Source: an uncultured Candidatus Bathyarchaeia archaeon (lineage in GTDB: Archaea > Thermoproteota > Bathyarchaeia > 40CM-2-53-6). Taken from it: a DNA stretch of 64,000 nt. Below the pieces are notes generated by a model. That model had not been told where the DNA came from and did not search any database. It saw nothing but the letters and a program-made list of their open reading frames with translations. Below are positions 1 to 64,000 of the stretch, piece by piece. The translations under genes were made by a program, and so were the position numbers. The stretch covers positions 49,230 to 113,229 of the forward strand of contig CAZLHM010000001.1 in assembly GCA_964559555.1 (NCBI GenBank), in the 5' to 3' direction. Within the stretch, counting starts at the first letter, position 1; every line of letters starts with the position of its first letter.

Positions 1-515
1 CCTTGCGCAACAAATACCAGCGCTGCAATCGCAGCAACGTATGAGGCTTCGTCCTTTGGTAACGCGACTAGTTGTGCCCTCACGGATGCTCCCTTCGCCT
101 TCATCTTCGAAATGTCAATTATCGGAATCGCGACAACAATCACGCCAACTACTATCACGGTAAGTGCAAGGTTCAGGTTCTCGATATCACCGCCCCCTAC
201 ACCATACAGTCTCGGTATTGCCTCTCGGAGTGTCTCGACGCTCATGAAGAAGATTAGAATGGTTGCTGAAACCATCGCTGCAACATTCTGCGCTCGACCA
301 TGACCAAACATGTGAACCTCGTCCGCCGGCCTGCGAGACCAATGCGCGGACAACAAGAGAAAAGTGGAGATCAGAACGTCACTCAACATCTCAAACGCCT
401 GTGCCAACAATACAAGGATGTTCGTAACAAGAAATGCTGCAAGTTGAATGATGACCAGCAACACGTAGGCTGCCAAGGAGAGCTTGATGCCACGCGTTCC
501 TACGGCGTGTTCCAC
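1..515 (-). CDS. Cation diffusion facilitator (CDF) family metal efflux protein, partial (C-terminus runs off the left edge)
   Basis: Minus-strand translation gives MEHAVGTRGIKLSLAAYVLLVIIQLAAFLVTN...AFEMLSDVLIS...ADEVHMFGHGRAQNVAAMVSATILIFF, i.e. the CDF TM2 signature and the HxFGHGR motif. Probable GTG start near 513-515. There is no stop inside the window, so the ORF track lists no complete ORF here. Confidence 0.65.
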   Translation of the reverse strand, partial: MEHAVGTRGIKLSLAAYVLLVIIQLAAFLVTNILVLLAQAFEMLSDVLISTFLLLSAHWSRRPADEVHMFGHGRAQNVAAMVSATILIFFMSVETLREAIPRLYGVGGGDIENLNLALTVIVVGVIVVAIPIIDISKMKAKGASVRAQLVALPKDEASYVAAIAALVFVAQ

Positions 516-590
516 TATCGGAGCCAGCCTCAGTCCAGATGGATCGACTAAGTGATGTCAGCAGAAGAAGATGCCCATTACCTGGTCGGG

Positions 591-1739
591 CTAGAGTGCT
601 CTACGGAATCTGGTCAGTTCTTCGTGACCCTTCTCTGTAATCGCGACGGTGTCCTCGATTCTCACGCCGAACTCGCCTAGATAGAGACCACAATTGCCGA
701 TTGATATCACCATGCCAGGCTTGAGCTCGTCTTTGGGTTCCTCGCCATGGAAGAACGCGTGTCCAGCAGGTAGTGGCGGCTCCTCGAACTCCAATCCCAC
801 ACCATGAATTGGAGGACCCACAAAGTACTCCTCGTATCCTTCCTTCTCGAAGATCCCATGCATGATGTTCTCCAGATTTGTCATCGTCGTGTTCGGCCCG
901 GCGGCTTCTACTGAGGCTCTCTGCGCTTTCAGGTATACGTCAAAGGCCTTGTGTTGTTTCTCTGGTGGTTTCCCGACGCAGACCGTCCGGCATAGGTCAG
1001 CGTGATATCCGTCGACTGTGGGGTGAAGGTCGATCATCACTAGGTCGCCTTTCTTCAATCTTCTACGGCCCACTACTCCGTGAGCGATCGAGGATCTCGG
1101 TCCTGAGGCGATATAGGTTCTGAAGAATTCCTCCGCCCCGTTCTTCCTCATCATATATTCCGCTTCGCCCGCAATCTCCACCTCGGACACTCGTGGCTTG
1201 GCAGCTTTGACAGCGGCAGCCATTGCTTTGTCTGCGACTCGGCTTGCCTTGCGGATCTTCTCAATCTCTTCGGCTGATTTGATGATTCTCAGGTTTGTCA
1301 TTATCTCAGTCGCATCTGAGAATTCGAGCGCTTCGGGTTTGGCGTGGGGATGCTTGAACATCTCGAGCATTGAAACCTTCAGGAATGTCTTCTCGGCTCC
1401 AATCTTGCCTTTCTCTAGGCCGAGCTCCTTCCAGACGTGCATGAGGGAGTGAAGCATCCCAACCTCGTCATCGAACCCGAGAATATGCTCGGACGCGCAT
1501 CCTTTCTTTGTGTCCTCTACGTCGGTCTTCGGAACGCCAACATACGTGGTTCCGTTTCTGGCGACAATCGCAAAGGCACACAGTCTGCCGTCGCCGACAA
1601 GGTAGCTCATGTTCTGAGGCTTCGTCAATAGAATCGCGTCGAGGCCGGCCTTCTCCATCAACTCGCCGGCCCTTTGGATGCGCTGCCGGAATACTTCGCT
1701 GCCGACCAAGTGGCCTCTGTGGTAGGTTTCTTTCTCCAC
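591..1739 (-). CDS. M24 family Xaa-Pro aminopeptidase / prolidase
   Basis: 382 aa with an N-terminal creatinase-like region and a C-terminal pita-bread fold carrying the metal-ligand His/Glu pattern (HGVGLEFEE, GMVISIG, VRIEDTV). Confidence 0.8.
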   Translation of the reverse strand: MEKETYHRGHLVGSEVFRQRIQRAGELMEKAGLDAILLTKPQNMSYLVGDGRLCAFAIVARNGTTYVGVPKTDVEDTKKGCASEHILGFDDEVGMLHSLMHVWKELGLEKGKIGAEKTFLKVSMLEMFKHPHAKPEALEFSDATEIMTNLRIIKSAEEIEKIRKASRVADKAMAAAVKAAKPRVSEVEIAGEAEYMMRKNGAEEFFRTYIASGPRSSIAHGVVGRRRLKKGDLVMIDLHPTVDGYHADLCRTVCVGKPPEKQHKAFDVYLKAQRASVEAAGPNTTMTNLENIMHGIFEKEGYEEYFVGPPIHGVGLEFEEPPLPAGHAFFHGEEPKDELKPGMVISIGNCGLYLGEFGVRIEDTVAITEKGHEELTRFRRAL

Positions 1740-1762
1740 GTCGAACCCACCTGAACGGTGAT

Positions 1763-1888
1763 CTACGTGGACTTGACGTACTTCTCAGGGTTCCGATCGA
1801 ACTTCTGCTTACACATAGGCGCGCAGAAGTAGTAGGTCTTCCCTTTGTATTCGGACTTCCACTTTGCGGTCTTCTCATCTATCTCCAT
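1763..1888 (-). CDS. YHS-domain small metal-binding protein
   Basis: C-terminal KTYYFCAPMCKQKFDRNPEKY is a YHS/TRASH-type motif. The functional start is probably the internal Met (MEIDEK...) rather than the 76-aa ORF start. Confidence 0.55.
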   Translation of the reverse strand: MEIDEKTAKWKSEYKGKTYYFCAPMCKQKFDRNPEKYVKST

Positions 1889-1996
1889 TTGGCAAACTAT
1901 GTCTAATACCACACGGAAACCTCCTCGCCGAGTAGTCCATGGCAGGAGGGAAATCTGTCTTGCGATTCTCTTCTGCCAAGGTTGGGTTAGCAATTG

Positions 1997-3814
1997 TCAG
2001 ATTGCGTATGTCTCCGCCAACTGCTTTGAGGCATCATGTAGCTTCAGCTCGGATAGGATGCTGACGGTTGGGACGCCATCGCTTGTCCATCCCCGGAGCC
2101 TGTAATACTCGTCGAGCATCGGGTCTAGGGCCACTGTGACATTCTTCGAGTGCCCTTCTGGGAGGGGCGTCTCGACGAGCCTCTTGGGCAGCGAGTCGTC
2201 CTTTCTGGTGAATCCTTCTCTCGCGTTGAAAGCACGTTCGAGGTTGTAGATTCTCTCACCAATACTGATCAGATCCCTTCCGGTGAAGGCAACATCTGTG
2301 ACAGCTCCAAGCAGTCGTGCGTAATGGTCTGGGTTCATGGCAAACTGAGAGAAACGACAGAGGACCATCGAATCGGTGGCGGCGGAGATGTTCTGTAGCA
2401 ACACAACAAGGCTGGCTTTTCCTTCTTTCTTGAAACGGTCGATCAAAGCCGGGTTTCCGAGGACCTCTGGAGAGGTCATGTATGCGCGGAGATGGCATGC
2501 ACCGCGGTTCGACGTCGCATACGCGAGCCCCATGCCCTGGACTCCTCGGGGGTCGTAGGCCGGCATCTCAAGCGCTTTCACGCTCATTGAGAGTTCGGGG
2601 TTTCCATGCTTTCGCGCGAACCGCAGGGAACCTTCAGAGAGCTCTTCTCCAATCCCTGACCGCTCGCCGATCAATGTGACCAAGTTCACCATGGCGTCCG
2701 CGTCGCCGAACTTGGGGCCTGACGCAAGATGGCCCGCGCTCGTGAGTTCCATCGCGCACGCTATCGTGCTCCCGGCGGATATTGTGTCGATGCCATACTC
2801 GTTGCAGAGATAGTTCGCTTCCGCGATGGCTTCCAGATCGCGTACTCCACACGCTGCGCCGAATGACCAGACGGTTTCATACTCTGGGCCTTCACCCTGC
2901 CTTTCTCGTTCTGGGAGTTTCGTCTCTCTTCCGCATGCGATGGTGCAAGCGTCGCACGCGACTCGCTTCTCGAGTATGCGTTCCCTGATCGTCTCTCCGG
3001 AGATGGCGTCGGCGTCTTCGAAGTATCCCTTCTGGAAGTTGAGGGTCGGTAGCGCTCCGATCTCGTTGATGACGTTAACGAGCACAGCGGTTCCGTAGTT
3101 CGGCAATGCGTCCTTTGTGACCGGATTCTTGGCAACTGCTTCGAGGCTCAACCGAGCTACGGTCGTGAATTCTTCTCTGTTTGCTATGGTGGTTTCGTGG
3201 CTGCCAAGGACAGCGATGGCTTTCAGTTTCTTCGAGCCCATGACGGCTCCGACGCCACCTCTTCCTGCCGCCCTGTGCTTGTCGTTCATGATGGCGCTGA
3301 TCAGGACCTGCCGTTCACCTGCCGGACCGATACAGGCGACCTTCGCGTCCTTCGCCGTCTCTGACCTGACCGTGTCCTCGGTTACATGGGTGTTAGATCC
3401 ACAGAGATGATCGGCGTTGCGTATCTCGACCGAATCGTCACGGATCCACAGGTAGCTCGGCCTCTCGCCTCGACCCTCCACTACTACCGCGTCCCAGCCA
3501 CAGCGTTTCAGCTGAACGCCAAAATGCCCACCCGAATTCGAGTCGAAGATCGTACCTGTCAGCGGAGACCTAGTGATGACAGAATATCGGCCTGATGTTG
3601 GGGTGCCGGTTCCAGTCAATGGTCCAGTTGCGAAGACCATCTTATTCTCGGGAGAGAGCGGGTTGGTTCCGCGCGGAACCTCACGGAAGAGAATCTCAAC
3701 CCCCAAACCTCGTCCACCGAGGTAGAGCTCCATCTGCTCCTTCGTCAGTGATTCGGTGGAGATACCCTGCTTGGTAAGGTCTATTCTGAGAACCTTGCCC
3801 ATCCAACCAAACAA
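1997..3814 (-). CDS. aor: Aldehyde:ferredoxin oxidoreductase (tungsten-containing AOR family)
   Basis: 605 aa, the typical AOR length, with an N-terminal MFGWMGKVLRIDLT start and conserved AOR motifs (GPLTG, Cys-rich 4Fe-4S region CDACTIACGRE). Confidence 0.85.
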   Translation of the reverse strand: MFGWMGKVLRIDLTKQGISTESLTKEQMELYLGGRGLGVEILFREVPRGTNPLSPENKMVFATGPLTGTGTPTSGRYSVITRSPLTGTIFDSNSGGHFGVQLKRCGWDAVVVEGRGERPSYLWIRDDSVEIRNADHLCGSNTHVTEDTVRSETAKDAKVACIGPAGERQVLISAIMNDKHRAAGRGGVGAVMGSKKLKAIAVLGSHETTIANREEFTTVARLSLEAVAKNPVTKDALPNYGTAVLVNVINEIGALPTLNFQKGYFEDADAISGETIRERILEKRVACDACTIACGRETKLPERERQGEGPEYETVWSFGAACGVRDLEAIAEANYLCNEYGIDTISAGSTIACAMELTSAGHLASGPKFGDADAMVNLVTLIGERSGIGEELSEGSLRFARKHGNPELSMSVKALEMPAYDPRGVQGMGLAYATSNRGACHLRAYMTSPEVLGNPALIDRFKKEGKASLVVLLQNISAATDSMVLCRFSQFAMNPDHYARLLGAVTDVAFTGRDLISIGERIYNLERAFNAREGFTRKDDSLPKRLVETPLPEGHSKNVTVALDPMLDEYYRLRGWTSDGVPTVSILSELKLHDASKQLAETYAI

Positions 3815-3833
3815 GACCGCGTAGCCTCCGCGC

Positions 3834-4754
3834 CTAGAAGTCTTTGAATTTCCTGTACGCGTTGTCAGGACATGTTTTGCATTTCTTCACGTAGACTGTC
3901 TGTATCTCGAGCGGTTGTTTCGAGACATAGTTGCTGGGGCATATCTTGCATGGGACCTCTTCCACAAACCACGATTCATCGTACTTGGCCCAGTTCAGCG
4001 AATTCACAATATTGACGCCGTTGCTCGTCCCAATTCGGAACTTGTCTGGTCTAAGCAGATTCGGCGAGTCTGCGGCAGCGTATATGCATCTGATCGCCTC
4101 GAGGAAATTGGTGACACCACCAGCGGCTTTCACACCCAATCTGTCCCCGACTGTGTCGCGCATGAGCCTTAGATGTACCGGATACGCCGCCATTGGTCCG
4201 AAACCAGTTGAGGTCTTCACGAAACTGGCGCCGGCTTCCTCCGAGATTCGACAGGCCTCGACGATCTCTTGATCCGTGAGGTATCCGGTTTCGAGGATCA
4301 CCTTCACTGGTGCCCCATCCGCGTTCTTTACAACCGCGCCGATATCGTCCCGAATGAATTCGTGTAGTGTTTGGCTCTCGCCTCCGGAGGCTGTGGTCAT
4401 CTCGCGAACCTTTCCAACGTTGATGACCATGTCAATCTCGGTCGCTCCTTTTGTGATCGCATCTGTGGTCTCGAACGCTTTCGACTCCATCGTCGACTGA
4501 CCGAATGGGAAACCAACGACGCTCGCCACGCCTACGGGACTTGATTTTGACCTGAGATACTGCGAGGCTTCACGTACCCAACATGGGTTCACACAGACAG
4601 ACGCAAATCGGTGCGTATCAGCCTCATCACATAACGATCGTATCTTCCTCTTGAGAACGTGAGGCCTCAGCTCCGTGTGATCAATCACGCTCGCCAGCTG
4701 CTCTTCGCTAAGCTGGTCGGCGACTTGACGAAGCGCCTGAAAGGTGATTCTCAT
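3834..4754 (-). CDS. deoC: Deoxyribose-phosphate aldolase with a C-terminal Cys-rich (CxxC...CxxC) extension
   Basis: Carries the DeoC motifs ASVCVNPCWV, FVKTSTGF and VKAAGGV. The C-terminal ~45 aa (PCKICPSNY...KKCKTCPDN) look like a zinc ribbon. Confidence 0.75.
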   Translation of the reverse strand: MRITFQALRQVADQLSEEQLASVIDHTELRPHVLKRKIRSLCDEADTHRFASVCVNPCWVREASQYLRSKSSPVGVASVVGFPFGQSTMESKAFETTDAITKGATEIDMVINVGKVREMTTASGGESQTLHEFIRDDIGAVVKNADGAPVKVILETGYLTDQEIVEACRISEEAGASFVKTSTGFGPMAAYPVHLRLMRDTVGDRLGVKAAGGVTNFLEAIRCIYAAADSPNLLRPDKFRIGTSNGVNIVNSLNWAKYDESWFVEEVPCKICPSNYVSKQPLEIQTVYVKKCKTCPDNAYRKFKDF

Positions 4755-4974
4755 GAGTTTCTCTGATGATCAAGGGAGCGTTTAAGGTGAATGAACCTTC
4801 CGACTGACATGATCAGTAGACTACTTGCTAACGCTACGAGCCGGTCATACGGAAAGAAGAGCGCATAGTCATGCGGATCCCACGAATCGTCTGGACTTTC
4901 ACCGAGCATCGGTTCATGCATGGCTGTTGGGATGAGCCTCTCTACTGCGTGTCTTGGCTAGCGCGCCTAGACCC

Positions 4975-5307
4975 CTAGCTCACTAGTTGGAATCGAAAGG
5001 TTTCGCTAACGGATGTCATCTGTCCGAAATGCTCGTCCTTTGTCACCAATCTCGCTTTCAAGCGTAGGCAAACGGCTGCGATGAGTATGTCAACTGCCGG
5101 CATAGGTGTACCCTTGGCTAGCAGCCGGCTCGACAGACGGACTGCTTCATCGTAGTCTTGTGCAGTCGGGTAAACTGCGGTGACATGCTCTAGACTCAAG
5201 GCCTTAGGGAACTCAACTACGTTGAGCACTGTCGTGAGCCCAGTAGGGTCTTTGCCTTCCTTGACGGCATCTATGAGGTAGCTCGTGTCGTAGAGATCCT
5301 CTGCCAT
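4975..5307 (-). CDS. vapC: PIN-domain toxin (VapC-like)
   Basis: 110 aa with the N-terminal LYDTSYLID acidic PIN signature. It overlaps the upstream small ORF by ~37 nt, the usual TA arrangement. Confidence 0.65.
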   Translation of the reverse strand: MAEDLYDTSYLIDAVKEGKDPTGLTTVLNVVEFPKALSLEHVTAVYPTAQDYDEAVRLSSRLLAKGTPMPAVDILIAAVCLRLKARLVTKDEHFGQMTSVSETFRFQLVS

Positions 5308-5585
5308 TCGAGAGCCCTCGCTCTTTCGTAGTAGCGTTCGGCTTGCTCTAGAGTGATCTTGGAAAGGTCGATGCCATCTCCTTCAACGATTAATCTTAAC
5401 TGACGAGTTGTCCTCGAGCGGCCTTCAAGGTCCTCCAGATATTCGATAATCGCACGCCGAACGACTTCACTCCAACGCACCTCAGGGTGCGTTTTCATGC
5501 GCTGACGCACTTCTTCTGGAACGGCAAGAGTGACGTTGACCATGGCGGGGATATGTGAACTCACATATTTAAGTGATTTCGCCAT
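5271..5585 (-). CDS. Putative VapB-like antitoxin (DNA-binding)
   Basis: 104-aa ORF immediately upstream of and overlapping the PIN gene on the same strand. It has no strong motif itself, so the call is positional. Confidence 0.4.
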   Translation of the reverse strand: MAKSLKYVSSHIPAMVNVTLAVPEEVRQRMKTHPEVRWSEVVRRAIIEYLEDLEGRSRTTRQLRLIVEGDGIDLSKITLEQAERYYERARALEWQRISTTRATS

Positions 5586-6568
5586 CAGAGCTCAAGCCAT
5601 TTCCCGACGCCGCCTTTCTTGGCGAGCTCGTAGATTTTCACCGCGACGGCCATGTCCTCGATGGCGAGGCCGAGGTTCATCGTCATGATGCGTTCGTCTT
5701 CAGACTCTCTTCCTGCTTTCTGACGTACAACGATCTCACCGAGGTCCGCGTAGACGTTCGGAATGTCTCTAAAGTACCCAACGGACCGATAGTACAGCAA
5801 CTGCTGTATGTCATCGGTGCAGAACTTGTGCATCGAATGCATCGCCTCGGGCTTCCAGTAGGAGTCAAAATCGATGGGGCAAGCGAAGACTCCCTCTCTG
5901 ATCCAAGACCCCTCTATCGGCGGATGTGGGTCCTTCAGTATCGGTCCTGCCGTCACGATCACGTCGGAACCCTGAACGGCTTCACGCGAATCCTTCACGG
6001 GCCTCATTGAGAGGCCATATTCGTCGTGCATTTCGTGCACGTAACGCTCCAAGTTTGGCTTCGAGATGTCGTACGCTCTGACTTCCTCAAGGTTCTTGAG
6101 AACCTCTCGAAGTGCTTCGAGGTTGCTTCGCCCTTGGACCCCGCATCCCAGTATACCCAGAACCTTGGAGTCTTTCCTCGCAAGATACCTTGCGGCGACG
6201 GCCGTGGCGGCGCCGGTGCGTTTCGCGGTTATCCAGGTTGCATCCATAACGGCTATGGGAAATCCAGTGTCGGGATCGTTCAAGACGAGCAAGCCTGAGA
6301 TGTAAGGTAACCCTCTGCTTTGGTTGTCAGGATACCCGCTGATCCACTTGACTCCGGCCGCACGTAGCTTTGGAAGATATGCGGGCATCGCGTGAATGAA
6401 AGCATCAGGCGCCGTATGAATGCCGGGCTTAGGCGGCATCTCCACACTATGCTTGCCTTTCTCAATGAACGCCTCCTCTACTGAGGCGATTACATTGGAC
6501 ATCGGGAGTTCGATTGCTTCAACATCCGCACGGGACAGGAACAGAAGATCGCCAGATTGACTAGGCAT
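5585..6568 (-). CDS. Ornithine cyclodeaminase / mu-crystallin family protein (archaeal alanine dehydrogenase-like)
   Basis: 327 aa with the OCD_Mu_crystallin NAD-binding Rossmann motif GILGCGVQG. Confidence 0.7.
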   Translation of the reverse strand: MPSQSGDLLFLSRADVEAIELPMSNVIASVEEAFIEKGKHSVEMPPKPGIHTAPDAFIHAMPAYLPKLRAAGVKWISGYPDNQSRGLPYISGLLVLNDPDTGFPIAVMDATWITAKRTGAATAVAARYLARKDSKVLGILGCGVQGRSNLEALREVLKNLEEVRAYDISKPNLERYVHEMHDEYGLSMRPVKDSREAVQGSDVIVTAGPILKDPHPPIEGSWIREGVFACPIDFDSYWKPEAMHSMHKFCTDDIQQLLYYRSVGYFRDIPNVYADLGEIVVRQKAGRESEDERIMTMNLGLAIEDMAVAVKIYELAKKGGVGKWLEL

Positions 6569-6701
6569 AGCTCGCCCTGCTTCCTTGATACGTTTAGATT
6601 GGTAACTCTTTCTTCAAGCCAGCTCAGCATATGGTACATGCGATCAGACTGTGAAATGTGCGTGCACAGTCAAGGCTTGGAAAGCGGACCCGTCCGGGGC
6701 A

Positions 6702-7160
6702 TTATCGTAGAGATATTCTGGGATCTTCCTTGATGACCTTCGCCACAACTTGTGTGCTCGTTCTTTCAATGTCGGGCATGCTGCTGATCTTCTCAAGCTT
6801 GCGCATGTAATCCTCGCGGTCGTTCGCTCGGATCAGGAGAATGAAATCGTTGTCACCCAAGACGTAGTAGACAGCCCACACGCCGGGAATCGCGGCGATC
6901 CTCTGTCCGATCCTCTCGTGATAGTGAGGACCATACTTCGCACGGACCAGGACCACAACCAAGTAGTCCATCCCGACCTTTGTCGCGTTGACCTTTGCAA
7001 AGTAATGCTCTATTACTCCAGTCTGCTCAAGTCTTCGCATTCTATAGTGGACGGTTGACTTCGGGATGCCCAGCCTCTTCGCGATCGTCTCGAGCGGAGT
7101 TCTACAGTCCCCCTGAAGGACTTCCAGAACTTGGATGTCGATCTTGTCGAGCTGCGCCAT
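6702..7160 (-). CDS. lrp: Lrp/AsnC family transcriptional regulator
   Basis: N-terminal HTH (DKIDIQVLEVLQGDCRTPLETIAKRLGIPKSTVHYRMRRLE) followed by a RAM/AsnC_trans ligand-binding domain. The start is placed at the internal MAQLD. Confidence 0.85.
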   Translation of the reverse strand: MAQLDKIDIQVLEVLQGDCRTPLETIAKRLGIPKSTVHYRMRRLEQTGVIEHYFAKVNATKVGMDYLVVVLVRAKYGPHYHERIGQRIAAIPGVWAVYYVLGDNDFILLIRANDREDYMRKLEKISSMPDIERTSTQVVAKVIKEDPRISLR

Positions 7161-7311
7161 GGACCTCTTGGAGGACTTCGAATCAGCTTCTTTGCCTCTC
7201 GATCTCCTCAAGACCCTCACTCAGGACACTAATGGCTTGATCCAACTCTTCGGTAGATATGATTAGCGGAGGTTGAAGTCGTGCGACGCCTCCGTTGACG
7301 CCACCGTGTTC

Positions 7312-8169
7312 TCAGTCCTTCCAAGAAGAAGCTAGATCTGTCAATCTGGTGAAGTATACCCCCGGCTTTGAGGCTATGTTTCGAATCAGTCTTTCAAGCA
7401 TCATTATGCGATGCCCTCTACCTATCACTTGAGGATGCATCGTCAGCGTGAGAACACCTAATGGGACATTCTCATACATGTATTGGAAATCAGCTTCCCA
7501 GTTCTCCTGTACGGCAGATGCTGCTCTGAGACCAGGCCAGACAGAGGACGGCAACATGGTGTATTCAAAGTGCTCCCAGTCGCTCAAGGACCAGGCAGGA
7601 GGAAACTCGATTAGATCGACTTCCTTGCCGAACTCGTAGGCTTTATCGATTGATGGTTTGTCCCCGATTCTACACTTGTAGGGCGTGTAGTCATCACCCA
7701 TCAGACTACTGTCGTACCTGAAACCATGGTCGCATAGAAGCCTGATTGTGTTGCTGCTTATGTCCCAAGATGGTGCGCGATAGCCCTTCGGCGTCTGCCC
7801 GACAACGGACTTGATTGATTCGATGCCTTTCAAAAGCTCTTCGAGTTCCTCTGATTCGCTCAGTTCAGTAGGGGTTCTGTGACCGTATCCGTGATGAGCA
7901 ATCTCATGACCTCTAGCGTTTATCTCTCCGACAAGTTCCGGATATGTGTCAACTGTGTGCCCCGGGACGAACCATGTCGTCGGTGTATGATACTTGTCTA
8001 GCAGTGATAGGAGCCTTGGAACTCCCACACGTGCCCCATACTCGCCCCTAGATACACAGCCAAGAGTATTCATTCGTAAACCCCCAAGCCAAACTGACAG
8101 AGCGTCAAAATCGAAGGTCAGGCAAATTGCACAGTTCTTGCCTTCGGGCAGTTGAATCGGCATGATCAC
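7312..8169 (-). CDS. Polysaccharide deacetylase (NodB / CE4 family)
   Basis: LTFDFDA (the TFDD-type catalytic motif) plus the downstream His-His metal-ligand pattern HEIAHHGYGH. Confidence 0.7.
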   Translation of the reverse strand: MIMPIQLPEGKNCAICLTFDFDALSVWLGGLRMNTLGCVSRGEYGARVGVPRLLSLLDKYHTPTTWFVPGHTVDTYPELVGEINARGHEIAHHGYGHRTPTELSESEELEELLKGIESIKSVVGQTPKGYRAPSWDISSNTIRLLCDHGFRYDSSLMGDDYTPYKCRIGDKPSIDKAYEFGKEVDLIEFPPAWSLSDWEHFEYTMLPSSVWPGLRAASAVQENWEADFQYMYENVPLGVLTLTMHPQVIGRGHRIMMLERLIRNIASKPGVYFTRLTDLASSWKD

Positions 8170-8671
8170 GTGCCAACTCCTAAGTGTGCGTGTTTGCAGA
8201 GCTTGCTGAGTCGATTGGGCCCGCTGGGTGGTACCAATATCGGGTGGCTGACTCTTGCGTTTCCATATTCATCCGATTTCATCTTAGTTCCCTTCTCTCG
8301 GACAGTCACCAGAAACTTGAGCTTGTGCGTAATCACTTGTGGCACCGATTGCGCACTCTCCTTCTTCATGAACTGACTCAAGGAAGGTTGCTGCGACTTC
8401 TTCAGGCGGAACACGACAGAGGAAAACGAACTCATTAGTGAAATCCATGCAGTAGTAGTCGCACTCGGGAAACCCGACGTTAAACGGAGCCGTATAGCGA
8501 TTTGGGCAAGATACGTGTGTGACCCTTCCCGTTGCGAAGAAAGATCGTCGTACTTGCATAGGCTTGTTTGAAGTGAGACAGACCGCACCGATAATCCATC
8601 CATGAGAGATGCCTATGAAGTCCAGAAAACGATGCCGCCTAATACGCCATTTCGCCAATTCCATGGCTGCT

Positions 8672-8920
8672 TCAACACATTTGCCTCCACCATTCTCTTA
8701 GAGAACTTTCTTCCCGGGCGTCCTCGGCAAGCCGACCCACATGAGAGCAATAGGAGTCTCTGTACGAGTAATGTGTGAATCCTACGCCGTGCTTCCGAAC
8801 GGCTTCGGCGGCTTCTGGGTGACGATGTCCAACATTCATAGCTACAAATCTGCTATCGAAATGGATGTAATGATTTCCGTCAATGTCAGTGACAATGGGA
8901 TCTTTGACGGACCGCCCCAC
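8672..8920 (-). pseudogene. N-terminal fragment (~80 aa) of a class-III (GabT/ArgD-like) aminotransferase
   Basis: IVTDIDGNHYIHFDSRFVAMNVGHRHPEAAEAVRKH aligns with the N-termini of the intact aminotransferases at 20680-23376 (VDGNEYVDY...GHGHP / DADGREYVDCFSG...GHRNP). The ORF ends after 82 aa and the surrounding 8.2-9.3 kb has no intact ORF. Confidence 0.5.
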
Positions 8921-9342
8921 CTGAGGATAGAGGAATGGTCGATTGCATGGTGAGACAGCTTCCTAACACTATTCAGGATTCCCAAGTCCTTTTGCCCTAG
9001 AGGTTTGACAGTCATGGACGGTTACTTGGTTAGACTATGCCATACGCTCAAGTGCCGCAAGCACCTGTGAACATACCTACGCCTAAAACCCTTTTCTCGG
9101 ATCCCGGATACACAGATTCGACCCTGCCGGATTCATAGGGCGATACCGAATCAAGTCCCTGCAGAACTTGCCGGCATGGTGTCGTTGCAGGCATAATCTA
9201 CCCAGACAGCCTTGGATGCACAAATTCCCGCCCGTGCGGCCACTGCTAGGATGACTGGTAAACCGATCCGAACCGATCTGGAAATCCTCCAACAAAAAGC
9301 TCTAGTACGGTATCTTAGTCAGTTCATGAAGAGGAAACTCGA

Positions 9343-10353
9343 TTGACGACGTTCAGTGTTGCCTTCCAAGGGAACAAGCCGATCGCCGATTATGTTAGAT
9401 ACGCCAAGATCATGGAACAACTCGACTTTGACGCATTCCTTGTCTACGACGATGTCATGTACAGACCGTGTTGGCCGATACTCTTCTCGGTAGCTCCGCA
9501 CACGGCTAAACTCCAACTTGGACCTTCGGTTACGCATCCGTACTACACGCACCCGGTCTTCATAGCAGGAAACATAGCATGTCTTGATGAGATCCTGGGC
9601 GGTCGAGCTGTCCTTGGAATAGGTAGAGGTTCCTATTATGAGGAACTCGGAGTCGAGACGACCAAGCCTATTACAGGGGTCAAGGAAGCGATCGAGATCG
9701 TAACTAGATTCATGCGTTCTGACAAGAACCAATATGAGGGCAGAGTGTTCCGAGTCTCCGAAGGAATCGCTTTCAAATACAAACCCATCAGAGCGAAAAT
9801 ACCGATATTCGTAGGGACATGGGGACCGAAGCTCGCCGAGATTGCAGGACAAATGAATGCAATCTCTGAGGTTAGAGTGGATCTGACATGGAATTCCTCC
9901 TATCTCCCAACGATCAGAAAGAGCATTGACCGCGGTGCAGCAGCGGCGGGAAGAGATCCGAACGAAATCGGATTATGCGTTGGACCTCAGACATCCGTGT
10001 CAGCTGACCGCGACCTAGCAAGGAACGCGGTGAGAAGAAGCTTGCCAGACTACCTTTCCTATCCACCCTACAGAGTAATGCTCGAGAAAAGTGGTGTTGA
10101 CCTAGCCGAAGTCGATGCAGTTACGCATGCTGTCTCTGAGAACGACTATCGCACTGCGGAGAATCTCATATCAGATCTCTCGATAGACAAACTCACAGCT
10201 TCGGGAACACCAGATGACATTGTCCAAGGGGCCGAACGCATGATCAAGAGCGGTGTATCCCACATAAGCTTCTGCCATCCACACGGACCTGACGTCGAGG
10301 AAGCCATTCGTCTGATCGGCACTAAGGTCATTCCATACCTAAAGGGACTGTAG
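9343..10353 (+). CDS. LLM-class (luciferase-like) flavin/F420-dependent oxidoreductase
   Basis: TIM-barrel LLM pattern (FDAFLVYDD, VLGIGRGS, IFVGTWGPKL). Apparent TTG start. Confidence 0.8.
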   Translation: MTTFSVAFQGNKPIADYVRYAKIMEQLDFDAFLVYDDVMYRPCWPILFSVAPHTAKLQLGPSVTHPYYTHPVFIAGNIACLDEILGGRAVLGIGRGSYYEELGVETTKPITGVKEAIEIVTRFMRSDKNQYEGRVFRVSEGIAFKYKPIRAKIPIFVGTWGPKLAEIAGQMNAISEVRVDLTWNSSYLPTIRKSIDRGAAAAGRDPNEIGLCVGPQTSVSADRDLARNAVRRSLPDYLSYPPYRVMLEKSGVDLAEVDAVTHAVSENDYRTAENLISDLSIDKLTASGTPDDIVQGAERMIKSGVSHISFCHPHGPDVEEAIRLIGTKVIPYLKGL

Positions 10354-10370
10354 GACGACCTCCTTGGCTG

Positions 10371-11486
10371 ATGGTGAGCCACTTGAATCGTGTCGAGAGA
10401 ATCGCTAGGGAAAACATAAAGAAGATTCACGAGTGGATGGAGAATGACAAGATTGATCTAGTATTTCTTTGTGATCCACCGAACATCAGGTACGCAATAG
10501 GCATAGGTCCATATATGACGCGGACTATGTTTGAGTCTGCGTTTAGCGAATATGTGCTGTTTAGCAAGGATGATGAGCTACCTGCTATCCTAGTCAATTT
10601 CTACCAAGCCTTCTATCGCGAGAGAGTCAGATGGGTATCCCATATCGGCTCTATGGACGAACTCGAATCCTACCTGAGAGGACTCAGCCGCGTCAAACGG
10701 GTCGTCACCTCAACGGAGACTCCGAACTACATCATTGAGAGAATGAAGGGCGTCCTAAGTGACGCGACGATTACTGCTGATGCCTCCGACCTTGAAAAGA
10801 TCCGCTCTATAAAGTCAGATCATGAAATTGCCAACATCAGCGATGCTGCGGAAATAGCAATGGCAATGATGCAGAAAGCTCGAGCGGCATGTAGGGAGGG
10901 CGCAAGAGAATGCGATGTTGCAGCAGAGGCTGAACATGAAATGCGCAAGCTAGGAGCTGACACCTTCGCATTCTCCACGATTGTGAGTTCCGGATTCAAT
11001 CTAGGGGTGATGCAAGAGATCGCCACCGAGAAGCGAATTCAGTCCGGGGAGACCGTGATGGTAGACCTAGGTGCCACTAGGAACTCGTATAATGCAGAAT
11101 TCACTCGAACGTTCGCGATTGGGTCGATTTCGAATGAACTACGTACATTCTATCGTGTAGTTCACGAGGCTTTGCTCTGCTCCATCGACAAAATACAACC
11201 AGGCCAAACATGCCACATTGTCGACAAGACAGCGCGAGACATAGTGAAGAGATCGGGTCACGACTATGCCCATTTCACTGGTCACGGCATCGGGACCTCG
11301 GTTTGGGAGTATCCCACGGTCGCTACCAATTCCGTCGCAACCCTCGAGCCTAACATGGTAATTGCATTGGAGCCCGCCATCTACAAACCCGGTGTGGGAG
11401 GAGTTCGCCTTGAGCACAACTTGGTTGTCACGAAGAATCATCCCAAAATTCTTACTCCTTTTCCCTTCGAGGAGGAACTGCTCTAG
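10371..11486 (+). CDS. M24 family peptidase (Xaa-Pro dipeptidase-like)
   Basis: HFTGHGIGTSVWEYP, NMVIALEPAIYKPGVGGVRLEHNLVVT. A second M24 paralog in the window. Confidence 0.8.
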   Translation: MVSHLNRVERIARENIKKIHEWMENDKIDLVFLCDPPNIRYAIGIGPYMTRTMFESAFSEYVLFSKDDELPAILVNFYQAFYRERVRWVSHIGSMDELESYLRGLSRVKRVVTSTETPNYIIERMKGVLSDATITADASDLEKIRSIKSDHEIANISDAAEIAMAMMQKARAACREGARECDVAAEAEHEMRKLGADTFAFSTIVSSGFNLGVMQEIATEKRIQSGETVMVDLGATRNSYNAEFTRTFAIGSISNELRTFYRVVHEALLCSIDKIQPGQTCHIVDKTARDIVKRSGHDYAHFTGHGIGTSVWEYPTVATNSVATLEPNMVIALEPAIYKPGVGGVRLEHNLVVTKNHPKILTPFPFEEELL

Positions 11487-11510
11487 TAGAACAGATCACT
11501 CGTTTAATCA

Positions 11511-12477
11511 TGTGCACGAGGTGTCTAGATTCGTGGAGAATAATACGATCACTCGTCTCGCTGGCCTTCTCGTAGGACATGCTGAATCCAAGAAGGCATT
11601 GACTGGATGCACTGTTGTAATTTGTCCGGAGGGAGCTATCGTTGGATGTGACATCCGAGGGGGATATCCTGGGACCTTTGACACTCAATCAATCGAAGCG
11701 ACTCGCTCCTATGTCAGGAAGCAAGCAGTCTTCTTGGTGGGAGGTGACGTGTTCGGACTCGTCGCGGCTGATGGAATCCAGAGATGGCTGATCGAAAAGA
11801 AAATCGCTGATGCCAAGAGCCCTTCGAAGCTTCCAGGAGTAGTCGGAGCGAACATCTACGACTTGGACTTTTCCAAGCCGACGAAGGTATCCTACTCCAA
11901 GCTAGGCTACCTTGCTTGTGTCAATGCGTCAAATAGAACCGTCAAAGAAGGTCGGGTCGGAGCAGGAATTAGCGCGACCGTCGGTAAGTTTCTGGGCATA
12001 CAATACTCCTCAAGAGGAGGAATTGGCAGCAGTGCAATCAGTCTTGGAAACGGCCTACAGGTTGGCTCGCTTATTGTGACCAATGCCGAAGGAAACATCA
12101 TCGATCCCAAGACTGGGATTACACTCGCGGGAGCCAGATGGCCCGGCCACGACTTCGTCGAACTTGTCGATGTCTCTGAAGAATACCTCCGTAGCGACCG
12201 TGACGGCGGCTCCACAACAGTCGGCATCGTGGCAACCAATGCGCGATTGAGTCACGAACATACAATAAAAGTCGCTCAGATGGCTTCAGCCGGATTGGCT
12301 CGAACCATCAATCCCGTCCACACTTGCGGTGACGGGGACACCATATTCGGTCTCTCAATGGGAACTTGGATGAGAATCCCTGACTCTAGGAACTTGGTCA
12401 GTTTGATAGGAAGCTTGGCGGCTGAGCAAGTTGCCAAGTCCGTGACAAGGTCTGTCAAGATGTCAAATACTGACTGA
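11511..12477 (+). CDS. DmpA/OAT (peptidase S58 / P1) family aminopeptidase-like protein
   Basis: A Gly/Ser-rich autoproteolytic-family pattern (GVGAGISATVGKF, GSTTVGIVATNARLS). The start is ambiguous: the upstream in-frame part overlaps the preceding gene, so a GTG near 11511 was chosen. Confidence 0.6.
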
Positions 12478-12669
12478 GGAAGCCACGGCGAGCCCGCGCC
12501 ACTGATCTAGTCGATCGTAGCTTATCCAATCAGTCGGAGAGCAGCTAACGTATTCTGAATCCTTCTTCCTTTCAAACTCGATTCCCTCTTTTAGCTGCTG
12601 ACATGAGGGTTAGAGGACCTCCACCGCATATTTCTCGACCACGATTCCCACTTAGTCGGGCATGTCCAT

Positions 12670-13164
12670 TCAAGGATGCGGCTTTCTCGGATGAGAAACC
12701 TCCTCTTTGGACGCGTAGCGTCCCCATGGAAGACCCTTGCCTGCCAAGTCGCCAAAGAATATGTCAGCAGCACTGATCTCCAATGGTACCCTCTGGAGTT
12801 TCCAAACTACTTGGCCGTGAGCTTTAGGCGAGTCACCGATCGCCGGGGCTTCACACGCAACGTGGGCCACATCGGATGTTCCGCCAAGGCCAAGCTCATC
12901 TGCTCCAACTCCGAACCTGCCCATCGCGACCAATATCGGATGGAGCTGACACAAAGAGTATGTGCAGAGAAGTCCGCTCTTGATTGAACTGACTCCGATG
13001 GTCCGTCCGTATTGAATTCCTGTTTCAGTGATCTTTATCGAGTCGTCGTACTCGAAGCGGTCACCCTTCGTCCAGAACGGACAGGCTCCTCGAAGCTCAA
13101 CAACCTCGCCCAGTATCTTGTATTTCTTTCTACTTGCTGCCTTATCCTGCAGATCTTGTGTCAT
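12670..13164 (-). CDS. TIGR04076-like Cys-motif protein, divergent paralog 1
   Basis: Shares GACPFWTKGDRFEYDD, VACEAP and VVWKLQRV with the canonical TIGR04076 member at 13675-13980. Confidence 0.4.
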   Translation of the reverse strand: MTQDLQDKAASRKKYKILGEVVELRGACPFWTKGDRFEYDDSIKITETGIQYGRTIGVSSIKSGLLCTYSLCQLHPILVAMGRFGVGADELGLGGTSDVAHVACEAPAIGDSPKAHGQVVWKLQRVPLEISAADIFFGDLAGKGLPWGRYASKEEVSHPRKPHP

Positions 13165-13625
13165 TTTGCGATCCCCGCGACAGGTACCCTCGATCCTCTA
13201 AATATCACGCGGCCATGTTTCGTGTAGGGCGGACCCGGCGCCGGGCAAGCAAGCCATGCGTCGCCATCCTCGATCATTCGATCAGCCGCAACGTCACTCC
13301 CTCTGAACCAAGCGTACCTTGTTGAGAACGAGCTGACGGCAAGTTTGCAGACGAAGTTGCTCTCTTCTTCATTTATGAGATCGTCATCAAACACTATCCT
13401 GTCGCCTTCACGGTAGATAGGGCATCCACCGGATATCTTCCACACCTCGAAGGTCGTTCTATACACGGGCCTAGTCTCCTTCTTGCCAACTTTCGTTGGC
13501 AGAGGATCATCCACGTGCGAGCTTGCTTTGCTGCAATCAAAAGATATCGGATGTTCTGTTCGCCGTACGCGTTCAGTATTGATGTCAGAGTTTGTTTCAC
13601 TCAATGCAACACAACCCCCAAACAA
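13161..13625 (-). CDS. TIGR04076-like Cys-motif protein, divergent paralog 2
   Basis: GGCPIYREGDRIVFDDD, AWLACPAPGPPY and VIFRGSRV, the same motif order as its neighbours. 4-nt overlap with paralog 1. Confidence 0.4.
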   Translation of the reverse strand: MFGGCVALSETNSDINTERVRRTEHPISFDCSKASSHVDDPLPTKVGKKETRPVYRTTFEVWKISGGCPIYREGDRIVFDDDLINEEESNFVCKLAVSSFSTRYAWFRGSDVAADRMIEDGDAWLACPAPGPPYTKHGRVIFRGSRVPVAGIAK

Positions 13626-13674
13626 TTCTTGATGCGGCCATAGAATTGCGTCTGTTTCAATGAGCCAGTGTGTG

Positions 13675-13980
13675 TCATGCCACGCGTTCCAGTTTGAATA
13701 TTACTGGGCTCAATCCATCCGTACAGCAGCATATCATCGTTCCTTCCTGCTTGATCCATGGATACTCTCCTCCTAATCCGATTACTGTCACGTCCCTCTG
13801 GATGTCGGCCCATGCCCAAGAACAGAACCCCTGAGGCATGTTCAAATCCTGCACATTGAACTCTTGACCCTCTTTGAACATCGGACACTCCGCCGGAACG
13901 CCCTTTCCGTATTCCTCCAAGATCCCCCCGCTCTTCATTCTCTTCAAGACGGTTATCCTGACATCGGTAGGCTTGTCCAA
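13675..13980 (-). CDS. TIGR04076 family small protein
   Basis: 101 aa with ECPMFKEGQEFNV...GFCSWAWADIQRDV...PWIKQEG...CCCTDGLSPVIFKLERV, matching the remembered TIGR04076 consensus. Confidence 0.55.
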   Translation of the reverse strand: MDKPTDVRITVLKRMKSGGILEEYGKGVPAECPMFKEGQEFNVQDLNMPQGFCSWAWADIQRDVTVIGLGGEYPWIKQEGTMICCCTDGLSPVIFKLERVA

Positions 13981-14084
13981 TTTGCAACAACCCGCCCGCG
14001 CAACTGGTCAGTTGCCATATAAGAGTTCTTTCGTTTGATCCCGTGCCAATTTGCGCGCCAAATCAGCGTAAGCCCGATAGCGAG

Positions 14085-14579
14085 CTAATCTTCAAGCTCG
14101 TAGATGTATTCGCAGTAGGGATCTCCTCTTGCCAGGCTGCGCGGAACCGTCAACTTGAGTCTGGGATTAACGAATTTCGCAGTCGCGACATCCAATTCAT
14201 GCTCAGAGCGATCACACACTTTCGCAGATATGCTGAGAGGTCTGAGCGTATCGTTGATCGGACAGCGGAAAATCCGAACGACCGCTCTCTTACTCGTAGC
14301 TCCCTCTTCCATGTCCGCTCGAAATCCGTAGTAGCGTATATTGCCCAAGTATGCCTCCGCGAACGATTTGGCGTCGCCGGCACCGGCTTGCCCGGAGTAC
14401 TCGGCGTTCGCTTCTCCCCACAGTCTCCCCGTCTCGCGAAACCCTTTAACGAGAAGTTCATTGCCCTTCTCTTCTCCAAATTCACGTGTGACTGCAAAAT
14501 ACATCCCAGCGATCAGCAGACTGAAGAGTCTGTAGTAGTTCTCTAGGGCCTCCTCAACCTTTTTCGGTAGTTCAGCCAT
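14085..14579 (-). CDS. Hypothetical protein, possibly ATC-hydrolase-like (PF14196-like)
   Basis: 164 aa. The conserved Cys pattern (FRCPIND...CDRSE...GDPYCEY) is reminiscent of L-2-amino-thiazoline-4-carboxylate hydrolase family proteins. Weak. Confidence 0.3.
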   Translation of the reverse strand: MAELPKKVEEALENYYRLFSLLIAGMYFAVTREFGEEKGNELLVKGFRETGRLWGEANAEYSGQAGAGDAKSFAEAYLGNIRYYGFRADMEEGATSKRAVVRIFRCPINDTLRPLSISAKVCDRSEHELDVATAKFVNPRLKLTVPRSLARGDPYCEYIYELED

Positions 14580-14640
14580 TCTCTTTCATTCCCTCGGCAT
14601 TTGAAGCAATATCCTGCTTTCCGCATATTTCAAAAGTGAC

Positions 14641-15621
14641 CTAGTTCGGCCTAGAGTCAGACGTGCTCTCCCCAGGGATGGTGTAGATGCGTCTGAGTTC
14701 TGGTATGACTTCTCTAGCGAAAATCCTCAGCGGCTCAAGCACTGCACCGTCTAGGAACCAGACTTGGAAGCCGGAGACTCCAATTTTGACGTAAGAGCCC
14801 ATCAGATCTATCCAATCCTTTGGCGAACCTTCAAACATGGGCTCTTGTATTATGTCTCTGGCTTTGTAATACTGAAGTCGTCGTCTTGCTTGTTCGCGAT
14901 CTTCCTCGATAACGCCAGAGATGTGCCACGACTTGACCAGAATGGCGGGATCACGATTCGCATTCTTGCAGAGTTTGTTCAGGGTGGCAATCCTCTTCGC
15001 GTACTCCTGCGGGCTTCCCCAATAGTTGTAACCGTCGGCCAGATCAACAGCCATCTTCAGGAATCTGTCGCCACTTCCCGCGATGATTATTGGAGGGCCG
15101 GGTTTCTGTACCGGTTTGGGGTTGCACTTGGCTTTGTGGACGGAGTAGTACCGGCCAGTGTATGATGCCTCCTCATGTGTCCACATTTCTCTGAGTATAC
15201 TGACGTATTCCCGAAGTTGGTCGATTCTCACCCTAGGGGTTGGAAACGAGAACCCGTACGAAGTGACCTCACGCTCATGGTATTGTAAGCTGGTGCCCGC
15301 CCCTAATCCTAGAACCAACCGACCTTCTGTCAGATTATCCAGCGTGGCAGCCATTTTTGCCAGCAACGAAGGTTGCCGAAAGGAATAGCATGCTACCAAC
15401 GTTCCAAGTCGGATCCTTCTAACCTCGCGGGCGAGGCATGAAAGCGTAGTCCAGCATTCCAAGAATGGCTGCTCGGACCAGAAGAGATGATCATATAGCC
15501 AAATTGAGTCGAAACCGATTCTGTCCGCTTCAACAGCCACTGCTCTTATCTCGTCATAGGTGAGGCCCTGTTGAGCAATGAGTACTCCGAAGTCGAGTGG
15601 CAACCAGATCCACGCAGGCAT
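14641..15621 (-). CDS. LLM-class F420/flavin-dependent oxidoreductase
   Basis: 326 aa with luciferase-like monooxygenase TIM-barrel motifs (FDSIWLYDH, LVLGLGAG, PIIIAGSG). Confidence 0.8.
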   Translation of the reverse strand: MPAWIWLPLDFGVLIAQQGLTYDEIRAVAVEADRIGFDSIWLYDHLFWSEQPFLECWTTLSCLAREVRRIRLGTLVACYSFRQPSLLAKMAATLDNLTEGRLVLGLGAGTSLQYHEREVTSYGFSFPTPRVRIDQLREYVSILREMWTHEEASYTGRYYSVHKAKCNPKPVQKPGPPIIIAGSGDRFLKMAVDLADGYNYWGSPQEYAKRIATLNKLCKNANRDPAILVKSWHISGVIEEDREQARRRLQYYKARDIIQEPMFEGSPKDWIDLMGSYVKIGVSGFQVWFLDGAVLEPLRIFAREVIPELRRIYTIPGESTSDSRPN

Positions 15622-15623
15622 GA

Positions 15624-17405
15624 TTACAAGGTTGTGTTCCTGAATGCCTCATTTATGCCGCGGACCATTTCTTGAACATCAAGGTAAGTCGGGAAGCCTT
15701 CGTAAGCGTTGCAGAGGGCTACAATCTGTGGAGGCTCTATGAACGATTGGCTCAGTATCTCGGGATGTGCAAAAGCCGAACGCGTCGGAGAGTCAAGCAA
15801 CACCTTTCCCTGCATCAACACGACTATGCGCTCGGCGAGACTGGCCACCAGTCTCATGTCATGAGTTACCAGAACTATGGTCCTCCCTTCTCCGTGAATC
15901 CGTCTTATCGCCTCTGTGATTCTTATCGTGTTTGTGAAGTCTTGGCCCGTCGTAGGTTCGTCTAGGATCAGGATGCCGGGCCTCATGGCAAGTATGGATG
16001 ATACAGCAACTAACTTGCGTTCGCCTTTGCCCAAGGAGAAGGGATGTGCCGAGCGGAACTTTTCAAGGCCCATGAATCTCAGTGTCTCGTCTACCCTCTC
16101 CTTTACTTCATTCTCGGCAAGGCCTGAGTTCCTTGGTCCGTATGCAATCTCCTCTTCCACACTTTCACAGAAAATCTGATGATCTGGGTTCTGGAACGCA
16201 TAACCAACCGTTCTTGACAGTTGCGCGATCGACAGAGTCGAAGTGTCGACGCCATTCACCTTCACGGAGCCATCGCTCGGCTTCAAGAGGCCGTTGAAGT
16301 GCTTCACGAGAGTCGTCTTTCCGGAGCCATTTTGACCTATCACGGCGAGAATCTCACCGTCAAGAATATCCAGCGTGACACCTCTCAGTGCCTTGGCTCC
16401 ATTCGGATATGAGTAGCAGAGATCACGAACCTCGACAACCGATGAAGGTCGACGCCCACGGTCCTCCTCGAAAGGAATCTGCAAACGCGCTATATCCTTG
16501 CGATTCAGAATCTGCTTCAGCTGAGCGATAGACTCTTCAAGCGTAACCGGGATATCCGCGCGCCAGACACCAGACTCGCTCAGCGAGTAACCCATTTCCG
16601 AGACTTGGGGGCATCGCACTCGTCTCGTCCCTTGTTTCAAGGTTCCTGAGAAAAAGGCGCGCGGGGTTTCATCTCTTACGATTTGACCGTCTTCTATCAT
16701 CAGTACTCTATCTGCGTACTTGGCTATCTGCTCCGCCTCGTGTTCCACAAGGATTGTCGTAATCGCGTGCCGTTCTCTTAGCCTTTCGACAACTGAGAAG
16801 ATCTCTTCCTTGCCGACAGGGTCCAGTTCAGATGTAGGCTCGTCCATAACTAGCACTTCTGGACGAAGGGCAAGGGCCGCCGCGATGGCGACACGCTGCT
16901 TCTGGCCCCCGGAAAGCTCTGATGGAGAGCGGAACCGATATTCTTCCATTCGAACGACATTCAAGGCGTAGTCTATGCGCTCTGCAATCTCGGGGCGTGG
17001 TACTCCAAGGTTCTCCGGGCCGAAGGCGATCTCTTCTTCAACCGTCAGCCCAAAAAGCTGGGATTCCAAGTCTTGGAAGGTCATTCCCACTCTCTTGGCT
17101 AGATCCGAAATAGGCACAGTCTTTGTGTCGATGCCATCAATGGCAACGTTGCCTTTGAAGACACCCATGAGACTGTGTGGAATAACCCCGTTGAGTGTCA
17201 GACAGAGTGTGGATTTCCCGGCTCCAGTCGGTCCCATGATGGCTACGAACTCGCCCTCGTCAATCTCAACACTGATTCCCCGCAGAGTCCAGTCCTCTGC
17301 GCCCCGATACCGGAACCACAAGTCTTCGACGACGACTTTTGGCACGATTTCACCCTGCGATGCTTCCTGTCCCCGATAATCCAAATGCACCAGCGAGCAA
17401 CCCAT
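15624..17405 (-). CDS. ecfA: ECF transporter energy-coupling ATPase, fused tandem EcfA1-EcfA2
   Basis: 593 aa with two complete ABC cassettes (Walker A GPTGAGKST and GQNGSGKTT, two LSGGQ-type signatures). Confidence 0.85.
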   Translation of the reverse strand: MGCSLVHLDYRGQEASQGEIVPKVVVEDLWFRYRGAEDWTLRGISVEIDEGEFVAIMGPTGAGKSTLCLTLNGVIPHSLMGVFKGNVAIDGIDTKTVPISDLAKRVGMTFQDLESQLFGLTVEEEIAFGPENLGVPRPEIAERIDYALNVVRMEEYRFRSPSELSGGQKQRVAIAAALALRPEVLVMDEPTSELDPVGKEEIFSVVERLRERHAITTILVEHEAEQIAKYADRVLMIEDGQIVRDETPRAFFSGTLKQGTRRVRCPQVSEMGYSLSESGVWRADIPVTLEESIAQLKQILNRKDIARLQIPFEEDRGRRPSSVVEVRDLCYSYPNGAKALRGVTLDILDGEILAVIGQNGSGKTTLVKHFNGLLKPSDGSVKVNGVDTSTLSIAQLSRTVGYAFQNPDHQIFCESVEEEIAYGPRNSGLAENEVKERVDETLRFMGLEKFRSAHPFSLGKGERKLVAVSSILAMRPGILILDEPTTGQDFTNTIRITEAIRRIHGEGRTIVLVTHDMRLVASLAERIVVLMQGKVLLDSPTRSAFAHPEILSQSFIEPPQIVALCNAYEGFPTYLDVQEMVRGINEAFRNTTL

Positions 17406-18174
17406 ACGCCACTACTGCTAGGACCACTCCTACAGACACAACCATGATTAGGACATCGCGTTTTCGCAGGGGGGTTTCTCTGAAGAATGTCCTCTTCGAT
17501 GCTCTTAGGGTTGGTGAGAATGCTCTGGCTTCCAGTCCCGTGCTGATGACTTCGACTCGCCGAAAGGACACCACCAAGAGCGGTATCAGGATCGCCGCCA
17601 GTTTTCGCCCTCGTTCGAGCAACGATCCCTTGTCGAAATCGGTTCCTCTAGACATCTGAGCCTCACGTATAGTCGCCATGTCACTTGCCAAAGTTGGGAA
17701 GAATCTGATTGCCATCATGAAGATAAAGCAAATCACGTACGGGATCTTGAGCTTACGAAATCCCTCTATCAACTCGCTCTCAGACGTTATACCCATGAAC
17801 AGAATTGAACTCAGAATCAAAATCATGAGGCGGAATATGCTCGTTAACGTCGCATTCAGCGCACCCTCAGTGATCACTATCCAACCCAATGTGACAATAG
17901 GGACTCCGGCCTTCCTTCCAAAAACCAGCCAGTTCAGCGAGAAAACAATCGAAAGAACTACCGCGACCCTCACGTATGGTCTCAGAGTCGATGCAGGGAT
18001 TCTTGCAAGTGCCAGCATGCATACAGTCGCCAGCAGAATCAAAAAGTTCCACGCAGCGGATGACACCAGAATCGTTAGCGTCATCAGGCTGAAAGGAAGA
18101 ACAACTTTGGTCACAGAGCTAACGTTATGCAAGAATGTGTCTCGCTTTGCATATAGCGAATAAGAGTACACCAC
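17350..18174 (-). CDS. ecfT: ECF transporter transmembrane T component (EcfT/CbiQ family)
   Basis: Polytopic membrane protein with a CbiQ-like layout, overlapping the ATPase gene start by ~55 nt. Confidence 0.7.
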   Translation of the reverse strand: MVYSYSLYAKRDTFLHNVSSVTKVVLPFSLMTLTILVSSAAWNFLILLATVCMLALARIPASTLRPYVRVAVVLSIVFSLNWLVFGRKAGVPIVTLGWIVITEGALNATLTSIFRLMILILSSILFMGITSESELIEGFRKLKIPYVICFIFMMAIRFFPTLASDMATIREAQMSRGTDFDKGSLLERGRKLAAILIPLLVVSFRRVEVISTGLEARAFSPTLRASKRTFFRETPLRKRDVLIMVVSVGVVLAVVAYGLLAGAFGLSGTGSIAG

Positions 18175-18280
18175 TGGGTGACCCGGCGTCCGCTAGGAAA
18201 CCTGACCGTATTTAAGGTTCTCTCCAAGACTGTCTCGAAGCTTGGACAGCCTCCAAACTTTGGGCGAAGTATTGGACAAA

Positions 18281-18289
18281 TTTTAAATA
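18281..18289 (+). promoter_or_regulatory. Candidate archaeal TATA box (TTTTAAATA) with A-rich upstream BRE-like sequence
   Basis: ttttaaata seen at 18281-18289, about 75 nt upstream of the ATG at 18366 of the divergently transcribed membrane protein. Confidence 0.3.
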
Positions 18290-18365
18290 GAGAACCTTTG
18301 GCGTACGAAATGGTCGGGAGATCCTGTTGGTTTCCTCATCGGTTATCAAACCTAGAATTGGAGCG

Positions 18366-18935
18366 ATGCAGATCGCGATTGTCGCTATGTCAAGCGCCAT
18401 CTACACTGTCTTGGGCGTTTTCGCCGCGGGATTCACGATAGTGCCAGGCGTCACTATCTTCTATACTCCAGAAGCCTTCATAATGCCAGCTGCCATGTGG
18501 TTCGGCGTTTGGGGGGCACTAGGTGCGTTCTTTGGCACTATCCTCTTTTCACCTTTCTTCGGTTATGGATATCTAATTGGGCTTCTCTTCGCTTTCCCAG
18601 ACATGCTGAGCGCTCTGATCGCTGGAATAGCACTTCGGAAGCTGAACATCGATCTGGGTCTGAGGGACAAGAGGTCCTTCGGCCTATGGGTCCTTTTCGC
18701 AGGGACATTAGGGCCACTCGCAGAAGCGATTACGGGCCTCCCGGTGTACATCTGGAACGGTTGGTACACTGTCGAGTTTGCCTACACATACGGGTTGGCC
18801 GTTTGGTTCGTTGGAGACATCACAGCTGTTGTCATAATAGGAACCATCCTGATGCGTGTGCTTTCGAAGTACATCATGAAAACATCGCTGTATCACAAGG
18901 GATTCGTGTACAGAGAGACATTCACAGAGAAGTAA
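18366..18935 (+). CDS. Polytopic membrane protein, candidate ECF substrate-capture (S) component
   Basis: ~190 aa, highly hydrophobic with 5-6 predicted TM segments, divergently adjacent to ecfT-ecfA. The ORF track's TTG start at 18327 is an alternative. Confidence 0.45.
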   Translation: MQIAIVAMSSAIYTVLGVFAAGFTIVPGVTIFYTPEAFIMPAAMWFGVWGALGAFFGTILFSPFFGYGYLIGLLFAFPDMLSALIAGIALRKLNIDLGLRDKRSFGLWVLFAGTLGPLAEAITGLPVYIWNGWYTVEFAYTYGLAVWFVGDITAVVIIGTILMRVLSKYIMKTSLYHKGFVYRETFTEK

Positions 18936-19185
18936 CCGGGTCAACTGCCGATTCCTGTGCAGCCCACTCCCAGTGATCGCCCAGCAAGGGGTACCATGGA
19001 ATCTATCGAGGATTCCGTGGATCAAACCATGAGGCAAGCTATCGCCAGGGTAAGGGCATGGAAAAATGCAACACTACAGGGAGAACGGTTAATCACTGCA
19101 AGCACGCGACTGGTCGTGGAATAGGGACAGTACTCCGGGAGTATCCTCAAATCGCATTAGGTCCAGGGCACTAGTCGGTCCGAAC

Positions 19186-19260
19186 ATGCCTCTTGCGCTC
19201 GAGCCGGCCATCTATATGAAGAGACTAGGCGGCGTGAGACTGGAGCAGTCATTCTGGTGA
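19186..19260 (+). pseudogene. Relic C-terminal fragment of an M24 peptidase
   Basis: Encodes MPLALEPAIYMKRLGGVRLEQSFW, which matches NMVIALEPAIYKPGVGGVRLEHNLVV at the C-terminus of the M24 gene at 10371-11486. It is an isolated 24-codon stub in an intergenic region. Confidence 0.45.
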
Positions 19261-19375
19261 TGGACGGGAAGTCGGAGACCCTACCTCATTTTCCATTCCC
19301 AAGCGAAATACCGCGCTGAGGCTCTGCCGAATCCTCAAACTCCCGCCACATGACACCACCTGAGGTTGGAAGCAC

Positions 19376-20705
19376 ATGAATACTGAGAAGTCGAACTATC
19401 TCTTTGAAAGAGCAAGGCTTGTCGCGCCTGGGGGGGTGCACAGTGACTTTCGTCACGCCTACCCGAGGTTCTTCAAGTTTGCGAGCGGCTCGCGAATTGT
19501 AGATGTTGATGGCAACACATACATCGACTACCACATGGCGTTCGGGCCCTTAATTCTGGGTCATAGAAACGAGAAGGTCGTAGCCGCCGTTAAGGACCAG
19601 CTGGAGCGTGGCGACATCTACGGGATGGGTTCGCATGAGTTGGAGTTCGATGTTGCGGAGAAGATAGTTGAACATGTCCCTAGCGCAGAGAAAGTCCGTT
19701 TCTGCAACTCGGGTTCCGAGGCAACCTATCACGCTCTTAGGCTTGCGAGAGCATATACGGGAAGAAAGAAGATAGTCAAATTCGAGGGTTCGTACAACGG
19801 GTGGCATGACTACCTGGACATAGGCGTTTTTCCGTCCCGAGAGAGTGTTGGAATGCATCAATACAACTCTGCCGGAATGCTACAGGAAGCAACAGACCAG
19901 ACGCTCGTAGTAGACTACAACGATGTTGATGTTTTTGAAAATACAGTCAGGCGGATGAGTAATAGTGTGGCCGCAGTGATTGTCGAGCCGATCCTTCACA
20001 GCTGTGGTTGCATTCTGCCCAAAGAGGGCTTTCTCCAATCCTTGAGGGAAATCGCTGAGGCGAACGACATTGTCTTGATCTTCGATGAGGTGATCACTGG
20101 ATTCAGGCATTCACTGGGTGGAGCCCAGAAGATACTTGGGGTCACCCCTGACCTGACAGTCTTCGCAAAAGCAATGGCAAATGGTTTTCCGGCGGCCGCT
20201 GTTTGTGGGTGTGATCATCTCATGAACCAGCTTCAACCGACCGGGCCTGTTCACATGGCTGGGACCTACAGTGGACACCCGATCTCTATGGCGGCAGCCA
20301 AGGCGACTATTGAACAGCTGGAACGAGGAGACGCGTACGAGAGACTTCAGAATTCGGGTAGCTTCCTCCGAAGAGAACTGACAAGGATAATAGAGGAAGA
20401 AGGTATTCAAGCAAGGACTGCTGGTTTCCGTTCCATATTTACGATATACTTCACAGAGGAAATGCCCCCGCAGCTATAGAGAACTGAAGATAAACAATCG
20501 CGAGGACCTGTTCAAATCGTACTCTTCCAGTATGCTAGAGCAAGGAATCTTCATTCCTCCACAAGCCTACAAGCGATGCCACCTATCGGCCGCCCATTCG
20601 ATGGATGATCTGAGAGCGACAGTAGAAGCTGCCAGATTCGCAATCCATACGTCCAAACTTGAGTCGGAAGGTCGAGCCCCTAGAAAATATCCGCAAGAGC
20701 ATTGA
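19376..20705 (+). CDS. Class-III aminotransferase, glutamate-1-semialdehyde 2,1-aminomutase-like; reading frame interrupted by +1 frameshift at 20465-20469
   Basis: The N-terminal 367 aa (19376-20479) end ...IYFTEEMPPQL*. The C-terminal ~70 aa continue in the +1 frame from 20481 (ELKINNREDLFKSYSSSMLEQGIFIPPQAYKRCHLSAAHSMDDLRATVEAA). Deleting one C from the C5 run restores FTEEMPRSYRELKINNREDLFKSY, which aligns with the canonical FTDEPVTNYAEAKxSD region. Confidence 0.75.
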
Positions 20706-22014
20706 GGGTTCTCGTGACATCCTCCTCGTTATGAGCGATCGATAGAAAACAACAGTGTAACGGTGTGAAGAAGATCCCTCTGTTGCACATTGCGAGGTTG
20801 AGCGATCGAAGCTTTAGACCATCGGCACGAGCAGCCTGCCTGTATGATTTGACTTCCTCCCCAGTGAACAGTATGTGGAAGATGGACCTGAGACCAAGGA
20901 CTTTGGCTTCGACAAATCTCTCAGCTAGTAGCTCTGTCATGGAACCTCTGATTCTTTCTCCCGCTCGGTCCAGTTGCTCGTACACACCCGGCTGCTCAAG
21001 AACGTCCATGGTCGCGAGGCCTGCTGCAAGCACTGTGGCGCAGGCATTGTAGGTTCCGCTGTGAAAGAGCGAGGTACTGGAATCTGAATCGAGCGATATC
21101 AAACTCATAATGTCAGACCGCCCTCCAAACACTCCACATGGAAGACCCCCTCCCACGATCTTGCCAAGCGCAACCAGATCAGGCCTGATACCGAAATATT
21201 GCGCTGCTCCTCCTAGTCCAAGTCTAAATCCCGTCATGACTTCGTCAAAGATGAGCGGAATATCATTTTCTTCGGTGACTTCACGGACGCACCTCAGGAA
21301 GCCGCTCTCCGGGATCATGTAGCCTCTAGCTACTGGTTCCATGATTACTCCAGCCAGATTTGCCGCTTCACGCTCAATGATTCGTTCAACAGCAGAGGCA
21401 TCATTGAATGGAAGCACAATGGTGTTATCTACTACCCTTTGGGGCACTCCTGCTCCGTGGGGCACAGCCATCGGTTCTGACTGGAACCCGGCGACGCTCA
21501 ATTCAGGTGACACACTGATGGTCGCGTACTCATGCCACCCGTGGTAGTGCCCCTCGAATTTAGCAACCTTTTCTCTCCGGGTGTAAGCCTTGGCTATTCT
21601 CAATGCATTCAGTGTTGCTTCAGTGCCGGAATTCGTAAACCGAACCAGCTCTGCCGGTCTATAGAGGGAGCTTATGCGCTTTGCCATCTCGAGCTCCAGC
21701 TTATGAGGCGTCCCATACAATGATGTCCCAGAAGCCTCAAGCTGATTCGTGATTGCATTCACGACGGTCGGGTGACCGTGCCCGAGGATAAGTGGGCCGT
21801 ATCCCAAGCAGTAGTCAACGTATTCATTGCCATCGACATCGACGAGTTTCGATCCGCCCGCGGATCGCATCACAATCGGATAAGGATACATGAACTTCGC
21901 ATTTGCCGTGACTCCGCCAGCAATATGCTTCTTGAACTCTCCGAACAAGACTCCTGATGAGGAAGTCCGCCCACGAAAGTGCGATAGTTCAGTCACGAAG
22001 TCTAATCGTGGCAA
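20680..22014 (-). CDS. Class-III aminotransferase (glutamate-1-semialdehyde aminomutase-like)
   Basis: 444 aa with VDVDGNEYVDY, GHGHP, FTNSGTEA, DEVMTGFR and LGKIVGGG (PLP-Lys region). Convergent with the previous aminotransferase and overlapping its end. Confidence 0.8.
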   Translation of the reverse strand: MPRLDFVTELSHFRGRTSSSGVLFGEFKKHIAGGVTANAKFMYPYPIVMRSAGGSKLVDVDGNEYVDYCLGYGPLILGHGHPTVVNAITNQLEASGTSLYGTPHKLELEMAKRISSLYRPAELVRFTNSGTEATLNALRIAKAYTRREKVAKFEGHYHGWHEYATISVSPELSVAGFQSEPMAVPHGAGVPQRVVDNTIVLPFNDASAVERIIEREAANLAGVIMEPVARGYMIPESGFLRCVREVTEENDIPLIFDEVMTGFRLGLGGAAQYFGIRPDLVALGKIVGGGLPCGVFGGRSDIMSLISLDSDSSTSLFHSGTYNACATVLAAGLATMDVLEQPGVYEQLDRAGERIRGSMTELLAERFVEAKVLGLRSIFHILFTGEEVKSYRQAARADGLKLRSLNLAMCNRGIFFTPLHCCFLSIAHNEEDVTRTLNALADIF

Positions 22015-22068
22015 TGCTGTAACGACCTATTGCCTTACGTCGGATGCGTCCCGGTGGGATGCTTGATG

Positions 22069-23376
22069 TCACGGTCTGTTTCTCTCAACTTCGTCAAGGG
22101 ATTCACTCAAGGTGTTGATGACTTGATCTAGTTCCTCAGTAGATACTACCAGCGGAGGCTGAACTCGTATCACGTTACTTTTGATGCCCCCGTGTCCGAC
22201 AAGCACTCCCCTCTTCCTACAGGCTTCCCTGACCTTTGATGCCTCTTGAGATGCAGGTTCTTTCGTTTCGCGACTCTGAACCAGCTCTATTCCAATCATA
22301 AGTCCCTTGCCTCGAATGTCCCCGATCAGAGGGTGTTTCCTCATCATCTCTCCAAGTCTCTTCATGACATCTCGGCCTTTGATGTGAGCTTCTTCTGGGA
22401 GTCTCTCGCTGAGGAGAACGTCTATGTTTGCGAGAGCTGCAGCGCAAGAGACGGGGTTACCTCCGAAAGTTGATAGGTGGTCTCCCGGTTCAAACGCGTT
22501 GCCTATCTCTTCTTTGGCAGTGCACGCACCGAGAGGGAGACCAGCAGCAATCCCCTTTGCCATCGTGATGATGTCAGGTTTCACTCCGTAATGCTCGAGT
22601 CCGAACATCTTTCCTGTACGACCAAAACCGGTCTGCACCTCATCATCAATGAGCAGTATCTCATACTGGTCAAGGATCTTCCTGACCTCCTTGAAGTACT
22701 CTAAGGGCGGGACAATTATTCCGCCTTCGCCTAGAATAGGTTCAACGATGAAAGCGGCGACGCAACCGGAAGTCGAATAGCTGATGACATCTTCAATCAT
22801 CTTCGCACACGCAATGCCGCACCTAGGGTATTCCTGTCCTAGTTGACAGCGGTAGCAGTATGGAGCTGGAGCGAAAGATACGTCACCCAAGTACGGCCCC
22901 ATGGAATAGCTTCTGCGACCCGATTGTCCAGTGACAGATAGCGTTCCCAGAGTTCGACCGTGGAATGAGCACATTAGAGCAAGAATTTCGTGTTTCTTAG
23001 AAAACCTCCGGCCGAGCTTGAGCGCGCACTCAACAGCCTCAGCTCCACTGTTACCAAAGAATGTCTTTCTCAACCCCCAAGGATTGATCTGCGAAAGACG
23101 TTCGGCCAGCTCTGCGACAACAGGAATGTGATAGACATACGTGCACGCATGTATGAGCTGGTCAAGCTGCCGCTTGGCCGCTTTTACCACCTTCGGGTTG
23201 CGGTGGCCCGAGTTTACAACCGATACACCTGAAAAGCAATCCACATATTCTCTACCATCAGCGTCCCTTACCCTAGCTCCCATCCCCTCGGTAACCACGA
23301 CTGGTTCAAGCTTGTTAACACAGCTCGTGACCACATACTTGCTGTATTTCTCAAATACGCGAGCGGCCTGACTCAT
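22069..23376 (-). CDS. Class-III aminotransferase (4-aminobutyrate / acetylornithine aminotransferase-like)
   Basis: GNSGAEAVE, DEVQTGFGRTG and TMAKGIAAGLP (PLP-Lys). The start is placed at the internal MSQAARVFEKY, since the longer ORF-track start adds an unlikely N-extension. Confidence 0.8.
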   Translation of the reverse strand: MSQAARVFEKYSKYVVTSCVNKLEPVVVTEGMGARVRDADGREYVDCFSGVSVVNSGHRNPKVVKAAKRQLDQLIHACTYVYHIPVVAELAERLSQINPWGLRKTFFGNSGAEAVECALKLGRRFSKKHEILALMCSFHGRTLGTLSVTGQSGRRSYSMGPYLGDVSFAPAPYCYRCQLGQEYPRCGIACAKMIEDVISYSTSGCVAAFIVEPILGEGGIIVPPLEYFKEVRKILDQYEILLIDDEVQTGFGRTGKMFGLEHYGVKPDIITMAKGIAAGLPLGACTAKEEIGNAFEPGDHLSTFGGNPVSCAAALANIDVLLSERLPEEAHIKGRDVMKRLGEMMRKHPLIGDIRGKGLMIGIELVQSRETKEPASQEASKVREACRKRGVLVGHGGIKSNVIRVQPPLVVSTEELDQVINTLSESLDEVERNRP

Positions 23377-23461
23377 AGAATCCACATTCGCACAATGTCT
23401 AGGAACAAGCATTAATAGTTGGACGCTATTTACGCGTGCCGCTGCCAGTTCAGCTTGGCAT

Positions 23462-24964
23462 ATGGAGGCTGTGATGACGAGAGAAACACGGCCTACGAGG
23501 CAATCGGGACAGACGGTCCTTACGATCAAGAACTATGTGAACGGCGAGTGGGTGGCATCGAACTCCACGCAACTATTGGATGTGGTGAACCCTGCCACAG
23601 CAGAAGTGCTAGCTCGTGTTCCAGTGTCAACTCGCGACGAAGTGAATGAGGCAATTCAGTACGCAAGAGAATCATACGAGGACTGGAAAGAGACGCCCCC
23701 GCTTACAAGAGCGCGTTACCTGTTCACTCTCAAGAACTTGATGGAGGATCATTTCGAAGAAGTCTCGCGCATCGTAGTACAAGAGAATGGAAAGACCATC
23801 GATGAGGGGAGAGGAGAGGTCAGACGCGCCATAGAATGCGTGGAACACGCCGCTGGAATCCCTACACTCATGATGGGATATAATGCTGAGAGCATTGCTC
23901 CAGGCATGGATGAGGAATGCCTACTACAACCCCTCGGCGTCTTCTGCTGTCTTCCGCCCTCCAACTTCCCCGCGATGATCCCCTTCTGGTTCCTTCCCTA
24001 TGCGGTTGCGTGCGGAAACACGTACGTTGTGAAGCCTTCGAGTGAAGTCCCACTCTCGATGAACAAGATGTTCGAACTCATTCACGAAGCGGACTTCCCC
24101 CCTGGCGTCATTAACCTCGTCAATGGAACAAGAGAAGTCGCTGATGTTCTCCTTGAGAGTAAGGACATCAAGGGCGTGTCCCTGGTCGGTTCAACACCCG
24201 TCGCAAGGTACGTCTATGCGAAGGCAACCTCCACGGGCAAACGTGCTCAATGCCAAGGCGGAGCGAAGAACTTCCTAGTTGTGATGCCTGACGCACCTCT
24301 CGACAAGATCATGCCCGCGATAATGAACTCAGTCTATGGCTGTGCAGGCCAAAGATGCTTGGCAGGGGCGAACGTGGTTGCCGTCGGAGACGTATACGAA
24401 CCCCTGAAGCAGAAGTTGATCGACGCGGCAAGGGCGATCAAGGTGGGTTACGGTCTCGATGAGAGCGTGCAGATGGGTCCGGTCAGATCGAAGCAGGCAA
24501 GGGAAAAGGTTCTCTCATATATCGAGACAGGAATGAAGGAAGGCGCGCAACTAATCCTCGACGGACGAGATATCAAGGTCGACGGATTCGAGAACGGCTA
24601 CTTCGTCGGACCTACAATCTTCGACAAAGTCGACCCGAAGATGAAGATCGGCAGCGAGGAGATCTTCGGACCGGTCATGTGTATAATGAGAGCCAAAGAT
24701 CTAGATGAGGCACTTGAGATGATTCATCAGAATCCACACGGCAATGCGTCTTCGATCTTCACCCAGAGCGGGAAGTGGGCCAGAGAGTTCAAGCACAGAG
24801 TGCAGGCAGGAGATGTTGGGATCAACATCGGCATTGCTGCGCCGGTTGCGTTCTTCCCGTTCAGCGGATGGAAAGACTCGTTCTTCGGGGACCTACACGG
24901 ACAAGGTTTCGACGCCATCAACTTCTTTACCGAGAGGAAAGTCGTCATCTCCAGATGGTTCTAG
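23462..24964 (+). CDS. mmsA: Methylmalonate-semialdehyde dehydrogenase (CoA-acylating) / ALDH superfamily
   Basis: 500 aa ALDH with KNYVNGEW, CGNTYVVKPSSE and a catalytic Cys in CAGQRCLA, the MmsA-like pattern. Confidence 0.8.
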   Translation: MEAVMTRETRPTRQSGQTVLTIKNYVNGEWVASNSTQLLDVVNPATAEVLARVPVSTRDEVNEAIQYARESYEDWKETPPLTRARYLFTLKNLMEDHFEEVSRIVVQENGKTIDEGRGEVRRAIECVEHAAGIPTLMMGYNAESIAPGMDEECLLQPLGVFCCLPPSNFPAMIPFWFLPYAVACGNTYVVKPSSEVPLSMNKMFELIHEADFPPGVINLVNGTREVADVLLESKDIKGVSLVGSTPVARYVYAKATSTGKRAQCQGGAKNFLVVMPDAPLDKIMPAIMNSVYGCAGQRCLAGANVVAVGDVYEPLKQKLIDAARAIKVGYGLDESVQMGPVRSKQAREKVLSYIETGMKEGAQLILDGRDIKVDGFENGYFVGPTIFDKVDPKMKIGSEEIFGPVMCIMRAKDLDEALEMIHQNPHGNASSIFTQSGKWAREFKHRVQAGDVGINIGIAAPVAFFPFSGWKDSFFGDLHGQGFDAINFFTERKVVISRWF

Positions 24965-24982
24965 AAAGCCGCGCATTTCGTT

Positions 24983-25432
24983 ATGTGGTGCAATGTCGAT
25001 TTGGAGCTCAAGACGTTTAGTGCCGTACTGAAGTTCACACTTCAACTCGAAGGTCAGACAGGAAGATTCTACGAGGACGCCTCATCGAGTGAGAAATGCC
25101 TGCAAGCTAAGCAACTCCTCATTGGTTTTGCTGAGAATAGCAGAAAGAGAAGACAGGCTCTGGAAAAAGCTGCCAGGGAAAGCGTGGATCACTCCCTACT
25201 CGAACCAATATCCGGCCTACTTGAAGAAAGTTACCTTGTGAACGTGAACTTTTCAGAAAGCATGGACTTCGCGGAGGTCCTAGCGACTGCGAGGCAAGTT
25301 GAAGAGCAGATGCAAAAGTTCTACTCCGAAGCGGGAGAGAAGATCAGCTTCATACCCGCAGTGAGTAGGATCTACAAGCGGTACGCCCAAGACAGAGCGA
25401 AGGCTCTGGCGTCTCTCCCAAGCCTATCCTAA
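24983..25432 (+). CDS. Hypothetical protein
   Basis: 149-aa ORF with no recognisable motif. Kept because the reading frame is clean and it is tightly spaced after mmsA. Confidence 0.3.
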   Translation: MWCNVDLELKTFSAVLKFTLQLEGQTGRFYEDASSSEKCLQAKQLLIGFAENSRKRRQALEKAARESVDHSLLEPISGLLEESYLVNVNFSESMDFAEVLATARQVEEQMQKFYSEAGEKISFIPAVSRIYKRYAQDRAKALASLPSLS

Positions 25433-25470
25433 TGACCACTCAGTAGCCTAGGCGAGCTGGGACAAGAACC

Positions 25471-25908
25471 CTGAGGAATGAATGTCTACGGTGCGGCAAC
25501 TGCTGTGAAACCCACCCCTGTGCATTGGCTCCAGATGATCTCACGAGAATGTCAGGTTTCTTTGGTCTTGGGACGGCTGAGCTGTTCAGAAGATACCTCG
25601 TTCTTGACTATGCTCTCCTACGTGGCAGGAAGGAATACTACGTCTGTCCAGCTCGTTCCATCGATGAGCCGGGAAAGCCCGTAGACTGGGCATGGACATT
25701 CTCAAGTTCCCCTTGTGTATTCCTGCGAGAGCACCAGTGCACAATTGAGCAGGTCAAGCCGTACGGAGGCAGAACATTCTTCTGTAGAAAGATCGCGCCT
25801 AGAGATCATGAGCAGGTGAAGTTCGGGAAGCGCGAGGCGGCCCGTGCTTGGAAGAAGAGCCTTATGCTCAAGGAGTTGCTGAACTCGACATTCTCTCCAG
25901 CAGCTTGA
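25471..25908 (+). CDS. YkgJ-family (CxxCGxCC) cysteine-cluster protein; N-terminal boundary unresolved
   Basis: In-frame CLRCGNCCETHPC at 25483-25521 is the YkgJ/UPF0153 signature, but the first canonical in-frame start (TTG 25525) lies after it. CTG 25471 is the only plausible in-frame start, or an ATG at 25478 sits in another frame. Confidence 0.5.
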   Translation: MRNECLRCGNCCETHPCALAPDDLTRMSGFFGLGTAELFRRYLVLDYALLRGRKEYYVCPARSIDEPGKPVDWAWTFSSSPCVFLREHQCTIEQVKPYGGRTFFCRKIAPRDHEQVKFGKREAARAWKKSLMLKELLNSTFSPAA

Positions 25909-26168
25909 CGATTAGATGTATTTCGCTTGCGTCACATGCAGTTCATTGTCGAGGAGGCCCTAGATCGGTGGACCATACGAGATCAACCTCTAATGTCTGA
26001 TCGCCATAGAGATTAGGGTTGGTAGCGACTACCATCTCGAGACCTTAGTAATCTGTGCTCCTTTTCTCCTCAACTGTCATGTTCATTTTTTCGCTTCCTC
26101 TACGAACTCAATGACGAGTGGTAGGATTCCGGCGGGAAGACTCCGCCGTTCCCTGAGGTCGCTTGAGC

Positions 26169-27344
26169 CTAACCAATCAGAGAACTTGTATCCTCGAGAA
26201 GCCGCTTGACGTGAACCAAGAACTGCGCGGCAGGGACACCGTCTGTGATTCTGTGATCGAAGATCAAGGATAGTGTAGCCTGAGTTCTGATCTTGACTGA
26301 ATCTCCTTCGACGACGGGCCTCTTTGTGGACTGCCCCACGGCAAGTATGGCAGCCTGGGGTGGATTGATTATGGGCGCGAAGATTCCAACACCTTCTGCT
26401 CCTAGGTTTGTAACAGTGAAGGTCCCGCCGGTTACCTCATCAATAGTCAATGAACCCGCAGCGGATCTCTCTCTTAGCAGCCCAATCTTCTCGGAGATCT
26501 CACTTAGACTCAGCTTCTCCGCTCCCGCGATCGTAGGTGCAGTCAGGCCTTCCGAGGTGTTCATGGCCACAGAGATGTTAATGTCATCATAGATCTTCAC
26601 CTTACCTTCCTCAAATGAGGAGTTCAAGATCAGATTCTCACGTAGGGCCTTTGCCACCGCCTTCACAACGAAAGCCGTGACTGAGACCGCTTCGTCCATT
26701 CTGCTGCGAGCCTCTTGGAGAGCGTCCATGTTCACATCGACGGTGAGCAGCACGGGAACAGTTGAGTGAAAGCTGTAGGTTAGACGCTCGGCAACGCTCT
26801 TTCGAATTCCCTTCAGTGCAATAGTCTCTTTGACTCTGGGCACCGTCCCCAACTTCTCTGGGACAGGAGCCTTTGCCTGTTCTACCGCTCTCAGCACATC
26901 GTCGCTTTGTACCCTACCGTCGGGTCCTGTACCTTGCACCTTGCTCAAGTCTACTCCATGCTTCCTCGCCAGTGCTCTTGCAGCTGGGGAAGCCCTGACT
27001 TCACGAACCAAAGCTCTTTGCGAAGGAAGCCGCACTGGCCCTTCGGCTTGAATTGGCTCGGGGACAAGAGCAACCGTAGCCGCGGCATACCCTGCTGGAA
27101 CCTCTTCCCCCGGCTCACCTATGACTCCGAGGATAGTAGCTACGGGAACTTCCAGTCCCGCCTTCGCGATTATGCTCTTGAGAATTCCTGAAGAGGGAGC
27201 CTCCACGTCGAAGGTGGTCTTCTCTCCCTCGATTCGGACAACCGGTTCCCCTTTGTGGACCTCGTCACCCTCCTTCTTGAGCCACTCGAGAACCTTTCCA
27301 GACTGCATGGCCACATCTATTCGTGGCATCAGAACTTCGTGCAC
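26169..27344 (-). CDS. Dihydrolipoamide acyltransferase (E2 component of a 2-oxoacid dehydrogenase complex)
   Basis: N-terminal lipoyl domain (GDEVHKGEPVVRIEGEKTTFDVEAPSSG), a peripheral subunit-binding region, and a C-terminal catalytic domain with DHRITDG. Confidence 0.8.
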   Translation of the reverse strand: MHEVLMPRIDVAMQSGKVLEWLKKEGDEVHKGEPVVRIEGEKTTFDVEAPSSGILKSIIAKAGLEVPVATILGVIGEPGEEVPAGYAAATVALVPEPIQAEGPVRLPSQRALVREVRASPAARALARKHGVDLSKVQGTGPDGRVQSDDVLRAVEQAKAPVPEKLGTVPRVKETIALKGIRKSVAERLTYSFHSTVPVLLTVDVNMDALQEARSRMDEAVSVTAFVVKAVAKALRENLILNSSFEEGKVKIYDDINISVAMNTSEGLTAPTIAGAEKLSLSEISEKIGLLRERSAAGSLTIDEVTGGTFTVTNLGAEGVGIFAPIINPPQAAILAVGQSTKRPVVEGDSVKIRTQATLSLIFDHRITDGVPAAQFLVHVKRLLEDTSSLIG

Positions 27345-27591
27345 AGCTTCTCTTCCCTGTCGTCGTGGTCTGCCCTTCGATAATAAAGAATTACGTCATT
27401 CAATGACCTGGAGGATTCGCGTCGTAGGGTGTCATCACTCAATTCTTCCTTCCCGATCTCCAGCAGATAGCGCACACTGAGATTGGGCACAGAGGGCACG
27501 CCTATCCAGCGATCACAGCATGGTAGCGGCTATTCCCCTCAAGCTATTATAGTCACGAACCTCGAAGAACTCAACCGCGGGACGTGTACAC

Positions 27592-28848
27592 TTGCTCCAC
27601 GGTGAGATTCTCACTATCGATGATTTTCAATTTCTTGGGAAGACCGTGCTCTTGAGACTCGACCTCAACTCGCCAGTAGATCCTCAGAGTCAGAAGATAA
27701 TAGATGACTCGAGAATCAGAGAGCATGCGAAGACGGTGTGTGAACTCTCTGAGAAAGGCGCGAAGCTTGTCATCTTGGCTCATCAAGGAGACCCTACCCT
27801 CCCGGACCAGTTCATCCCTCTCGAACAACACGCGCAGATCCTCTCCGGTTTGGTTGGCAAGGAAGTCCAGTACATTGACGACACACTTGGACCCTGCGCT
27901 AGGGAGGCGGTCCGTAAGCTGGAAAATGGGCAGATTCTCATGTTGGAGAATACTAGGTACTTCAGCGAAGATACCCGCTTGTTCGAGGATACGATGAAGA
28001 GACCGCCTGAGGAACAGGCGAAGACATTGCTTGTTCGCAAGCTCTATCCGTTGGCAGATGTGTTTGTCAACGACGCATTCGCCGCCGCTCACAAGTCCCA
28101 ACCATCACTAGTCGGCTTCGCCGAGGTACTCCCATCGATCGCAGGCAGAGTCATGGAAGCTGAACTGAATGCGCTTATCAATATCAGAGACAAGCCGAAG
28201 AAACCCTGTGTCTTCTGTCTAGGCGGCCGAAAGATATCCGACAAATATGAGATGATGGAACCTGTCCTCAAGAGCGGCGTAGCTGACAAGCTCCTGACAT
28301 CAGGAATCATTGGTCTGCTGATGCTTCGGGCTTCCGGACTTGAGCTGGGTCGTGAAGATTCAATCATCAAGGATATGGGCCATGAGAAGTATCTCTCCGT
28401 TTCGAAGAAACTCCTTGATGCGTATGGCAGAGAGAGGATAGAGTTCCCGGTGGATCTTGCCATAGATCAGAATGGCAGAAAAGAGATAGACGCCACTTCA
28501 CTTCCAGTGGACGCGCCAATCCTCGACATTGGCACGAAGACCGTTCAGAAGTACTCAGCAATAGTAAGACAGTCAGGAACGATCTTCTTCAGTGGTCCAC
28601 CAGGTAATTTTGAGAAGGAAAGTTTCTCTGCTGGGACGAGAGACCTTCTGAAGGCAATAGCAGAGTCCGGCGCCTTCTCGGTCGTGGGAGGAGGCCATTC
28701 AATGGCTGCCCTGCGGAAATATGATGTCTTGGACAAGGTTTCATACGTGAGCACAGGTGGAGGAGCCTTGGTTCGATATCTCTCTGGCGAAGAGCTACCC
28801 GTAGTAGCCGCTCTCAAAAAAGCCGCAAGACGTTCACAGAGAAAGTAG
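27592..28848 (+). CDS. pgk: Phosphoglycerate kinase (archaeal type)
   Basis: 418 aa with the PGK fold pattern (VLLRLDLNSP, ILAHQGDP, C-terminal GGGHSMAAL). Confidence 0.85.
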   Translation: MLHGEILTIDDFQFLGKTVLLRLDLNSPVDPQSQKIIDDSRIREHAKTVCELSEKGAKLVILAHQGDPTLPDQFIPLEQHAQILSGLVGKEVQYIDDTLGPCAREAVRKLENGQILMLENTRYFSEDTRLFEDTMKRPPEEQAKTLLVRKLYPLADVFVNDAFAAAHKSQPSLVGFAEVLPSIAGRVMEAELNALINIRDKPKKPCVFCLGGRKISDKYEMMEPVLKSGVADKLLTSGIIGLLMLRASGLELGREDSIIKDMGHEKYLSVSKKLLDAYGRERIEFPVDLAIDQNGRKEIDATSLPVDAPILDIGTKTVQKYSAIVRQSGTIFFSGPPGNFEKESFSAGTRDLLKAIAESGAFSVVGGGHSMAALRKYDVLDKVSYVSTGGGALVRYLSGEELPVVAALKKAARRSQRK

Positions 28849-28863
28849 GCAGTCGATGGAAGA

Positions 28864-30081
28864 TCACTTGACTGTGCAGGCCCTTTCTTCCACTATCACG
28901 TTTCGTTTCTTCACTTCCTCAATGAACTGGGCTGGCCGAAAATAGACTTCCGGCGGGAAGACTCCGCTTCTGTCAGAATCATCCTTTGCCAGTATCTGGG
29001 CGCCGATGGAGGCGCAGGTGCCAGTGAGATAGTCCATCGCCAGAGCGTCCCATTCAGGTTGAGAGTAACAGATCGCCCAGTCTGTATTCCGAATCTTCGA
29101 TGGGCCCTTGAATCCGGTCACTTCCACCACGATACATGTCACGTCTCTCATCGTTCGAAGAGTCAACGGATCTGCTTGGAATTTTGAGAGCTGCACGATC
29201 GTGAAATCCATCGGTGCGACCTCAATGTCTCCCACTCGCACGGGTTGCCTATCAAGGAATCCTAGTTTTCTCAGCATCGTTGCCATGTCGTATGTTTCCG
29301 AGACCATGAAGTCAACGTACTGAACTTCCTTGTCGATGTACTTGGGGAGAGTCGCGAGTTCCGAGTGAATTGTCGCATAGCAGTCGATCTCTCCGATCGG
29401 GTCGGGCATACGAACTCGTTCATGTTCGCCCATTGGTGGTATCCGTTGGAGTTTGCCGTTTCTGAAGATGAACGCGTCTTCAGACCATTCGTTGACGATG
29501 GTTCTGATGGAAAACTTGAAGAGCGCCTCAGAGGGGACGAGATCTCGATCGCCGTCTCTGATCTTTATGGACTCTACTCTGTCCATCATGTCGGCGCCAT
29601 GTCTTGCGAACACGTTGCTGAGTCCAGGATCCTCTCCGCATCCCAGAACGAACGTTGTGCCCGAGTCCTTAGCCTCCTGATCCAGCTCAAGCTGTCTCAG
29701 TGTCATATGGAAGAGCCCGCCCAAGTCGAGCGTGTTGACCGCCGCCTTCATCGCGGCCCTCATTACGTCGATGTTGTGCGTGTACCAAGTAGAGTTAACG
29801 ACAACATCCATGCCTTTCATTATTCCGACGAGCCCACCATGGTCCCGTACGTCAGCTCGCGCAACGGACAGCTTGTTGCTTGCGATCTTCGACGCGACCT
29901 CTCTCGCCTTTGTTTCAGAGATGTCCGCGAGCACAACTTGCGACACATCATCAGCGTTGACGAGATCGCGGGCGACCACAGCCCCGACCATTCCGGCGCC
30001 ACCGAGCACGAGCACCTTCAAGCTTCCCCATTCTCCTTGAACTCGCTCGGCCAGCGTCCGCGTTGATAATCTTTGCCTCAC
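28864..30081 (-). CDS. Saccharopine dehydrogenase family NAD(P)-binding protein
   Basis: N-terminal Rossmann KVLVLGGAGMVG and a Sacchrp_dh-like C-terminal region. Confidence 0.7.
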   Translation of the reverse strand: MRQRLSTRTLAERVQGEWGSLKVLVLGGAGMVGAVVARDLVNADDVSQVVLADISETKAREVASKIASNKLSVARADVRDHGGLVGIMKGMDVVVNSTWYTHNIDVMRAAMKAAVNTLDLGGLFHMTLRQLELDQEAKDSGTTFVLGCGEDPGLSNVFARHGADMMDRVESIKIRDGDRDLVPSEALFKFSIRTIVNEWSEDAFIFRNGKLQRIPPMGEHERVRMPDPIGEIDCYATIHSELATLPKYIDKEVQYVDFMVSETYDMATMLRKLGFLDRQPVRVGDIEVAPMDFTIVQLSKFQADPLTLRTMRDVTCIVVEVTGFKGPSKIRNTDWAICYSQPEWDALAMDYLTGTCASIGAQILAKDDSDRSGVFPPEVYFRPAQFIEEVKKRNVIVEERACTVK

Positions 30082-30084
30082 TCG

Positions 30085-31572
30085 TTACATTGGATCCAGC
30101 GGATAGATAGGGCGTCTCACCTTGCGATACGTGAAACGCGAGAGGTTCGGACTGGTTATTCCGGGCGTGTCAACCTCCAGTATCAACTTCGCAAACCTCT
30201 CATACTCACGTCTAAACGCATGAGCCGACTTCACAACCATGATTCTCTTGATTGAAGGATTGATTCCAACGCTGAGAAACGGAGCGACGCTCGCTTGTTG
30301 TGCCGTGTGCTCCGTCAAGACCAGATCCGTCGCTCCGCAGTGGACCACGGCGGTATTCCCCATCTTGATGACGATCTTCTGCCTCGGATCGGTGAAGGTC
30401 CCATCAGAGAGCACTGATATTGTGCCTCTGATTTCCACTGGGCGCCCGTGAAGTTCGTCTGACTTGCCACCGACCGCCAAGCTCACCTCCTCGCTTATCC
30501 CAGCCTTGACCGCTTCACGGACGGCTTCGGGATCACGGATGATTAGAGCGGCGTCCGGCCAGCCTGCATTCTTCAACTCGTTGAGGATGTACGTTCCGTC
30601 GGCTGGTCCGCCTCCAGCCGCGTTGTCACCCTCATCGGCTAGGACCACGGGGCATTCCTTGGCCGCGAGTGCTTCCTTCATCCCGGTGTCTAGTGAAACC
30701 AGTACACGATTCGGAAGGAAGTCTTCCTTGATGCTCCATGCGAGCTTCTCAAGTTCGGAGGCTTTCTCTTCCGCTAGGGTTTGATCGTTGTTTGTCGTCA
30801 CGACGATTCCGAGTCCGGCTCTCGGAACGTCCGCATGCCCGAACCCTGCCGCAACCGTGACGTTCACAACGCACTCATCTTGCTCCATTCTTCGCGCTAG
30901 ACTCACCATCCTGTACATAGGAGACTTCACCATCGTGAGCGGCTGATCGACCACGGTCATGAGTCCGCCTCCGATCAGGATGGGTGGTTTCCTGATCGCC
31001 ATCGTTGGCTTCAGAACCCCCTTCAGCATGTGACTGATGACCTTCCCGCCCTCTAGGCCACGCTCGTACTCGTCCGTGTGCGGAGCAGTCTTGAATCCGA
31101 TTATCGCATCCGAGTGTTCCAACCACAACTCGGAGACGTTACCGTGCATATCGAACACAACCACAATCGGAACATCCTCTCCGACAATCTCACGGGTCTT
31201 TCGCAGGATCTCCGCTTCCGGGTCGTCGTATCTCTCTGTGACCATTGCGCCGTGAAGATTCAACAAGACCCCGTCGGGTCTCGACGACGAGATGGCGTCC
31301 AGCAGTTCTCGCTCCAAATGCGCGAATGCATGTTGGCTGACGAGGCCTGTGTCAAATCCCGCTTGGGCATAATGGGTCGGTTCCAAATCGTAGCCGTACT
31401 CGGACGCGGCTGCGATGAAACCTCCCACGACCGTTCGCGTGTTTGCGAAATGCTTCAGAACGGCTGAACCAGAGACCGTTAAGCCTGAACCGGTTCGGAA
31501 GGATTCGAGTTCCGTTCGTCGAGCATTGAACGTGTTCGTCTCATGAACTAGACCACCGACGGCAATCTTCAT
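30085..31572 (-). CDS. M81 family metallopeptidase (MlrC / microcystinase C-like)
   Basis: MKIAVGGLVHETNTF N-terminus (DUF1485) plus an MlrC C-terminal domain. The start is set at the internal MKIAVGG. Confidence 0.7.
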   Translation of the reverse strand: MKIAVGGLVHETNTFNARRTELESFRTGSGLTVSGSAVLKHFANTRTVVGGFIAAASEYGYDLEPTHYAQAGFDTGLVSQHAFAHLERELLDAISSSRPDGVLLNLHGAMVTERYDDPEAEILRKTREIVGEDVPIVVVFDMHGNVSELWLEHSDAIIGFKTAPHTDEYERGLEGGKVISHMLKGVLKPTMAIRKPPILIGGGLMTVVDQPLTMVKSPMYRMVSLARRMEQDECVVNVTVAAGFGHADVPRAGLGIVVTTNNDQTLAEEKASELEKLAWSIKEDFLPNRVLVSLDTGMKEALAAKECPVVLADEGDNAAGGGPADGTYILNELKNAGWPDAALIIRDPEAVREAVKAGISEEVSLAVGGKSDELHGRPVEIRGTISVLSDGTFTDPRQKIVIKMGNTAVVHCGATDLVLTEHTAQQASVAPFLSVGINPSIKRIMVVKSAHAFRREYERFAKLILEVDTPGITSPNLSRFTYRKVRRPIYPLDPM

Positions 31573-31708
31573 CGTTCTCACAGGTGTCAGATCCGGAGCG
31601 CACATCTATTAAGATCTGAAGATCGCCGGCACACTCGACAATGCCAAAGTCTTATCTCTCCTAGACGCAACTGACGAACCTATCAGCAAGCTTCCGGAGA
31701 GCACTTCA

Positions 31709-32155
31709 TTGTCAGTTGAGGAGAATAGGAAGATAGCTTGGGATTTCCACGCAGCCCTCAACAACCGCGACGTGGACAAGGCCTTGTCTCTGTTCACCGA
31801 CGACGCTAGTTGGATCGTAATGCCTGGCGCCACAATCTACACCAAGCAGGACATCAGGAAATACCTCGAGAAGATGATGAGAAACTTCCCGAAGTTCATA
31901 GTGAGGGATATCCATCCGCCTGTTGTTTCTGGAGACATGGTAACACACGAGTACGTGCACGAGGTCAGAATAACCGACGGTCGAGAAGCACACATTCCGG
32001 CGGTCGTCGTGATGGAACTACGCAATGGCAAGATCGTCCAAGTCCGCCACTACATGGACAAGCTCGAAGGCGCGAAACAAACCGCGAGAGGTTTCTTCGA
32101 GAAGAGAGCTGTGGCAGGCATCGTGAAGCAGGTAGAAGAACTGATCTATCCATAG
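31709..32155 (+). CDS. SnoaL / NTF2-like (ketosteroid-isomerase-like) protein
   Basis: 148 aa with NRKIAWDFHAALNNRDVDKALSLFTDDASW, typical of the SnoaL_2 fold. Confidence 0.55.
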   Translation: MSVEENRKIAWDFHAALNNRDVDKALSLFTDDASWIVMPGATIYTKQDIRKYLEKMMRNFPKFIVRDIHPPVVSGDMVTHEYVHEVRITDGREAHIPAVVVMELRNGKIVQVRHYMDKLEGAKQTARGFFEKRAVAGIVKQVEELIYP

Positions 32156-32164
32156 ACGGAACAG

Positions 32165-32404
32165 TTAGAGCGTTTCTAGGTTCAGGTCACTCACATTCTT
32201 CATTGATTCTAGTTGAGCTGCGCACTCATCGCACACTCTTTTCTCGAATTCCATCCTAGCTATGTGTTCTTCAATCACGAGCGGTGTGGGCTCTGATTGG
32301 AGGAAGTGCGCGAAGAATCGTGCCTTTCGTGTCGCCGTCCTCTTTTGACACATCTCGCAGGCGCCAGCTCGATTGCCTCTCCTGAGCATCGAATCGATCA
32401 TCAC
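32165..32404 (-). CDS. Small zinc-ribbon-like hypothetical protein
   Basis: 79 aa with two CxxC pairs (CEMC...CDEC). Confidence 0.3.
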   Translation of the reverse strand: MMIDSMLRRGNRAGACEMCQKRTATRKARFFAHFLQSEPTPLVIEEHIARMEFEKRVCDECAAQLESMKNVSDLNLETL

Positions 32405-32555
32405 TATTCAGCTCGTTGTCAACGACCGGCGGCCCTGCCCGTAGAACCTGACACTCCGTGGATACGGTTGACCTCAAAACGGTATCGGCTCGTCTTGGAT
32501 CGGACGAGAGTGTAGGATCGGCAAGTGAGATATTCGCCGTTGGCGGACATGTCTG

Positions 32556-34070
32556 GTGATCCAATTGAGTCGGTATGTGCTCTCGCTTGATCAGGGAACT
32601 ACGAGCTCACGGGCGGTTCTGTTCGATGAGCGGTGTAGAATCGTGCGTTCGACTAAGCAGGAGTTTCGGCAGATCTTTCCCCTTCCCGGATGGGTCGAGC
32701 ACGACCCTAGAGCGATCTGGTCAACCCAAATCAATGCAGCCAAACAGGTCGCCGTCAAGTATAGGAATAGGATCGCCGGGATCGGAGTCACGAACCAGAG
32801 AGAGACCACGATCGTCTGGGACAAGCACACCGGCAAGCCAGTAAGCAACGCGATCGTCTGGCAGGACAGACGAACCGCCCCCATCATAGACAAGCTCGCA
32901 GCGAGCGGCTACTCCACATACATCCGAAAGACCACAGGACTCATTCTTGACGCATACTTCTCGGGTCCAAAGATCAAGTGGATCCTTGACAACATCCCAA
33001 AGGCCAAGAGAAAAGCCAGAAGAGGCGATCTACTCTTCGGAACCGTCGACACCTTCCTAGTCTGGAAGCTTACTGGAGGTCGCGTTCACGCGACGGATCC
33101 GTCGAACGCTTCAAGGACGATGATCTTTGACATCAATCGAAAGTCATGGGACCCACGACTCCTTGACATTCTTGGCATCCCACAAGACATGCTACCCGAA
33201 GTCAAATCGTCCAGTGGGACACTAGGCGACACTGACAAACGCCTCTTTGGGCGCGAGATTCCGATCTGCGGTATCGCTGGGGACCAGCAGGCTGCGCTTT
33301 TCGGTCAGGCGGGATTCGAGAAAGGCACAGCGAAGAACACGTACGGCACAGGCTGCTTCATTCTGCTAAACACGGGAGACCATCCTCTCGTTTCTCGTTC
33401 TGGCTTGCTCTCGACAATCGCTTGGAGCCTCGATCAGAAGTTCACCTATGCACTCGAGGGAAGTGTCTTCATCGGAGGAGCAGTGGTTCAGTGGTTACGT
33501 GACCGACTCGGCGTTGTGAAACAGGCTTCAGATACCGACTCGATAGGACGCAATACACCAGATAGTGGCGGTGTAGTTTTCGTTCCAGCTCTCACAGGCC
33601 TCGGCGCGCCGTACTGGAACATGTACGCGAGAGGTCTCATAATCGGACTCACCCGCGATACGACGAGAAACCAGATCATCAGAGCCGCCCTCGAATCCAT
33701 CTGCTTACAAACTGCAGATGTCTTGGAAGCGATGACCACCACTGCGAAGAGCCAGCTACGATCACTCAGAGTAGACGGCGGAGCGTCAGTGAACAACTTC
33801 CTCATGCAACTTCAGGCAGATCTACTCGGAATTCCGATCGAGAGATCGGCCATTCCGGAGACCACAGCCTTGGGCGCTGCATTCCTCGCGGGCCTCGGAG
33901 CCGGCATATGGAGCGATTTGGACGAACTCGCAGTTCTCAGCAGAATCGACAGAGTCTTCAAACCAAGGATGCCTGGCCCAGTAAGTGCCGAGATGCGTGG
34001 CAACTGGAAGCGGGCAGTCAAGAGAGCCCTCGACTGGGCCAAGGCTGAGGGTTCTTCTGGATCTCGTTGA
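32556..34070 (+). CDS. glpK: Glycerol kinase
   Basis: YVLSLDQGTTSSRAVLFD, WDKHTGKP and GTGCF, the FGGY kinase motifs. GTG start. Confidence 0.9.
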   Translation: MIQLSRYVLSLDQGTTSSRAVLFDERCRIVRSTKQEFRQIFPLPGWVEHDPRAIWSTQINAAKQVAVKYRNRIAGIGVTNQRETTIVWDKHTGKPVSNAIVWQDRRTAPIIDKLAASGYSTYIRKTTGLILDAYFSGPKIKWILDNIPKAKRKARRGDLLFGTVDTFLVWKLTGGRVHATDPSNASRTMIFDINRKSWDPRLLDILGIPQDMLPEVKSSSGTLGDTDKRLFGREIPICGIAGDQQAALFGQAGFEKGTAKNTYGTGCFILLNTGDHPLVSRSGLLSTIAWSLDQKFTYALEGSVFIGGAVVQWLRDRLGVVKQASDTDSIGRNTPDSGGVVFVPALTGLGAPYWNMYARGLIIGLTRDTTRNQIIRAALESICLQTADVLEAMTTTAKSQLRSLRVDGGASVNNFLMQLQADLLGIPIERSAIPETTALGAAFLAGLGAGIWSDLDELAVLSRIDRVFKPRMPGPVSAEMRGNWKRAVKRALDWAKAEGSSGSR

Positions 34071-34085
34071 AGCAAGATGTCGCGG

Positions 34086-35729
34086 TTATTTAGTCGAACG
34101 CTTGGCAATTTCCTTTTCATATGTGTGACGCTTGGCAATTTCGTCCTTGTATGCTTTGATCTGTGACTCTACTTCTTGACTACTCCAGCCGAAGATTTCT
34201 GCCATCTTCTCTGCGACCTTCTGTGAACAGTCGAGACCTTCGCATAATCTTAAGCCGATCAGGCTTCTTCGAAGCATGAAGTCGCTCAGCGTGAGCGCAG
34301 ACTCCTTTTCGACTGCATGAACGACCTCTGCCATGATATCGGAGTTCGTCTCGCATATTCGTTCTCGAAGACTCGCATTGCTCTTGACGTACTCGAGGAC
34401 TTCCTTGTAGCGTGAGCCGTATAGAGCGACTAGATTCTCCAGTACCTCCACAGTGATCCCGTGCTCTTTTGAGATCGAATCTCTGTTCGCTTTTGCCCTT
34501 TCAAGCTCAGTAGGATCGGCGCCGGGAAGCTTCACCACTGCGGTCGTGCATGATATCTTCCTACCCAGTTTGCGCGACGCGACATCTACAATGTCTTCCG
34601 CTATGCCGCGGTAAGCTGTCAACTTGCCTCCGATCACAGAGACCAAACCCCTCAATCCCTCCTTCGTCTCATGATCGTAGATCACATGGCGGCGCGTGAC
34701 TGAGGACTCCTTGACGCCCTCGACGCGGAGAAGCGAGCGGACCCCCGCCATCGCATAGAAGATACGATTCCATGAGGTCCTTGGGAACGCATTCTTGACT
34801 TCGGTTCGAAGATACTCAACATCGTCCACCTCAGCCCTAACCGCATCCATGTCTTCCTCGTAGTCAGTGTCAGTCGTCCCGACAAGCGTGAAACCGATCC
34901 AAGGCATCACGAAGTAGGCGCGACCATCAGAGGCAAACAGAGCAACGGCGTCGGTCGTCACTTTCGGCGTCACGAGGTGAATACCCTTTGTTGTTCGAGC
35001 GAGCGGCTGTCTCTCTTGCCTCACGTCTCTGACGACCTTATCGAGCCATGGACCTCCCACGTTCACGACAAGCTTGGAACGGAACTCTGCATGCTCTCCG
35101 GTCAGAACATCCTCCGCTTGCACCCCAGAGACCACGTTGTTCTCTTTCAGGAGCCGAACAACTTTCGCATGATTGAGCAACACGGCACCGTGACGAGTTG
35201 CAGAGATCACATTCTCCATACAGAGACGTTCCGTGAGAGCGATCTGAGAATCGTAGTAGACATACGCACCTTGCAGTCCATTTTCAGCGAGCGCGGGCTC
35301 AGCTTCGAGCACCTTCCCCTTGTCCAAGTACTTGTGGCTCGGTAGAGATTTGTCGTAGGAGAGAAGATCGTAGAGTATCATCCCGATCTTGAGCTTCAGC
35401 CTGTGAAGTATCCTCTCGCCATAGACTGGAATCAGAAACTTCAGCGGATGGACAAGGTGAGGTGCGAGCCTCAGTAGGATCTCCCGCTCCCTGAGCCCCT
35501 CTCTAACGAGGCCTAAGTCGTAGTTCACAAGATACCGCAGACCGCCGTGGATCATTCTGCTTGAACGACCGCTCGTGCCGTAGCAGAAGTCCTCTTTTTC
35601 AAAGAGAACCGTCTTCAGGCCTCTCATGGCGGCATCTCGGGCGACGCCTGTTCCGATCATTCCACCCCCTACAATCGCGACATCGAACTGCTGCTCCGCA
35701 AGTTTGGATAAGTCTCGACGTGCGCGCAT
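34086..35729 (-). CDS. glpA: FAD-dependent glycerol-3-phosphate dehydrogenase (GlpA/GlpD type)
   Basis: FDVAIVGGGMIGTGVARDAAMRGL FAD fold, then YGTSGRSSRMIHGGLRY. 547 aa. Confidence 0.85.
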   Translation of the reverse strand: MRARRDLSKLAEQQFDVAIVGGGMIGTGVARDAAMRGLKTVLFEKEDFCYGTSGRSSRMIHGGLRYLVNYDLGLVREGLREREILLRLAPHLVHPLKFLIPVYGERILHRLKLKIGMILYDLLSYDKSLPSHKYLDKGKVLEAEPALAENGLQGAYVYYDSQIALTERLCMENVISATRHGAVLLNHAKVVRLLKENNVVSGVQAEDVLTGEHAEFRSKLVVNVGGPWLDKVVRDVRQERQPLARTTKGIHLVTPKVTTDAVALFASDGRAYFVMPWIGFTLVGTTDTDYEEDMDAVRAEVDDVEYLRTEVKNAFPRTSWNRIFYAMAGVRSLLRVEGVKESSVTRRHVIYDHETKEGLRGLVSVIGGKLTAYRGIAEDIVDVASRKLGRKISCTTAVVKLPGADPTELERAKANRDSISKEHGITVEVLENLVALYGSRYKEVLEYVKSNASLRERICETNSDIMAEVVHAVEKESALTLSDFMLRRSLIGLRLCEGLDCSQKVAEKMAEIFGWSSQEVESQIKAYKDEIAKRHTYEKEIAKRSTK

Positions 35730-35799
35730 GGCTGTCGGTCAGGACGATAGACCTTGCTGCCTTATACGTTCAAGCGATCCTCAATACTACTGACGAAGC

Positions 35800-36648
35800 A
35801 TGACAGTTTCGAGTTGGCGTCATGAGGAAGGGCGTTTCCAAGGAACGCAAGGAATAGAGATCTACTATCAGACTTGGACGCCCATGGGCAAGCCAAGAGC
35901 GATCATTGTCTTGGGCCACGGTCAGGGTGAGCATAGCGGTCGATACGCACACGTGACACAATTCATGGCACGGATGAGCTATACAGTGTGGGCTTGTGAC
36001 TTCCGCGGACACGGCAGATCAGGTGGAAAACGAGGTCATGTAGACAACTTTGATGACTACCTCGCTGATATCGATAGCCTAACGCAACTCGCGAAGGAGC
36101 GAGATCCCCAAGCTAGAATTTTCATGATTGGGCACAGCCTCGGCGGACTCGTCGCACTCGACTATGCTGAGAAACGTCCAAGAGAGCTCGCTGGCTTGAT
36201 CGTGAGTTCCCCTCTGCTGGGGTTAAAGATGAAAGTGCCAAGTTGGAAGAAGTGGCTCGGGAGGACTCTCTCGAGCATCGTTCCGACGTTTTCGATGAAG
36301 ACAGGTTTGGACGCAAACCTACTCACACGTGACCGAGAGACTGTTCAGAAATATGTCAACGACCCATTGGTTCATTCAGTTGCGAGCACACGATTCTACA
36401 CAGAGCTTCTCAAGGCACAAGACGCAACAATCCGGGACGCAAGGAAGCTCACATTGCCTTGTCTGATCATGCAAGCCGGAGCTGATGGAATCGTTGACTC
36501 ATCCTCTACGGTCAGCTTCTTCCGAAATGTCGCCTCGTCCGACAAGACATTGAAGGTCTACGATGGGTTCTATCACGAGATACTCAACGAGCCCGGCTGG
36601 GAAAGCATCCTTCAAGACATAGAGGCTTGGATGTCAGCAAGAATCTAG
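35800..36648 (+). CDS. Alpha/beta-hydrolase (monoacylglycerol lipase / lysophospholipase-like)
   Basis: HGQGEHSGRY, a nucleophile elbow GHSLGG, and a Hydrolase_4 layout. Confidence 0.7.
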   Translation: MTVSSWRHEEGRFQGTQGIEIYYQTWTPMGKPRAIIVLGHGQGEHSGRYAHVTQFMARMSYTVWACDFRGHGRSGGKRGHVDNFDDYLADIDSLTQLAKERDPQARIFMIGHSLGGLVALDYAEKRPRELAGLIVSSPLLGLKMKVPSWKKWLGRTLSSIVPTFSMKTGLDANLLTRDRETVQKYVNDPLVHSVASTRFYTELLKAQDATIRDARKLTLPCLIMQAGADGIVDSSSTVSFFRNVASSDKTLKVYDGFYHEILNEPGWESILQDIEAWMSARI

Positions 36649-36661
36649 AGCAGGCTTCACT

Positions 36662-37741
36662 CTACGGGCGAAGGAAGCCCACTTCGGAAGCCCTGAAGTG
36701 AGCGAAGACTCTGTCCCCAACCGCGAGTCCAAGCTCCTCTATCTGGTCCGAGCTTGTCTCCGAGTTCAACGGAAAACCTACGTCAAGTGATACTCGCGTA
36801 ACCGATCCCATCTTGCGGATACCGGTTATCGAACCCTCAAAGACGTTGCATTGACAGTGACGCCAGCTCGCTTTCGCGTTCTCCTTCCCGTGTGAGAGTA
36901 GAATCGTCTCCGGTCGCACAACTAGAACCACAGACTCGCCTTGGATCAAGCCATTACCCACTCCGCGAACGCTCTGTCCATCCACTTGAGCTACTGCGAA
37001 ATCCTCCTCGACCGAGACCAGATGTCCTCGCAGTACATTGAACCCCATGAAATCCGCGACGAATGTGGAGTTCGGGGCCTGAAGAACCCGATCCCATGAT
37101 CCGACCTGTTCGACGCGCCCGTTGTTCATGATCGCGACTTGGTCGGTCATCAACTGGGCCTCTGCCAAGTCATGCGTAACGTACAAGGTCGTGAGGCCTG
37201 ATCGAGCGCTGGACTCGTCAAGAGCTTTCCTCATCTCCTCCTGCAGCCTCGTCCTCGTTGCCCTGTCGACCTTGGAGAGCGGCTCGTCGAGTAGTAAGAC
37301 CTGCGGATGAGTCATCAGCGCCCTAGCGAGCGCTACTTTCTGCTTTTCTCCTCCGCTCAAGCTCATTGCGTCTCGGCCCACCAAGTGCGGAATACTCAGC
37401 CATTCCATGATTTGCCTCAGCTCACTCTTCGCGTTCTTGCCTAGGCTTCTTTCTCCGAATGCGATGTTCTGATCCACTGTAAGATGTGGGAAGAGTAAGC
37501 AATCCTGAGGCACGTATCCTACTCGCCTCTTCTCCGGTGGGAGGCTTGTGATGTCGACCCGGTTCAGCTCGATCTTGCCCGATTCGATTCTGCGGATTCC
37601 AGCTATACACTCTAACAGCGTAGTCTTTCCCGAGCCGTTGGGCCCCACGAGTGCAAAGCATGCACGGTCTGACGCTTCGAAGCTGACTCCCTTGAGAGAG
37701 AACGCACCCTGTCTTGCCGAGAGACCAAAGACTCCTAAGAT
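36662..37741 (-). CDS. Molybdate/tungstate ABC transporter ATP-binding protein (ModC/WtpC-like, with C-terminal TOBE-like domain); start codon unresolved
   Basis: Walker A GPNGSGKTT, LSGGEKQKVALARAL and a C-terminal transport-associated OB domain. The conserved N-terminal strand (ILGVFGLSARQGAFSLKGVSFEASDRACFALVG) is in frame upstream of the first canonical start (GTG 37646-48) and runs back to a TAG at 37754-56 with no ATG/GTG/TTG in between. Confidence 0.7.
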   Translation of the reverse strand: MLGVFGLSARQGAFSLKGVSFEASDRACFALVGPNGSGKTTLLECIAGIRRIESGKIELNRVDITSLPPEKRRVGYVPQDCLLFPHLTVDQNIAFGERSLGKNAKSELRQIMEWLSIPHLVGRDAMSLSGGEKQKVALARALMTHPQVLLLDEPLSKVDRATRTRLQEEMRKALDESSARSGLTTLYVTHDLAEAQLMTDQVAIMNNGRVEQVGSWDRVLQAPNSTFVADFMGFNVLRGHLVSVEEDFAVAQVDGQSVRGVGNGLIQGESVVLVVRPETILLSHGKENAKASWRHCQCNVFEGSITGIRKMGSVTRVSLDVGFPLNSETSSDQIEELGLAVGDRVFAHFRASEVGFLRP

Positions 37742-38529
37742 GGAATGCCACCCCTATATGCGATCTTTCGAGAGACAAGCAGAACAGACACCGTCACGAC
37801 CAATAGTATGAGAATGATCGCCATCGCGTTCTCCAGATTCGCTAGAGATAGATTCAGGTACATTGCAATCGGGAGAGTCTCCGTCTTGAATCTCGTCGCA
37901 CCCGCTAGTGTGACGGTTGCTCCAAACTCGCCCATCGCTCTCGCCCATGCAAGCATCGCGGCGCCGAGGACTCCCTCTCTGGCCAACGGCAAAGTGACTC
38001 GCATGAACGAGCTGAATTCACCATGTCCGAGCGTGCGGGCGACCCTCTCGTATCGCGGATCAATTCCATCGAAGACCGGCTTCATCAACCTGACCGCGAG
38101 CACACTGATCACACTGAACTGAGCCAGCACGATCCCCGGCGGCTCAAAGACGAATCTCACAATTGAACCGTTGATGAAAGCTCCTACAGGCGTGTTGGTG
38201 AAGAAGATGAGCAACGCCGTTCCGAGCGCGACCGGCGGCAAGGCGATCGGGATATTGATCAAGGCATCAACTGCGTCCTTTCCCGGAAAGCTCGCTCTCG
38301 AGAGAACGTAGGCCGCTGGGATACTCACAATCAACGCTAGCATGGTCGCTATTGTTGCAGTGACGAGTGTAAGGGCAATCGCAAACTGAACCTCATCAGA
38401 CAGAAAGGCCGCTGCTAGAGCTGATGGATCCGAGAACATTGATCCCGCGAATATGATTACGAGGACGAAGAGCGCAAGAAAGGCCAGACAGCCGATCGAC
38501 AACATCTTGAATAAGGTTGGTCGGCTCAC
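37735..38529 (-). CDS. Molybdate/tungstate ABC transporter permease (ModB/WtpB-like)
   Basis: Polytopic membrane protein with an EAA-loop motif (AMGEFGATVTLAG). Confidence 0.8.
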   Translation of the reverse strand: MSRPTLFKMLSIGCLAFLALFVLVIIFAGSMFSDPSALAAAFLSDEVQFAIALTLVTATIATMLALIVSIPAAYVLSRASFPGKDAVDALINIPIALPPVALGTALLIFFTNTPVGAFINGSIVRFVFEPPGIVLAQFSVISVLAVRLMKPVFDGIDPRYERVARTLGHGEFSSFMRVTLPLAREGVLGAAMLAWARAMGEFGATVTLAGATRFKTETLPIAMYLNLSLANLENAMAIILILLVVTVSVLLVSRKIAYRGGIPS

Positions 38530-39374
38530 GCAGGATCCACCAAGGCTTCTATCTGTGCGTTCGGTGCGCGTATTCTTGCCTGCTGCTCGGTCGCAAAGTA
38601 TCCATATCTGGTCCAGATCGATTGAATGTCTTCTGAAGCGAGAAACTCAAGAAAAGCCGCTGCTAACGCCTCGTCGTGTGTGAATATGGTTGTGGCCCCC
38701 GCTATGTAACCGATCTTCGGTATCTTGCTCGGACCTATCCAAACAATATCCGCTTTCTGGGGGGTCCATGCCTGGAAGACGTGCCAACCTATGACCGCGT
38801 CAACGGCTTTCGCAGGAACCAACGCCGCGAGTGCATCACAGCTCTGAGCATAAACAACAATGTTTCTGCTCACGCTCTCCCAGAGACCGTTTCTCTCCAA
38901 TAATTCCTTGGCATAGAGTCCAACACAAACCGACTGCGGGTCTCCAATGCCCACGCGCAATCCGGGTCGAGCCAAGTCTTCCAAGGATGTTATGTTGCTG
39001 GGGTTTCCCTTCTGCACGATGATCGCTGGGACCAGATATGCGAGAATCTCAACGTGTCCAGCTGTGAGGTTCACCACTCCCAGCTCGGCTGCCTGCAACA
39101 GAAATTCCGGCGAACCAGGAATATACAGGTCTCCAGCCTTCGAGATTCTCATCGCCGAGAGTACACTGCCGGAGCCACCGAGCCGCAGCTCCACCTTGAT
39201 GCCGTGTTTGGCCTCGAACAGTCGGGCAGCCTCCTCCAAGACTGGGGCGCTCGCAGCACCTGCGAAGACGACTATCTTCTCTTCCATCGTGGAAAGAGAC
39301 GACCCCATTCCGGCAAAGACAAGTACCGCTGCTACAAGGGCCAAGATCAGGACTGCCATCGCGACCTTGTTCAT
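38526..39374 (-). CDS. Molybdate/tungstate periplasmic-type substrate-binding protein (ModA/WtpA family) with N-terminal membrane anchor
   Basis: Signal/anchor MNKVAMAVLILALVAAVLVFAG followed by an SBP fold (LRLGGSGSVLSAM, GIGDP). The gene order ABC is typical of a modABC/wtpABC operon. Metal specificity cannot be read from the sequence. Confidence 0.7.
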   Translation of the reverse strand: MNKVAMAVLILALVAAVLVFAGMGSSLSTMEEKIVVFAGAASAPVLEEAARLFEAKHGIKVELRLGGSGSVLSAMRISKAGDLYIPGSPEFLLQAAELGVVNLTAGHVEILAYLVPAIIVQKGNPSNITSLEDLARPGLRVGIGDPQSVCVGLYAKELLERNGLWESVSRNIVVYAQSCDALAALVPAKAVDAVIGWHVFQAWTPQKADIVWIGPSKIPKIGYIAGATTIFTHDEALAAAFLEFLASEDIQSIWTRYGYFATEQQARIRAPNAQIEALVDPA

Positions 39375-39499
39375 CTTCGCGCTGTCGTGCAACCGTCTTC
39401 CCTTCAAGGCCAAGAAGATTGGAGCTTACATAAACGCTGAGTGTAAGTACTATGACTTACCTCTGCGACGAACTCAAGCAAAGAGAAAAAGACGGGTCT

Positions 39500-39973
39500 T
39501 TAGAGCATCGCTTCCTCAGCTTCGTGTTCTCTGGCGCGTGACTCAATGTACTCTGCGACTTTCTCCTCAGTGTAGCGCTCCGATTCCTCCTGTTTCTTCA
39601 AGTGCTCCCTGATAGTGGACAGGAAGGCGTCCATATTCACTATCGGCTTCACAACATAGCCGTCTGCGCCCCGATTCACGGCTTGGATAGCGTTCTCCAA
39701 AGACGGATACCCAGTGACGATTATCTTGACAGTCCTCGGTTCCCTTTCTCGCATCGACGTAAGAAGTTCTGTGCCATCCATGTCTGGAAGGCGAATGTCG
39801 ATCAAGGCAAGGTTGTATGATTTGCTGTTGGATCTGTCGATCGCATCTCTTCCGGTTTCTGCCGTGTCTACAATGTACCCTTCTAGTTCAAGGATCTGTT
39901 TGAAGTTCCTTAGAACCGCCTTGTCATCGTCTACCGCCAGAATACGCTTGTTTCCCAAACAGCCTCCTCCCAC
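39500..39973 (-). CDS. Response regulator receiver-domain protein (CheY-like, stand-alone)
   Basis: Receiver-domain signatures ILAVDDD, a phospho-acceptor Asp in LALIDIRLPDMDG, and KIIVTGY. Confidence 0.8.
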   Translation of the reverse strand: MGGGCLGNKRILAVDDDKAVLRNFKQILELEGYIVDTAETGRDAIDRSNSKSYNLALIDIRLPDMDGTELLTSMREREPRTVKIIVTGYPSLENAIQAVNRGADGYVVKPIVNMDAFLSTIREHLKKQEESERYTEEKVAEYIESRAREHEAEEAML

Positions 39974-39974
39974 A

Positions 39975-42900
39975 TTACTTCCTCAAGGGGAGCCTGACCG
40001 TAAAGGTGGAACCTTCCCCGGGTCTGCTTTCGACCGTTATGCTTCCGCCGTGGGCTTCCACGATCCGCTTGCAGACTGGCAATCCTAATCCTTGTCCCTT
40101 GGGTTTGGTTGTAAAGAATGGGCTGAACATCTTATTGAGGTTCTCTTGTGGAATGCCGAGGCCGGTGTCTCGGAAGCTCACAAGCGCGTCTTCTCCTGTC
40201 CTCGAGGCGGCAATTCTGAGATCCCCTCCGGCCGGCATCGCCTGGATCGCGTTCGCGATCAGGTTTGTGAAGACTCGTTTCATCAGAGCAGAATCCACAG
40301 TCACCATCGGTAACCCTTCCTCAATGAAGATCGATAGCTTGACAGTCTCTGGAATGGTTACAGTCATACGTGCATCGTCCATTAGCCTCTGCATAGTGAT
40401 CTCGACCGGCCTAGGCTCTAATGGTGAGGCGTAGTCTTGCAGATCCGAGACGATCTTGTCCATGTAACGGATCTGCTCGTCAATTGTCTTGAACATCTCA
40501 ACAACACCACTCTCCTCAGCAAGCTTTGCATAAGTCGCAGGTAGGGCCTCGAACTTCTTCTGGGTCAAGTAGATCGTGCTGGTTATGGCCTGTAGGGGAT
40601 TGCGCAAGTCGTGGCCGACCATTGCCGTCGTTTCGCCGATGGCGGCCAGTCGCTCTGCCTGCTTCAGCTTCGATGTCCTCTCCTCGACTATTCGTTCAAG
40701 GTCTGAGCTGTGACGCTGTGCTTGGTCCAGAAGGCGTGCGTTTCCGACGGCGATAGCCGCGTGGTTCGCGAAGAGCTTCAGCAGTTCCATATCTCCCGGC
40801 GTGAAGTGTCTGATCTTTTCGTCCTCCAAGACATGTATGACCCCTACCAGTCGGTTCTGCCAGGTCATGGGCACGCTGAGGACCGCGGTGAAGGGTTTGT
40901 CCTCTTCATACGCAGCGGCTCGACCCTGCCAAACGCGATAGTCGTCGATGATGAGTGATTGTCCTGTCATCGCTACTGTGCCGGCTGCGCCCTCGCCGTA
41001 CTTGAGCACGAGTCCGGTGTAGTCACGTCCGGTATTGTAACTCACGACGCAACGGAGTTCCTTGCGTTCAGGATCGGACAGGTACATTCCTCCGCCATGA
41101 GCATGTAGCAACCTAGCCGCCCGCTCCACAATCGTGCGTAGAAGTTCCGGCAGGTCAGGCCTACCCGTCACGTCAAGAACAGTCTCCTGCAATGCAGTTA
41201 GCTGCTCCGCCCGATCGCGAAGGTTCTGCACCTGTCGCAGCCTAACCATCCCCGAGGAGACGTGCATCGCGAGTGTTTCAGTTAGCATCTGATCTGCCTT
41301 GGTGAAGGCACCAAGCTTCGTGCCTTCGACATTTAGGACGGAGACTACGGAGCCCTCTACAATCACAGGAACAGCCAGCTCAGACAGCATCTGTAGTGGT
41401 TCGCCGGTTGATGTCTTGATTCCAACGTCCACGTACGTTGGTTCAGTTCTCGTATCAGCGATCATGACCGTTTTTCCGGTTCTTACTACCTTGACCACTA
41501 CGCCGGGGCCGTCCAATGGTAGCTCCTTAACCGATCCTGGCATCCCTCTATATCCTCTGAGGCGAGCCAAACCATTCTCAACCACAACGAACCCGGCATA
41601 TTGGAAACCAAGCGTGAATTCCATCGCGTCGAGAGTGCTATTCACTACCTCATCCAAGTTGTCGGCTTTGCCAAGTTGCATCGAGTGTTTATGAAGAGCA
41701 TCCAGCTTCTCCTCCATCCTCTTGCGTTCTGTGATGTCTCTTACCACGCTGACCCATCCCACTCGCTCTCCCTTTTCGCTCAGTTCCGCGACAAAATGCT
41801 CTGATGGAAACACTGAACCATCCTTACGCCTCATATGGAACTCGGCCAGATGGAAGGGCAAACGACCCTGTGCTACGGCGGGATAGAGTTGACGTTGAAA
41901 CTCTCCAAGAGCATCCTTGCTTACATGGAGAAAATCAGTGCTCTTGCCTAGCATCTCCGCCTTCTCATAGCCGAAGACGCTGCAGGCCGCCGTGTTACAT
42001 TCTAATATCTTGGGCGCGCTGGGAGGAGTAGTCGCGTCTAGAAGGAAGATGGCGTCAGACATGCTGTCGTAGGTCTTCTGAAGCACTTCGGTTTGGCGAC
42101 GAATTGCCTCTTCCATCTTCTTACGATCCGTGATGTCTCTTAGTGCCCCTTCATAGTAGAGGACTCTGCCCTTCTGGTCGCGCACAACGTGAGTATTGGC
42201 TAGGACCACCAAGTGCTGACCATCCTTCCGTCTCAAGTTGATTTCGACATTGCGCAGTTCGCCGGCTAGCTCCAGTCTCTTCAGCAGAATGTCCCTGTCT
42301 TTGTCTTTCACATACAAATCACGAGCCACATCAACAGCTAGAAGTTCGGCTTCCGACCCGTAGCCCAGCATTCGCACAAGCTCCGGGTTCGCTACGAGCA
42401 TCTTCCCGTCTGGGGTTGTTCGGTAGATTCCAGAAGGTATCTCCTCGAAGAGTGTGCGATACTTCAGCTCGGATGCTCGAAGAGCCTCCTCCATTTGCCT
42501 TCGTTCGGTTATGTCCGTTCCTGAGCTGAGCGTGCACACGATACGGCCCTCGGCGTCCCTAAGGATCGTGTTCTGCCAAGCGATTAGGAGCTCGGTCCCG
42601 TCTCGTGTCAGAACAGGATTCTCATAGTACTCGACCAGCTCAAGTTTGCCTGCCATCAGCTTCCTGAAGACCGACCTGACTTCCTCACGCAGTCTGGCGG
42701 GCAGAAATGTGTCAAACCAATTCTTCCCAAGTGCTTCTTCCCGAGCGTATCCCAGAAACTCGCATGCCTTCCGGTTGAGTAGAGTGACTCGCTCGTCCTT
42801 GTCGATGGCTACCATTATCACGCCGGCAACATCTAGGTACGCAGTTGCTTTGTCTCGCTCCTGTGTGAGCTCGTCCTGTATTCGCTTGTAGTCAGTAACG

Positions 42901-43364
42901 TCCAAAATGATTGCTTGGAATCCCACAGTTTCGCCTTTGATCCTGAGTCTCGTGGGCCTGGAGACTAGGTGAAGAACTTGACCATCCTTGCGCATCGCTC
43001 GTAACTCTATGTTACCGCCTATTGATCTCGAAACTCCCTCTTGGAATAGGGTAGTGATCCTCTCTCTGTCTTCCGGATGCAGCAAGTCAACGAATGGTCT
43101 GCCAACCAGCTCTCGGACGGAATAGCCTACCAGGTCAGCCAGTGCGCTGTTGGCGTACGTAATCCGGCCCGTCAGATCACTCATGGCAATCGGAACGACG
43201 GCTTTCTTCACTAGACTCTGGAACCTTCCCTCGCTCTCTCGGAAAGCCCGCCTAGTTTGTTTCCTCTTTCTGAGCCTGCTGATACGACGCGCTACTGTCT
43301 TCCTTGTCACCTTCATGTGACCTCTAGTCCTAGGCATGCTACTCTTCCTCACTCCTTTTCTCAA
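39975..43364 (-). CDS. Multi-domain sensor histidine kinase (multiple PAS/PAC + GAF domains, HisKA, HATPase_c)
   Basis: 1129 aa with repeated PAS-like blocks (...ITERKRMEE..., ...DITDRKKMEE..., ...DITERRQMEE...), GAF-like segments, an H-box (AMVGHDLRNPL) and an ATP-lid (GLGLPVCKRIVEAHGG). Confidence 0.85.
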   Translation of the reverse strand: MRKGVRKSSMPRTRGHMKVTRKTVARRISRLRKRKQTRRAFRESEGRFQSLVKKAVVPIAMSDLTGRITYANSALADLVGYSVRELVGRPFVDLLHPEDRERITTLFQEGVSRSIGGNIELRAMRKDGQVLHLVSRPTRLRIKGETVGFQAIILDVTDYKRIQDELTQERDKATAYLDVAGVIMVAIDKDERVTLLNRKACEFLGYAREEALGKNWFDTFLPARLREEVRSVFRKLMAGKLELVEYYENPVLTRDGTELLIAWQNTILRDAEGRIVCTLSSGTDITERRQMEEALRASELKYRTLFEEIPSGIYRTTPDGKMLVANPELVRMLGYGSEAELLAVDVARDLYVKDKDRDILLKRLELAGELRNVEINLRRKDGQHLVVLANTHVVRDQKGRVLYYEGALRDITDRKKMEEAIRRQTEVLQKTYDSMSDAIFLLDATTPPSAPKILECNTAACSVFGYEKAEMLGKSTDFLHVSKDALGEFQRQLYPAVAQGRLPFHLAEFHMRRKDGSVFPSEHFVAELSEKGERVGWVSVVRDITERKRMEEKLDALHKHSMQLGKADNLDEVVNSTLDAMEFTLGFQYAGFVVVENGLARLRGYRGMPGSVKELPLDGPGVVVKVVRTGKTVMIADTRTEPTYVDVGIKTSTGEPLQMLSELAVPVIVEGSVVSVLNVEGTKLGAFTKADQMLTETLAMHVSSGMVRLRQVQNLRDRAEQLTALQETVLDVTGRPDLPELLRTIVERAARLLHAHGGGMYLSDPERKELRCVVSYNTGRDYTGLVLKYGEGAAGTVAMTGQSLIIDDYRVWQGRAAAYEEDKPFTAVLSVPMTWQNRLVGVIHVLEDEKIRHFTPGDMELLKLFANHAAIAVGNARLLDQAQRHSSDLERIVEERTSKLKQAERLAAIGETTAMVGHDLRNPLQAITSTIYLTQKKFEALPATYAKLAEESGVVEMFKTIDEQIRYMDKIVSDLQDYASPLEPRPVEITMQRLMDDARMTVTIPETVKLSIFIEEGLPMVTVDSALMKRVFTNLIANAIQAMPAGGDLRIAASRTGEDALVSFRDTGLGIPQENLNKMFSPFFTTKPKGQGLGLPVCKRIVEAHGGSITVESRPGEGSTFTVRLPLRK

Positions 43365-43408
43365 TCCCTTTTCTCACCAGATCTCAGATCTCACCCGTCA
43401 TCAGAGTC

Positions 43409-43783
43409 CTACCTCACGACCGTCTTCACCTGCTCCACGTACTCGACAAGCGTCCATTCTACTCTTGGGGTGAAGTTCAAGCCGAGCCTCTGGTAGAGAT
43501 TCTTGGCGATGAGCCTCTCAACCGTCGCAGCACCAGTACCCAATATATCCGTGAGCGCAGTGTGAAAAGCGTCAAGCTTCTCAGGAATACTCTCACGCTT
43601 GAGCCCATACATCTTCTCAATTTGATCATAGATTGTCTGCCTCACAGTTGCGCCGAGAACATTCAGTCCATGATCCACGGCATCAAGCAGCACCTTCGCG
43701 AAATCCACAGACTGATTCGAGGAATTCACCCGCCACTGGGAGGCTGGGGACCGTCGAGGCTTCCGAGGACTCGGCGTTGTCAC
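43409..43783 (-). CDS. Hypothetical protein (possible regulatory partner of the HK/RR pair)
   Basis: 124 aa in a clean frame immediately upstream of the HK on the same strand. No confident family assignment. Confidence 0.3.
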   Translation of the reverse strand: MTTPSPRKPRRSPASQWRVNSSNQSVDFAKVLLDAVDHGLNVLGATVRQTIYDQIEKMYGLKRESIPEKLDAFHTALTDILGTGAATVERLIAKNLYQRLGLNFTPRVEWTLVEYVEQVKTVVR

Positions 43784-44016
43784 TATTCATAGGCGGGGAA
43801 AACGGGATAAACGTTCTGGGACCACAGTTCACATTGCGCATCGGAGTCTCCCATGAGCCTCGCATGGAGAATGAACTCAAAACAAACTATGTCAATTCAC
43901 GCAAGCGATTCATTGTCTCTCGATTTGACAGCGAGCGAAAGAACCAGTCAACGAGGTCTCTGGGAGTGACAGTCAAGTACCGCACATCGAGGCTATTGCC
44001 TGAAGTTAAGGAGACG

Positions 44017-44481
44017 ATGAGAAGAGGCTACAGGATCGGTGACAGGATACCAATGGCCAAGTACGCTATTGTGAGCCTCGCTACCGGGGTCCTCTTCGGC
44101 ATCATGGATGGGCTGATTAACGCCAACCCGATTGCGGAGAGTGTGTATGCGTTCTACGGCCCCATCAGAAGGACATCTGTAAACGTTCTTGCCGGCGTTC
44201 TGATCGACCTCTACTATGGATTCGTACTCGCTGGAACGTTCATCCTACTCTTTAGGAGCCTGCCCGGCCGTAGGGGCTGGGTTAAGGGTGTCAGTTTCGC
44301 GCTTCTCGTTTGGTTCTTCCGAGTTGTGATGCATACAGCATCGGAGTGGATGATACTCGAAGTGCCAGTTGTGGCATCACTCTATTCACTTGTCACAGGG
44401 CTTGCAGAGATGCTTGTCCTTGGTAGCCTGTATGGGCTCACACTGAAACCTCTGATCCAAAGTGCTTCTGCCAACGGCTGA
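44017..44481 (+). CDS. Hypothetical integral membrane protein
   Basis: About four hydrophobic helices (AIVSLATGVLFGIM, VLAGVLIDLYYGFVLAGTFILLF, VSFALLVWFF, VVASLYSLVTGLAEMLVLGSLYGL). The ORF-track start at 43633 is rejected because it overlaps the opposite-strand gene. Confidence 0.4.
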   Translation: MRRGYRIGDRIPMAKYAIVSLATGVLFGIMDGLINANPIAESVYAFYGPIRRTSVNVLAGVLIDLYYGFVLAGTFILLFRSLPGRRGWVKGVSFALLVWFFRVVMHTASEWMILEVPVVASLYSLVTGLAEMLVLGSLYGLTLKPLIQSASANG

Positions 44482-44491
44482 GTCGAGCTGC

Positions 44492-44857
44492 TCATTGAAT
44501 GCGCTGTCCGAGAATCATAGTTGGCGTCGTCACTAGACATCGCGCGAACTCCTTGAAGAAGTGCTCTAGGCCTGACTTGGTTGCTTTCCCGTGTACCATT
44601 TCGTCTTCAAGCTCCCAATATAGAACATACGTGGACTCCCTGGGCCGCCGAGTAAGCTTGATCGGGGGAAGGCCCTTCTTGGCGGAACTGAAATCTCGAT
44701 GTCTATGGGTTCTCTTCATGTAGCGTACATCTCTAACGCCCCGAAAACTTCGATGATGCTCGACGACGCGGCTAACCAGTTGCTCAAACTCCGTAACCCT
44801 CTCAGGCTTGACCTTGTAGATGCAAACCTCCACAAACCTCTCGGATCTATGACCCAT
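44492..44857 (-). CDS. Hypothetical protein, possibly ABM (antibiotic-biosynthesis monooxygenase)-like fold
   Basis: 121 aa. N-terminal FVEVCIYKVKPERVTEFEQL resembles the Dabb/ABM beta-alpha-beta start. Weak. Confidence 0.25.
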   Translation of the reverse strand: MGHRSERFVEVCIYKVKPERVTEFEQLVSRVVEHHRSFRGVRDVRYMKRTHRHRDFSSAKKGLPPIKLTRRPRESTYVLYWELEDEMVHGKATKSGLEHFFKEFARCLVTTPTMILGQRIQ

Positions 44858-45146
44858 TGACCAATCCCTCCTTCTCCATTCTTACTCCTTCCGTCATACG
44901 TGTATCAGTATGGCATGCACGTTGACCCTTTGGGCAGCTCCACAAGAACTCCACTCTTGAACTCCGTGCCTGAGGAAAAGACACCACATTTGCCGAAGAC
45001 GCACATCCGTGAAGAGACCAGGCGGAGCAGGCGATTGGAGACGTGTGGTAGGGAGAACTTGAGGATGCCACGCGCCATAGATAACGGATAAGAGGTAATA
45101 TCAGAGAGAGTGCGTCGTCAGATCAGTTTGATTGACCACGCCATGA

Positions 45147-45920
45147 GGCCCATCCGTAGACGAAGATGGGAGGGAGGAGTCGCTGCCTACATTCAGTTTC
45201 ACATTTGATGACGGAAACTCCTCGCAGCTCACCGACTACTATCCAGTCCTGAGGAGACATCGGTTTCCTGCAACCTTCTATTTGATAGCAAGCGAAATAG
45301 GAATTCGTGGCAGACTGTCGGTTGACAATGTGCATGAGCTCCTCGCTGAGGGAAACGAGATCGGCAGTCACGGTCTAACCCACAGATCATTAGCGGAACT
45401 CGGGCCGAGTCAACTACGTAGTGAAGTTGAACGAAGCCGGCAGATTCTCACAGATTTCGATGTGAGAAGCTTCGCATATCCGTATGGGCATTATGACGAA
45501 AAGATCGCGACAGAAGTAGCCCGCTACTACGATTCGGCACGCGCCTACAGCCGCGTACCAGTGCCTAACGTGGCAGAACAGGTGGACAAGTATGCGCTTC
45601 AAGCTTTCTCAATTGAAGGCAGGTTCGAGTCGCGAATAGATCCGAGAATGCCTGACTTTATCATGCGTAGAGAGGGCATCATGGAATCCAAGGATTGGTA
45701 TATTCTGATCCTGCACGGCCGAGCTTCGGCCAGGATCCCGACTCGTCCACGTGACCTCACAATAGAACAGATGCGCGGTTACATGAACTATTTGCGAGCC
45801 ACGCTGAAGTCCAATCGAGTTCAGTTCTTGCGGAATCTCGAAGCATTCTGTGAACATCTCGCTCAAGAGAAGATCACCGTCACTACAGTATCTGATGGAG
45901 TGGCGCGGCTATCGCCCTGA
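45147..45920 (+). CDS. Polysaccharide deacetylase (NodB/CE4 family); catalytic N-terminal motif lies upstream of the first canonical start
   Basis: In-frame LPTFSFTFDDG (the catalytic Asp-Asp motif) at 45183-45215 and the downstream His-rich metal site (GSHGLTH). The first ATG/GTG/TTG in this frame is 45282, and only a CTG at 45183 precedes the motif. An ATG at 45143 is in the -1 frame, next to a purine-rich slippery-looking gggagggaggag. Confidence 0.55.
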   Translation, partial: GPSVDEDGREESLPTFSFTFDDGNSSQLTDYYPVLRRHRFPATFYLIASEIGIRGRLSVDNVHELLAEGNEIGSHGLTHRSLAELGPSQLRSEVERSRQILTDFDVRSFAYPYGHYDEKIATEVARYYDSARAYSRVPVPNVAEQVDKYALQAFSIEGRFESRIDPRMPDFIMRREGIMESKDWYILILHGRASARIPTRPRDLTIEQMRGYMNYLRATLKSNRVQFLRNLEAFCEHLAQEKITVTTVSDGVARLSP

Positions 45921-46107
45921 CGGGGCGTTCGAGGACACAGAGCATGATGCTGAAGTTGCTGTCGGAAAAATGGGTAGCAAGTTCCTAGTGGCAGTTTTCT
46001 TGAGAGTCGGCAATAGCATCGAAGTTATGACAATCTACCATACTCGGGAACTCGAGAAGCTGGTCTCATCGAAGCTGCAAAGAGGTGCTTGGAGGAGAGT
46101 CAAATGA
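45895..46107 (+). CDS. DUF4258-like small protein (putative toxin of a DUF4258/DUF2283 pair)
   Basis: ~70 aa ending ...KFLVAVFLRVGNSIEVMTIYHTRE, overlapping the start of the DUF2283 gene by 19 nt. Confidence 0.4.
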   Translation: MEWRGYRPDGAFEDTEHDAEVAVGKMGSKFLVAVFLRVGNSIEVMTIYHTRELEKLVSSKLQRGAWRRVK

Positions 46108-46301
46108 AGGTCCACTACGACAAGGAGTATGACATCCTATACTTGACGTTCAAGGACGGACCGAGTCATGACGTCATCGAATCGGCTCCTAACGTTGTGC
46201 TGGAGCTTGATGAGAAGAAAGAGATAACGGGCTTGGAGAGCTGGGACGCCAAGAAGACAGGACTTGTCGAGCAGGTCGCCAAGACCGCCGCGAGTTCATA
46301 G
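46089..46301 (+). CDS. DUF2283-family small protein (putative antitoxin)
   Basis: 70 aa with MKVHYDKEYDILYLTFKDGPSHDVIESAPNVVLELDEKKEITGLE, the characteristic DUF2283 pattern (YD.E.D.LYI...). Confidence 0.5.
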   Translation: MEESQMKVHYDKEYDILYLTFKDGPSHDVIESAPNVVLELDEKKEITGLESWDAKKTGLVEQVAKTAASS

Positions 46302-46510
46302 CTTGATCTTGTGACTGAAATCCCTAGCCTCAGTTATGCCATCGGACATACTGAGTCCTTCAGTGTTATCATGGGGTTTGGACCCATGGATCACCAGTAT
46401 GAATTCTGTCGAGCTTGCCCTTCTTGATGGGGATTGTCACGGAACTCAGCACTCGTAACACGAAATCGCGTTGCTCAGACCTCTGACTTTGAAGAAACTA
46501 GCTGCCACGC

Positions 46511-46535
46511 AAGAGTGGTGAATGTGCGGGAGGGG
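46511..46535. repeat. Distal copy (attL-like) of a direct repeat matching the 3' end + trailer of tRNA-Leu(CAG)
   Basis: aagagtggtgaATgtgcgggagggg here versus aagagtggtga--gtgcgggagggg at 48555-48577, i.e. 23 of 23 aligned bases with one 2-nt indel. The second copy overlaps the last 11 nt of the tRNA gene. Confidence 0.5.
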
Positions 46536-47010
46536 CGTCTCCAATCTCAGATTGGATGCGCACTTACTCCTTCGCCCTTGGATTCTGAGACGATTAAGGA
46601 CAATCCGGCGCAACATTTCAGTGTTGTCGTCCCGAGTTTCATGAGTTGTATGATATCGTGTTGCCGTGACCTGTGGCGGACGACTGAGGCTTCGAGCGTT
46701 TTCCTCTAGGAGATTATTCCGAAGCCATAGAACCTTGTCACAAGCCTTGAGGTTGTGTCTTCAATTGAACCCGTTTCGACAATGAGCCGAGGCTGGTGAT
46801 CTAGAGTCTGAACTGAGCACGATTCGTCAGACTAGCCGAGAATCCGAAGAACTTCTCCATGCTCACTCTGGAACCGGATAGAACTCTTAGTGGGCGACAG
46901 CGAGGAACAATACCTTCGAGCTATCACCTGCTGGGGAGGACGACAACTCACTGTCCCAGCCCCCACACCTTATCAGCTACTCAAGGTTAGGTTGTTGGCG
47001 TGGCAATTGC

Positions 47011-47018
47011 TTATAGGA
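47011..47018 (+). promoter_or_regulatory. Candidate TATA box (TTATAGGA) for the DarT-macro gene
   Basis: Centred ~30 nt upstream of the ATG at 47045, consistent with a leaderless or short-leader archaeal transcript. This also argues against the GTG-47000 start. Confidence 0.3.
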
Positions 47019-47044
47019 ATGTAGAACCCGACTTCGGTGGTGAC

Positions 47045-48223
47045 ATGTCGCTTCAGTCGTCCCAACGTCGTTCAACAGTTAGAGAACTGTACTACATCAC
47101 TCACATCAAGAACTTGCCCTCGATACTCCGCAGAGGTATCTTATGCCACCGGAAGATGGTTGCAGAAGGAATCCCCTTCGAACCGATTTATGACGAAGAG
47201 ATCGTCTCAAATCGAAAGAACATCGCAGCGCCAAATGGCGAAGACTTGTGGAGCTTCGCGAACTTCTATTTTCAGCCTCGTAACCCGATGCTTTATCGTG
47301 TTCTGCTTCATAGACCTCGAGAGGATATCGCCATCCTAGGCGTTAGACGAGACATTCTCGGTCTCTCCAAAGTCTACGTCACAGACGGGAACGCTGCGAG
47401 CTCGAATTCAAAGATACTGCCTGTAAACCCCAAGGCCATTGAGCAAATCGCAGCCCAGACGGATGAGGTCTGGTGGAACTATGTGGATGGCAAGAGAAGA
47501 ATCATGGCAGAGTGCTTGGTTGCGGATGAGGTGCCTCCCGAACATCTCCAAGCTGTGTATGTCCCAAATCATCAAGGAGCGGAGAGAGCGAGAACCTTGG
47601 TTGGCGGGCCTATCATACCCGTCATACCACAACCAGAATGGTTCTTCCTTCCATCTAAGGAGATTCGGCTCACTCCGACGCTCTCCGTAAGGGAGGGCGA
47701 CATGTTCTTCTCTGGTGCGCAAACACTCACGATAAGTGTCAATTGCGTTGGGAAGATGGGCAAAGGCCTTGCATCGAGAGCAAAATACCTGTTCCCTGAT
47801 GTGTACGTATATTATGATGACCTTTGTCGAAGAAGGGCCCTGAAGTTGGGCAAACCGTACCTCTACAGACGGGATATCTCACTGGATCTCCAGCTCGCAG
47901 ACGAGCCCACAAGGTTGCCTGATGCCAATGCTGGAACATGGTTTCTGCTCTTTCCTACCAAGAATCACTGGAGAGACAGAGCTGACATACACGGAATCGA
48001 AAAGGGATTAGGATTGACCGCAAGAGACTACAGGGATATGGGGATCAAGTCACTGGCAGTTCCGGCACTAGGATGCGGACTCGGCGCACTTGATTGGAAG
48101 GATGTGGGCCCGATTCTCTGCAAGTATTTGTCCCGCTTAGAAATCCCGACGTGGATATATCTGCCTGCGGAGAGACGAATATCTGAGGAGTTCCTCACTC
48201 CCGAGTACCTTCTCCGACGATGA
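47045..48223 (+). CDS. Fusion protein: DarT-like ssDNA thymidine ADP-ribosyltransferase domain (DUF4433) + C-terminal TARG1/DarG-like macro domain
   Basis: N-terminal ELYYITHIKNLPSILRRGIL, FYFQPRNPMLYRV, DGNAASSNS and the catalytic Glu in RIMAECLVADEVPPEHLQAVYV (codon 47510-47512) match DarT/DUF4433. The C-terminus has ISVNCVGKMGKGLASRAKYLFPDV ... FPTKNHWRDRADIHGIEKGLGLTARDYRDMGIKSLAVPALGCGLGALDW, a macro-domain pattern of the TARG1/DarG type. An alternative GTG start at 47000 adds 15 aa. Confidence 0.8.
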   Translation: MSLQSSQRRSTVRELYYITHIKNLPSILRRGILCHRKMVAEGIPFEPIYDEEIVSNRKNIAAPNGEDLWSFANFYFQPRNPMLYRVLLHRPREDIAILGVRRDILGLSKVYVTDGNAASSNSKILPVNPKAIEQIAAQTDEVWWNYVDGKRRIMAECLVADEVPPEHLQAVYVPNHQGAERARTLVGGPIIPVIPQPEWFFLPSKEIRLTPTLSVREGDMFFSGAQTLTISVNCVGKMGKGLASRAKYLFPDVYVYYDDLCRRRALKLGKPYLYRRDISLDLQLADEPTRLPDANAGTWFLLFPTKNHWRDRADIHGIEKGLGLTARDYRDMGIKSLAVPALGCGLGALDWKDVGPILCKYLSRLEIPTWIYLPAERRISEEFLTPEYLLRR

Positions 48224-48554
48224 CGACAATAGACGTTTCCGGCCACAACAGCTAGTGTTGGGCGAGGCAGACGAGGTGCAGGGGAAAGAACTCTACGTAC
48301 AATTGGGCCGTTGCAATGCGACGACGATCAGAGGAAGTCTCAATTGGCGCAATTTCGTTTCTTGCATCTATTGACTGTCTCAGGGTGTCCGTCCAATTCT
48401 CCTGCAAGGAATCTCTAGAGTTGCAGAGAGTTTCAAGCCAATTGATCTCGGACACCTTGTGAGCATGTGCCAGCTGCGACGAATCGACATTTGGCAAGTG
48501 TGGATCTGTGACATGCATGTCATGGATTGCCCGGCGTCTAACCCAGTTACGACC

Positions 48555-48577
48555 AAGAGTGGTGAGTGCGGGAGGGG
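48555..48577. repeat. tRNA-proximal copy (attR-like) of the direct repeat
   Basis: aagagtggtgagtgcgggagggg. Positions 48567-48577 are the 3' acceptor strand and discriminator of the tRNA, and 48555-48566 is the 3' trailer. Confidence 0.5.
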
Positions 48578-48694
48578 GGATTCGAACCCCCGAAGGCCTA
48601 CGCCATAGGCTCCTGAAGCTTGGGTAGCGTTTGTCGCTTCTACCCCTTAGACCTGGTTCCCGCCAGCTGATGAGCTGGGCTCGGGTACCCCCGC
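48567..48694 (-). tRNA. tRNA-Leu(CAG), class II, 128-nt gene containing two predicted non-canonical BHB introns (mature ~85 nt)
   Basis: Minus-strand reading gives acceptor GCGGGGG/CTCCCGC with U8 A9, T-arm GGGGG-TTCGAAT-CCCCC, discriminator A and no encoded CCA. Predicted intron 1 (+48657-48679) removes a bulge-helix-loop to give D-arm CCCGAGCCAGGTCTAAGGGG, near-identical to crenarchaeal tRNA-Leu. Predicted intron 2 (+48620-48639, position 29/30) is flanked by a 4-bp helix GGGT/ACCC and 3-nt bulges, giving anticodon arm TAGGC-TTCAGGA-GCCTA with anticodon CAG at +48613-48615. Long variable arm GCCTATGGCGTAGGC. Confidence 0.7.
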
Positions 48695-48818
48695 TGATTT
48701 CGGCTAGTTCGAGCACACCTAGTTAATCCTTACGCGAACTTGACAACTCGATTCCAGTCAATCATCAGAACGCCTATCAGATTGGCTTAGGATTAGCGCC
48801 CCTCGCGGAGATGTCCCG

Positions 48819-50057
48819 ATGCAAATCTCACTAAAGTACGGCAAGACTGCTGTCAGAATGCAGATCCGCCAAGAGCATCTAGTCGGCGTAGTGAAGCCGA
48901 AGCAATCAATCAAGCGCGGACAAGACCTACAAGCGAGCCTAGCGAAACCCATTGGAACCGAACCGTTACCGAAGCTCATCGACAGAAAGGACAAGGTCGC
49001 TGTCGTGGTAAGCGATATCACGAGGCCTTGCCCGACCGCGCGGATTCTCCCGCATGTTCTGCAACTACTGAAAAGATACGGTATTCCACGCGATAGCATC
49101 AGAATCCTGATCGGAACCGGAACGCATAGAGGCCATACACCCGCCGAGAGAAGAGAAATCCTCGGAAGGCAAGGAACTTCAATCCCACACGTCATTGACC
49201 ACACAATGGAACCCGTTCAGTACATTGGGACCACGAAGCGTGGTACGAGGGTCTCTGTGAACCCAAACCTCCTCGACGTGGATTTCGCGCTCGCTGTTGG
49301 CAATGTGGACGTTCACTACTTCGCCGGGTACACTGGCGGATACAAGGCTGTGATACCGGGACTCGCGGGCAAGGAGACGATCGAGAGAAACCACAGCCTC
49401 ATGACGCTCCCAAACGCTGAACCAGGAGTTGTCGAGTTGAATCCAGTCCGCGAGGACTTTGAAGAAGCAGGACAGCTAACAGCACTTCGATACATCGTGA
49501 ACGTCGTCCTAGACGAAAGAAATCGAACCATCGCGGCATTCTCAGGAGACCCAATTGCTGCACAGCGACGGGCAATAAGAGCCGTTGACGACTTTGTGAA
49601 GGTCCCGATCAAGGAGCGCGCAGATATTGTGCTTGCAAGTGCTGGAGGCTACCCGAGGGACATTAACCTCTATCAGGCGCACAAGGCGATTGAGAACGCC
49701 TCTCATGCTGTCAAGAACGGGGGCACAGTGATAGTTCTCGCGGAGTGCGGCGAAGGTTTCGGGAATACCACATTCGAGGATTGGATGGTGAATGCCTCCA
49801 ACCTTGATGAGATTGGGAGGAAGCTCAGTGACAGGTTCATACTCGGTGCTCACAAGGCGTACGCGCTCAGCAAGATCGCGAAGCGAGCACAGATCTACCT
49901 TGTATCCGACAAAATGCGGGAAGCGAGTTCCATACTGTTCAAAGGCTTCAAGAGTTCTCAGGACGCGTTGGAGGATGCATGGAGTTCACATGGAAAAGAT
50001 GCTTCGATTCTACTGATGCCCTATGCGATGAGCACTCTACCGTCAAGGTCTTCATGA
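48819..50057 (+). CDS. LarA (nickel-pincer lactate racemase) family protein
   Basis: 412 aa with N-terminal DUF2088-type motifs (VVVSDITRP, ILIGTGTHR) and the LarA C-terminal domain. Confidence 0.7.
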   Translation: MQISLKYGKTAVRMQIRQEHLVGVVKPKQSIKRGQDLQASLAKPIGTEPLPKLIDRKDKVAVVVSDITRPCPTARILPHVLQLLKRYGIPRDSIRILIGTGTHRGHTPAERREILGRQGTSIPHVIDHTMEPVQYIGTTKRGTRVSVNPNLLDVDFALAVGNVDVHYFAGYTGGYKAVIPGLAGKETIERNHSLMTLPNAEPGVVELNPVREDFEEAGQLTALRYIVNVVLDERNRTIAAFSGDPIAAQRRAIRAVDDFVKVPIKERADIVLASAGGYPRDINLYQAHKAIENASHAVKNGGTVIVLAECGEGFGNTTFEDWMVNASNLDEIGRKLSDRFILGAHKAYALSKIAKRAQIYLVSDKMREASSILFKGFKSSQDALEDAWSSHGKDASILLMPYAMSTLPSRSS

Positions 50058-50244
50058 AGACGCATCCTATCGAAGACTTCTGAAATCGATCTTATCATTC
50101 TTCAACCGCTGGAAACAACTAACCTCGTTGTTCGTCGGCTTTAGCAACGCTTAATTCGGATAGAGCATGGCACTTGCGGCGCTGCATTCAGTGGACGGCT
50201 GAGGAGTGAAGTGAAGGAGAGCTCTCGCAAGGCCGTGAGCACGA

Positions 50245-51525
50245 ATGAAACTGGTCCCTCTCCTCTACTACCTGTATCGACGCGCATGGAAGCGCCTCGC
50301 GGTCTTCTCAGCAATCGCGGGACCGGGCATCATAGTGATGGTCGCCGACAACGATGTGGGAGGCATCACAACCTACGCGGTTTCTGGATCGAAGTATGGA
50401 TTCAACCTTGTCTGGCTCATCATAGTCTTTTGCATACTGGCGTTCTTCGTTCAAGAGATGACCGTCCGCCTAGGAGCTGTAACCAAGAAAGGCCTCGCTG
50501 AAGCGATCTTCGACGGGTTCGGACCAGCTTGGGGTTGGTTCTCACTACTGGACCTTGTACTCGCGAACTTCCTGACCCTCATCACGGAGTTCATAGGCAT
50601 GGTCGCTGCCACAAGCATCTTCGGAATACCTCCTTGGCTGACGGCTGTCGTGGTTGTTGTCTTCCTGATGGTGCTTGTAGGTACGGGGACATTCTGGACC
50701 TTTGAGAGAATAACGCTCGTCTTCTGCTTGCTCAACCTAGTGTACGTGCCGGCCGCGATTCTTGCAAAGCCCGACTGGGATCAGGTTGCGCGCAGCATCG
50801 TCTTCCCAACATTCGAAGGAGGCATGTCCGTCTCCCTATTGACGCTCATAATGGCGAATATTGGAACTACGATCGCGCCTTGGATGATATTCTTCCAACA
50901 GAGCGCGGTCGTCGACAAGGAACTCGACGAAAAGGACATCTCCTACTCCAAGATCGATACGGCGCTCGGCGCGGTCCTGACAGGCTTAGGCGCAGCTTTC
51001 ATAATGATCGCAACCGGATCCACTCTCCACAAGATTGGATTGAACATCACTGAAGCATCGGAAGTAGCCATAGCGCTGGTTCCATTGGCAGGGCAATACG
51101 CGGGTGCGCTGTTTGCGATCGGTCTCTTCAGCGCAGGGCTCCTAGGGGCGATCTGCGTCTCTCTCGCGTCCTCTTGGGCGTTCGGGGAGGTCTTTGGTTG
51201 GGCGCACAGCCTAAACGTCAACGTCAAGAGCGCCCCTTGGTTTTACTTGTTCTACTTGCTCAATGTTGGGTTGGCTGGAGCGATCGTTCTCATTCCTCAT
51301 GCACCATATGTGATGATTGTGCTGCTCGTGCAGGTCATTGCTGTGACGCTCCTTCCGCCTGCCCTCGTGTTTCTGATCTTGCTACTGAACGACAAGTATC
51401 TGATGGGCACCTATGCGAATAGCAGACTCCAGAATGTTGTGGATTGGGCGATTGTTGGATCTGTAATCGCCATCTCGTCCCTGTACGGTATCTCCACGAT
51501 CTTCCCCACCTTATTAGGAGGTTGA
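50245..51525 (+). CDS. mntH: Nramp family divalent metal (Mn2+/Fe2+) transporter
   Basis: GPGIIVMVADNDVGGITTYAVSGSKYGF (the DPGN-type motif region) and ~11 TM helices. Confidence 0.85.
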   Translation: MKLVPLLYYLYRRAWKRLAVFSAIAGPGIIVMVADNDVGGITTYAVSGSKYGFNLVWLIIVFCILAFFVQEMTVRLGAVTKKGLAEAIFDGFGPAWGWFSLLDLVLANFLTLITEFIGMVAATSIFGIPPWLTAVVVVVFLMVLVGTGTFWTFERITLVFCLLNLVYVPAAILAKPDWDQVARSIVFPTFEGGMSVSLLTLIMANIGTTIAPWMIFFQQSAVVDKELDEKDISYSKIDTALGAVLTGLGAAFIMIATGSTLHKIGLNITEASEVAIALVPLAGQYAGALFAIGLFSAGLLGAICVSLASSWAFGEVFGWAHSLNVNVKSAPWFYLFYLLNVGLAGAIVLIPHAPYVMIVLLVQVIAVTLLPPALVFLILLLNDKYLMGTYANSRLQNVVDWAIVGSVIAISSLYGISTIFPTLLGG

Positions 51526-51578
51526 AGCCGAGAGATGACTGGTCAAACGATTTCGCGTGGATCTCGTGGTGGTTCCTA

Positions 51579-52877
51579 GTGTCGGTGAACTCAACTCAGA
51601 TCCGGGAATACATTCAGAAGATTTCAGTTGGAGACAACAAGAACACGCGATATGTATACCTAAACGAAATCGTCAAGAAACGAGTACTAACTAGAAGCGG
51701 GGTCACAGTCGGCAAGCTAAGAGACATGATCTTCAAAGATGACCCGCACTATGCGGAAGTAACAGGCCTCGTTGTTGAACGTCCACTGGGCCGTCCCTCT
51801 TGGAACGTGCCGTGGAGCAACGTAGTCGATGTCACCTCTGAGAAGATAGTCATCGAGGATCCCCCTGAGGGCAGGTATCCCGAGATCAAACACAGCGAAA
51901 GCCATCTCCTACTTCGCGACAAGGTGCTCGACAAAAAGATCCTCGATATCGAAGGATTCGATGTAGAGGTAGTCTACGACATACAGTTGCTCCTTGTCGA
52001 GCACAAACTCTTCGTTGTGGGAGCGGACGTGGGCCGACACGCGTTCCTGCGTAGGCTTGGTCTCGGAAGAGTCGCCAAATCAGTTCTCGAGAACAGCGCC
52101 AAAGATGACATAATACCATGGCGGTACGTTCAGTCGCTACCTGCAGACTTGACCGGCACAAAGGGGGATGTGAAGCTCACAATCACGAGAGAGGGACTGA
52201 AGGACATACATCCAGAGGACTTGGCTGACATACTTGAGGAGCTAAGCCACGAAGATAGAATCCACATCTTCAACGCGTTGGATCACGAAGTTGCTGCTGA
52301 CGCACTTGAGGCAACCGAACCAAGAGTCCAGAGGGAGATCCTAGCCTCGACAACGGCTGATCGAGCGGCGGCGATCTTCCAGCACTTGTCTCCAGCGCAG
52401 ATCGCCGACATCATTTCGATTCTTCCACATGACGACGCTGAAGAATTCCTCCAGATATTGAAGGGAGATGTGGCCTCCAAAGTTCACGTACTGCTGAGCC
52501 AACACGATGTTCCCGCGTCAACTCTAGCGATGCATTGCTTCCTGGGATTTCCGGGAAACTTGAGAGTTGAAGAAGCTTTTATTCGATTCAGGGAAGAGGC
52601 TCGCCACTGCAACGTCACAATGTACATCTACGTAGTGGACGAGAAACAGCGCCTGAGAGGAGTCATAGACATCAATGAACTCCTACAAGCCGATCCGAAG
52701 AAGAGGTTGGATGAGATCATGACAAAGAAGGTCGTAAAAGTGACACCCACAACTATGCGCGGCGAGATCGAAGCCCTGTTCCGCAAGTATCGCTTCCGAG
52801 CAATACCGATAGTCGACAAGTCTCGGAAAATCGTGGGCGTCATCAGGGAGAAAGACGTATTTCTACAGGAGGAATAG
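51579..52877 (+). CDS. Soluble PRC-barrel + MgtE-N + tandem CBS domain protein (MgtE cytosolic-sensor-like, no membrane domain)
   Basis: PRC-barrel-like RVLTRSGVTVGKLRDMIFKDD, MgtE_N (PEDLADILEELSHEDRIHIFNALDHEVAADALEATEP), then two CBS domains. Start placed at a GTG just after the Nramp stop; the ORF-track start at 51444 overlaps mntH. Confidence 0.55.
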   Translation: MSVNSTQIREYIQKISVGDNKNTRYVYLNEIVKKRVLTRSGVTVGKLRDMIFKDDPHYAEVTGLVVERPLGRPSWNVPWSNVVDVTSEKIVIEDPPEGRYPEIKHSESHLLLRDKVLDKKILDIEGFDVEVVYDIQLLLVEHKLFVVGADVGRHAFLRRLGLGRVAKSVLENSAKDDIIPWRYVQSLPADLTGTKGDVKLTITREGLKDIHPEDLADILEELSHEDRIHIFNALDHEVAADALEATEPRVQREILASTTADRAAAIFQHLSPAQIADIISILPHDDAEEFLQILKGDVASKVHVLLSQHDVPASTLAMHCFLGFPGNLRVEEAFIRFREEARHCNVTMYIYVVDEKQRLRGVIDINELLQADPKKRLDEIMTKKVVKVTPTTMRGEIEALFRKYRFRAIPIVDKSRKIVGVIREKDVFLQEE

Positions 52878-52913
52878 CGCCGTACGGCTCGACGACCGAG
52901 GATCTGGAAGACA

Positions 52914-53033
52914 ATGCCGCGAGTCTACACGACCACAACCGTGCGAGCATCACTGCTTTTCTTGAGACTCTATCTCATATTCCTAGCCGGTCTTGTCATC
53001 TACAAGTTCGTCACGGAGTTCCGTCTAGGGTAG
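52914..53033 (+). CDS. Candidate small single-pass membrane protein (39 aa)
   Basis: MPRVYTTTTVRASLLFLRLYLIFLAGLVIYKFVTEFRLG. Below the ORF-track cutoff, and sits in a 360-bp intergenic gap. Confidence 0.2.
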   Translation: MPRVYTTTTVRASLLFLRLYLIFLAGLVIYKFVTEFRLG

Positions 53034-53238
53034 ACGCCCGCTGGCGTTACTCTCAGGCCGGTTAGCACGTGTTGGCGTGTTCACTCAGTAGCTTCTTTGA
53101 TGACCCAAGCTCTGTCGAAGTGCTTGGCCGGGTATACCAGCCACTTGATCTGACGTGCAGCATGAGCAAGTGCCGTTGGTCAAGGGGAGTTCGCATGACA
53201 TATAGCATTGATTAGACTAGCCACTTGCTGCATGCGAT

Positions 53239-55674
53239 ATGACAAGTGTGGAACTCACTCCCAAGGATCTGAGGGTACACTGTGAGCCGATGAAATGCCA
53301 TACCAGCGGCGAACTTGCGCCTTTGGACGGCATCATTGGCCAAGACCGCGCCCTTCGCGCGCTGCAATTCGGATTGGGAATTGGGGAGAAGGGATTCAAC
53401 GTATACGCCGCGGGTCCGCCAGGCACAGGCAAGACCACGGCCGTAAGGAACTTCCTAGAGGCCCTTGCGAAGAGCCTACCGACTCCGCCGGATTGGTGCT
53501 ATGTCAACAACTTCCGGAACCCATACGAACCGTTATGCTTGAGACTTCCAACCGGACGCGCTGAAGTTCTCCAGAAAGACATGAAGAACTTCATCGAAGA
53601 GATCAAACGGGCTGTTCCGAGAGCTCTCCAAAGCGAAGAGTTCCAGTCCAAGAGGGACCAGTTGATCAAGGCTGCGGAACAGCGGAGAAACGAGATCCTA
53701 ACCAGCCTCGGCGAAGAAGCAGAAAGGTCAGGTTTCACGATCCAGGTCACACCGCTAGGGATAGCATTGATCCCTGTTTTTGATGGGAAACCCATCAGCG
53801 AAGAAGAGCTTGCTAGATTGCCTGATGAGGTAAGAGAGCAACTCGACAACAAAAGAAAAACGCTCGAAAGCAAATTTGAGGAGGGAACGAAACGGATCGC
53901 CGGGCTCGACAGAGAAACAAGACAGGCAGTGAGGAAACTCACCAATGATGCCGTCGAGTATGCTATCGGCTTCCTATTGGAGAGTATATTGAAGACCTAC
54001 GCAGACCTCCCCGAAGTCGTGGCATACCTCAAAGAGGCAAGGAGCGATATCCTCGAAAACTTCGAGCTTTTTGCAGGTAGGCAACAGCCGGAGATCGCGC
54101 AAAGTCAGCTGCTGACACCTTGGATGCGGGATCTGCCCTTCAGAAGATACGAAGTCAACGTCATCGTTGACAACTCTGAACTGAAGGGCGCGCCAGTCAT
54201 CTTCGACGAGAACCCGACATATCAGAACCTATTCGGAAGGATCGAAAAGGAAGCACAGTTTGGAAGCTTCACTACCGACTTCACACTGATAAAAGCCGGT
54301 TCGGTGCACAGAGCCAACGGAGGATACCTCGTCCTTCCAGTCGAAGATCTTCTCGCGAACCTGTTCTCATATGATGGTTTGAAGAGAGCTCTGAGGAACA
54401 ACCGTATTGTCATAGAAGAACCAGGCGAACGGCTTGGTTTCATTTCTACGAAGACCCTGACCCCTCAACCGATTCCTCTCAACGTGAAGGTCATTCTCGT
54501 AGGAAATCCCATTCTATACCAAGCGCTCTACGCATACGACCCTCAGTTTCAGGAACTCTTCAAGGTGAAGGCCGACTTCGACACTACCATAGAAAGAAAC
54601 GAGGAGAATCTCGAACGGTACGCTTCCTTCGTATGCACACTCTGCGGAAGAGAAGGACTCAGACATCTCGAATCTTCAGCGATAGCCAAGGTTGTGGAAT
54701 ATGGCTCCAGACTGGCTGCAGATCAACGAAAGCTTTCAACCAAATTCGCGGAGGTTGCCGATCTCATAAGAGAAGCCAACTACTACGCTTCACAAGATCG
54801 TGCTGAGTTCGTCACTGCCGCACACATCAATAAGGCCTTGGAAGAGAAAGTCTACCGTTCGAACCTTATCCAGCAGAAGATCGTCGAGATGACAAACCGT
54901 GGTCTCATACTGATAGACACGTCAGGATCCAAGATCGGTCAGGTAAACGGTCTCTCTGTCATAGGCTTGGGTGACTTCGCTTTTGGCAGACCGAGCAGAG
55001 TAACAGCGAGCATAGGTCTAGGAAGAGAAGGCGTAGTTGATATCGAACGTGAGGCGAAGATGGGTGGCCCCATACACACAAAGGGTGTCCTGATACTCGG
55101 AGGATATCTAGCCAACAAGTACGCGCAAGAGAAGCCTCTCAGCCTCTCCACTAGGCTAGTCTTTGAACAGAGCTACGAAGGAGTAGAAGGCGACAGCGCG
55201 TCCACTACGGAACTGTACGCTATCCTGTCGGCTCTAGCCGATCTTCCCGTCAAACAGAACATAGCGGTCACAGGTTCTGTGAACCAAAGAGGAGAAGTCC
55301 AAGCCATCGGCGGCGTCAACGAAAAGATAGAGGGCTTCTACGAGCTCTGCAAAGCAAGGGGCCTGAAGGGTGACGAGGGCGTGATGATTCCGAAGAGCAA
55401 CGCACGGGATTTGATGCTCAAGGATGAAGTCGTCGAGGCCGTGAAGAAGGGACTCTTTCACATATACGCTGTAGGCACTATCGACGAAGGCATAGAGCTG
55501 CTAACTGGAGTCAAAGCCGGCACAAGGAGAGAAGGTGGAACCTTCGAACGCAACACAGTGAATCACAAGGTTGACCAACGCCTGAAGAAGATGGCGGAAT
55601 CCCTGGTCAAGTTCGGAGAAGCACCTAGGCGTGAAAAGCCCTCTCGTGGACGAAAGAAGAACGAAGAAACATAG
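53239..55674 (+). CDS. Lon-related AAA+ ATP-dependent protease (COG1067-type, soluble)
   Basis: 811 aa with Walker A GPPGTGKTT, an AAA+ core, and a C-terminal S16 Lon protease domain (GDSASTTELYAILSAL...AVTGSVNQRGEVQAIGGVNEKIEG, a Ser-Lys dyad context). Confidence 0.75.
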   Translation: MTSVELTPKDLRVHCEPMKCHTSGELAPLDGIIGQDRALRALQFGLGIGEKGFNVYAAGPPGTGKTTAVRNFLEALAKSLPTPPDWCYVNNFRNPYEPLCLRLPTGRAEVLQKDMKNFIEEIKRAVPRALQSEEFQSKRDQLIKAAEQRRNEILTSLGEEAERSGFTIQVTPLGIALIPVFDGKPISEEELARLPDEVREQLDNKRKTLESKFEEGTKRIAGLDRETRQAVRKLTNDAVEYAIGFLLESILKTYADLPEVVAYLKEARSDILENFELFAGRQQPEIAQSQLLTPWMRDLPFRRYEVNVIVDNSELKGAPVIFDENPTYQNLFGRIEKEAQFGSFTTDFTLIKAGSVHRANGGYLVLPVEDLLANLFSYDGLKRALRNNRIVIEEPGERLGFISTKTLTPQPIPLNVKVILVGNPILYQALYAYDPQFQELFKVKADFDTTIERNEENLERYASFVCTLCGREGLRHLESSAIAKVVEYGSRLAADQRKLSTKFAEVADLIREANYYASQDRAEFVTAAHINKALEEKVYRSNLIQQKIVEMTNRGLILIDTSGSKIGQVNGLSVIGLGDFAFGRPSRVTASIGLGREGVVDIEREAKMGGPIHTKGVLILGGYLANKYAQEKPLSLSTRLVFEQSYEGVEGDSASTTELYAILSALADLPVKQNIAVTGSVNQRGEVQAIGGVNEKIEGFYELCKARGLKGDEGVMIPKSNARDLMLKDEVVEAVKKGLFHIYAVGTIDEGIELLTGVKAGTRREGGTFERNTVNHKVDQRLKKMAESLVKFGEAPRREKPSRGRKKNEET

Positions 55675-55780
55675 CGATAGATCAGACCTCCCCGGAAGCG
55701 CGCCCCGACCCGCCCGGCGGACAGGCAGCCAAGAACTTCGGCAGCTGGTCTCTACCTTCTAATTCGCCAATCTTGCTTCG

Positions 55781-56797
55781 CTATGAACCAGAGGCAACGC
55801 TCGCTTTGACAATCCGCGAGGCTTCAACCATGTTCTTCAGCTTCTTCAGGGCGATGTTGTAGGCTCCTGGCATACCCTGCAAAGCGCCAAACCCGCAATC
55901 CGGCTTCACTACTATCCGAGACCCAAACGCCTTCAGAGCTTCCCCCAGCGAGTTGGAGATTTCTTCAACTGTCTCAACTTCCGGATGTACTGTGGATACG
56001 CAGCCGTACGCAACATACTTCTCGGCCCGTTCGAGTTCCTCTCTGCTGTATGCGTGAAGGTTGCTGGGCGATCTGGCGAACTCGTGATCCACTACGTCAA
56101 CCTCACTTTCAAGTAGGACTTTCTTGACCAGTGGTGTGATTCTACCACACACATGAATTGCTGATAGGCACGATATCTCCCTGATCAGCGTGTTCAGCGT
56201 TTCAACGACGAACCGGTAGTCGTACTTGAACAGGATTGTCCGCCCGAGCATGACTGACAGGAACGGTTCGTCCACGTTGACAAGATCAAAACCAAGCCCG
56301 CTTAGGCGTTTGCATGATCTACTGAGGATGTGAGCTAGCCCTGTCACAACGTTTGGTTTCGATGCACCGCACCTCAGCAAGTCCTTTCTGTCAAGACAGC
56401 TCGCCAGTGTGAAGGGGCCTGTGACACAGGCTTTAGTCCCCTTCACCTTCTGTGTCAGTCCACGTTCTCTAAGGAAGCCCAAGTAATACTCAGCTCGTTC
56501 GACCCCTATCGTGGTGGATGTCTCAGTGATATCATCTGAGACGAGACTTGCCTCTTCGCCCTTGATCTGGATAGTCGGAATCGCTTTCGACAGCGGTATG
56601 AGAAACTGTAGGACCATGTTCATCGGTCTCGAAGCAGAGCCTAGAAGCTGTGGATAGCACGGGTAGTCTAGGCCCACTGAAACTTTGTCAATTATCGCTT
56701 GGTCTATGTTTGCTCGGTTCTCATCAAAGTCATCTTGAATCGGTAGACTGCCGGCATCCTCTGTTGCTAACACAAATTCCTCGAACTGTTTCTTCAA
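55781..56797 (-). CDS. Cobalamin-independent methionine synthase-like protein (archaeal short MetE / UROD-fold methyltransferase)
   Basis: 338 aa with candidate zinc ligands IHVCG ... PDCGFG near the C-terminus, as in MetE C-terminal domain homologs. Confidence 0.5.
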   Translation of the reverse strand: MKKQFEEFVLATEDAGSLPIQDDFDENRANIDQAIIDKVSVGLDYPCYPQLLGSASRPMNMVLQFLIPLSKAIPTIQIKGEEASLVSDDITETSTTIGVERAEYYLGFLRERGLTQKVKGTKACVTGPFTLASCLDRKDLLRCGASKPNVVTGLAHILSRSCKRLSGLGFDLVNVDEPFLSVMLGRTILFKYDYRFVVETLNTLIREISCLSAIHVCGRITPLVKKVLLESEVDVVDHEFARSPSNLHAYSREELERAEKYVAYGCVSTVHPEVETVEEISNSLGEALKAFGSRIVVKPDCGFGALQGMPGAYNIALKKLKNMVEASRIVKASVASGS

Positions 56798-56931
56798 GGG
56801 GCTTCACGTCATCCGAGGCAGCCGAGAGCACTGAAGGGAGGATAGAGTGTGGGTACCGCGCCTCCTAAAGATCGTTCGGTGACTTGTGATTTGTTACACT
56901 CTGAGGGACTTGTCGCGTCCTCTCTTAGGGG

Positions 56932-58788
56932 CTAGCCATAGAGTCTTGCAGCCGCTTCGATCAATCCGAGCTGGTTGAGCTTCTCTCTTGTCGGTCTCCC
57001 TTCCCTGTCCCAACCTCTCTTACGATAGTACGTCTGAAGCATGTTGGCAAATCTCTCTCTGTCGAGTTTCACACCTGCGGTCTTTCCGGTTGGCACAGGG
57101 TCGACGAAGTCCCTCTCAGGGGGCTGGTCATCCTTTGACGATATACCCTTCCTCAGGACCGCCATCGCTCGCGTCAAGTTCCAAACCCGCTCTGACCGCT
57201 TCAGCAAATCCTCAAGCGTAAACTGCCTTCCTGTTACAGCTGAGTAGGCCTCCGCGTACAGGTTAGGATCCATGCCCAGTTCGACCCAGTGGAACCTGCA
57301 GACGCCGAGCATGTCGAAGAGCGGTCGCAAGTGTTGGAGGTAGATGACATGGTCGACCTTGTCCTCACCGTAGCTGTCTCGGCCGACCTTCAGATCGTAT
57401 GTGATTGCCCAAGAACGGTTATGGTGGGCTCCAATATCCGTGGTTGCATAGGAAAGTGCCATGGCTGGAGCTGCTCTGTGGTCGTACCCTGAGATCTCCA
57501 AACCCTTAACCTGCATCGCGAACCTCAGCGAACCTTTCCCGATCTTCTGAGCCAACGCCCTCACGCCACTAGCCATCGCGTCGCCGAAACCTCTCCGCTG
57601 GGCGATCATCGTCAGAAACCGGAGCAAGGAGGTGAGGTCTCCAAACTTTGGCTCGAATCCGAGCTGACGTTTCGTCACTAGCCCACGCTGGTATGCCTCC
57701 ATGACAAACGCGACCATGCTGCCAGCGCTGATCGTATCCAGCCCCAGCTCGTCCGCAACGTAGTTTGCGCGGACCACGTGGCTCATGCTTGAGAGCCCGA
57801 CGTTGGCTCCAAGCAGGGCTGCGTTCTCATACTCCACACCAATCTCGATCTCATGACCGGCCTCGTCTTTCACTCGGCTCACGTGCTCGCATGGGACACA
57901 GCAATTCGAACATGCTCTGCTCATGACCTTCGTCTCCTTCTCCATGGCGTCGCCTCCGATCTTGTTCGCATTTTCGAACTGGGTCCTCTGAAAGTTGAGC
58001 GTCGGCAATGCCTCGACCTCGTTTGCCCATTCAATGACACTCATCGTGCCCTGACGCACCCATGTCTTGTAGACTGGGCTGTGGGTGATGATGTCAAGCG
58101 ATTTCTTGTAGACCTCAGCCAAACGATCCGGATATGCTACCACGACATCTCTTGACCCCTTCGCGACGATTGCCTTCAGCCGCTTGGATCCCATCACTGC
58201 GCCAGTTCCGGTCCGCCCGGCTTGGGCGTGTCGAGTCTTGGTACGATCCCAGTCAACGTTCACGCAAGCGAAAGCAACCAGGTTCTCGCCTGCGATGCCT
58301 ATGCTTGCGACTGAAACGTCTTCACCGTGTTTTTCGACTAAGAGATGGTCTACGTCACGCGAGCTCTTACGCCACAGATCCTTCGCATCATTGATCGCAA
58401 TCTCTCCATCGATTGCAGACAAGTAAACAGGGGTTCTTGATGCGCCACTAATGATGAGCGCGTCAAAACCTGCCTTCTTCATCCTGTGCCCGAAGAATCC
58501 TCCGACGTTGCTGTCGCCGTAGATGCCTGTCTGTGGGCTTATGGAAGCGAAGGTGGTCTTGGATCCTCCGGGGAAGTTAGGTACCGTGAGCGGCCCAGCC
58601 GCCACAACAAGCACGTTCTTCGGGTCAAGCGGTTTCGTCTTGACGGAGATCCTCTCAAAGATAATTGATGCGGCCCAGCCTCGCCCTCCCAAGTATTCGT
58701 ACGCAAGCTTCTCGTTCACATCTCTCGTCGCGATCTTGCGTGAGGCAAGGTCTATTTCGGCGATCTTCGAGTAACCCATGAGCGGCAA
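56932..58788 (-). CDS. Aldehyde:ferredoxin oxidoreductase family protein (second tungsten AOR paralog)
   Basis: 618 aa with AOR N-domain MGYSKIAEIDLASRKIATRDV, a Cys cluster CSNCCVPCEH, and ~35% identity by eye to the AOR at 1997-3814. Confidence 0.85.
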   Translation of the reverse strand: MPLMGYSKIAEIDLASRKIATRDVNEKLAYEYLGGRGWAASIIFERISVKTKPLDPKNVLVVAAGPLTVPNFPGGSKTTFASISPQTGIYGDSNVGGFFGHRMKKAGFDALIISGASRTPVYLSAIDGEIAINDAKDLWRKSSRDVDHLLVEKHGEDVSVASIGIAGENLVAFACVNVDWDRTKTRHAQAGRTGTGAVMGSKRLKAIVAKGSRDVVVAYPDRLAEVYKKSLDIITHSPVYKTWVRQGTMSVIEWANEVEALPTLNFQRTQFENANKIGGDAMEKETKVMSRACSNCCVPCEHVSRVKDEAGHEIEIGVEYENAALLGANVGLSSMSHVVRANYVADELGLDTISAGSMVAFVMEAYQRGLVTKRQLGFEPKFGDLTSLLRFLTMIAQRRGFGDAMASGVRALAQKIGKGSLRFAMQVKGLEISGYDHRAAPAMALSYATTDIGAHHNRSWAITYDLKVGRDSYGEDKVDHVIYLQHLRPLFDMLGVCRFHWVELGMDPNLYAEAYSAVTGRQFTLEDLLKRSERVWNLTRAMAVLRKGISSKDDQPPERDFVDPVPTGKTAGVKLDRERFANMLQTYYRKRGWDREGRPTREKLNQLGLIEAAARLYG

Positions 58789-59009
58789 ATCAGAAAACCC
58801 CTAACAGTACGTCTCTCTGCTGCGAACGCTATCGAGTTGGTGCGAATTTAAGCCGCTTGCTTATACTTTTCAGTTAGGACGAAGCCCACTCGGATATTCC
58901 GGGCAATCATGCTCAAGACTCGCGGCGGCACGATCCTCGTTGTCTAGCGAAAATCAAAATCCTTAAGATTCCACTCGTATTCCGGTAGTTCAAGTCGAGT
59001 CTGAAATCG

Positions 59010-59495
59010 ATGTCATCAGGAGAAGAGCAGCCACCGGCTGCAGCGAACGTCAAGGTCGAGAGCCTTGACCCAGAATCTAGGCAAGTGAACGTAACCGTGA
59101 AGGTGGTCTCAAAGGGCCAGCCTCGTGAGACGACTTCTCGTAGAGACGGCGGGACACACCGCGTGGTAGACGCCCTCGTAGGAGACGAGACCGGCTCGAT
59201 CTACCTCACGCTATGGGATGACAATATTGACAAGGTGAACGAGGGCGAGACAAAAAACATCAAGAATGGTTACATCTCGCTCTTCCGAGGATCGATGCGG
59301 CTGAACATAGGCCGTTACGGTTCCATGGAAGCAAGCGACCGATCAATCGAGAACGTCAACACAGACAATAATCTGTCCAGCAAGGAGTTCCCCGAGAGAC
59401 GCAGGTACCCCAGCTTCAGACCTAGATATCGGGACGAGGGCTACGGCAGAGGACGAGGCAGAGGATACGGCCGCGGCCGCAGAGGAAGATACTAG
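59010..59495 (+). CDS. OB-fold single-stranded nucleic-acid-binding protein with RG/RGG-rich C-terminal tail (SSB-like)
   Basis: A central OB-fold-like segment (VDALVGDETGSIYLTLWDDNIDKVNEGETKNIKNGYISLFRGSMRLNIG) and a tail GYGRGRGRGYGRGRRGRY. Confidence 0.55.
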   Translation: MSSGEEQPPAAANVKVESLDPESRQVNVTVKVVSKGQPRETTSRRDGGTHRVVDALVGDETGSIYLTLWDDNIDKVNEGETKNIKNGYISLFRGSMRLNIGRYGSMEASDRSIENVNTDNNLSSKEFPERRRYPSFRPRYRDEGYGRGRGRGYGRGRRGRY

Positions 59496-59610
59496 AACAG
59501 CACGCTCCAAGTTCTAACCGAGAACTTTGAGTTGCTTCACGCAATAGCGTGAGCTCCGCCTCTTCGCCCGCAGGCTTTCCAAAACGTCGGGTCGACTTCG
59601 TTAGCCTTAA

Positions 59611-61071
59611 ATGAAGTCCTTCTCTGCTCACACGGCGGTCCGCCTTATGGAAGACTTGGTTCATTACCTAGTCGAGTTTGCTTCCGCAAAGGGAGTCGAT
59701 TACGCTGAGGCAAGACTTCATGTCGATGCAGGAAGTGGGGTTACTCTCAACAACGGAATACCAGAGCCGATCCAGCTTGCCAAAGTGAAAGGTATCGGAA
59801 TCAGACTCCTCATCGATGGCGCGATGAGCTTCGCCTCAACGAACGATCTCTCCAAGGAATCGTTGCGTGAGACTGCTGAACATGCATACAGAACCGCCAA
59901 AGCCTCAAAGAGACTCGTAGGAAGCCCGATCCGACTATCGCAAGAGAAATCAGAGGAGGCTCGTTGGGAAGCTAAGGCCCAGCGACCCGTTCAAGATGTT
60001 CCGATTGAGGAGAAGTTCGCGCTCCTCGAGGAGATAGAGAAGAACCTTCGGCCTGACATCGTGAAGGTGGGTTTGCCTTCGCGAACGCTAGTTCTATTTG
60101 ACGACCTCAGCGAACGATACTTCGCCAACACTGAAGGCGCAAGGATACGCGGGATCGTGTCTAGGATCGGAATCCTATACGTGCTTACTGCGAGCGAGCC
60201 TGGCAAGGGGACGGTTCAACGAATCGGACAGCACGGAGAGACTGGAGGATGGGAACGACTGGACGCATGGAACGCTCCGAGACTGGTCTCCGAAGAAGCG
60301 TCAACTCTCGGGAAGGTGCTTCGTGAAGGAAAGCACGCGCCAAGAGAGGAGCTGGACCTCGTTCTTGGACAAGAGGTCACAGGAATCATCTGCCACGAAT
60401 CATGCGGACACCCACAGGAAGCGGACAGAATTCTAGGCAGAGAGGCGGCACAGGCAGGAGAGTCCTACCTGAAACCCGACATGATCGGCTACCGAGTGGG
60501 AACTGAGGCTGTTACTATAGTCGATGACCCGACCATCCCGAACTCGAATGGGTTCTACCTTTACGATGAGGAAGGTGTCAAGGCAAGAAGACGGACGCTG
60601 ATTAAGGAGGGAGTTATCGCAGATTTTCTCTACAACCGCGAGACTGCCGCCGAACTCGGAGTCAACAGCAACGGGGCTGCAAGAGCGGTCAGTTATGATA
60701 GAGAACCTATCATCCGAATGGCGAACACGTTCATGCTTCCGGGCAATTACACCGACGAAGAACTGATTGAAGATGTGAAGAATGGCGTATTCATCAAGAC
60801 CTTCATGGAATGGAATATCGACGACAGAAGATATAATCAGAGATACGTTGGTCTCGAAGCGTACCTGATCGAGAAGGGAGAGATCTCCACTCCCGTGACA
60901 AGCCCTGTACTGGAAATCACGACGCCAGGACTCTACGGCAGTGTTGACGCCGTGGGGAGAGATGTCCGGTTCGAGGCGGCCACTTGTGGGAAAGGGGAAC
61001 CCGATCAGGGAGCCCCGGTGTGGCACGGTGGACCGGCCATGCGCCTGAAACGCGTCAAGTTGGGAGGCTAG
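59611..61071 (+). CDS. tldD: TldD family metalloprotease
   Basis: 486 aa with an HExxxH-type HESCGH motif and the PmbA_TldD fold. Confidence 0.85.
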   Translation: MKSFSAHTAVRLMEDLVHYLVEFASAKGVDYAEARLHVDAGSGVTLNNGIPEPIQLAKVKGIGIRLLIDGAMSFASTNDLSKESLRETAEHAYRTAKASKRLVGSPIRLSQEKSEEARWEAKAQRPVQDVPIEEKFALLEEIEKNLRPDIVKVGLPSRTLVLFDDLSERYFANTEGARIRGIVSRIGILYVLTASEPGKGTVQRIGQHGETGGWERLDAWNAPRLVSEEASTLGKVLREGKHAPREELDLVLGQEVTGIICHESCGHPQEADRILGREAAQAGESYLKPDMIGYRVGTEAVTIVDDPTIPNSNGFYLYDEEGVKARRRTLIKEGVIADFLYNRETAAELGVNSNGAARAVSYDREPIIRMANTFMLPGNYTDEELIEDVKNGVFIKTFMEWNIDDRRYNQRYVGLEAYLIEKGEISTPVTSPVLEITTPGLYGSVDAVGRDVRFEAATCGKGEPDQGAPVWHGGPAMRLKRVKLGG

Positions 61072-61075
61072 CACG

Positions 61076-62428
61076 GTGAATCCAGAACAGATCGTAACGG
61101 AAGCTGTCGACTATGGGATCAAGCTCGGCGCAGGTGAAGTAGCGGCGGCTGTAACGCACGAAAAGCGCAAGATGCTCCGTTTCGCAAACAACTCCATCAC
61201 GGTTGCTCAATCGTGGGATCAGATCGTTCCGACTGTGTACATGGTGTCGAAGCGAAAGCGCGCCGCTGCCCGCGTGGAAGACCCGAATGTTGACTCACTA
61301 AAGGAGGTCATGAAGTCACTCAAGGCTGTGATGGACATCTCCAAAGGAGGTGAGGTTGAGCCATCTTTGCCGAAAGGCCCATTCTCCTACACTCCTGTTC
61401 CTAAGACGTACGATGGTCGAATCCCACAAATGACCGCTGAACTTGTCGATGTTGTGGAAGAGACGATGAACTCAGCTCTCGCCGAGGGAGCGAAGCGAAC
61501 CTCGGGCACACTTGTCACAAGTGAATGGGAAAGATACGTGAAGACTTCCACTGGAGCCGAGGGCACTGACAAAGGTACGAACATCGATCTCACAGTAAGA
61601 GCCTTTCTCACCGACGATTCGAGTGGACAAGGGATCAGCTGTGCAACCCGGCTTGACGATTTCAATCCCAAGCTTGCAGGCACCACAGCCGGCAGAATCG
61701 CTAGCCAAGCCAAGAACCCCGTCTTCGGAGAGGAAGGAAGGTACAGAGTGCTTTTTGGTCCCACGATAATGGCGGACCTTCTCGGCAGAATAGCTGACTT
61801 CGCTTCCGCCTACTATGTCGACCTTGGTCTATCCTGTCTCGTTGGGAAGATTGGTCAGAAGGTAGCTTCTGAGAAGCTTACGATCGCTGACGACGGGCGC
61901 ATGGCTGGAGGGATAAACTCCTGCTCGCTGGATGAGGAGGGCTATCCGACTCAGCGGACAACAATCATCGATCACGGAATTCTCAACACGTACTTGCATA
62001 GCTCATACAGCGTAGCCAAGTATGGTGGAACGCTTACAGGCAGCGCCTTCTTTGTGGGCGGAACTTGGGGCATAGCACCCGTACCCATGAATGTCATCGT
62101 CGAGCCCGGAGACTGTCGTGAAGACCAACTCTTTGGGCAACTGGGAGACGGCTTGTACCTGACGAACAACTGGTACACCCGATTCCAAAACTATCAGACA
62201 GGGGACTTCTCGTCCATCTGCAGAGACGGCGCATTTCAGATAAAGAACGGCAAGATCGAACGACCACTGAAAGGCCTACGCATCAGCGACAACCTCCCTC
62301 GAATCCTGCAGTCTATCACGTCGCTCTCAACAGAACGAACGTGGATAAAGTGGTGGGAGGTCCCGACTCCTGTCTACGTTCCTCACGCTATCGTCGAGGA
62401 TATCGGGATCACTAGAGCCACCAAGTAG
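61076..62428 (+). CDS. tldE: TldE/PmbA family protein (partner of TldD)
   Basis: 450 aa, homologous to the preceding gene but lacking the HExxxH. Adjacent and co-oriented. Confidence 0.8.
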   Translation: MNPEQIVTEAVDYGIKLGAGEVAAAVTHEKRKMLRFANNSITVAQSWDQIVPTVYMVSKRKRAAARVEDPNVDSLKEVMKSLKAVMDISKGGEVEPSLPKGPFSYTPVPKTYDGRIPQMTAELVDVVEETMNSALAEGAKRTSGTLVTSEWERYVKTSTGAEGTDKGTNIDLTVRAFLTDDSSGQGISCATRLDDFNPKLAGTTAGRIASQAKNPVFGEEGRYRVLFGPTIMADLLGRIADFASAYYVDLGLSCLVGKIGQKVASEKLTIADDGRMAGGINSCSLDEEGYPTQRTTIIDHGILNTYLHSSYSVAKYGGTLTGSAFFVGGTWGIAPVPMNVIVEPGDCREDQLFGQLGDGLYLTNNWYTRFQNYQTGDFSSICRDGAFQIKNGKIERPLKGLRISDNLPRILQSITSLSTERTWIKWWEVPTPVYVPHAIVEDIGITRATK

Positions 62429-62555
62429 GAGGAACTGAATGCTGGGCTGTCAGAAGAACACTGATCTTTCAACCCGAAGCGACCATGGTTTCACCTAACA
62501 TCCAAGAGCCCGATCCGACATCTCCCATGTCTCGATCAGAAAAGGCCCGATCGAC

Positions 62556-63281
62556 GTGGAATTAGACGTGGCATCAACAACGCGTGATCGCTCGACAGTC
62601 ATGCTCATCATTCCAACATTGAACGAGGAGCAGGCAATACAATCAATCTTGGAGGAAGCATCGCAGATCTTTCGTTGGACTGTCGTTGTCGACGGTCATA
62701 GCGTTGACCGAACACGCGAGATTGCGCAATCACTGGGCACGACCGTGATCCTTCAGGAATTCGGACCTGGGAAGGGTTGCGGAATAAGGACCGGAATGAA
62801 GTTCTTTCTGTCGCAGGAGGCTGACATTCTGTGCATCATCGATGGTGATTGCACCAACATCCCGCGCGACCTGATTCCGTTAGTTGCGATTGTGAAGAAC
62901 GGAGAGGCCGACATCGCGATGGGATCAAGGATAACCGGAAAGAGAGAACGCGGAGCCATGGATCCAATTACGGTCGCCTCAAATCGCGTGGTCTCTTTCC
63001 TTCTTTCGGCCAGGTATGGTGGGAACTTCACCGATGTTCAGACGGGCTACTGGGTGTTCAGCAGAAACGCGATCGAACGTCTGCTTCCACACTTGCGCTC
63101 CACACGGTATGAGATCGAGCTAGAAGTCTTCTCGAAGGCCAAGTCATGCGGCCTGATACTCAGAGAGCTGCCCGTGGGATTCCGTAGGAGAGCAGGGCAG
63201 ACGAAATTCAGTTTCCGGCTGAGAATGAGAAGCCTCTATTTCGCCTTCAAGTACGTTCTGTCTCTCCATCCACTCGCGTGA
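62556..63281 (+). CDS. Family-2 glycosyltransferase (dolichyl-phosphate sugar synthase-like)
   Basis: N-terminal LIIPTLNEE and a DGD (DxD) motif in IIDGDCTNIPRDL. Confidence 0.75.
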   Translation: MELDVASTTRDRSTVMLIIPTLNEEQAIQSILEEASQIFRWTVVVDGHSVDRTREIAQSLGTTVILQEFGPGKGCGIRTGMKFFLSQEADILCIIDGDCTNIPRDLIPLVAIVKNGEADIAMGSRITGKRERGAMDPITVASNRVVSFLLSARYGGNFTDVQTGYWVFSRNAIERLLPHLRSTRYEIELEVFSKAKSCGLILRELPVGFRRRAGQTKFSFRLRMRSLYFAFKYVLSLHPLA

Positions 63282-63922
63282 TACGATCACCTTCCCAAGT
63301 TGAGGCAGAGATGCACAATCGATCGCGGGCTTCGACCTTGCCAAGGCCGCTCGGAAGATCCTTCTATGAAAGGGACACGGTCTTGGTAGCGAAGGAACTG
63401 CTTGGCCGGATTCTCGAAAGAAGACTCGGGACAGCCATACTGCAAGGCATCATCGTTGAGACTGAGGCTTACAGAGGAACAGATGATCCCGCCAGTCATG
63501 CATACAGAGGCTTGACGCCTCGAAACCGAGTGATGTTTGGGCCACCGGGTCACGCATACGTGTACTTCACCTACGGTATGCACCACTGTCTCAACGTGAC
63601 GACCGAGCCCACTGGTGAGCCGGGAGCAGTCCTGATCCGCGCAATTCAGCCAACCGTAGGCATTGCGAGGATGCAGAAAGAGCGTAGGAGGCAGAGAATC
63701 AAGGACCTCACAAATGGTCCGGCCAAACTTACTGAAGCGTTCTCAATCACTCGTGCCTTGAACGGTCACGACCTCACAGCAGGAGAAAGACTGTTTGTGA
63801 CAGAAACACACGATCCCCAACCGCTCGACATCGAGTCGAGCAGCAGAATCGGAGTTAGACTCGGCCTAGAAAGAGACTGGCGCTTCTTCGTCAAAGGGAA
63901 TCTCTTCGTATCGAGGCAATGA
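63278..63922 (+). CDS. mpg: DNA-3-methyladenine glycosylase (Mpg/AAG family)
   Basis: VAKELLGRIL, IVETEAYRGTDDPASHAYRG and YFTYGMHHCLNV, the AAG-family signatures. 4-nt overlap with the upstream GT2 gene. Confidence 0.8.
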   Translation: MIRSPSQVEAEMHNRSRASTLPRPLGRSFYERDTVLVAKELLGRILERRLGTAILQGIIVETEAYRGTDDPASHAYRGLTPRNRVMFGPPGHAYVYFTYGMHHCLNVTTEPTGEPGAVLIRAIQPTVGIARMQKERRRQRIKDLTNGPAKLTEAFSITRALNGHDLTAGERLFVTETHDPQPLDIESSSRIGVRLGLERDWRFFVKGNLFVSRQ

Positions 63923-64000
63923 GCCGCACCGCCACGCTGGTCAAGATTGGCGGCAGGATTTGGGCGGAGAATTCTCAAAAGGCGATTAGTGAAAAACGCG
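63920..64000 (+). CDS. Partial ORF (N-terminal 27 aa; possibly an amino-acid-kinase-fold protein), continues beyond the right edge
   Basis: MSRTATLVKIGGRIWAENSQKAISEKR. ATG overlaps the mpg stop (ATGA). The KIGG start is reminiscent of the AAK family. Very limited data. Confidence 0.25.

Follow-up and report, generated by a model that had tools for sequence, protein, structure and literature searches.

The islet and its cargo gene

The window, as the whole 64-kb stretch of DNA that was analyzed is called here, derives from a Bathyarchaeia genome and includes an islet of ~2 kb (positions 46536-48565) that lies between two copies of a short core sequence. The repeats enclose a single credible open reading frame (ORF), a fused DarT/DarG gene referred to as DarT-macro (47045-48223, plus strand), which is recognized by Pfam (DarT, PF14487, E 5e-42; Macro, PF01661), by PADLOC (DarT, 3e-36; DarG, 9e-40) and by a full-length match to PDB 7OMU (E 4e-130, about 58% identity). 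As in the 406-aa fused DarTG of 7OMU, a DarT domain is followed by a DarG-type macro domain within one protein; structures are also available for DarTG systems in which the two parts are separate proteins (DarT, 7OMV; the DarG macro domain, 5M31/5M3I). The window gene differs from fused DarTG in that its host is an archaeon. Judged by its domains, the product is predicted to be a DNA ADP-ribosyltransferase toxin joined to its own reversing macro domain, which is a known defense-type module, and there appears to be nothing new in the protein itself.

A total of 2411 homologues of DarT-macro were recovered; the best-scoring ones all have the DarT domain, mostly together with a macro domain, and measure ~390-410 aa, and homologues adjoin restriction-modification and toxin-antitoxin genes. 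The closest gene, 81% identical and found in a related locus (L061), has flanks unrelated to those of the window, and its homology begins at position 47035. The longest form of the ORF starts with the GTG at 47000; the likely start is the ATG at 47045. A putative TATA-like box (TTATAGGA, 47011-47018, plus strand), read from the letters, is located ~30 nt 5′ of this ATG, a spacing that would fit a leaderless transcript.

The initial annotation described the bounded segment as lacking an integrase and as holding DarT-macro as its sole ORF, and both statements hold. Integrase remnants, which it had proposed to look for, were sought by tblastn over the window with the full-length integrases of two related loci (L057 and L020), and all matches had E values above 0.8; Pfam searches of six-frame translations of both non-coding arms of the islet returned nothing relevant, and no homologue of the integrase that is linked to the tRNA in relatives was found by tblastn anywhere in the 64 kb. 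The same annotation favored a horizontally acquired gene and suggested a comparison of composition with the flanks. Here the islet is not atypical, with no foreign signal in its GC profile, GC3, codon usage (rank 40/45 by distance) or tetranucleotide distance.

Outside the islet, a DUF2283 gene (46104-46301, plus strand; Pfam PF10049, E 5e-13) is overlapped by the gene of a 70-aa partner (45895-46107). The islet had been placed beside a DUF4258/DUF2283 pair, of which the DUF2283 member is supported; the partner has no Pfam match, and DUF4258 is therefore unconfirmed.

The target tRNA gene

Next to the islet is a class II tRNA-Leu(CAG) gene of 128 nt (48567-48694, minus strand). It was recognized by alignment with relatives and a manual cloverleaf reading and was called as class II tRNA-Leu(CAG) by ARAGORN after two insertions had been deleted in silico, namely a hairpin in the D region (48663-48678, of which ~10-13 nt were taken out) and 33 nt in the anticodon stem (48619-48651). 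Because of these two insertions the gene is missed by standard finders: it went uncalled by ARAGORN at default settings, by ARAGORN with an anticodon-loop intron allowed, and by Rfam at both the gathering threshold and E <= 10. The tRNA is complete after integration, in that its exons are 100% conserved across ~45 relatives and yield a Leu(CAG) cloverleaf; it represents the attB, which was left intact. The tRNA lies in conserved synteny with LarA and Nramp, and similarity to relatives at the DNA level breaks off exactly at the 3′ end of the tRNA.

The direct repeat and the duplicated core

Two 12-mers, CAAGAGTGGTGA and GTGCGGGAGGGG, are adjacent at 48554-48577 and recur in the same order at 46510-46535, where they occupy 46510-46521 and 46524-46535 and are separated by a 2-nt insertion (AT). 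The repeat was initially annotated as 23 nt long (48555-48577 and 46511-46535, with one 2-nt indel) and as consisting of the last 11 nt of tRNA-Leu plus trailer; it is real and slightly longer, and covers tRNA positions 63-73 and 13 nt of trailer. GTGCGGGAGGGG is the complement of the last 11 nt of the tRNA (these same positions) plus 1 nt. The repeat is also, as had been claimed, beyond chance in 64 kb: each 12-mer has 2 copies in the window at <=1 mismatch (0.26-0.40 in shuffles), the 24-mer has no further match in the window at <=3 mismatches (0 expected), and 0 of 100 shuffles contain it. Chance similarity or an assembly artefact, in favor of which one could cite that the repeat is imperfect and nothing else, is refuted by these counts, by homologous junctions in other genomes and by JGI and ENA assemblies made independently of each other, in which the same arrangement leaves no room for an artefact of assembly; the source metagenomes are JGI 3300022551 and ENA ERZ27245483 and ERZ781360/1. 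A candidate third copy of the tRNA end, degraded and situated at 45032-45080, was rejected for want of a significant local alignment score (76/1000 shuffles; 55/591 genomic windows); it would have bounded an older islet with the DUF2283 gene and a deacetylase.

The interpretation of the whole repeat as a duplicated tRNA segment applies to the 12-nt core GTGCGGGAGGGG but not to the remaining 12 nt and the AT. The core is present as a proximal copy at the junction with the tRNA (48566-48577, plus strand) and as a distal copy at the junction far from it (46524-46535, plus strand). Only this core was duplicated by recombination; AAGAGTGGTGA, the other half of the repeat, is a motif of 12 nt that resembles a trailer. 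Adjoining the distal core is the old trailer of the tRNA, CAAGAGTGGTGAAT (46510-46523, plus strand), which would have been pushed away by the insertion; its ortholog is TAAGAGTGCTGAAT in a related locus (L051), and it resembles the native trailer CCACTCTTG of another (L005, in tRNA orientation). The AT is also present in L051, and it is therefore ancestral and not a product of decay in a duplicate. L051 (positions 2947-3325) aligns to 46156-46535 of the window with 82% identity, the alignment stopping exactly at the core, past which L051 carries a different insert of 6.4 kb. In a further locus (L046) the ortholog of the window gene at 44492-44857 is found 93 nt from the tRNA.

ORFs on the minus strand span both copies of the repeat (48252-48716 and 46446-46616), as could be expected of a remnant of “suicidal” SSV-type integration, which is common in archaea (PMC7253208, PMC8371274); the attP-bearing integrase gene would here have been split, its int(N) and int(C) parts having decayed into flanking pseudogenes. 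However, neither ORF has a Pfam match, the one of 154 aa resembles relatives within the tRNA only, and the arms (~0.4 and 0.3 kb) are too short for an integrase. Across the core, moreover, the frames of the two ORFs do not match on either side of the 2-nt indel, as read from the sequence. A split integrase was rejected on the lack of a family match and on the reading frames, and such an origin is highly improbable. A transposon, IS or MITE was likewise rejected: the ends of the islet, CGTCTCCAATC… and …AAGAGTGGTGA, do not constitute inverted repeats, nor does any inverted pair span them, and the duplicated 12-nt core is a specific tRNA sequence that is reused at every insertion.

A conserved module at the left end

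The left end of the islet (46536-46628, plus strand) consists of a conserved module that resembles an attP arm and can be folded into two hairpins, one at 46523-46576, in which the core is paired with CTCCTTCGCC, and one at 46585-46621. The module is 91-93% identical to sequences in L022 (643-700), L019 and L034, loci whose LarA is only ~70% identical to that of the window. Copies were detected by nhmmer only in the window, L022/L021, L019, L034, L033 and L066, with a partial one in L032; a search by way of called ORFs found nothing in frame 1 and one extra copy, that of L066, in frame 2.

Such conservation next to proteins of ~70% identity, together with an imperfect hairpin of roughly 20 bp in which the divergent copy of L033 has two compensatory changes, would also suit a functional non-coding element tied to the tRNA locus, for example a gene for a small RNA, or a hairpin with a regulatory or terminator role. 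The module and core would then not be an att arm, the repeat would stem from a tRNA-end-like stretch inside the element, and DarT-macro would have come by an unrelated route. Against this, no Rfam family matches the module even at E 10, and although a consensus fold was obtained, the fold is only modestly better than shuffles (z-scores of -2.0, for a single sequence, and -1.5) and the covariation is thin because there are only five to six module sequences. The module furthermore lies within the DNA by which the members of two pairs of relatives (L048/L034 and L056/L022) differ, and there it always forms the insert end that abuts the duplicated core. A non-coding element is thus quite unlikely.

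The right end (48540-48565, plus strand) terminates in CCAAGAGTGGTGA and has a weak, partial similarity to a “P-prime arm” of 60-85 nt that abuts the core in relatives (blastn, 22 nt; nhmmer, E 0.009), the match extending over ~25 nt only; the right arm of the islet appears to be eroded. The notion of the “P-prime arm” as strictly element-borne was dropped, as in the L048/L034 pair it can be explained as a pre-existing trailer; it may accordingly be either a native trailer or an attP arm.

The tRNA-Leu site in related genomes

Even in the nearest of the relatives that were sampled, LarA identity is only 65-73%. Across about 50 related loci the 3′ end of tRNA-Leu(CAG) is an integration hotspot. 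In L007/L039, L019, L021, L022, L033 and L056 the end of the tRNA recurs 1-6 kb downstream; L057 and L020 encode an intact tyrosine integrase of 290 aa (PF00589, E 3e-18) next to the tRNA, and at least nine other loci have a truncated tyrosine recombinase. These integrase elements have a 25-nt core and different arms and represent a type of element unlike the islet. An autonomous element with both module and integrase was found neither among about 60 loci nor in IMG/VR, and a viral origin was rejected, the module pattern and the integrase of the relatives both being missing from IMG/VR.

In two pairs of relatives the same site is empty in one member and occupied in the other. L034 has a module-bearing insert of 447 bp at the tRNA core that is absent from L048, the flanks being 97% and 94% identical and both alignments sharing the 12-nt core, and L022 has an insert of 4.18 kb that is absent from L056; the inserts of both pairs are bounded exactly by the 12-nt core. 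A further locus (L058) matches L034 at 98.9% identity on the side of the tRNA but has an integrase element at the site. As relatives show empty, mini-element and integrase-bearing states, recent turnover at tRNA-Leu is suggested. The islet starts with the same module as the inserts of its relatives and differs from them in cargo, which consists of a P-type ATPase and a CDF transporter in L022, a Na/H exchanger in L019 and a MarR region in L066; the L034 element has no gene. The initial annotation looked to relatives for an empty site, and these sister elements provide one; for the exact islet none was found, all five near-identical assemblies being occupied, and the evidence is indirect, namely the left flank that L051 has in common with the window up to the core and the flank gene close to the tRNA in L046.

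It may be asked whether islands were instead replaced by homologous recombination, with DNA from other Bathyarchaeia swapping the cargo between two anchors (the tRNA, and the module or the old trailer) and with neither a dedicated integrase nor a circle involved. This would agree with cargo that is wholly different between copies whose ends are >=90% identical, with L066, which follows L034 at 98% identity as far as the end of the module's first hairpin and diverges from there, and with the native-like composition of the islet. The anchors would nevertheless be very short (~100 nt of module, and at the tRNA no more than 12 nt), relatives have integrases at this very site, and both pairs show a clean insertion with exact duplication of the 12-nt core, which is a mark of conservative site-specific recombination as opposed to replacement. 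Replacement is unlikely on these grounds.

Probable integration in trans at the tRNA 3′ end

The favored reading, to which a probability of about 0.78 is given, is that 46536-48565 is a non-autonomous element that was integrated site-specifically at tRNA-Leu(CAG). Both of its ends reproduce the 3′ end of the tRNA, by way of the 12-nt core and a similar 12-nt trailer motif, and it lacks the integrase of its own that a tRNA-targeting element of the tyrosine-recombinase type would encode. Integration and transfer genes are missing and attL and attR are kept, the right arm being only partly conserved, so that the islet is a CIME-like and partly eroded element of a known kind. Integration of a minimal or eroded element at a tRNA 3′ end, as first proposed from the repeat, is now supported by relatives with intact integrase-bearing elements next to this tRNA, by close relatives that differ, exactly at the 12-nt core, in the presence of inserts with the same module, and by the DUF2283-side flank that is common to L051 and the window up to the core. 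The accompanying suggestion of mobilization in trans is probably correct as well, given an islet without an integrase.

The element would have existed as circular DNA whose attP combined the 12-nt core GTGCGGGAGGGG with two arms, the ~95-nt hairpin-forming module and a second one that resembled a trailer, so that the letters around the core would read …AGTGGTGA-GTGCGGGAGGGG-CGTCTCCAATC…. Recombination between this core and its identical counterpart of 12 nt in the 3′ end of the tRNA-Leu(CAG) gene on the chromosome would have remade the tRNA at one junction and moved the old trailer and the DUF2283 flank 2 kb off, behind the second core. As the element has no recombinase, a tyrosine-type integrase from another element would have had to act in trans. 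On this model tRNA-Leu at the empty site would be followed directly by the ATTCACCACTCTTG trailer and DUF2283, with a junction of …CTAGCTGCCACGCAAGAGTGGTGAATGTGCGGGAGGGGGGATTCGAACC…, and the junction of a circle or tandem would be …ACGACCAAGAGTGGTGAGTGCGGGAGGGGCGTCTCCAATCTCAG…. The second arm would by now be largely eroded, and the islet is therefore probably fixed.

Comparison with known systems

CIMEs of Firmicutes ICE/IME families have lost their integration and transfer genes and retained attL and attR (PMC6323972). The islet is similarly att-flanked at a tRNA-type target, with small cargo and neither integrase nor transfer genes, and its site is also used by integrase-bearing elements, with tandem accretion in relatives. 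It differs in its archaeal host (Bathyarchaeia), in having one arm eroded, and in that no cognate autonomous element with its arms was found in about 60 loci and IMG/VR.

Archaeal tRNA-targeted elements and “gene capture” have been described (She et al. 2001/2004, via PMC8371274), as have thaumarchaeal iMGEs (PMC6563490). In these systems integration takes place in the 3′ part of a tRNA gene, the tRNA is regenerated, direct repeats of the tRNA end result, decay leaves captured genes, and arrays form at one site, all of which applies to the islet and its relatives. In contrast, an integrase gene, whole or partitioned, is kept by the classic elements and is missing from the islet, the identity segment of the islet is short (12 nt), and a conserved ~95-nt hairpin arm is common to elements with unrelated cargo.

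With integron cassettes (attC, attI, IntI) the islet and related elements have in common single-gene, promoter-poor or self-promoted cargos, one conserved end with an imperfect hairpin, and stacking at one acceptor site. This is a resemblance only, as there is no integron integrase and no attI/Pc platform and the acceptor is a tRNA end; an integron cassette was rejected because the islet lacks an integrase, though a hairpin exists. It is conceivable, if doubtful, that the ~107-nt unit of 12-nt core and 95-nt two-hairpin module serves as the site of recombination in an archaeal system of cassette capture that has not been described before. The units of such a system would be without an integrase and carry 0-2 genes (the defense gene here, ion transporters elsewhere, or none as in the empty 447-bp unit), and a trans-acting recombinase might load, stack and swap them at the 3′ end of tRNA-Leu(CAG). 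It would function like integron cassettes or CIMEs and would have evolved independently in Bathyarchaeia.

Implications

Integration at a tRNA is in itself an ordinary event, and the islet belongs to a small family of recombinase-less hitch-hiker elements. It illustrates a route for a bacterial-type defense or toxin gene into uncultivated Bathyarchaeia, by site-specific capture at a tRNA and with no recombinase kept. As archaeal tRNA genes with multiple insertions are invisible to routine annotation, tRNA-linked islands are likely under-reported in genomes that have such genes. The tRNA-Leu site provides a natural system for identifying the archaeal integrase at work there and what it requires of its att sites, and the conserved module can serve as a marker for more captured cargo in Bathyarchaeia genomes.

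The tRNA-Leu(CAG) gene and its surroundings

The DarT-macro islet (46536-48565) ends beside a tRNA-Leu(CAG) gene at 48567-48694 (-). The acceptor stem of this tRNA is 7 bp long, its T arm is canonical (GGGGG-TTCGAAT-CCCCC), its variable arm is of class II, and its anticodon loop reads TTCAGGA. ARAGORN and Rfam called no tRNAs anywhere in the 64-kb window. About 45 related loci have this tRNA beside the same LarA gene and with the same exon sequence, and two tRNA segments vary among them with compensatory changes: a hairpin insertion in the D region (48663-48678, (-)), covarying as CCAGC/GCTGG or, in some relatives, CCAAC/GTTGG, and a 33-nt insertion (48619-48651, (-)) that splits the anticodon stem near position 30/31. 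Once the 33-nt insertion (48619-48651) is deleted together with 10-13 nt of the hairpin in the D region, ARAGORN recognizes tRNA-Leu(CAG) in nearly all variants. Both insertions are non-canonical, and the gene escapes ARAGORN and the Rfam tRNA model. A 154-aa ORF over the tRNA is spurious, its conserved part being only the tRNA.

The window is identical to contigs of JGI sample 3300022551 and of several ENA assemblies; the nearest genomes are Bathyarchaeia MAGs (LarA identity 65-73%), and the related loci, designated here by L numbers, were all gathered via the neighbouring LarA gene. Relatives keep the gene order tRNA-LarA-Nramp-MgtE, and the tRNA 3′ end at 48566 is the limit of DNA homology to every one of them. 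A conserved ABC-transporter block (32.5-39.6 kb) lies 9 kb from the tRNA in the window and 1.5-6 kb from it in L007, L033, L044 and L046, and in L046 the ortholog of the gene at 44492-44857 is only 93 nt off the tRNA; these distances mark the DNA downstream of the tRNA as a variable region. It takes in the entire 39.5-48.6 kb and is thus wider than the 2-kb islet. Within it, 39500-44481 holds a response regulator, a 1129-aa multi-PAS sensor and two small ORFs, which have no counterpart there in relatives sharing the ABC flank, and, as its fifth gene, a DUF6789-like one (43777-44481) whose homologue adjoins the tRNA in L044. A 70-aa ORF at 45895-46107 (+), overlapping the start of the DUF2283 gene (46104-46301, (+)), had been assigned to DUF4258; neither Pfam nor PADLOC yields a match for it, even at E 1. 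On the other side of the tRNA, a Lon-like protease/ATPase gene (53239-55674, (+); LonC_helical, AAA_32, LonB lid, Lon_C) stands between MgtE and Meth_synt_2; it is apparently a second insertion of a single gene in the window, because these two genes are only about 150-210 nt apart in relatives such as L007, L005 and L006.

The direct repeat and its core

Window positions 48554-48577 consist of CAAGAGTGGTGA directly joined to GTGCGGGAGGGG, and both 12-mers are found again, in unchanged order, at 46510-46521 and 46524-46535 with AT between them. Each 12-mer occurs exactly twice in the window, also at one mismatch (shuffles 0.26-0.40), and the joined 24-mer has no further match there at up to three mismatches and is absent from shuffles. 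The repeat reported in the initial annotation is therefore real and is not dispersed within the window, a dispersed repeat family having been named as the finding that would speak against insertion; chance similarity is the weaker explanation. The second 12-mer, the core GTGCGGGAGGGG, is complementary to positions 63-73 of the tRNA and has one base more, and the earlier description as 11 nt of tRNA followed by trailer is right.

The same repeat had been read as a 23-nt duplication with a 2-nt indel, of which only the core stands. Positions 2947-3325 of L051 match window 46156-46535 at 82% identity over the 3′ part of the DUF2283 gene, a spacer, the trailer motif with the same extra AT, and the core, and the match stops exactly at the core end. 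Beyond it, L051 has what remains of a T arm and then another insert, 6.4 kb long, with genes for a GHKL ATPase, a radical-SAM-like protein and an RHH protein, followed by its own tRNA. The trailer …CCACTCTTG… (tRNA orientation) is similar to the one native to L005 and L009. Taken together, these matches show that the recombination duplicate is the 12-nt core only, that the supposed indel is ancestral, and that the neighbouring 12-nt similarity reflects attP/attB trailer likeness. The simplest history would be an ancestral tRNA-trailer-DUF2283 adjacency at which different elements integrated independently. The DUF2283 gene of L051 is a 5′-truncated fragment.

Content of the islet

As had been proposed, the islet contains a single credible gene, which encodes DarT (PF14487, E 5e-42) and, fused to it, a macro domain of DarG type. 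The alignment with 7OMU, a solved 406-aa fusion protein, is full-length (E 4e-130); the architecture of the protein is thus already a solved one. The likely start is ATG 47045, and about 30 nt upstream a TTATAGGA box can be read from the sequence as a putative promoter. Among the best 120 of 2411 homologues, lengths are about 390-410 aa, the DarT domain is found in all and the macro domain in most, and the few named ones are bacterial. The closest homologue (L061, 81% identity) shares only the coding sequence from 47035 on, its flanks being unrelated; others adjoin type I restriction-modification genes, transposase or TA-like genes.

The non-coding arms (46629-47044 and 48224-48539) yielded neither a family-matching reading frame nor similarity to the local integrase, so that the integrase remnants sought there were not found; a split SSV-type integrase is a weaker explanation of the islet. 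Nor is the islet atypical in composition, as a foreign origin had led one to look for: GC, GC3 and tetranucleotides are ordinary, and codon usage ranks 40 of 45 by distance. The gene is either ameliorated or derived from a related archaeon.

A module shared by integrase-less elements

The distal core and the first 58 nt of the islet (46524-46593) are 91-93% identical to L022 631-700 and L019 2426-2495, and 46511-46591 is 88% identical to L034, whereas LarA of these three loci is only about 70% identical to that of the window. The conserved block, or module, reaches about 95 nt past the core, to about 46628, beyond which all copies diverge. Among the LarA-gathered loci, an nhmmer profile of it matches only the window, L022/L021, L019, L034, L033 and L066, and L032 has part of a copy. 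The module folds as two hairpins, the first pairing the core with CTCCTTCGCC, and the diverged L033 copy has two compensatory changes in the hairpin. Its single-sequence fold surpasses that of shuffles only modestly (z -2.0 as DNA, -1.5 as RNA); that the module is an RNA gene is a weaker reading than that of an element end.

Every copy has the core on its left and differing cargo on its right: DarT-macro in the window, a P-type ATPase and a CDF transporter in L022, a Na/H exchanger in L019, a MarR-type region in L066, and about 350 nt without a gene in L034. Exchange of cargo by homologous recombination is a weaker account of this pattern. At the opposite end, beside the second core copy, (R)AGRAGTGGTGA terminates the inserts of L022, L019 and the window. 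In several relatives it sits within a conserved stretch of 60-85 nt, of which the window matches about 25 nt only; this stretch pre-exists insertion in L048/L034 and travels with the insert in L022, and it may be either a native trailer or an arm of the element. No element combining module and integrase was seen among the LarA-gathered loci. The islet belongs to a second element type, which lacks an integrase.

Empty and occupied sites

Two pairs of loci show the insertions. L034 and L048 are 97% identical over L034 3347-6503 (L048 1-3166) and 94% over L034 6951-13665 (L048 3155-9842); L034 has an extra 447 bp at the tRNA end, the module and about 350 nt, and the 12-nt core lies in both alignments. 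Likewise, a 4.18-kb segment of L022 is missing from L056 at a displaced tRNA-end copy with flanks 83-93% identical. In both comparisons, the segments that carry the module are seen to be discrete insertions with the core at their bounds. L058, 98.9% identical to the tRNA side of L034, has an integrase ("type-A") element at the same position, and one tRNA thus exists in three states across related populations: empty, with a mini-element and with an integrase element. For the islet itself no empty site was found, the near-identical assemblies all being occupied; its insertion is supported indirectly, by the flank shared with L051 up to the core end. The L034 insert (6504-6950), the smallest family member, has no convincing gene, at most a possible hydrophobic peptide of about 40 aa on the minus strand.

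The tRNA-Leu 3′ end as an integration site

In many relatives a second, partial copy of the tRNA 3′ end lies 1-6 kb downstream, namely in L007/L039, L019, L021, L022, L033 and L056. A tyrosine recombinase (PF00589, E 3e-18) whose C terminus has the typical LLGH…Y motif directly adjoins the tRNA; L057 and L020 have it intact (about 290 aa), and it is truncated in L008, L021, L022, L024, L036, L040, L042, L056 and L058. These type-A elements have in common a core of 25 nt, the T arm included. Judged from these arrangements, the tRNA-Leu 3′ end is an integration hotspot.

Several further features were seen at this site. In L022 (7490-9703, (-)) and L021 the tRNA-adjoining integrase is cut off after about 170 aa and runs in frame into glycosyl-hydrolase-10-like sequence, giving a 737-aa ORF in which a decayed integrase is joined to other coding sequence. 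Among the displaced tRNA-end copies, some reach a much greater length (40-110 nt) and resemble tRNA 3′ halves (L056 4148-4260, L007/L039 8787-8850, L033 5615-5680, L051 2141-2200). The L056 copy takes in the anticodon loop, the variable arm and a 24-nt extra hairpin, and a GGGGAGAAA…GTCTCC hairpin is common to L007, L033 and L051. Such copies point to additional types of element in which the att identity is longer. The same tRNA end also carries a gene for a DUF4062-domain protein in L005 (7779-9053, (-)) and a GHKL-type ATPase with an unassigned partner gene in L051 (7217-9657, (+)), none of which has a PADLOC match; the site may tend to gather defence-like genes.

Mobility and relation to known elements

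The best explanation of the islet is a non-autonomous element that entered at the 12-nt core through conservative site-specific recombination. One arm of attP would be the module and the other the right end of the islet, now eroded, with integration carried out by a recombinase acting in trans. Integration at the tRNA end leaving an integrase-less element, as first proposed, is thereby supported and refined. Present mobility of the islet is doubtful, because its right arm is eroded.

The kind of feature is already known. Cis-mobilizable elements are defined by the retention of att sites and the loss of integration and transfer genes (PMC6323972), a definition that fits the islet. The islet also agrees with the well-known pattern in archaea whereby elements integrate at tRNA genes, form arrays and capture genes (PMC8371274, PMC6563490). 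What is modestly new is an archaeal family of elements that lack an integrase, have a hairpin arm in common and carry swapped cargo.

Follow-up and report, generated by a model that had tools for sequence, protein, structure and literature searches.

A single-chain DarT-macro (DarTG) gene between att-like repeats at a tRNA-Leu(CAG) gene of a Bathyarchaeia archaeon

The gene at positions 47045-48223 raises the question of what purpose is served when a DNA ADP-ribosyltransferase toxin domain and a matching macro (antitoxin-type) domain are produced as one polypeptide, and whether such a protein has been encountered before. It is located in a stretch of 64,000 nucleotides from an uncultured Candidatus Bathyarchaeia archaeon, the whole of which is here called the window. 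We address the question by considering the reading frame and its two domains, the relatives of the encoded protein, and the site at which the gene resides.

The reading frame and its two domains

There is one intact ORF at 47045-48223 on the forward strand, encoding 392 amino acids and ending with a TGA codon at 48221-48223. Public gene calls use GTG 47000 as the start, which yields a 407 amino acid product, and the frame is open to 48223 from either 47000 or 47045. However, ATG 47045 is the better choice, because homologues start about nine residues ahead of LYYITH. A TATA-like box would fall within the ORF if GTG 47000 were the start. If this element is a promoter, then its position would imply a near-leaderless archaeal transcript. 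All five motifs quoted in the first-pass annotation (YYITHIKNLPSIL, FYFQPRNPMLY, AECLV, NCVGKMGKGLA and AVPALGCGLGALDW) are present, and its placement of both domains in one ORF is confirmed by the uninterrupted reading frame and by matches to family profiles. The features of the gene are as follows.

47010-47017 (+): TATA-like box CTTATAGG, read from the sequence, about 30 nt 5' of ATG 47045
47045..48223 (+): single-chain DarT-macro (DarTG) coding sequence, from ORF, profile and homologue searches
47090..47647 (+): DarT (DUF4433) ADP-ribosyltransferase domain, amino acids 16-201, from Pfam PF14487
47093..47095 (+): Tyr17 codon, in the column of the canonical NAD-ribose-contacting His, from alignments
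47510..47512 (+): Glu156 codon GAG, catalytic ART glutamate, aligned with E160 of Thermus (Taq) DarT
47603..47683 (+): ordered inter-domain connector, amino acids 187-213 (PVIPxPxxFFxP...), from conservation and a pLDDT of about 90
47684..48184 (+): DarG/TARG1-type macro domain (predicted ADP-ribosyl hydrolase), amino acids 214-380, from PADLOC DarG (9e-40)
47960..47962 (+): Lys306 codon AAG, catalytic lysine, aligned to the PTKKHW motif of 5M31

Profile searches with the two halves, which the first-pass annotation had proposed as a check, agree with both of its domain assignments. The N-terminal half matches the Pfam DarT model (PF14487) along its full length (profile positions 1-201 of 201, E=4.3e-42, 144.6 bits versus a cut-off of 22.5). 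It also matches the PADLOC DarT profile (2.9e-36) and NCBIfam toxin_DarT (NF048013; 6.6e-26), the latter with 91.3 bits and thus under the equivalog cut-off of 150 bits. Identity to DarTs that have been characterised is low, at about 22%. Glu156, whose GAG codon had been correctly placed at 47510-47512, is invariant among 201 of 201 family members and aligns with the engineered Ala of 7OMU, 7OMV and 7YK3. The corresponding E160A variant of Taq DarT is non-toxic (PMC5179494).

Several other positions of the DarT domain are also well conserved. The equivalent of the Tyr in the H-Y-E triad (DarT2 Y71) is Y75, with Y in 184 and F in 17 of the 201 members, and the equivalent of the oxocarbenium-stabilising Met is M82 (200/201). 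The base-coordinating position (DarT2 H119, DarT1 N104) is occupied by N116 (199/201), and both R151 and N80 are invariant (201/201). For the proton-abstracting Arg (DarT2 R51, DarT1 R52), the invariant R57 is a candidate, being located in the right loop, two to four residues off and beside an alignment gap.

The earlier claim that the DarT hallmarks are intact stands for the catalytic glutamate, but not for the NAD-ribose-contacting His, which is replaced by Tyr17 throughout the clade. In DarT1, H17 contacts the adenine-proximal ribose of NAD+ and belongs to an H-Y-E triad and an xHxTH motif (PMC11543638). Alignments place Tyr17, which is part of the sequence YYITH, in the column that holds His in DarT1 (H17), Thermus DarT2 and Mtb DarT, and among the 201 family members this column is Y in 196 and F in 3. 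We report as new that the fused clade, as judged from these alignments, is a Y-Y-E variant instead of H-Y-E. The replacement of the ribose-contacting His may change or weaken the binding of NAD+.

The C-terminal half scores above the cut-off of the Pfam Macro model (PF01661; E=1.4e-5, 25.4 bits versus 22) and matches the N-terminal part of the DarG models, namely PADLOC DarG at model positions 3-149 of 329 and NCBIfam DarG (NF048014; 1.5e-35) at positions 3-154 of 338, the latter with 123 bits and hence under the equivalog cut-off of 250 bits. The macro domains of Taq and Mtb DarG match at 7e-19 and 2e-20, respectively. Lys306 is the equivalent of TaqDarG K80 and TARG1 K84 and is found in 201 of 201 family members, such that the catalytic Glu and Lys are both present and invariant, as had been claimed. 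TaqDarG K80A is inactive (PMC5179494), and the TaqDarG residues whose mutation impairs hydrolysis (N22, K29, K80 and G119) all have conserved equivalents here. K306, N233, K240 and G343/G345/G347 vary little or not at all, and N233, D219, W309 and the three glycines of the GxGxG loop are invariant in all 201 members. Connector residues P197, F200, F201, P203 and L213 are likewise kept across homologues. We also report as new that the fused clade is without the C-terminal DarT-binding domain of DarG. For Taq DarT, the macro domain by itself suffices as antitoxin (PMC5179494).

Both domains are under strong purifying selection, with a dN/dS against the closest homologue of 0.08 for the whole protein (DarT domain 0.083, macro domain 0.055). 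This value and the invariant catalytic residues uphold the earlier view that the gene is not a decayed relic. The GC content of the gene is 0.49-0.52 versus about 0.53 for the window, and thus there is no clear compositional anomaly.

A known single-chain family

The first-pass annotation considered a covalently fused writer-eraser pair to be an undescribed arrangement. This proved incorrect, because PDB entry 7OMU, a crystal structure released on 2021-06-23 under the title "Thermosipho africanus DarTG in complex with ADP-ribose", shows a DarT-macro protein that occurs naturally as a single chain and aligns with the window protein from end to end (phmmer E=4e-130, amino acids 3-390; 52% identity by BLASTP over 392 columns). 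The 7OMU chain equals a natural Thermosipho ORF at 385 of 386 positions, and the sole difference is a Glu to Ala change at the position of Glu156. The statements made here about 7OMU draw on its PDB title and sequence. The entry was reportedly described by Schuller et al. in Nature in 2021.

A comparison of a predicted structure with known DarT and DarG structures, which had also been proposed, supports the same assignment. The AlphaFold model of the window protein (pLDDT 85.9, pTM 0.83) matches 7OMU in a Foldseek alignment of 383 columns with TMq 0.89, TMt 0.93 and an rmsd of 2.1 Å. Its DarT domain matches Thermus DarT 7OMY (TMt 0.76) and its macro domain matches those of Taq and Mtb DarG (TMt 0.87-0.89). 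Because the model superposes on 7OMU across both domains, the inter-domain arrangement is predicted to be the same.

Thus, the window gene is a member of an already known single-chain DarTG family for which 7OMU is the type example. The supposedly undescribed fusion belongs to a large family for which a structure has been solved and is not to be ranked as a discovery. Nevertheless, the biology of single-chain DarTG appears to be unaddressed in the searchable open literature, wherein no activity is reported for any fused DarTG. Several DarTG papers and reviews that were consulted make no mention of a natural DarT-DarG fusion. No activation mechanism for the covalently fused pair is evident. How a covalently fused toxin and antitoxin would be released is a real and testable question, and the clade-wide change from His to Tyr provides an experimental handle.

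There are at least 290 species genomes with full-length relatives. A search of archaeal genomes and MAGs for the same fusion, as the first-pass annotation had advised, recovered it from MAGs of Bathyarchaeia and Halobacteria, and it is widespread in bacteria. Uninterrupted ORFs of about 390 amino acids encode more than 200 homologues, and the family alignment has a mean column identity of 63%. At E<1e-30 there are 447 representatives at 50% identity, about 30 of which are full-length fusion clusters. The family occurs patchily and without regard to taxonomy. Phages and plasmids yielded no close full-length relatives; matches in phages (238 records) are to the macro domain only, and those in plasmids are distant split pairs.

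There is no darG, helicase or other partner gene adjoining the gene in the window, which agrees with what had been noted previously. The idea of a conserved partner was dropped after ORFs around 80 homologous loci were clustered, because no neighbour family occurs in more than 5 of these loci. Neighbours in the 80 loci are heterogeneous and are mostly ordinary metabolic genes. Among 129 immediate neighbours annotated with Pfam and PADLOC, restriction-modification and helicase genes are a minority, and defence-type immediate neighbours are present at about 10% of homologous loci, which is a raw proportion for which we claim no enrichment. No synteny is shared with the closest homologues (82% and 62% identical).

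A tRNA-Leu(CAG) gene and att-like repeats

A tRNA-Leu(CAG) gene follows the DarTG gene in the opposite orientation, such that the two 3' ends face each other, and two copies of an imperfect direct repeat, located about 2.04 kb apart, bracket the DarTG gene.

46510..46551 (no strand assigned): direct-repeat copy A, sharing 12+12 identical nt with copy B, with a 2-nt indel
48554..48593 (no strand assigned): direct-repeat copy B, att-like, comprising the tRNA 3' end and about 13 nt beyond, from repeat comparison
48567..48694 (-): tRNA-Leu(CAG) with two introns, from a model with a spliced cloverleaf

The tRNA introns are located at 48657-48679 (D-loop) and 48620-48639 (position 29/30), and their removal leaves an 85-nt RNA that folds into a clean cloverleaf. 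Full-length copies found among 80 listed metagenome contigs (34 distinct variants) show this tRNA to be conserved, and a hairpin in an intron exhibits covariation. Searches of the window with default ARAGORN and Rfam found nothing and thus missed the tRNA. A relaxed ARAGORN solution, 'tRNA-Gly(acc) with a 37-nt intron', and solutions with single deletions were dropped for the two-intron Leu(CAG) model. A two-intron tRNA that is missed by standard tools constitutes a small gain in annotation.

Synteny with more than 30 relatives stops at the tRNA 3' end (48566). DarTG is not found in any of the 80 listed related contigs that share the tRNA-LarA-Nramp synteny, and it is also absent from close relatives around the LonB-like gene. 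A scar homologous to copy A is located 3' of the same tRNA in two related loci (L116 and L089). Relatives carry, at the same site, exact duplications of the tRNA end that bracket TIR and SIR2_2-TPR cargo, and Phage_integrase is the commonest family downstream of tRNA-Leu(CAG) in relatives. Thus, DarTG occupies a location bracketed by att-like repeats beside a tRNA-Leu(CAG) integration hot spot, which we report as new. There is no integrase within the 2-kb repeat-flanked segment. Since the segment lacks an integrase and its repeat is degenerate, it is probably the remnant of a tRNA-integrated element.

An archaeal host is very probable, as had been suspected, because the best named relatives of the LonB-like neighbour are from Nitrososphaerales and Bathyarchaeia, because relatives have MCM, GINS and RFC genes nearby, and because the tRNA introns are of archaeal type. 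The presence of TIR and SIR2 cargo at this hot spot in relatives supports an immune role for DarTG, and this context suggests that Bathyarchaeia/Nitrososphaeria-like archaea have a variable defence locus here.

Proposed role and comparison with known systems

The domain identities, invariant catalytic residues, purifying selection, 7OMU-like fold, patchy distribution and island context computed here, along with the lack of a conserved partner, are consistent with a self-neutralising DNA ADP-ribosylation module that has been horizontally acquired, probably for defence. We consider this to be the best explanation of the whole, and a likely one. For this module we infer the enzymatic activities, the target base, a defence role and some means of switching on net modification.

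We predict that the DarT domain transfers ADP-ribose from NAD+ to a base in single-stranded DNA. Thymidine is the most probable target, given that the eraser belongs to the same DarG macro type as that of the thymidine-specific DarTG2 systems. Macro antitoxins are paired with thymidine modification (DarTG2), and NADAR antitoxins with guanosine modification (DarTG1) (PMC11543638). The macro domain, which would be packed rigidly on the DarT domain via the conserved connector, is predicted to remove the mark through the lysine mechanism of TARG1 and DarG, using Lys306. The covalent tether would fix writer and eraser at a 1:1 ratio and would substitute for the absent C-terminal DarT-binding domain of DarG, and thus the module would be self-immunising and a second gene unnecessary. 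In this archaeon, the gene would be horizontally acquired cargo of the roughly 2-kb segment between the att-like repeats at the 3' end of tRNA-Leu(CAG). Given this cargo context, with integrases and immune-type cargo at the same site in relatives, the most probable role is antiviral defence or element addiction, by analogy with two-gene DarTG.

A more adventurous proposal, which we regard as rather doubtful, is that the fused Y-Y-E DarT-macro protein is a distinct single-gene immune module and not a stapled DarTG2, and that it has spread between archaea and bacteria as cargo of tRNA-integrating elements. Perhaps such a module might operate by an ssDNA-triggered, NAD+-consuming cycle, or might be activated when a viral inhibitor blocks the macro site.

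Another possibility is that the protein is a housekeeping regulator that marks host ssDNA, for instance at origins, with transient, self-limiting ADP-ribose and thereby slows replication or growth during stress. A comparable role has been proposed for Mtb DarTG, and both the mostly ordinary metabolic neighbours in the 80 loci and the strong purifying selection on both domains would be compatible with it. However, the distribution is patchy, and archaeal copies are only 51-57% identical among themselves, which makes them as distant from one another as from bacterial copies. The absence of the gene from the 80 listed tRNA-LarA-Nramp contigs and from close relatives around the LonB-like gene, and its residence between att-like repeats where elements integrate, also make this role unlikely.

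Alternatively, writing and erasing could together constitute a DNA-triggered NAD+ sink, wherein NAD+ and H2O are converted to nicotinamide and ADP-ribose, such that abundant viral ssDNA would drive a futile cycle and cause abortive infection as do SIR2 and TIR. The scheme follows from stoichiometric logic, both catalytic centres are invariant and rigidly coupled, and NAD+-consuming effector types (TIR and SIR2_2-TPR) reside at the same hot spot in relatives. Yet the defence provided by two-gene DarTG consists in the modification of viral DNA, according to literature as cited in PMC9503650, and the presence of Tyr in place of His may reduce NAD+ turnover. We therefore judge this scheme to be quite unlikely.

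The same Tyr, found at the His position in 196 of 201 members, could also mean that the DarT half is attenuated or non-catalytic (Y-Y-E) and serves as an ssDNA- or NAD-binding guide for the macro hydrolase. In that case the whole protein would function mainly as an eraser, whether as an orphan antitoxin or in the repair of ADP-ribosylated DNA. Orphan DarG-like macro proteins are indeed common, as seen in the 238 macro-only phage records, and phage mimics of the antitoxin have been described. However, relatives that are about 55% identical in sequence retain Glu156, M82, N116, R151 and Y75 with little or no variation, which is unexpected for a dead site, and the dN/dS of the DarT domain (0.083) is low like that of the macro domain. 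Moreover, the Glu to Ala change in 7OMU and in other deposited DarT chains suggests that the depositors saw an active toxin. On balance, a chiefly erasing protein is very unlikely. Finally, we dismiss an artefact in which a sequencing, frameshift or assembly error merged two genes, or a decaying pseudogene, because the identical protein is encoded on independent ENA, NCBI and JGI contigs, more than 200 homologues are continuous, 7OMU is a natural single chain, the connector is conserved and dN/dS is 0.08.

The self-neutralising module that we favour shares features with several known systems. The two-gene DarTG2 systems of Thermus aquaticus, M. tuberculosis and EPEC have the same DarT fold and catalytic Glu and the same DarG-type macro domain with its catalytic Lys and ADP-ribose-pocket residues, and their T-then-G gene order is colinear with the fusion. 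In contrast, they consist of two polypeptides and possess both the DarG C-terminal domain and the His of H-Y-E, which are absent here. Type II and IV toxin-antitoxin systems are defined by two separate genes and products, whereas here both domains are encoded by one ORF, and the 80 loci share no conserved neighbour. Closer in layout are plasmid pairs of a DUF4433 gene and a short macro-only gene (e.g. Klebsiella quasipneumoniae NZ_AP021957.1), which have the same order, a 1-base gap and a macro protein of 225 amino acids. This pair looks like the unfused counterpart, although its members are separate ORFs and are 25-31% identical to the window protein.

In DarTG1 (DarT1 with NADAR), the toxin has a homologous DarT fold (8BAQ, TMt 0.62; profile E=8e-9) and an Asn at the base-coordinating position (N104 versus N116). 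However, its eraser is NADAR, its target is guanosine, and DarT1 keeps H17 and an R52/D54 pair that is not evident here. Human TARG1 (C6orf130) has the same macro fold (TMt 0.83-0.85) and catalytic lysine mechanism, but it is a stand-alone eukaryotic hydrolase that is about 20% identical. Pairs of SirTM with a Zn-macrodomain indicate that such fusions are a recurring theme, although there the writer is a sirtuin, the macro class is unrelated to that of the window protein, and the target is a protein.

The closest counterpart is the T. africanus DarTG of 7OMU, which shares with the window protein the domain order, the length of about 390 amino acids, the connector, the C-terminal tail and the YYITH, AECLV and PTK motifs, and which is likewise without the DarG C-terminal domain. 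Its host belongs to the Thermotogota, whereas ours is an archaeon in which the gene is located at a tRNA-Leu hot spot, and the architecture of the two proteins is identical.

The fused protein and its conservation

There is one uninterrupted ORF spanning window positions 47000-48223 of the forward strand, and it contains the following features.

47045-48223, forward strand: DarTG gene, encoding a DarT domain and a DarG/TARG1-type macro domain
47093-47095, forward strand: codon for Tyr17, at the position of the NAD-ribose-contacting His of the H-Y-E triad
47510-47512, forward strand: codon for the catalytic Glu156, as placed by the first-pass annotation

Initiation at ATG 47045 yields a 392 amino acid protein that ends at the TGA stop codon at 48221-48223. 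This start codon is the more likely choice because homologues begin about nine residues ahead of the LYYITH motif. A TATA-like sequence, CTTATAGG, can be read roughly 30 nucleotides upstream and may serve as a promoter element. The Pfam DarT profile (PF14487) aligns over its entire length to amino acids 16-201 (E = 4.3e-42), and the Pfam Macro profile scores slightly over its gathering threshold (E = 1.4e-5). PADLOC models for DarT (3e-36) and DarG (9e-40) also match, as do NCBIfam models for DarT (7e-26) and DarG (1.5e-35), each under its equivalog cut-off and with the DarG alignment limited to the macro half (model positions 3-154 of 338). These profiles assign the two halves of the predicted protein to DarT and DarG/macro without ambiguity.

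In an alignment of 201 full-length family members, Glu156, Lys306, Asn233, Asp219, Arg151, Asn80 and Trp309 are invariant, as are the three glycines of the macro diphosphate loop. Glu156 occupies the column of E160, which is an engineered alanine in the Thermus and Mtb DarT crystal chains, and the E160A change abolishes the toxicity of Taq DarT (PMC5179494). Lys306 occupies the column of TaqDarG K80, whose change to alanine inactivates the hydrolase (PMC5179494), and the equivalents of TaqDarG N22, K29 and G119, where mutation impairs the hydrolase, are conserved in the fused family. Relative to an 82%-identical homologue, dN/dS is 0.08 for the whole gene; taken separately, the DarT part has a value of 0.083 and the macro part one of 0.055. 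Strong purifying selection acts on both halves, and the gene is not a relic or a product of misassembly. The first-pass annotation had described a single ORF with motifs of both domains and intact catalytic residues, and this description stands with respect to the motifs (all of which were found), the domain identities and the absence of decay.

Distribution and mobility of the family

There are 2,424 clusters matching the window protein at E < 1e-10 in a protein database search, and every one of the best 120 is 385-413 amino acids long and matches over its full length with 54-82% identity. With each species represented by one genome, a scan turned up relatives in 290 genomes, and the best 80 of these matches all cover nearly the full query. 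Among 50%-identity representatives, an exhaustive profile search gave 447 matches at E < 1e-30, about 30 of which are full-length fusion clusters. The fusion exists in both bacteria and archaea-labelled MAGs. Among the best 80, the bacterial hosts are Chloroflexota, Aquificaceae, Ignavibacteria, Omnitrophota, Planctomycetota and Acidobacteriota, along with the cultured cyanobacteria Anabaena and Dolichospermum. The archaea-labelled MAGs belong to Halobacteria (L019, L023), Bathyarchaeota/Bathyarchaeia (L052, L070) and an 'uncultured archaeon' (L041).

The archaeal copies share 51-57% mutual identity, are no nearer to one another than to bacterial copies and form no archaeal grouping, and the L041 copy is 83% identical to bacterial MAG copies. 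The gene spreads by horizontal transfer. Copies from Aerophobetes (L036), Psychracetigena (L014) and Omnitrophota (L010) MAGs are 79-83% identical to that of L041, a likeness that reflects either a very recent inter-domain transfer or a binning error.

Other architectures are present among the profile matches. One set of cluster representatives (P0287, P0289, P0301, P0385, P0386) includes proteins of 450-610 amino acids with a C-terminal macro domain and proteins of 428-566 amino acids with a C-terminal DarT domain. There are also macro-only proteins, 35-43% identical to the macro half, in 238 phage genomes, including phiEco32-like, jumbo Klebsiella/Serratia, Pseudomonas and Erwinia phages (records H2-H15). 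These fit the orphan DarG-like anti-defence proteins known from the literature. On MT837167.1, a 7.5-kb contig recorded as 'Bacteriophage sp.', the match spans 92% of the fused protein with 28% identity.

The tRNA-Leu(CAG) locus

The window is archaeal. The best named relatives of a LonB-like protein encoded at 53239-55671 are from Nitrososphaerales (68-70% identity) and Bathyarchaeia (61-62% identity). Contigs with 76-78%-identical LonB-like proteins bear MCM, GINS, RFC and Hel308 genes, and lack a DarTG gene within the retrieved 10 kb on each side. As the first reading had proposed, the DarTG protein has no partner gene: neighbour clustering across 80 homologous loci yielded no conserved partner, and every family was confined to 5 loci or fewer. 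The 129 immediate neighbours form a mixed set, led by ResIII (6), DEAD (5) and Eco57I methylase (3), and a few match PADLOC restriction-modification or helicase models. The nearest homologues reside in unrelated genomic contexts.

Two small forward-strand ORFs (45850-46107 and 46089-46301) overlap by 19 nucleotides; they may represent a toxin-antitoxin-like pair of small genes within the variable region of the DarTG gene. The second encodes a DUF2283 protein (E = 5e-13), and the first (85 amino acids) has no Pfam match. The ensuing ~740 bp (46302-47044) hold no convincing gene. The DarTG gene itself is bordered by the following features.

46510-46551 and 48554-48593: direct repeat flanking the DarTG gene, from a repeat search
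48567-48694, reverse strand: tRNA-Leu(CAG) gene with two introns, from its spliced cloverleaf
48657-48679, reverse strand: 23-nt intron in the D-loop
48620-48639, reverse strand: 20-nt intron at position 29/30

The repeat copies share 12 + 12 identical bases with a 2-nt indel and are ~2.04 kb apart. The second copy comprises the 3' end of the minus-strand tRNA-like gene plus downstream bases. This repeat looks like an att scar, and the DarTG gene is the only intact ORF within the segment it bounds. Removal of both introns gives a perfect, textbook tRNA-Leu(CAG) cloverleaf, which was detected neither by ARAGORN with default settings nor by Rfam. The two-intron gene recurs in full-length copies among the 80 metagenome contigs listed, in 34 distinct variants, wherein one intron hairpin exhibits GC-to-AU covariation. 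A publicly annotated 154 amino acid ORF without a Pfam match (48252-48716, reverse strand) overlaps the tRNA gene on the same strand and is probably spurious.

In more than 30 of these 80 contigs a tRNA-LarA-Nramp block is in synteny with that of the window (70-73% nucleotide identity), and similarity ends at 48566, the tRNA 3' end. All 80 loci lack a gene for a DarTG protein. In eight contigs (L092, L095, L112, L124, L131, L143, L144, L150) the tRNA 3' end is duplicated exactly and in direct orientation, with the two copies 0.9-9.1 kb apart. The intervening cargo includes, in L124, a CAP12/Pycsar-type TIR protein with a TPR protein and, in L131, a SIR2_2-TPR protein whose neighbour is weakly cyclase-like. 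Phage_integrase is the top Pfam family (8) among 124 ORFs downstream of this tRNA in relatives. In this archaeal lineage the tRNA-Leu 3' end is a hot spot of integration and defence, and the repeats, the synteny break and the cargo and integrases of relatives indicate that the DarTG gene is probably cargo of a variable, integrase-targeted locus. There is no integrase in the local 2-kb segment between the 46510-48593 repeats, which looks like a remnant. For an immune or addiction role of the DarTG gene, this hot-spot context is the strongest argument at hand, though a circumstantial one.

A homologous att-like scar lies ~400 nucleotides downstream of the same tRNA in contig L116 (5940-6018), and another is found in L089. 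In many relatives, among them L087, L091, L095 and L099, the pattern ...CTCCCGCA-CCACAGCCGAACCTCCCGCA... just downstream of the tRNA repeats the acceptor 3' strand 12 nucleotides past the tRNA end. Such copies may be stacked att scars of earlier integrations.

Relationship to known DarTG systems

A PDB sequence search identified a full-length match (amino acids 3-390, E = 4e-130) to the 406-residue chain of 7OMU, which is 52% identical by BLASTP. Foldseek lists this entry as "Thermosipho africanus DarTG in complex with ADP-ribose", released 2021-06-23. An AlphaFold model of the window protein, built with 51 homologues as input (pLDDT 85.9, pTM 0.83), superposes on 7OMU with a TM-score of 0.89 and an rmsd of 2.1 Å over 383 columns (Foldseek), and thus the two proteins are predicted to have the same folds and the same inter-domain packing. 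The 7OMU chain is a natural fusion and was not engineered as one: 385 of 386 aligned residues agree with a single ORF that occurs naturally in a Thermosipho genome (L079), and the sole mismatch is Glu to Ala at the equivalent of Glu156. The arrangement had been taken as undescribed, and this claim does not hold given 7OMU and the widespread relatives. The window gene adds a new, archaeal and island-borne member to the known family of single-chain DarTG proteins.

We found no text on natural DarT-DarG fusions in the searchable literature, and as far as could be searched, the biochemistry and biology of single-chain DarTG are essentially uncharacterised beyond one crystal structure. Points of remaining interest are the active-site variant described below, the activation of a covalently fused toxin-antitoxin and the defence hot spot.

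The fused clade lacks the DarG C-terminal domain, which is present in the NCBIfam and PADLOC models of two-gene DarG. In two-gene systems, full-length DarG also inhibits DarT through direct binding, and the macro domain by itself suffices as antitoxin (PMC5179494). Plausibly, the covalent tether stands in for the DarT-binding role of the absent domain. The connector (amino acids 187-213) is conserved in the family alignment and ordered in the model, and does not resemble a flexible linker open to cleavage.

DarT1, Thermus DarT2 and Mtb DarT have an N-terminal strand xHxTH, whereas the fused clade has YYITH. The first His of this motif (H17 in DarT1) forms a hydrogen bond with the adenine-proximal ribose of NAD+ (PMC11543638). 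Its position is occupied by Tyr in 196 of the 201 family members and by Phe in three others, which makes this a clade-defining Y-Y-E variant. The other active-site residues (Y75, M82, N116, R151 and E156) are retained, and the invariant R57 is the candidate for the role of the proton-abstracting Arg. The DarT domain is slightly closer to DarT2 (profile E-values 2e-13 and 4e-10, TMt 0.76) than to DarT1 (8e-9, TMt 0.62), but remote from both at ~22% identity. In DarTG2 a macro antitoxin accompanies thymidine modification, and in DarTG1 NADAR goes with guanosine (PMC11543638). Since the fused protein likewise carries a macro domain, our best guess by analogy with DarTG2 is that its target base would be thymidine.

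Follow-up and report, generated by a model that had tools for sequence, protein, structure and literature searches.

The minus strand of the window, by which we mean the whole 64,000-nucleotide stretch of DNA that we analyzed, carries from position 48694 down to 48567 what we judge, with a probability of roughly 0.9, to be a genuine tRNA-Leu(CAG) gene of a Bathyarchaeia host that is interrupted by two introns, the splicing being predicted from sequence. Excision of gene positions 16-38 (23 nt) and 56-75 (20 nt) from the 128-nt gene leaves an 85-nt class-II product. The assignment draws on what can be observed directly, namely the anatomy of the gene, the uniqueness of the solution, and the conservation and covariation in 51 distinct orthologs.

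Anatomy of the gene and tests of the cloverleaf

The acceptor stem has 7 bp (GCGGGGG/CTCCCGC) with one G-U pair, and the T-arm has 5 bp (GGGGG/TTCGAAT/CCCCC) with GTTCGAATC in its loop. The first half of the spliced product reads GCGGGGG-UA-CCCG-AGCCAGGUCUA-AGGG-G-UAGGC-UUCAGGA-GCCUA, and the second half, after GCCUA, reads UGGCGUAGGCCUUC-GGGGG-UUCGAAU-CCCCC-CUCCCGC-A. Direct reading of this sequence locates U8, A14, G15 with C48, G18-G19, A21, U33, G37, and A73, and removal of the two elements restores the anticodon stem as TAGGC/GCCTA. The 14-nt variable region with its 3-bp GGC/GCC stem, A73, and the anticodon CAG are all as expected of a class-II tRNA-Leu. No CCA is encoded after A73 in the window. 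The sequence-only reading from which we started had located the gene at exactly the coordinates given in the table, to which we add the minus strand as a refinement, and it had described a 128-nt gene with a standard 7/5 acceptor/T-arm architecture, which we find as well. Its two inserted elements are also there as described: 23 nt in the D-loop with a 6-bp stem, a 4-nt loop, a CCCG/CGGG helix of 4 bp, and a 3-nt bulge, and 20 nt flanked by a GGGT/ACCC helix that carries 3-nt bulges on both sides.

Features of the tRNA-Leu(CAG) gene and its upstream region, in window coordinates
Feature	Gene positions	Window	Strand	Sequence	Remarks
Whole tRNA-Leu(CAG) gene	1-128	48567..48694	-		128 nt, from G1 to discriminator A73
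Exon 1	1-15	48680..48694	-	GCGGGGGTACCCGAG	Acceptor 5' strand, U8, A9, D-stem 5' strand, A14, G15
Intron 1	16-38	48657..48679	-	CCCAGCTCATCAGCTGGCGGGAA	23 nt; tRNA position 15/16; relaxed HBh'
Exon 2	39-55	48640..48656	-	CCAGGTCTAAGGGGTAG	Rest of D-loop with G18 and G19, D-stem 3' strand, G26, anticodon-stem positions 27-29
Intron 2	56-75	48620..48639	-	AAGCGACAAACGCTACCCAA	20 nt; tRNA position 29/30; strict hBHBh'
Exon 3	76-128	48567..48619	-		Anticodon-stem positions 30-31, anticodon loop TTCAGGA, 3' anticodon stem, long variable arm (GGC/GTAG/GCC), T-arm, acceptor 3' strand, A73
Anticodon CAG	80-82	48613..48615	-	CAG	
Conserved upstream block		48719..48738	-	TTCGCGTAAGGATTAACTAG	-44 to -25 from the mature 5' end; TTCGCAAAATCGTTAACTAG in orthologs

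ARAGORN calls the spliced 85-mer tRNA-Leu(cag). The program is permissive once a strong acceptor stem and T-arm are present: it returned some tRNA call for 17,627 of 227,633 arbitrary double deletions of the gene (7.7%), so we dropped its call on the spliced product as proof and applied a strict cloverleaf test instead. This test demands U8, a D-stem, a D-loop of the form A14...GG...A21, and a 5-bp anticodon stem, as well as Y32-U33-R37 and a legal variable region. Only 15 of 392,212 distinct double-deletion products pass it, and none of the 2,448 single deletions of the gene does. In all 15, the second deletion is exactly 56-75 and the anticodon is CAG, the products differing only in what is removed from the D-loop. 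The tRNA fold therefore leaves a single solution for the isotype, which the sequence-only reading had also given as Leu(CAG), for the anticodon, and for the boundaries of intron 2; the cloverleaf alone does not settle where intron 1 begins and ends.

Searching the window on both strands for a T-arm closed by a 7-bp acceptor stem brought up one site only, that of the tRNA-Leu(CAG) gene; this search is weak when taken alone, as it gave about 12 false positives over 590 kb of related loci. Folded with ViennaRNA, the spliced RNA does not adopt a cloverleaf as its minimum-energy structure (z-score only -1.3), and this fold was left out of the evidence.

On the unspliced DNA, ARAGORN found no tRNA anywhere in the window, whatever the settings, also with introns allowed and with lowered thresholds. 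Rfam gave no match in the window at the gathering score, the genomic sequence falling short of RF00005, and at E values up to 10 it returned only fragments of the T-arm, assigned to unrelated families. The earlier reading had named the failure of a covariance model to find a tRNA here as grounds for giving up the gene. Taken literally, that outcome is what Rfam delivers, but the gene is not refuted by it, because the tRNA model lacks states that could take up introns at 15/16 and 29/30, and a miss is to be expected. A 154-aa ORF runs across the tRNA gene (window 48252-48716, minus strand), and the ENA assembly of this same contig lists it among the protein genes (L002 2434-2898). No Pfam family matches the ORF, and it is almost certainly a spurious call over an unrecognised tRNA.

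Splicing motifs and the boundaries of intron 1

We scanned the gene together with 30 nt of each flank (188 nt) for the bulge-helix-bulge (BHB) geometry, defined as a 4-bp helix with two 3-nt bulges on opposite strands and checked on the canonical 37/38 case (PMC4090602). In the canonical 37/38 intron, the anticodon's first two nucleotides lie within the central helix (PMC4090602), which means that either cut comes behind the second nucleotide of its bulge. The two best motifs in the scanned region are 15|16...38|39 and 55|56...75|76, in agreement with the two introns, in the D-loop and at 29/30, of the sequence-only reading; the first motif is relaxed and the second strict.

In intron 2, the central helix is formed by G50-G51-G52-U53 with A70-C71-C72-C73 (GGGT/ACCC), all four pairs being Watson-Crick, and is flanked by the bulges A54-G55|A56 and A74-A75|G76. 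The inner helix has 4 bp (AGCG/CGCU) and closes a loop of ACAAA, and the outer helix has 3 bp, pairing A47-A48-G49 with C77-U78-U79. The strict hBHBh' class calls for at least two Watson-Crick pairs in both outer helices, with cleavage after the second bulge nucleotide, and intron 2 conforms to this definition (PMC7714728). In intron 1, the central helix pairs C10-C11-C12-G13 with C33-G34-G35-G36 (CCCG/CGGG), again with four Watson-Crick pairs, between the bulges A14-G15|C16 and A37-A38|C39. Its inner hairpin consists of 6 bp (CCAGCT/AGCTGG) around the 4-nt loop CATC, and it lacks an exon-side helix. Intron 1 thus is of the relaxed HBh' class, an accepted class for BHB-type introns.

ViennaRNA folds of the whole precursor and of local segments recovered the helix, the 3-nt bulge, and the hairpin at both sites. 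Per 188 nt, shuffled sequence yields about 0.27 motifs of the strict kind and about 2.1 that consist of a helix plus a 4-bp hairpin. By itself, the BHB scan is therefore not significant against shuffled sequence, and we used it only for fixing the cut positions. The weight of the BHB motifs lies in the coincidence of the two best of them with the excisions that the cloverleaf demands.

For intron 1, the choice of register needs closer attention. The gene and isotype could be as we describe them and intron 1 be cut elsewhere in the D-loop, at 16/17 or 17/17a or as a deletion of 22-24 nt, in which case the mature D-loop would differ by one to a few nucleotides. Fifteen D-loop deletions give an acceptable cloverleaf, and the motif has no outer helix. 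In the window itself, removal of 16-38, 17-39, or 18-40 leaves an identical product. The three products differ in orthologs that have G rather than C at position 16, so the choice of register matters there. RNAalifold, run on the orthologs with no structure imposed, recovered the acceptor stem, the T-arm, the intron-1 hairpin, and both central helices, and it favored two alternative local pairings, a continuous 7-bp helix at intron 2 and, in the G16 orthologs, a G16-C33 register that would suit a shifted cut. In these orthologs (columns 13-16 and 33 of alignment A1), G16-C33 competes with G13-C33, and the alternative would leave only a 3-bp helix between the bulges.

We place intron 1 at 15/16 because the BHB cleavage rule puts the cuts after G15 and A38. 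Among the candidate cuts, 15|16 together with 38|39 is the only pair in which both sites follow the second nucleotide of a bulge of 3 nt next to a helix of 4 bp, and that central helix is Watson-Crick paired in 51 of 51 distinct sequences. The BHB register alone gives the same mature D-loop, AGCCAGGTCTA, in the window and in all orthologs, whereas excision of 18-40 gives differing products. In addition, C16 of the window cannot form the alternative pair, so that only the BHB register is open to it. Taken together, these observations make a shifted cut in the D-loop quite improbable, and we retain the boundaries at 15/16 in what follows.

Orthologs, genomic setting, and host

A pattern search of one genome per GTDB species gave four loci, all in Bathyarchaeia metagenome-assembled genomes (MAGs) and each with both introns. 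For the JGI metagenomes we used a looser pattern that left the region from AAGGGG to the anticodon loop free over 5-35 nt, so that a copy lacking intron 2 would have matched. This search returned 101 loci with every match 71-74 nt long, which places intron 2 in each of them; no copy without it appeared among these loci. The two-intron template fits all of the complete metagenome copies (72/72). With the window included, we assembled 77 full-length genes, 51 of them distinct, and both introns are at the same positions in every one. We regard this single layout in 77 full-length orthologs as the strongest argument against a chance arrangement. We found no intron-free relative to serve as a control, either with the metagenome pattern or among the LarA-linked loci.

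The exons hardly vary, and the intron loops drift. Intron 1 is 23 nt long in all 77 genes and occurs in 29 sequence variants; intron 2 ranges from 20 to 23 nt, in 36 variants. In the alignment of the 51 distinct sequences, variation affects 22 of the 43 intron positions as against 4 of the 85 exon positions, or more fairly 4 of about 55, given that some 30 exon positions were fixed by the search pattern. Within exon 1, G6 alone varies (G6A), turning the pair G6-U67 into A6-U67. Both central helices are paired in all 51 sequences. Changes in the intron strand of the intron 2 central helix are exclusively pair-preserving transitions, from G-U to G-C and from U-G to U-A, and pair 20-29 of the intron-1 hairpin shows a compensatory change from G-C to A-U in 9 of the 51. 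The inner helix of intron 2 is conserved but does not covary, its fourth pair being broken in 11/51.

Two further observations concern copy number and relatives. One MAG, CAYGWT01, carries the gene with different intron variants on two contigs (L003 and L005), which suggests two gene copies or a strain-mixed bin. An intron-free tRNA-Leu(caa) with the same 25-nt 3' end, comprising the T-arm and acceptor strand, lies at L117 4412-4497 (minus strand), on the 158-kb IMG/VR contig IMGVR_UViG_3300009703_000007, which is classed as viral.

Upstream of the gene, the block TTCGC..AA...TTAACTAG is kept at -44 to -25 in all lineages, their leaders being otherwise divergent. From its position, this block is probably a BRE/TATA-like archaeal promoter from which transcription would begin with a leader of a few nucleotides. 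The tRNA gene is divergently paired with a LarA-like gene, which is followed by Nramp and MgtE genes. This LarA-Nramp-MgtE synteny is kept in the clade down to about 65% LarA identity and is lost for LarA homologs at 42-46% identity; in one lineage with 66% LarA identity, no tRNA adjoins LarA.

The 3' side of the tRNA gene differs at each locus that we examined, with a DarT-Macro gene in the window, an acetyltransferase at L115, and small DUF5678 genes at L116. The region at the 3' end of the tRNA gene (window 48224-48566, L115, and L116) looks like a synteny breakpoint or insertion hotspot. In the window, the gene directly 3' of the tRNA (47000-48223, plus strand) encodes a single 407-aa protein in which a DarT ssDNA ADP-ribosyltransferase domain (144 bits) is joined by a Macro domain at the C terminus (25.3 bits, cutoff 22). 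DarTG systems have their toxin and antitoxin on two distinct proteins. In most orthologs, A73 is immediately followed by an encoded CCA. The window (48558-48566, minus strand) and five other loci (L011, L041, L088, L097, and L107) have a trailer CTCACCACTC... in place of CCA, and the loci that share this trailer have introns and leaders of different variants. We considered the shared trailer CTCACCACT as the mark of an integrated element and rejected it, as the window contains no second tRNA 3' end and there is no downstream homology.

These features bear on whether the locus could be a decayed pseudogene or tRNA-derived remnant, such as a leftover integration site, in which the insertions are never removed. 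The silence of standard tools, the variable 3' side with its DarT-Macro gene, and the lack of an encoded CCA in the window, unlike in most orthologs, would all fit such a remnant. Decay is at odds, however, with exons that are near-invariant in 51 distinct sequences while the intron loops drift, and with two splicing helices that are both maintained through changes that are compensatory or pair-preserving. The promoter-like block is likewise conserved, no copy with these exons lacks intron 2 in the 101 metagenome loci, and the window contains no second copy of the tRNA 3' end. We consider a remnant very improbable and continue to treat the locus as a working tRNA-Leu(CAG) gene.

The third alternative, another isotype or a single long intron (Ala(ggc), Gly(gcc), or Leu(tag) with one intron of 37-49 nt), arises from the behavior of ARAGORN on the orthologous loci. 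With introns allowed (-i), the program made 60 calls in loci L003-L107, all of them on the tRNA-Leu(CAG) gene, naming it Leu(cag), Leu(tag), Ala(ggc), or Gly(gcc), each time with a single spurious intron of 37-49 nt; it called no other tRNA in 590 kb of orthologous loci. We give this alternative next to no chance of being right, since the calls conflict for genes with identical exons, no single deletion yields a strict cloverleaf, the long variable arm and A73 are ignored, and no BHB lies at the proposed boundaries. That automated callers could be misled had been foreseen by the sequence-only reading, and its expectation is borne out by the silence of ARAGORN on the window and the inconsistent isotypes on orthologs. 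Its further suggestion that the hairpin mimics a tRNA-Sec D-arm did not hold up. A tRNA-Sec has a 6-bp D-stem with a 4-nt loop, a 9/4 or 8/5 acceptor/T architecture, and the anticodon UCA; our gene has a 7/5 architecture and the anticodon CAG, and ARAGORN made no Sec call on the window or the orthologs.

As judged by sequence relationships, the host is archaeal and belongs to Bathyarchaeia; the window itself comes from a metagenome contig. The best named relatives of the aldehyde:ferredoxin oxidoreductase encoded in the window, at 83% identity, are from Candidatus Bathyarchaeia/Bathyarchaeota. The TACK/Thermoproteota origin proposed earlier can thus be narrowed to Bathyarchaeia, rather than a classical crenarchaeote.

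Proposed maturation and relation to known tRNA introns

We infer transcription, cleavage, ligation, and the acting enzymes from established archaeal tRNA splicing (PMC4090602, PMC4033280). The gene's own promoter would give rise to a pre-tRNA of about 130 nt, whose two introns would be spliced out by proteins. In this precursor, the 3' end of intron 1 (CGGG) would pair with the 5' strand of the D-stem (CCCG), and the 3' end of intron 2 (ACCC) with a GGGU made up of D-stem positions 24-25, G26, and U27 of the anticodon stem, and each of these pairings would supply a bulge-helix-bulge with its 4-bp central helix. The two motifs use different nucleotides and are compatible with each other. As long as either intron is in place, the D-arm could not form. 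EndA, the archaeal splicing endonuclease, is predicted to cut after G15, A38, G55, and A75, each the second nucleotide of a 3-nt bulge, and an RtcB-type ligase would join the three exons. For the 15/16 cut, the expected junction between exon 1 and exon 2 is GAGCCAGG. Following ligation, the D-stem and the anticodon stem TAGGC/GCCTA would form to give the 85-nt class-II tRNA, whose ends would be trimmed by RNase P and RNase Z. CCA would be added post-transcriptionally, as it is not encoded in the window.

Because intron 1 lacks an outer helix, the responsible endonuclease is predicted to be of broad specificity. Relaxed motifs are cut by (αβ)2 or ε2 endonucleases, or by those with the crenarchaeal-type specific loop. 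No EndA is evident among the annotated ORFs of the window.

The gene is of a known kind, a multi-intron archaeal tRNA, and involves no new mechanism. There is good documentation of multiple non-canonical BHB/HBh' introns in Thermoproteales, Nanoarchaeota, Korarchaeum, Caldiarchaeum, and ARMAN archaea. As in the multi-intron tRNAs of Thermoproteales/Crenarchaeota, the introns are short and non-canonical, with BHB or relaxed HBh'/hBH motifs and two or three to a gene (PMC4090602, PMC4033280); the tRNA-Pro(UGG) of Pyrobaculum, for example, has introns at 25/26, 37/38, and 56/57 (PMC4090602, PMC4033280). The present host differs from the Thermoproteales in that it is a member of Bathyarchaeia from environmental metagenomes rather than a cultured hyperthermophile. 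Caldiarchaeum subterraneum also has multi-intron tRNAs, including tRNA-Leu(UAA) (PMC3293823); compared by description only, that tRNA differs from ours in isoacceptor and in intron positions. The canonical 37/38 strict hBHBh' intron shares the 4-bp helix, the two 3-nt bulges, and the cut after the second bulge nucleotide, but neither of our introns is at 37/38 and intron 1 is without an exon-side helix. Position 29/30 is explicitly among the known insertion sites (PMC4090602). Reviews name 20/21, 22/23, 25/26, and similar sites and treat D-arm introns in general terms only, and we did not find 15/16 among the intron positions catalogued in the reviews that we examined. The literature that we searched yielded no paper on tRNA introns in Bathyarchaeia.

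A joint reading, which we offer tentatively and with the odds against it, is that multi-intron tRNAs, including the 15/16 site, are fixed across Bathyarchaeia rather than being a speciality of hyperthermophilic Thermoproteales, and that the introns act as a block on the D-arm. Their retention may be due to this joint effect, the D-arm being unable to fold before both are gone, and such a block may serve as a maturation checkpoint or as protection of the gene against integrating elements.

If this is true, standard pipelines would systematically under-count or misname tRNAs in the abundant Bathyarchaeia of sediments. The tRNA inventories and completeness estimates of Bathyarchaeia MAGs may be wrong where no intron-aware archaeal search is used, because ARAGORN and Rfam miss the gene and ARAGORN misnames its orthologs. 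The finding extends multi-intron tRNAs, with a relaxed D-loop motif among them, to an entire clade within Bathyarchaeia, and this in turn predicts a broad-specificity splicing endonuclease in the class. Its main value lies in annotation and in this extension of multi-intron tRNAs to a Bathyarchaeia clade.
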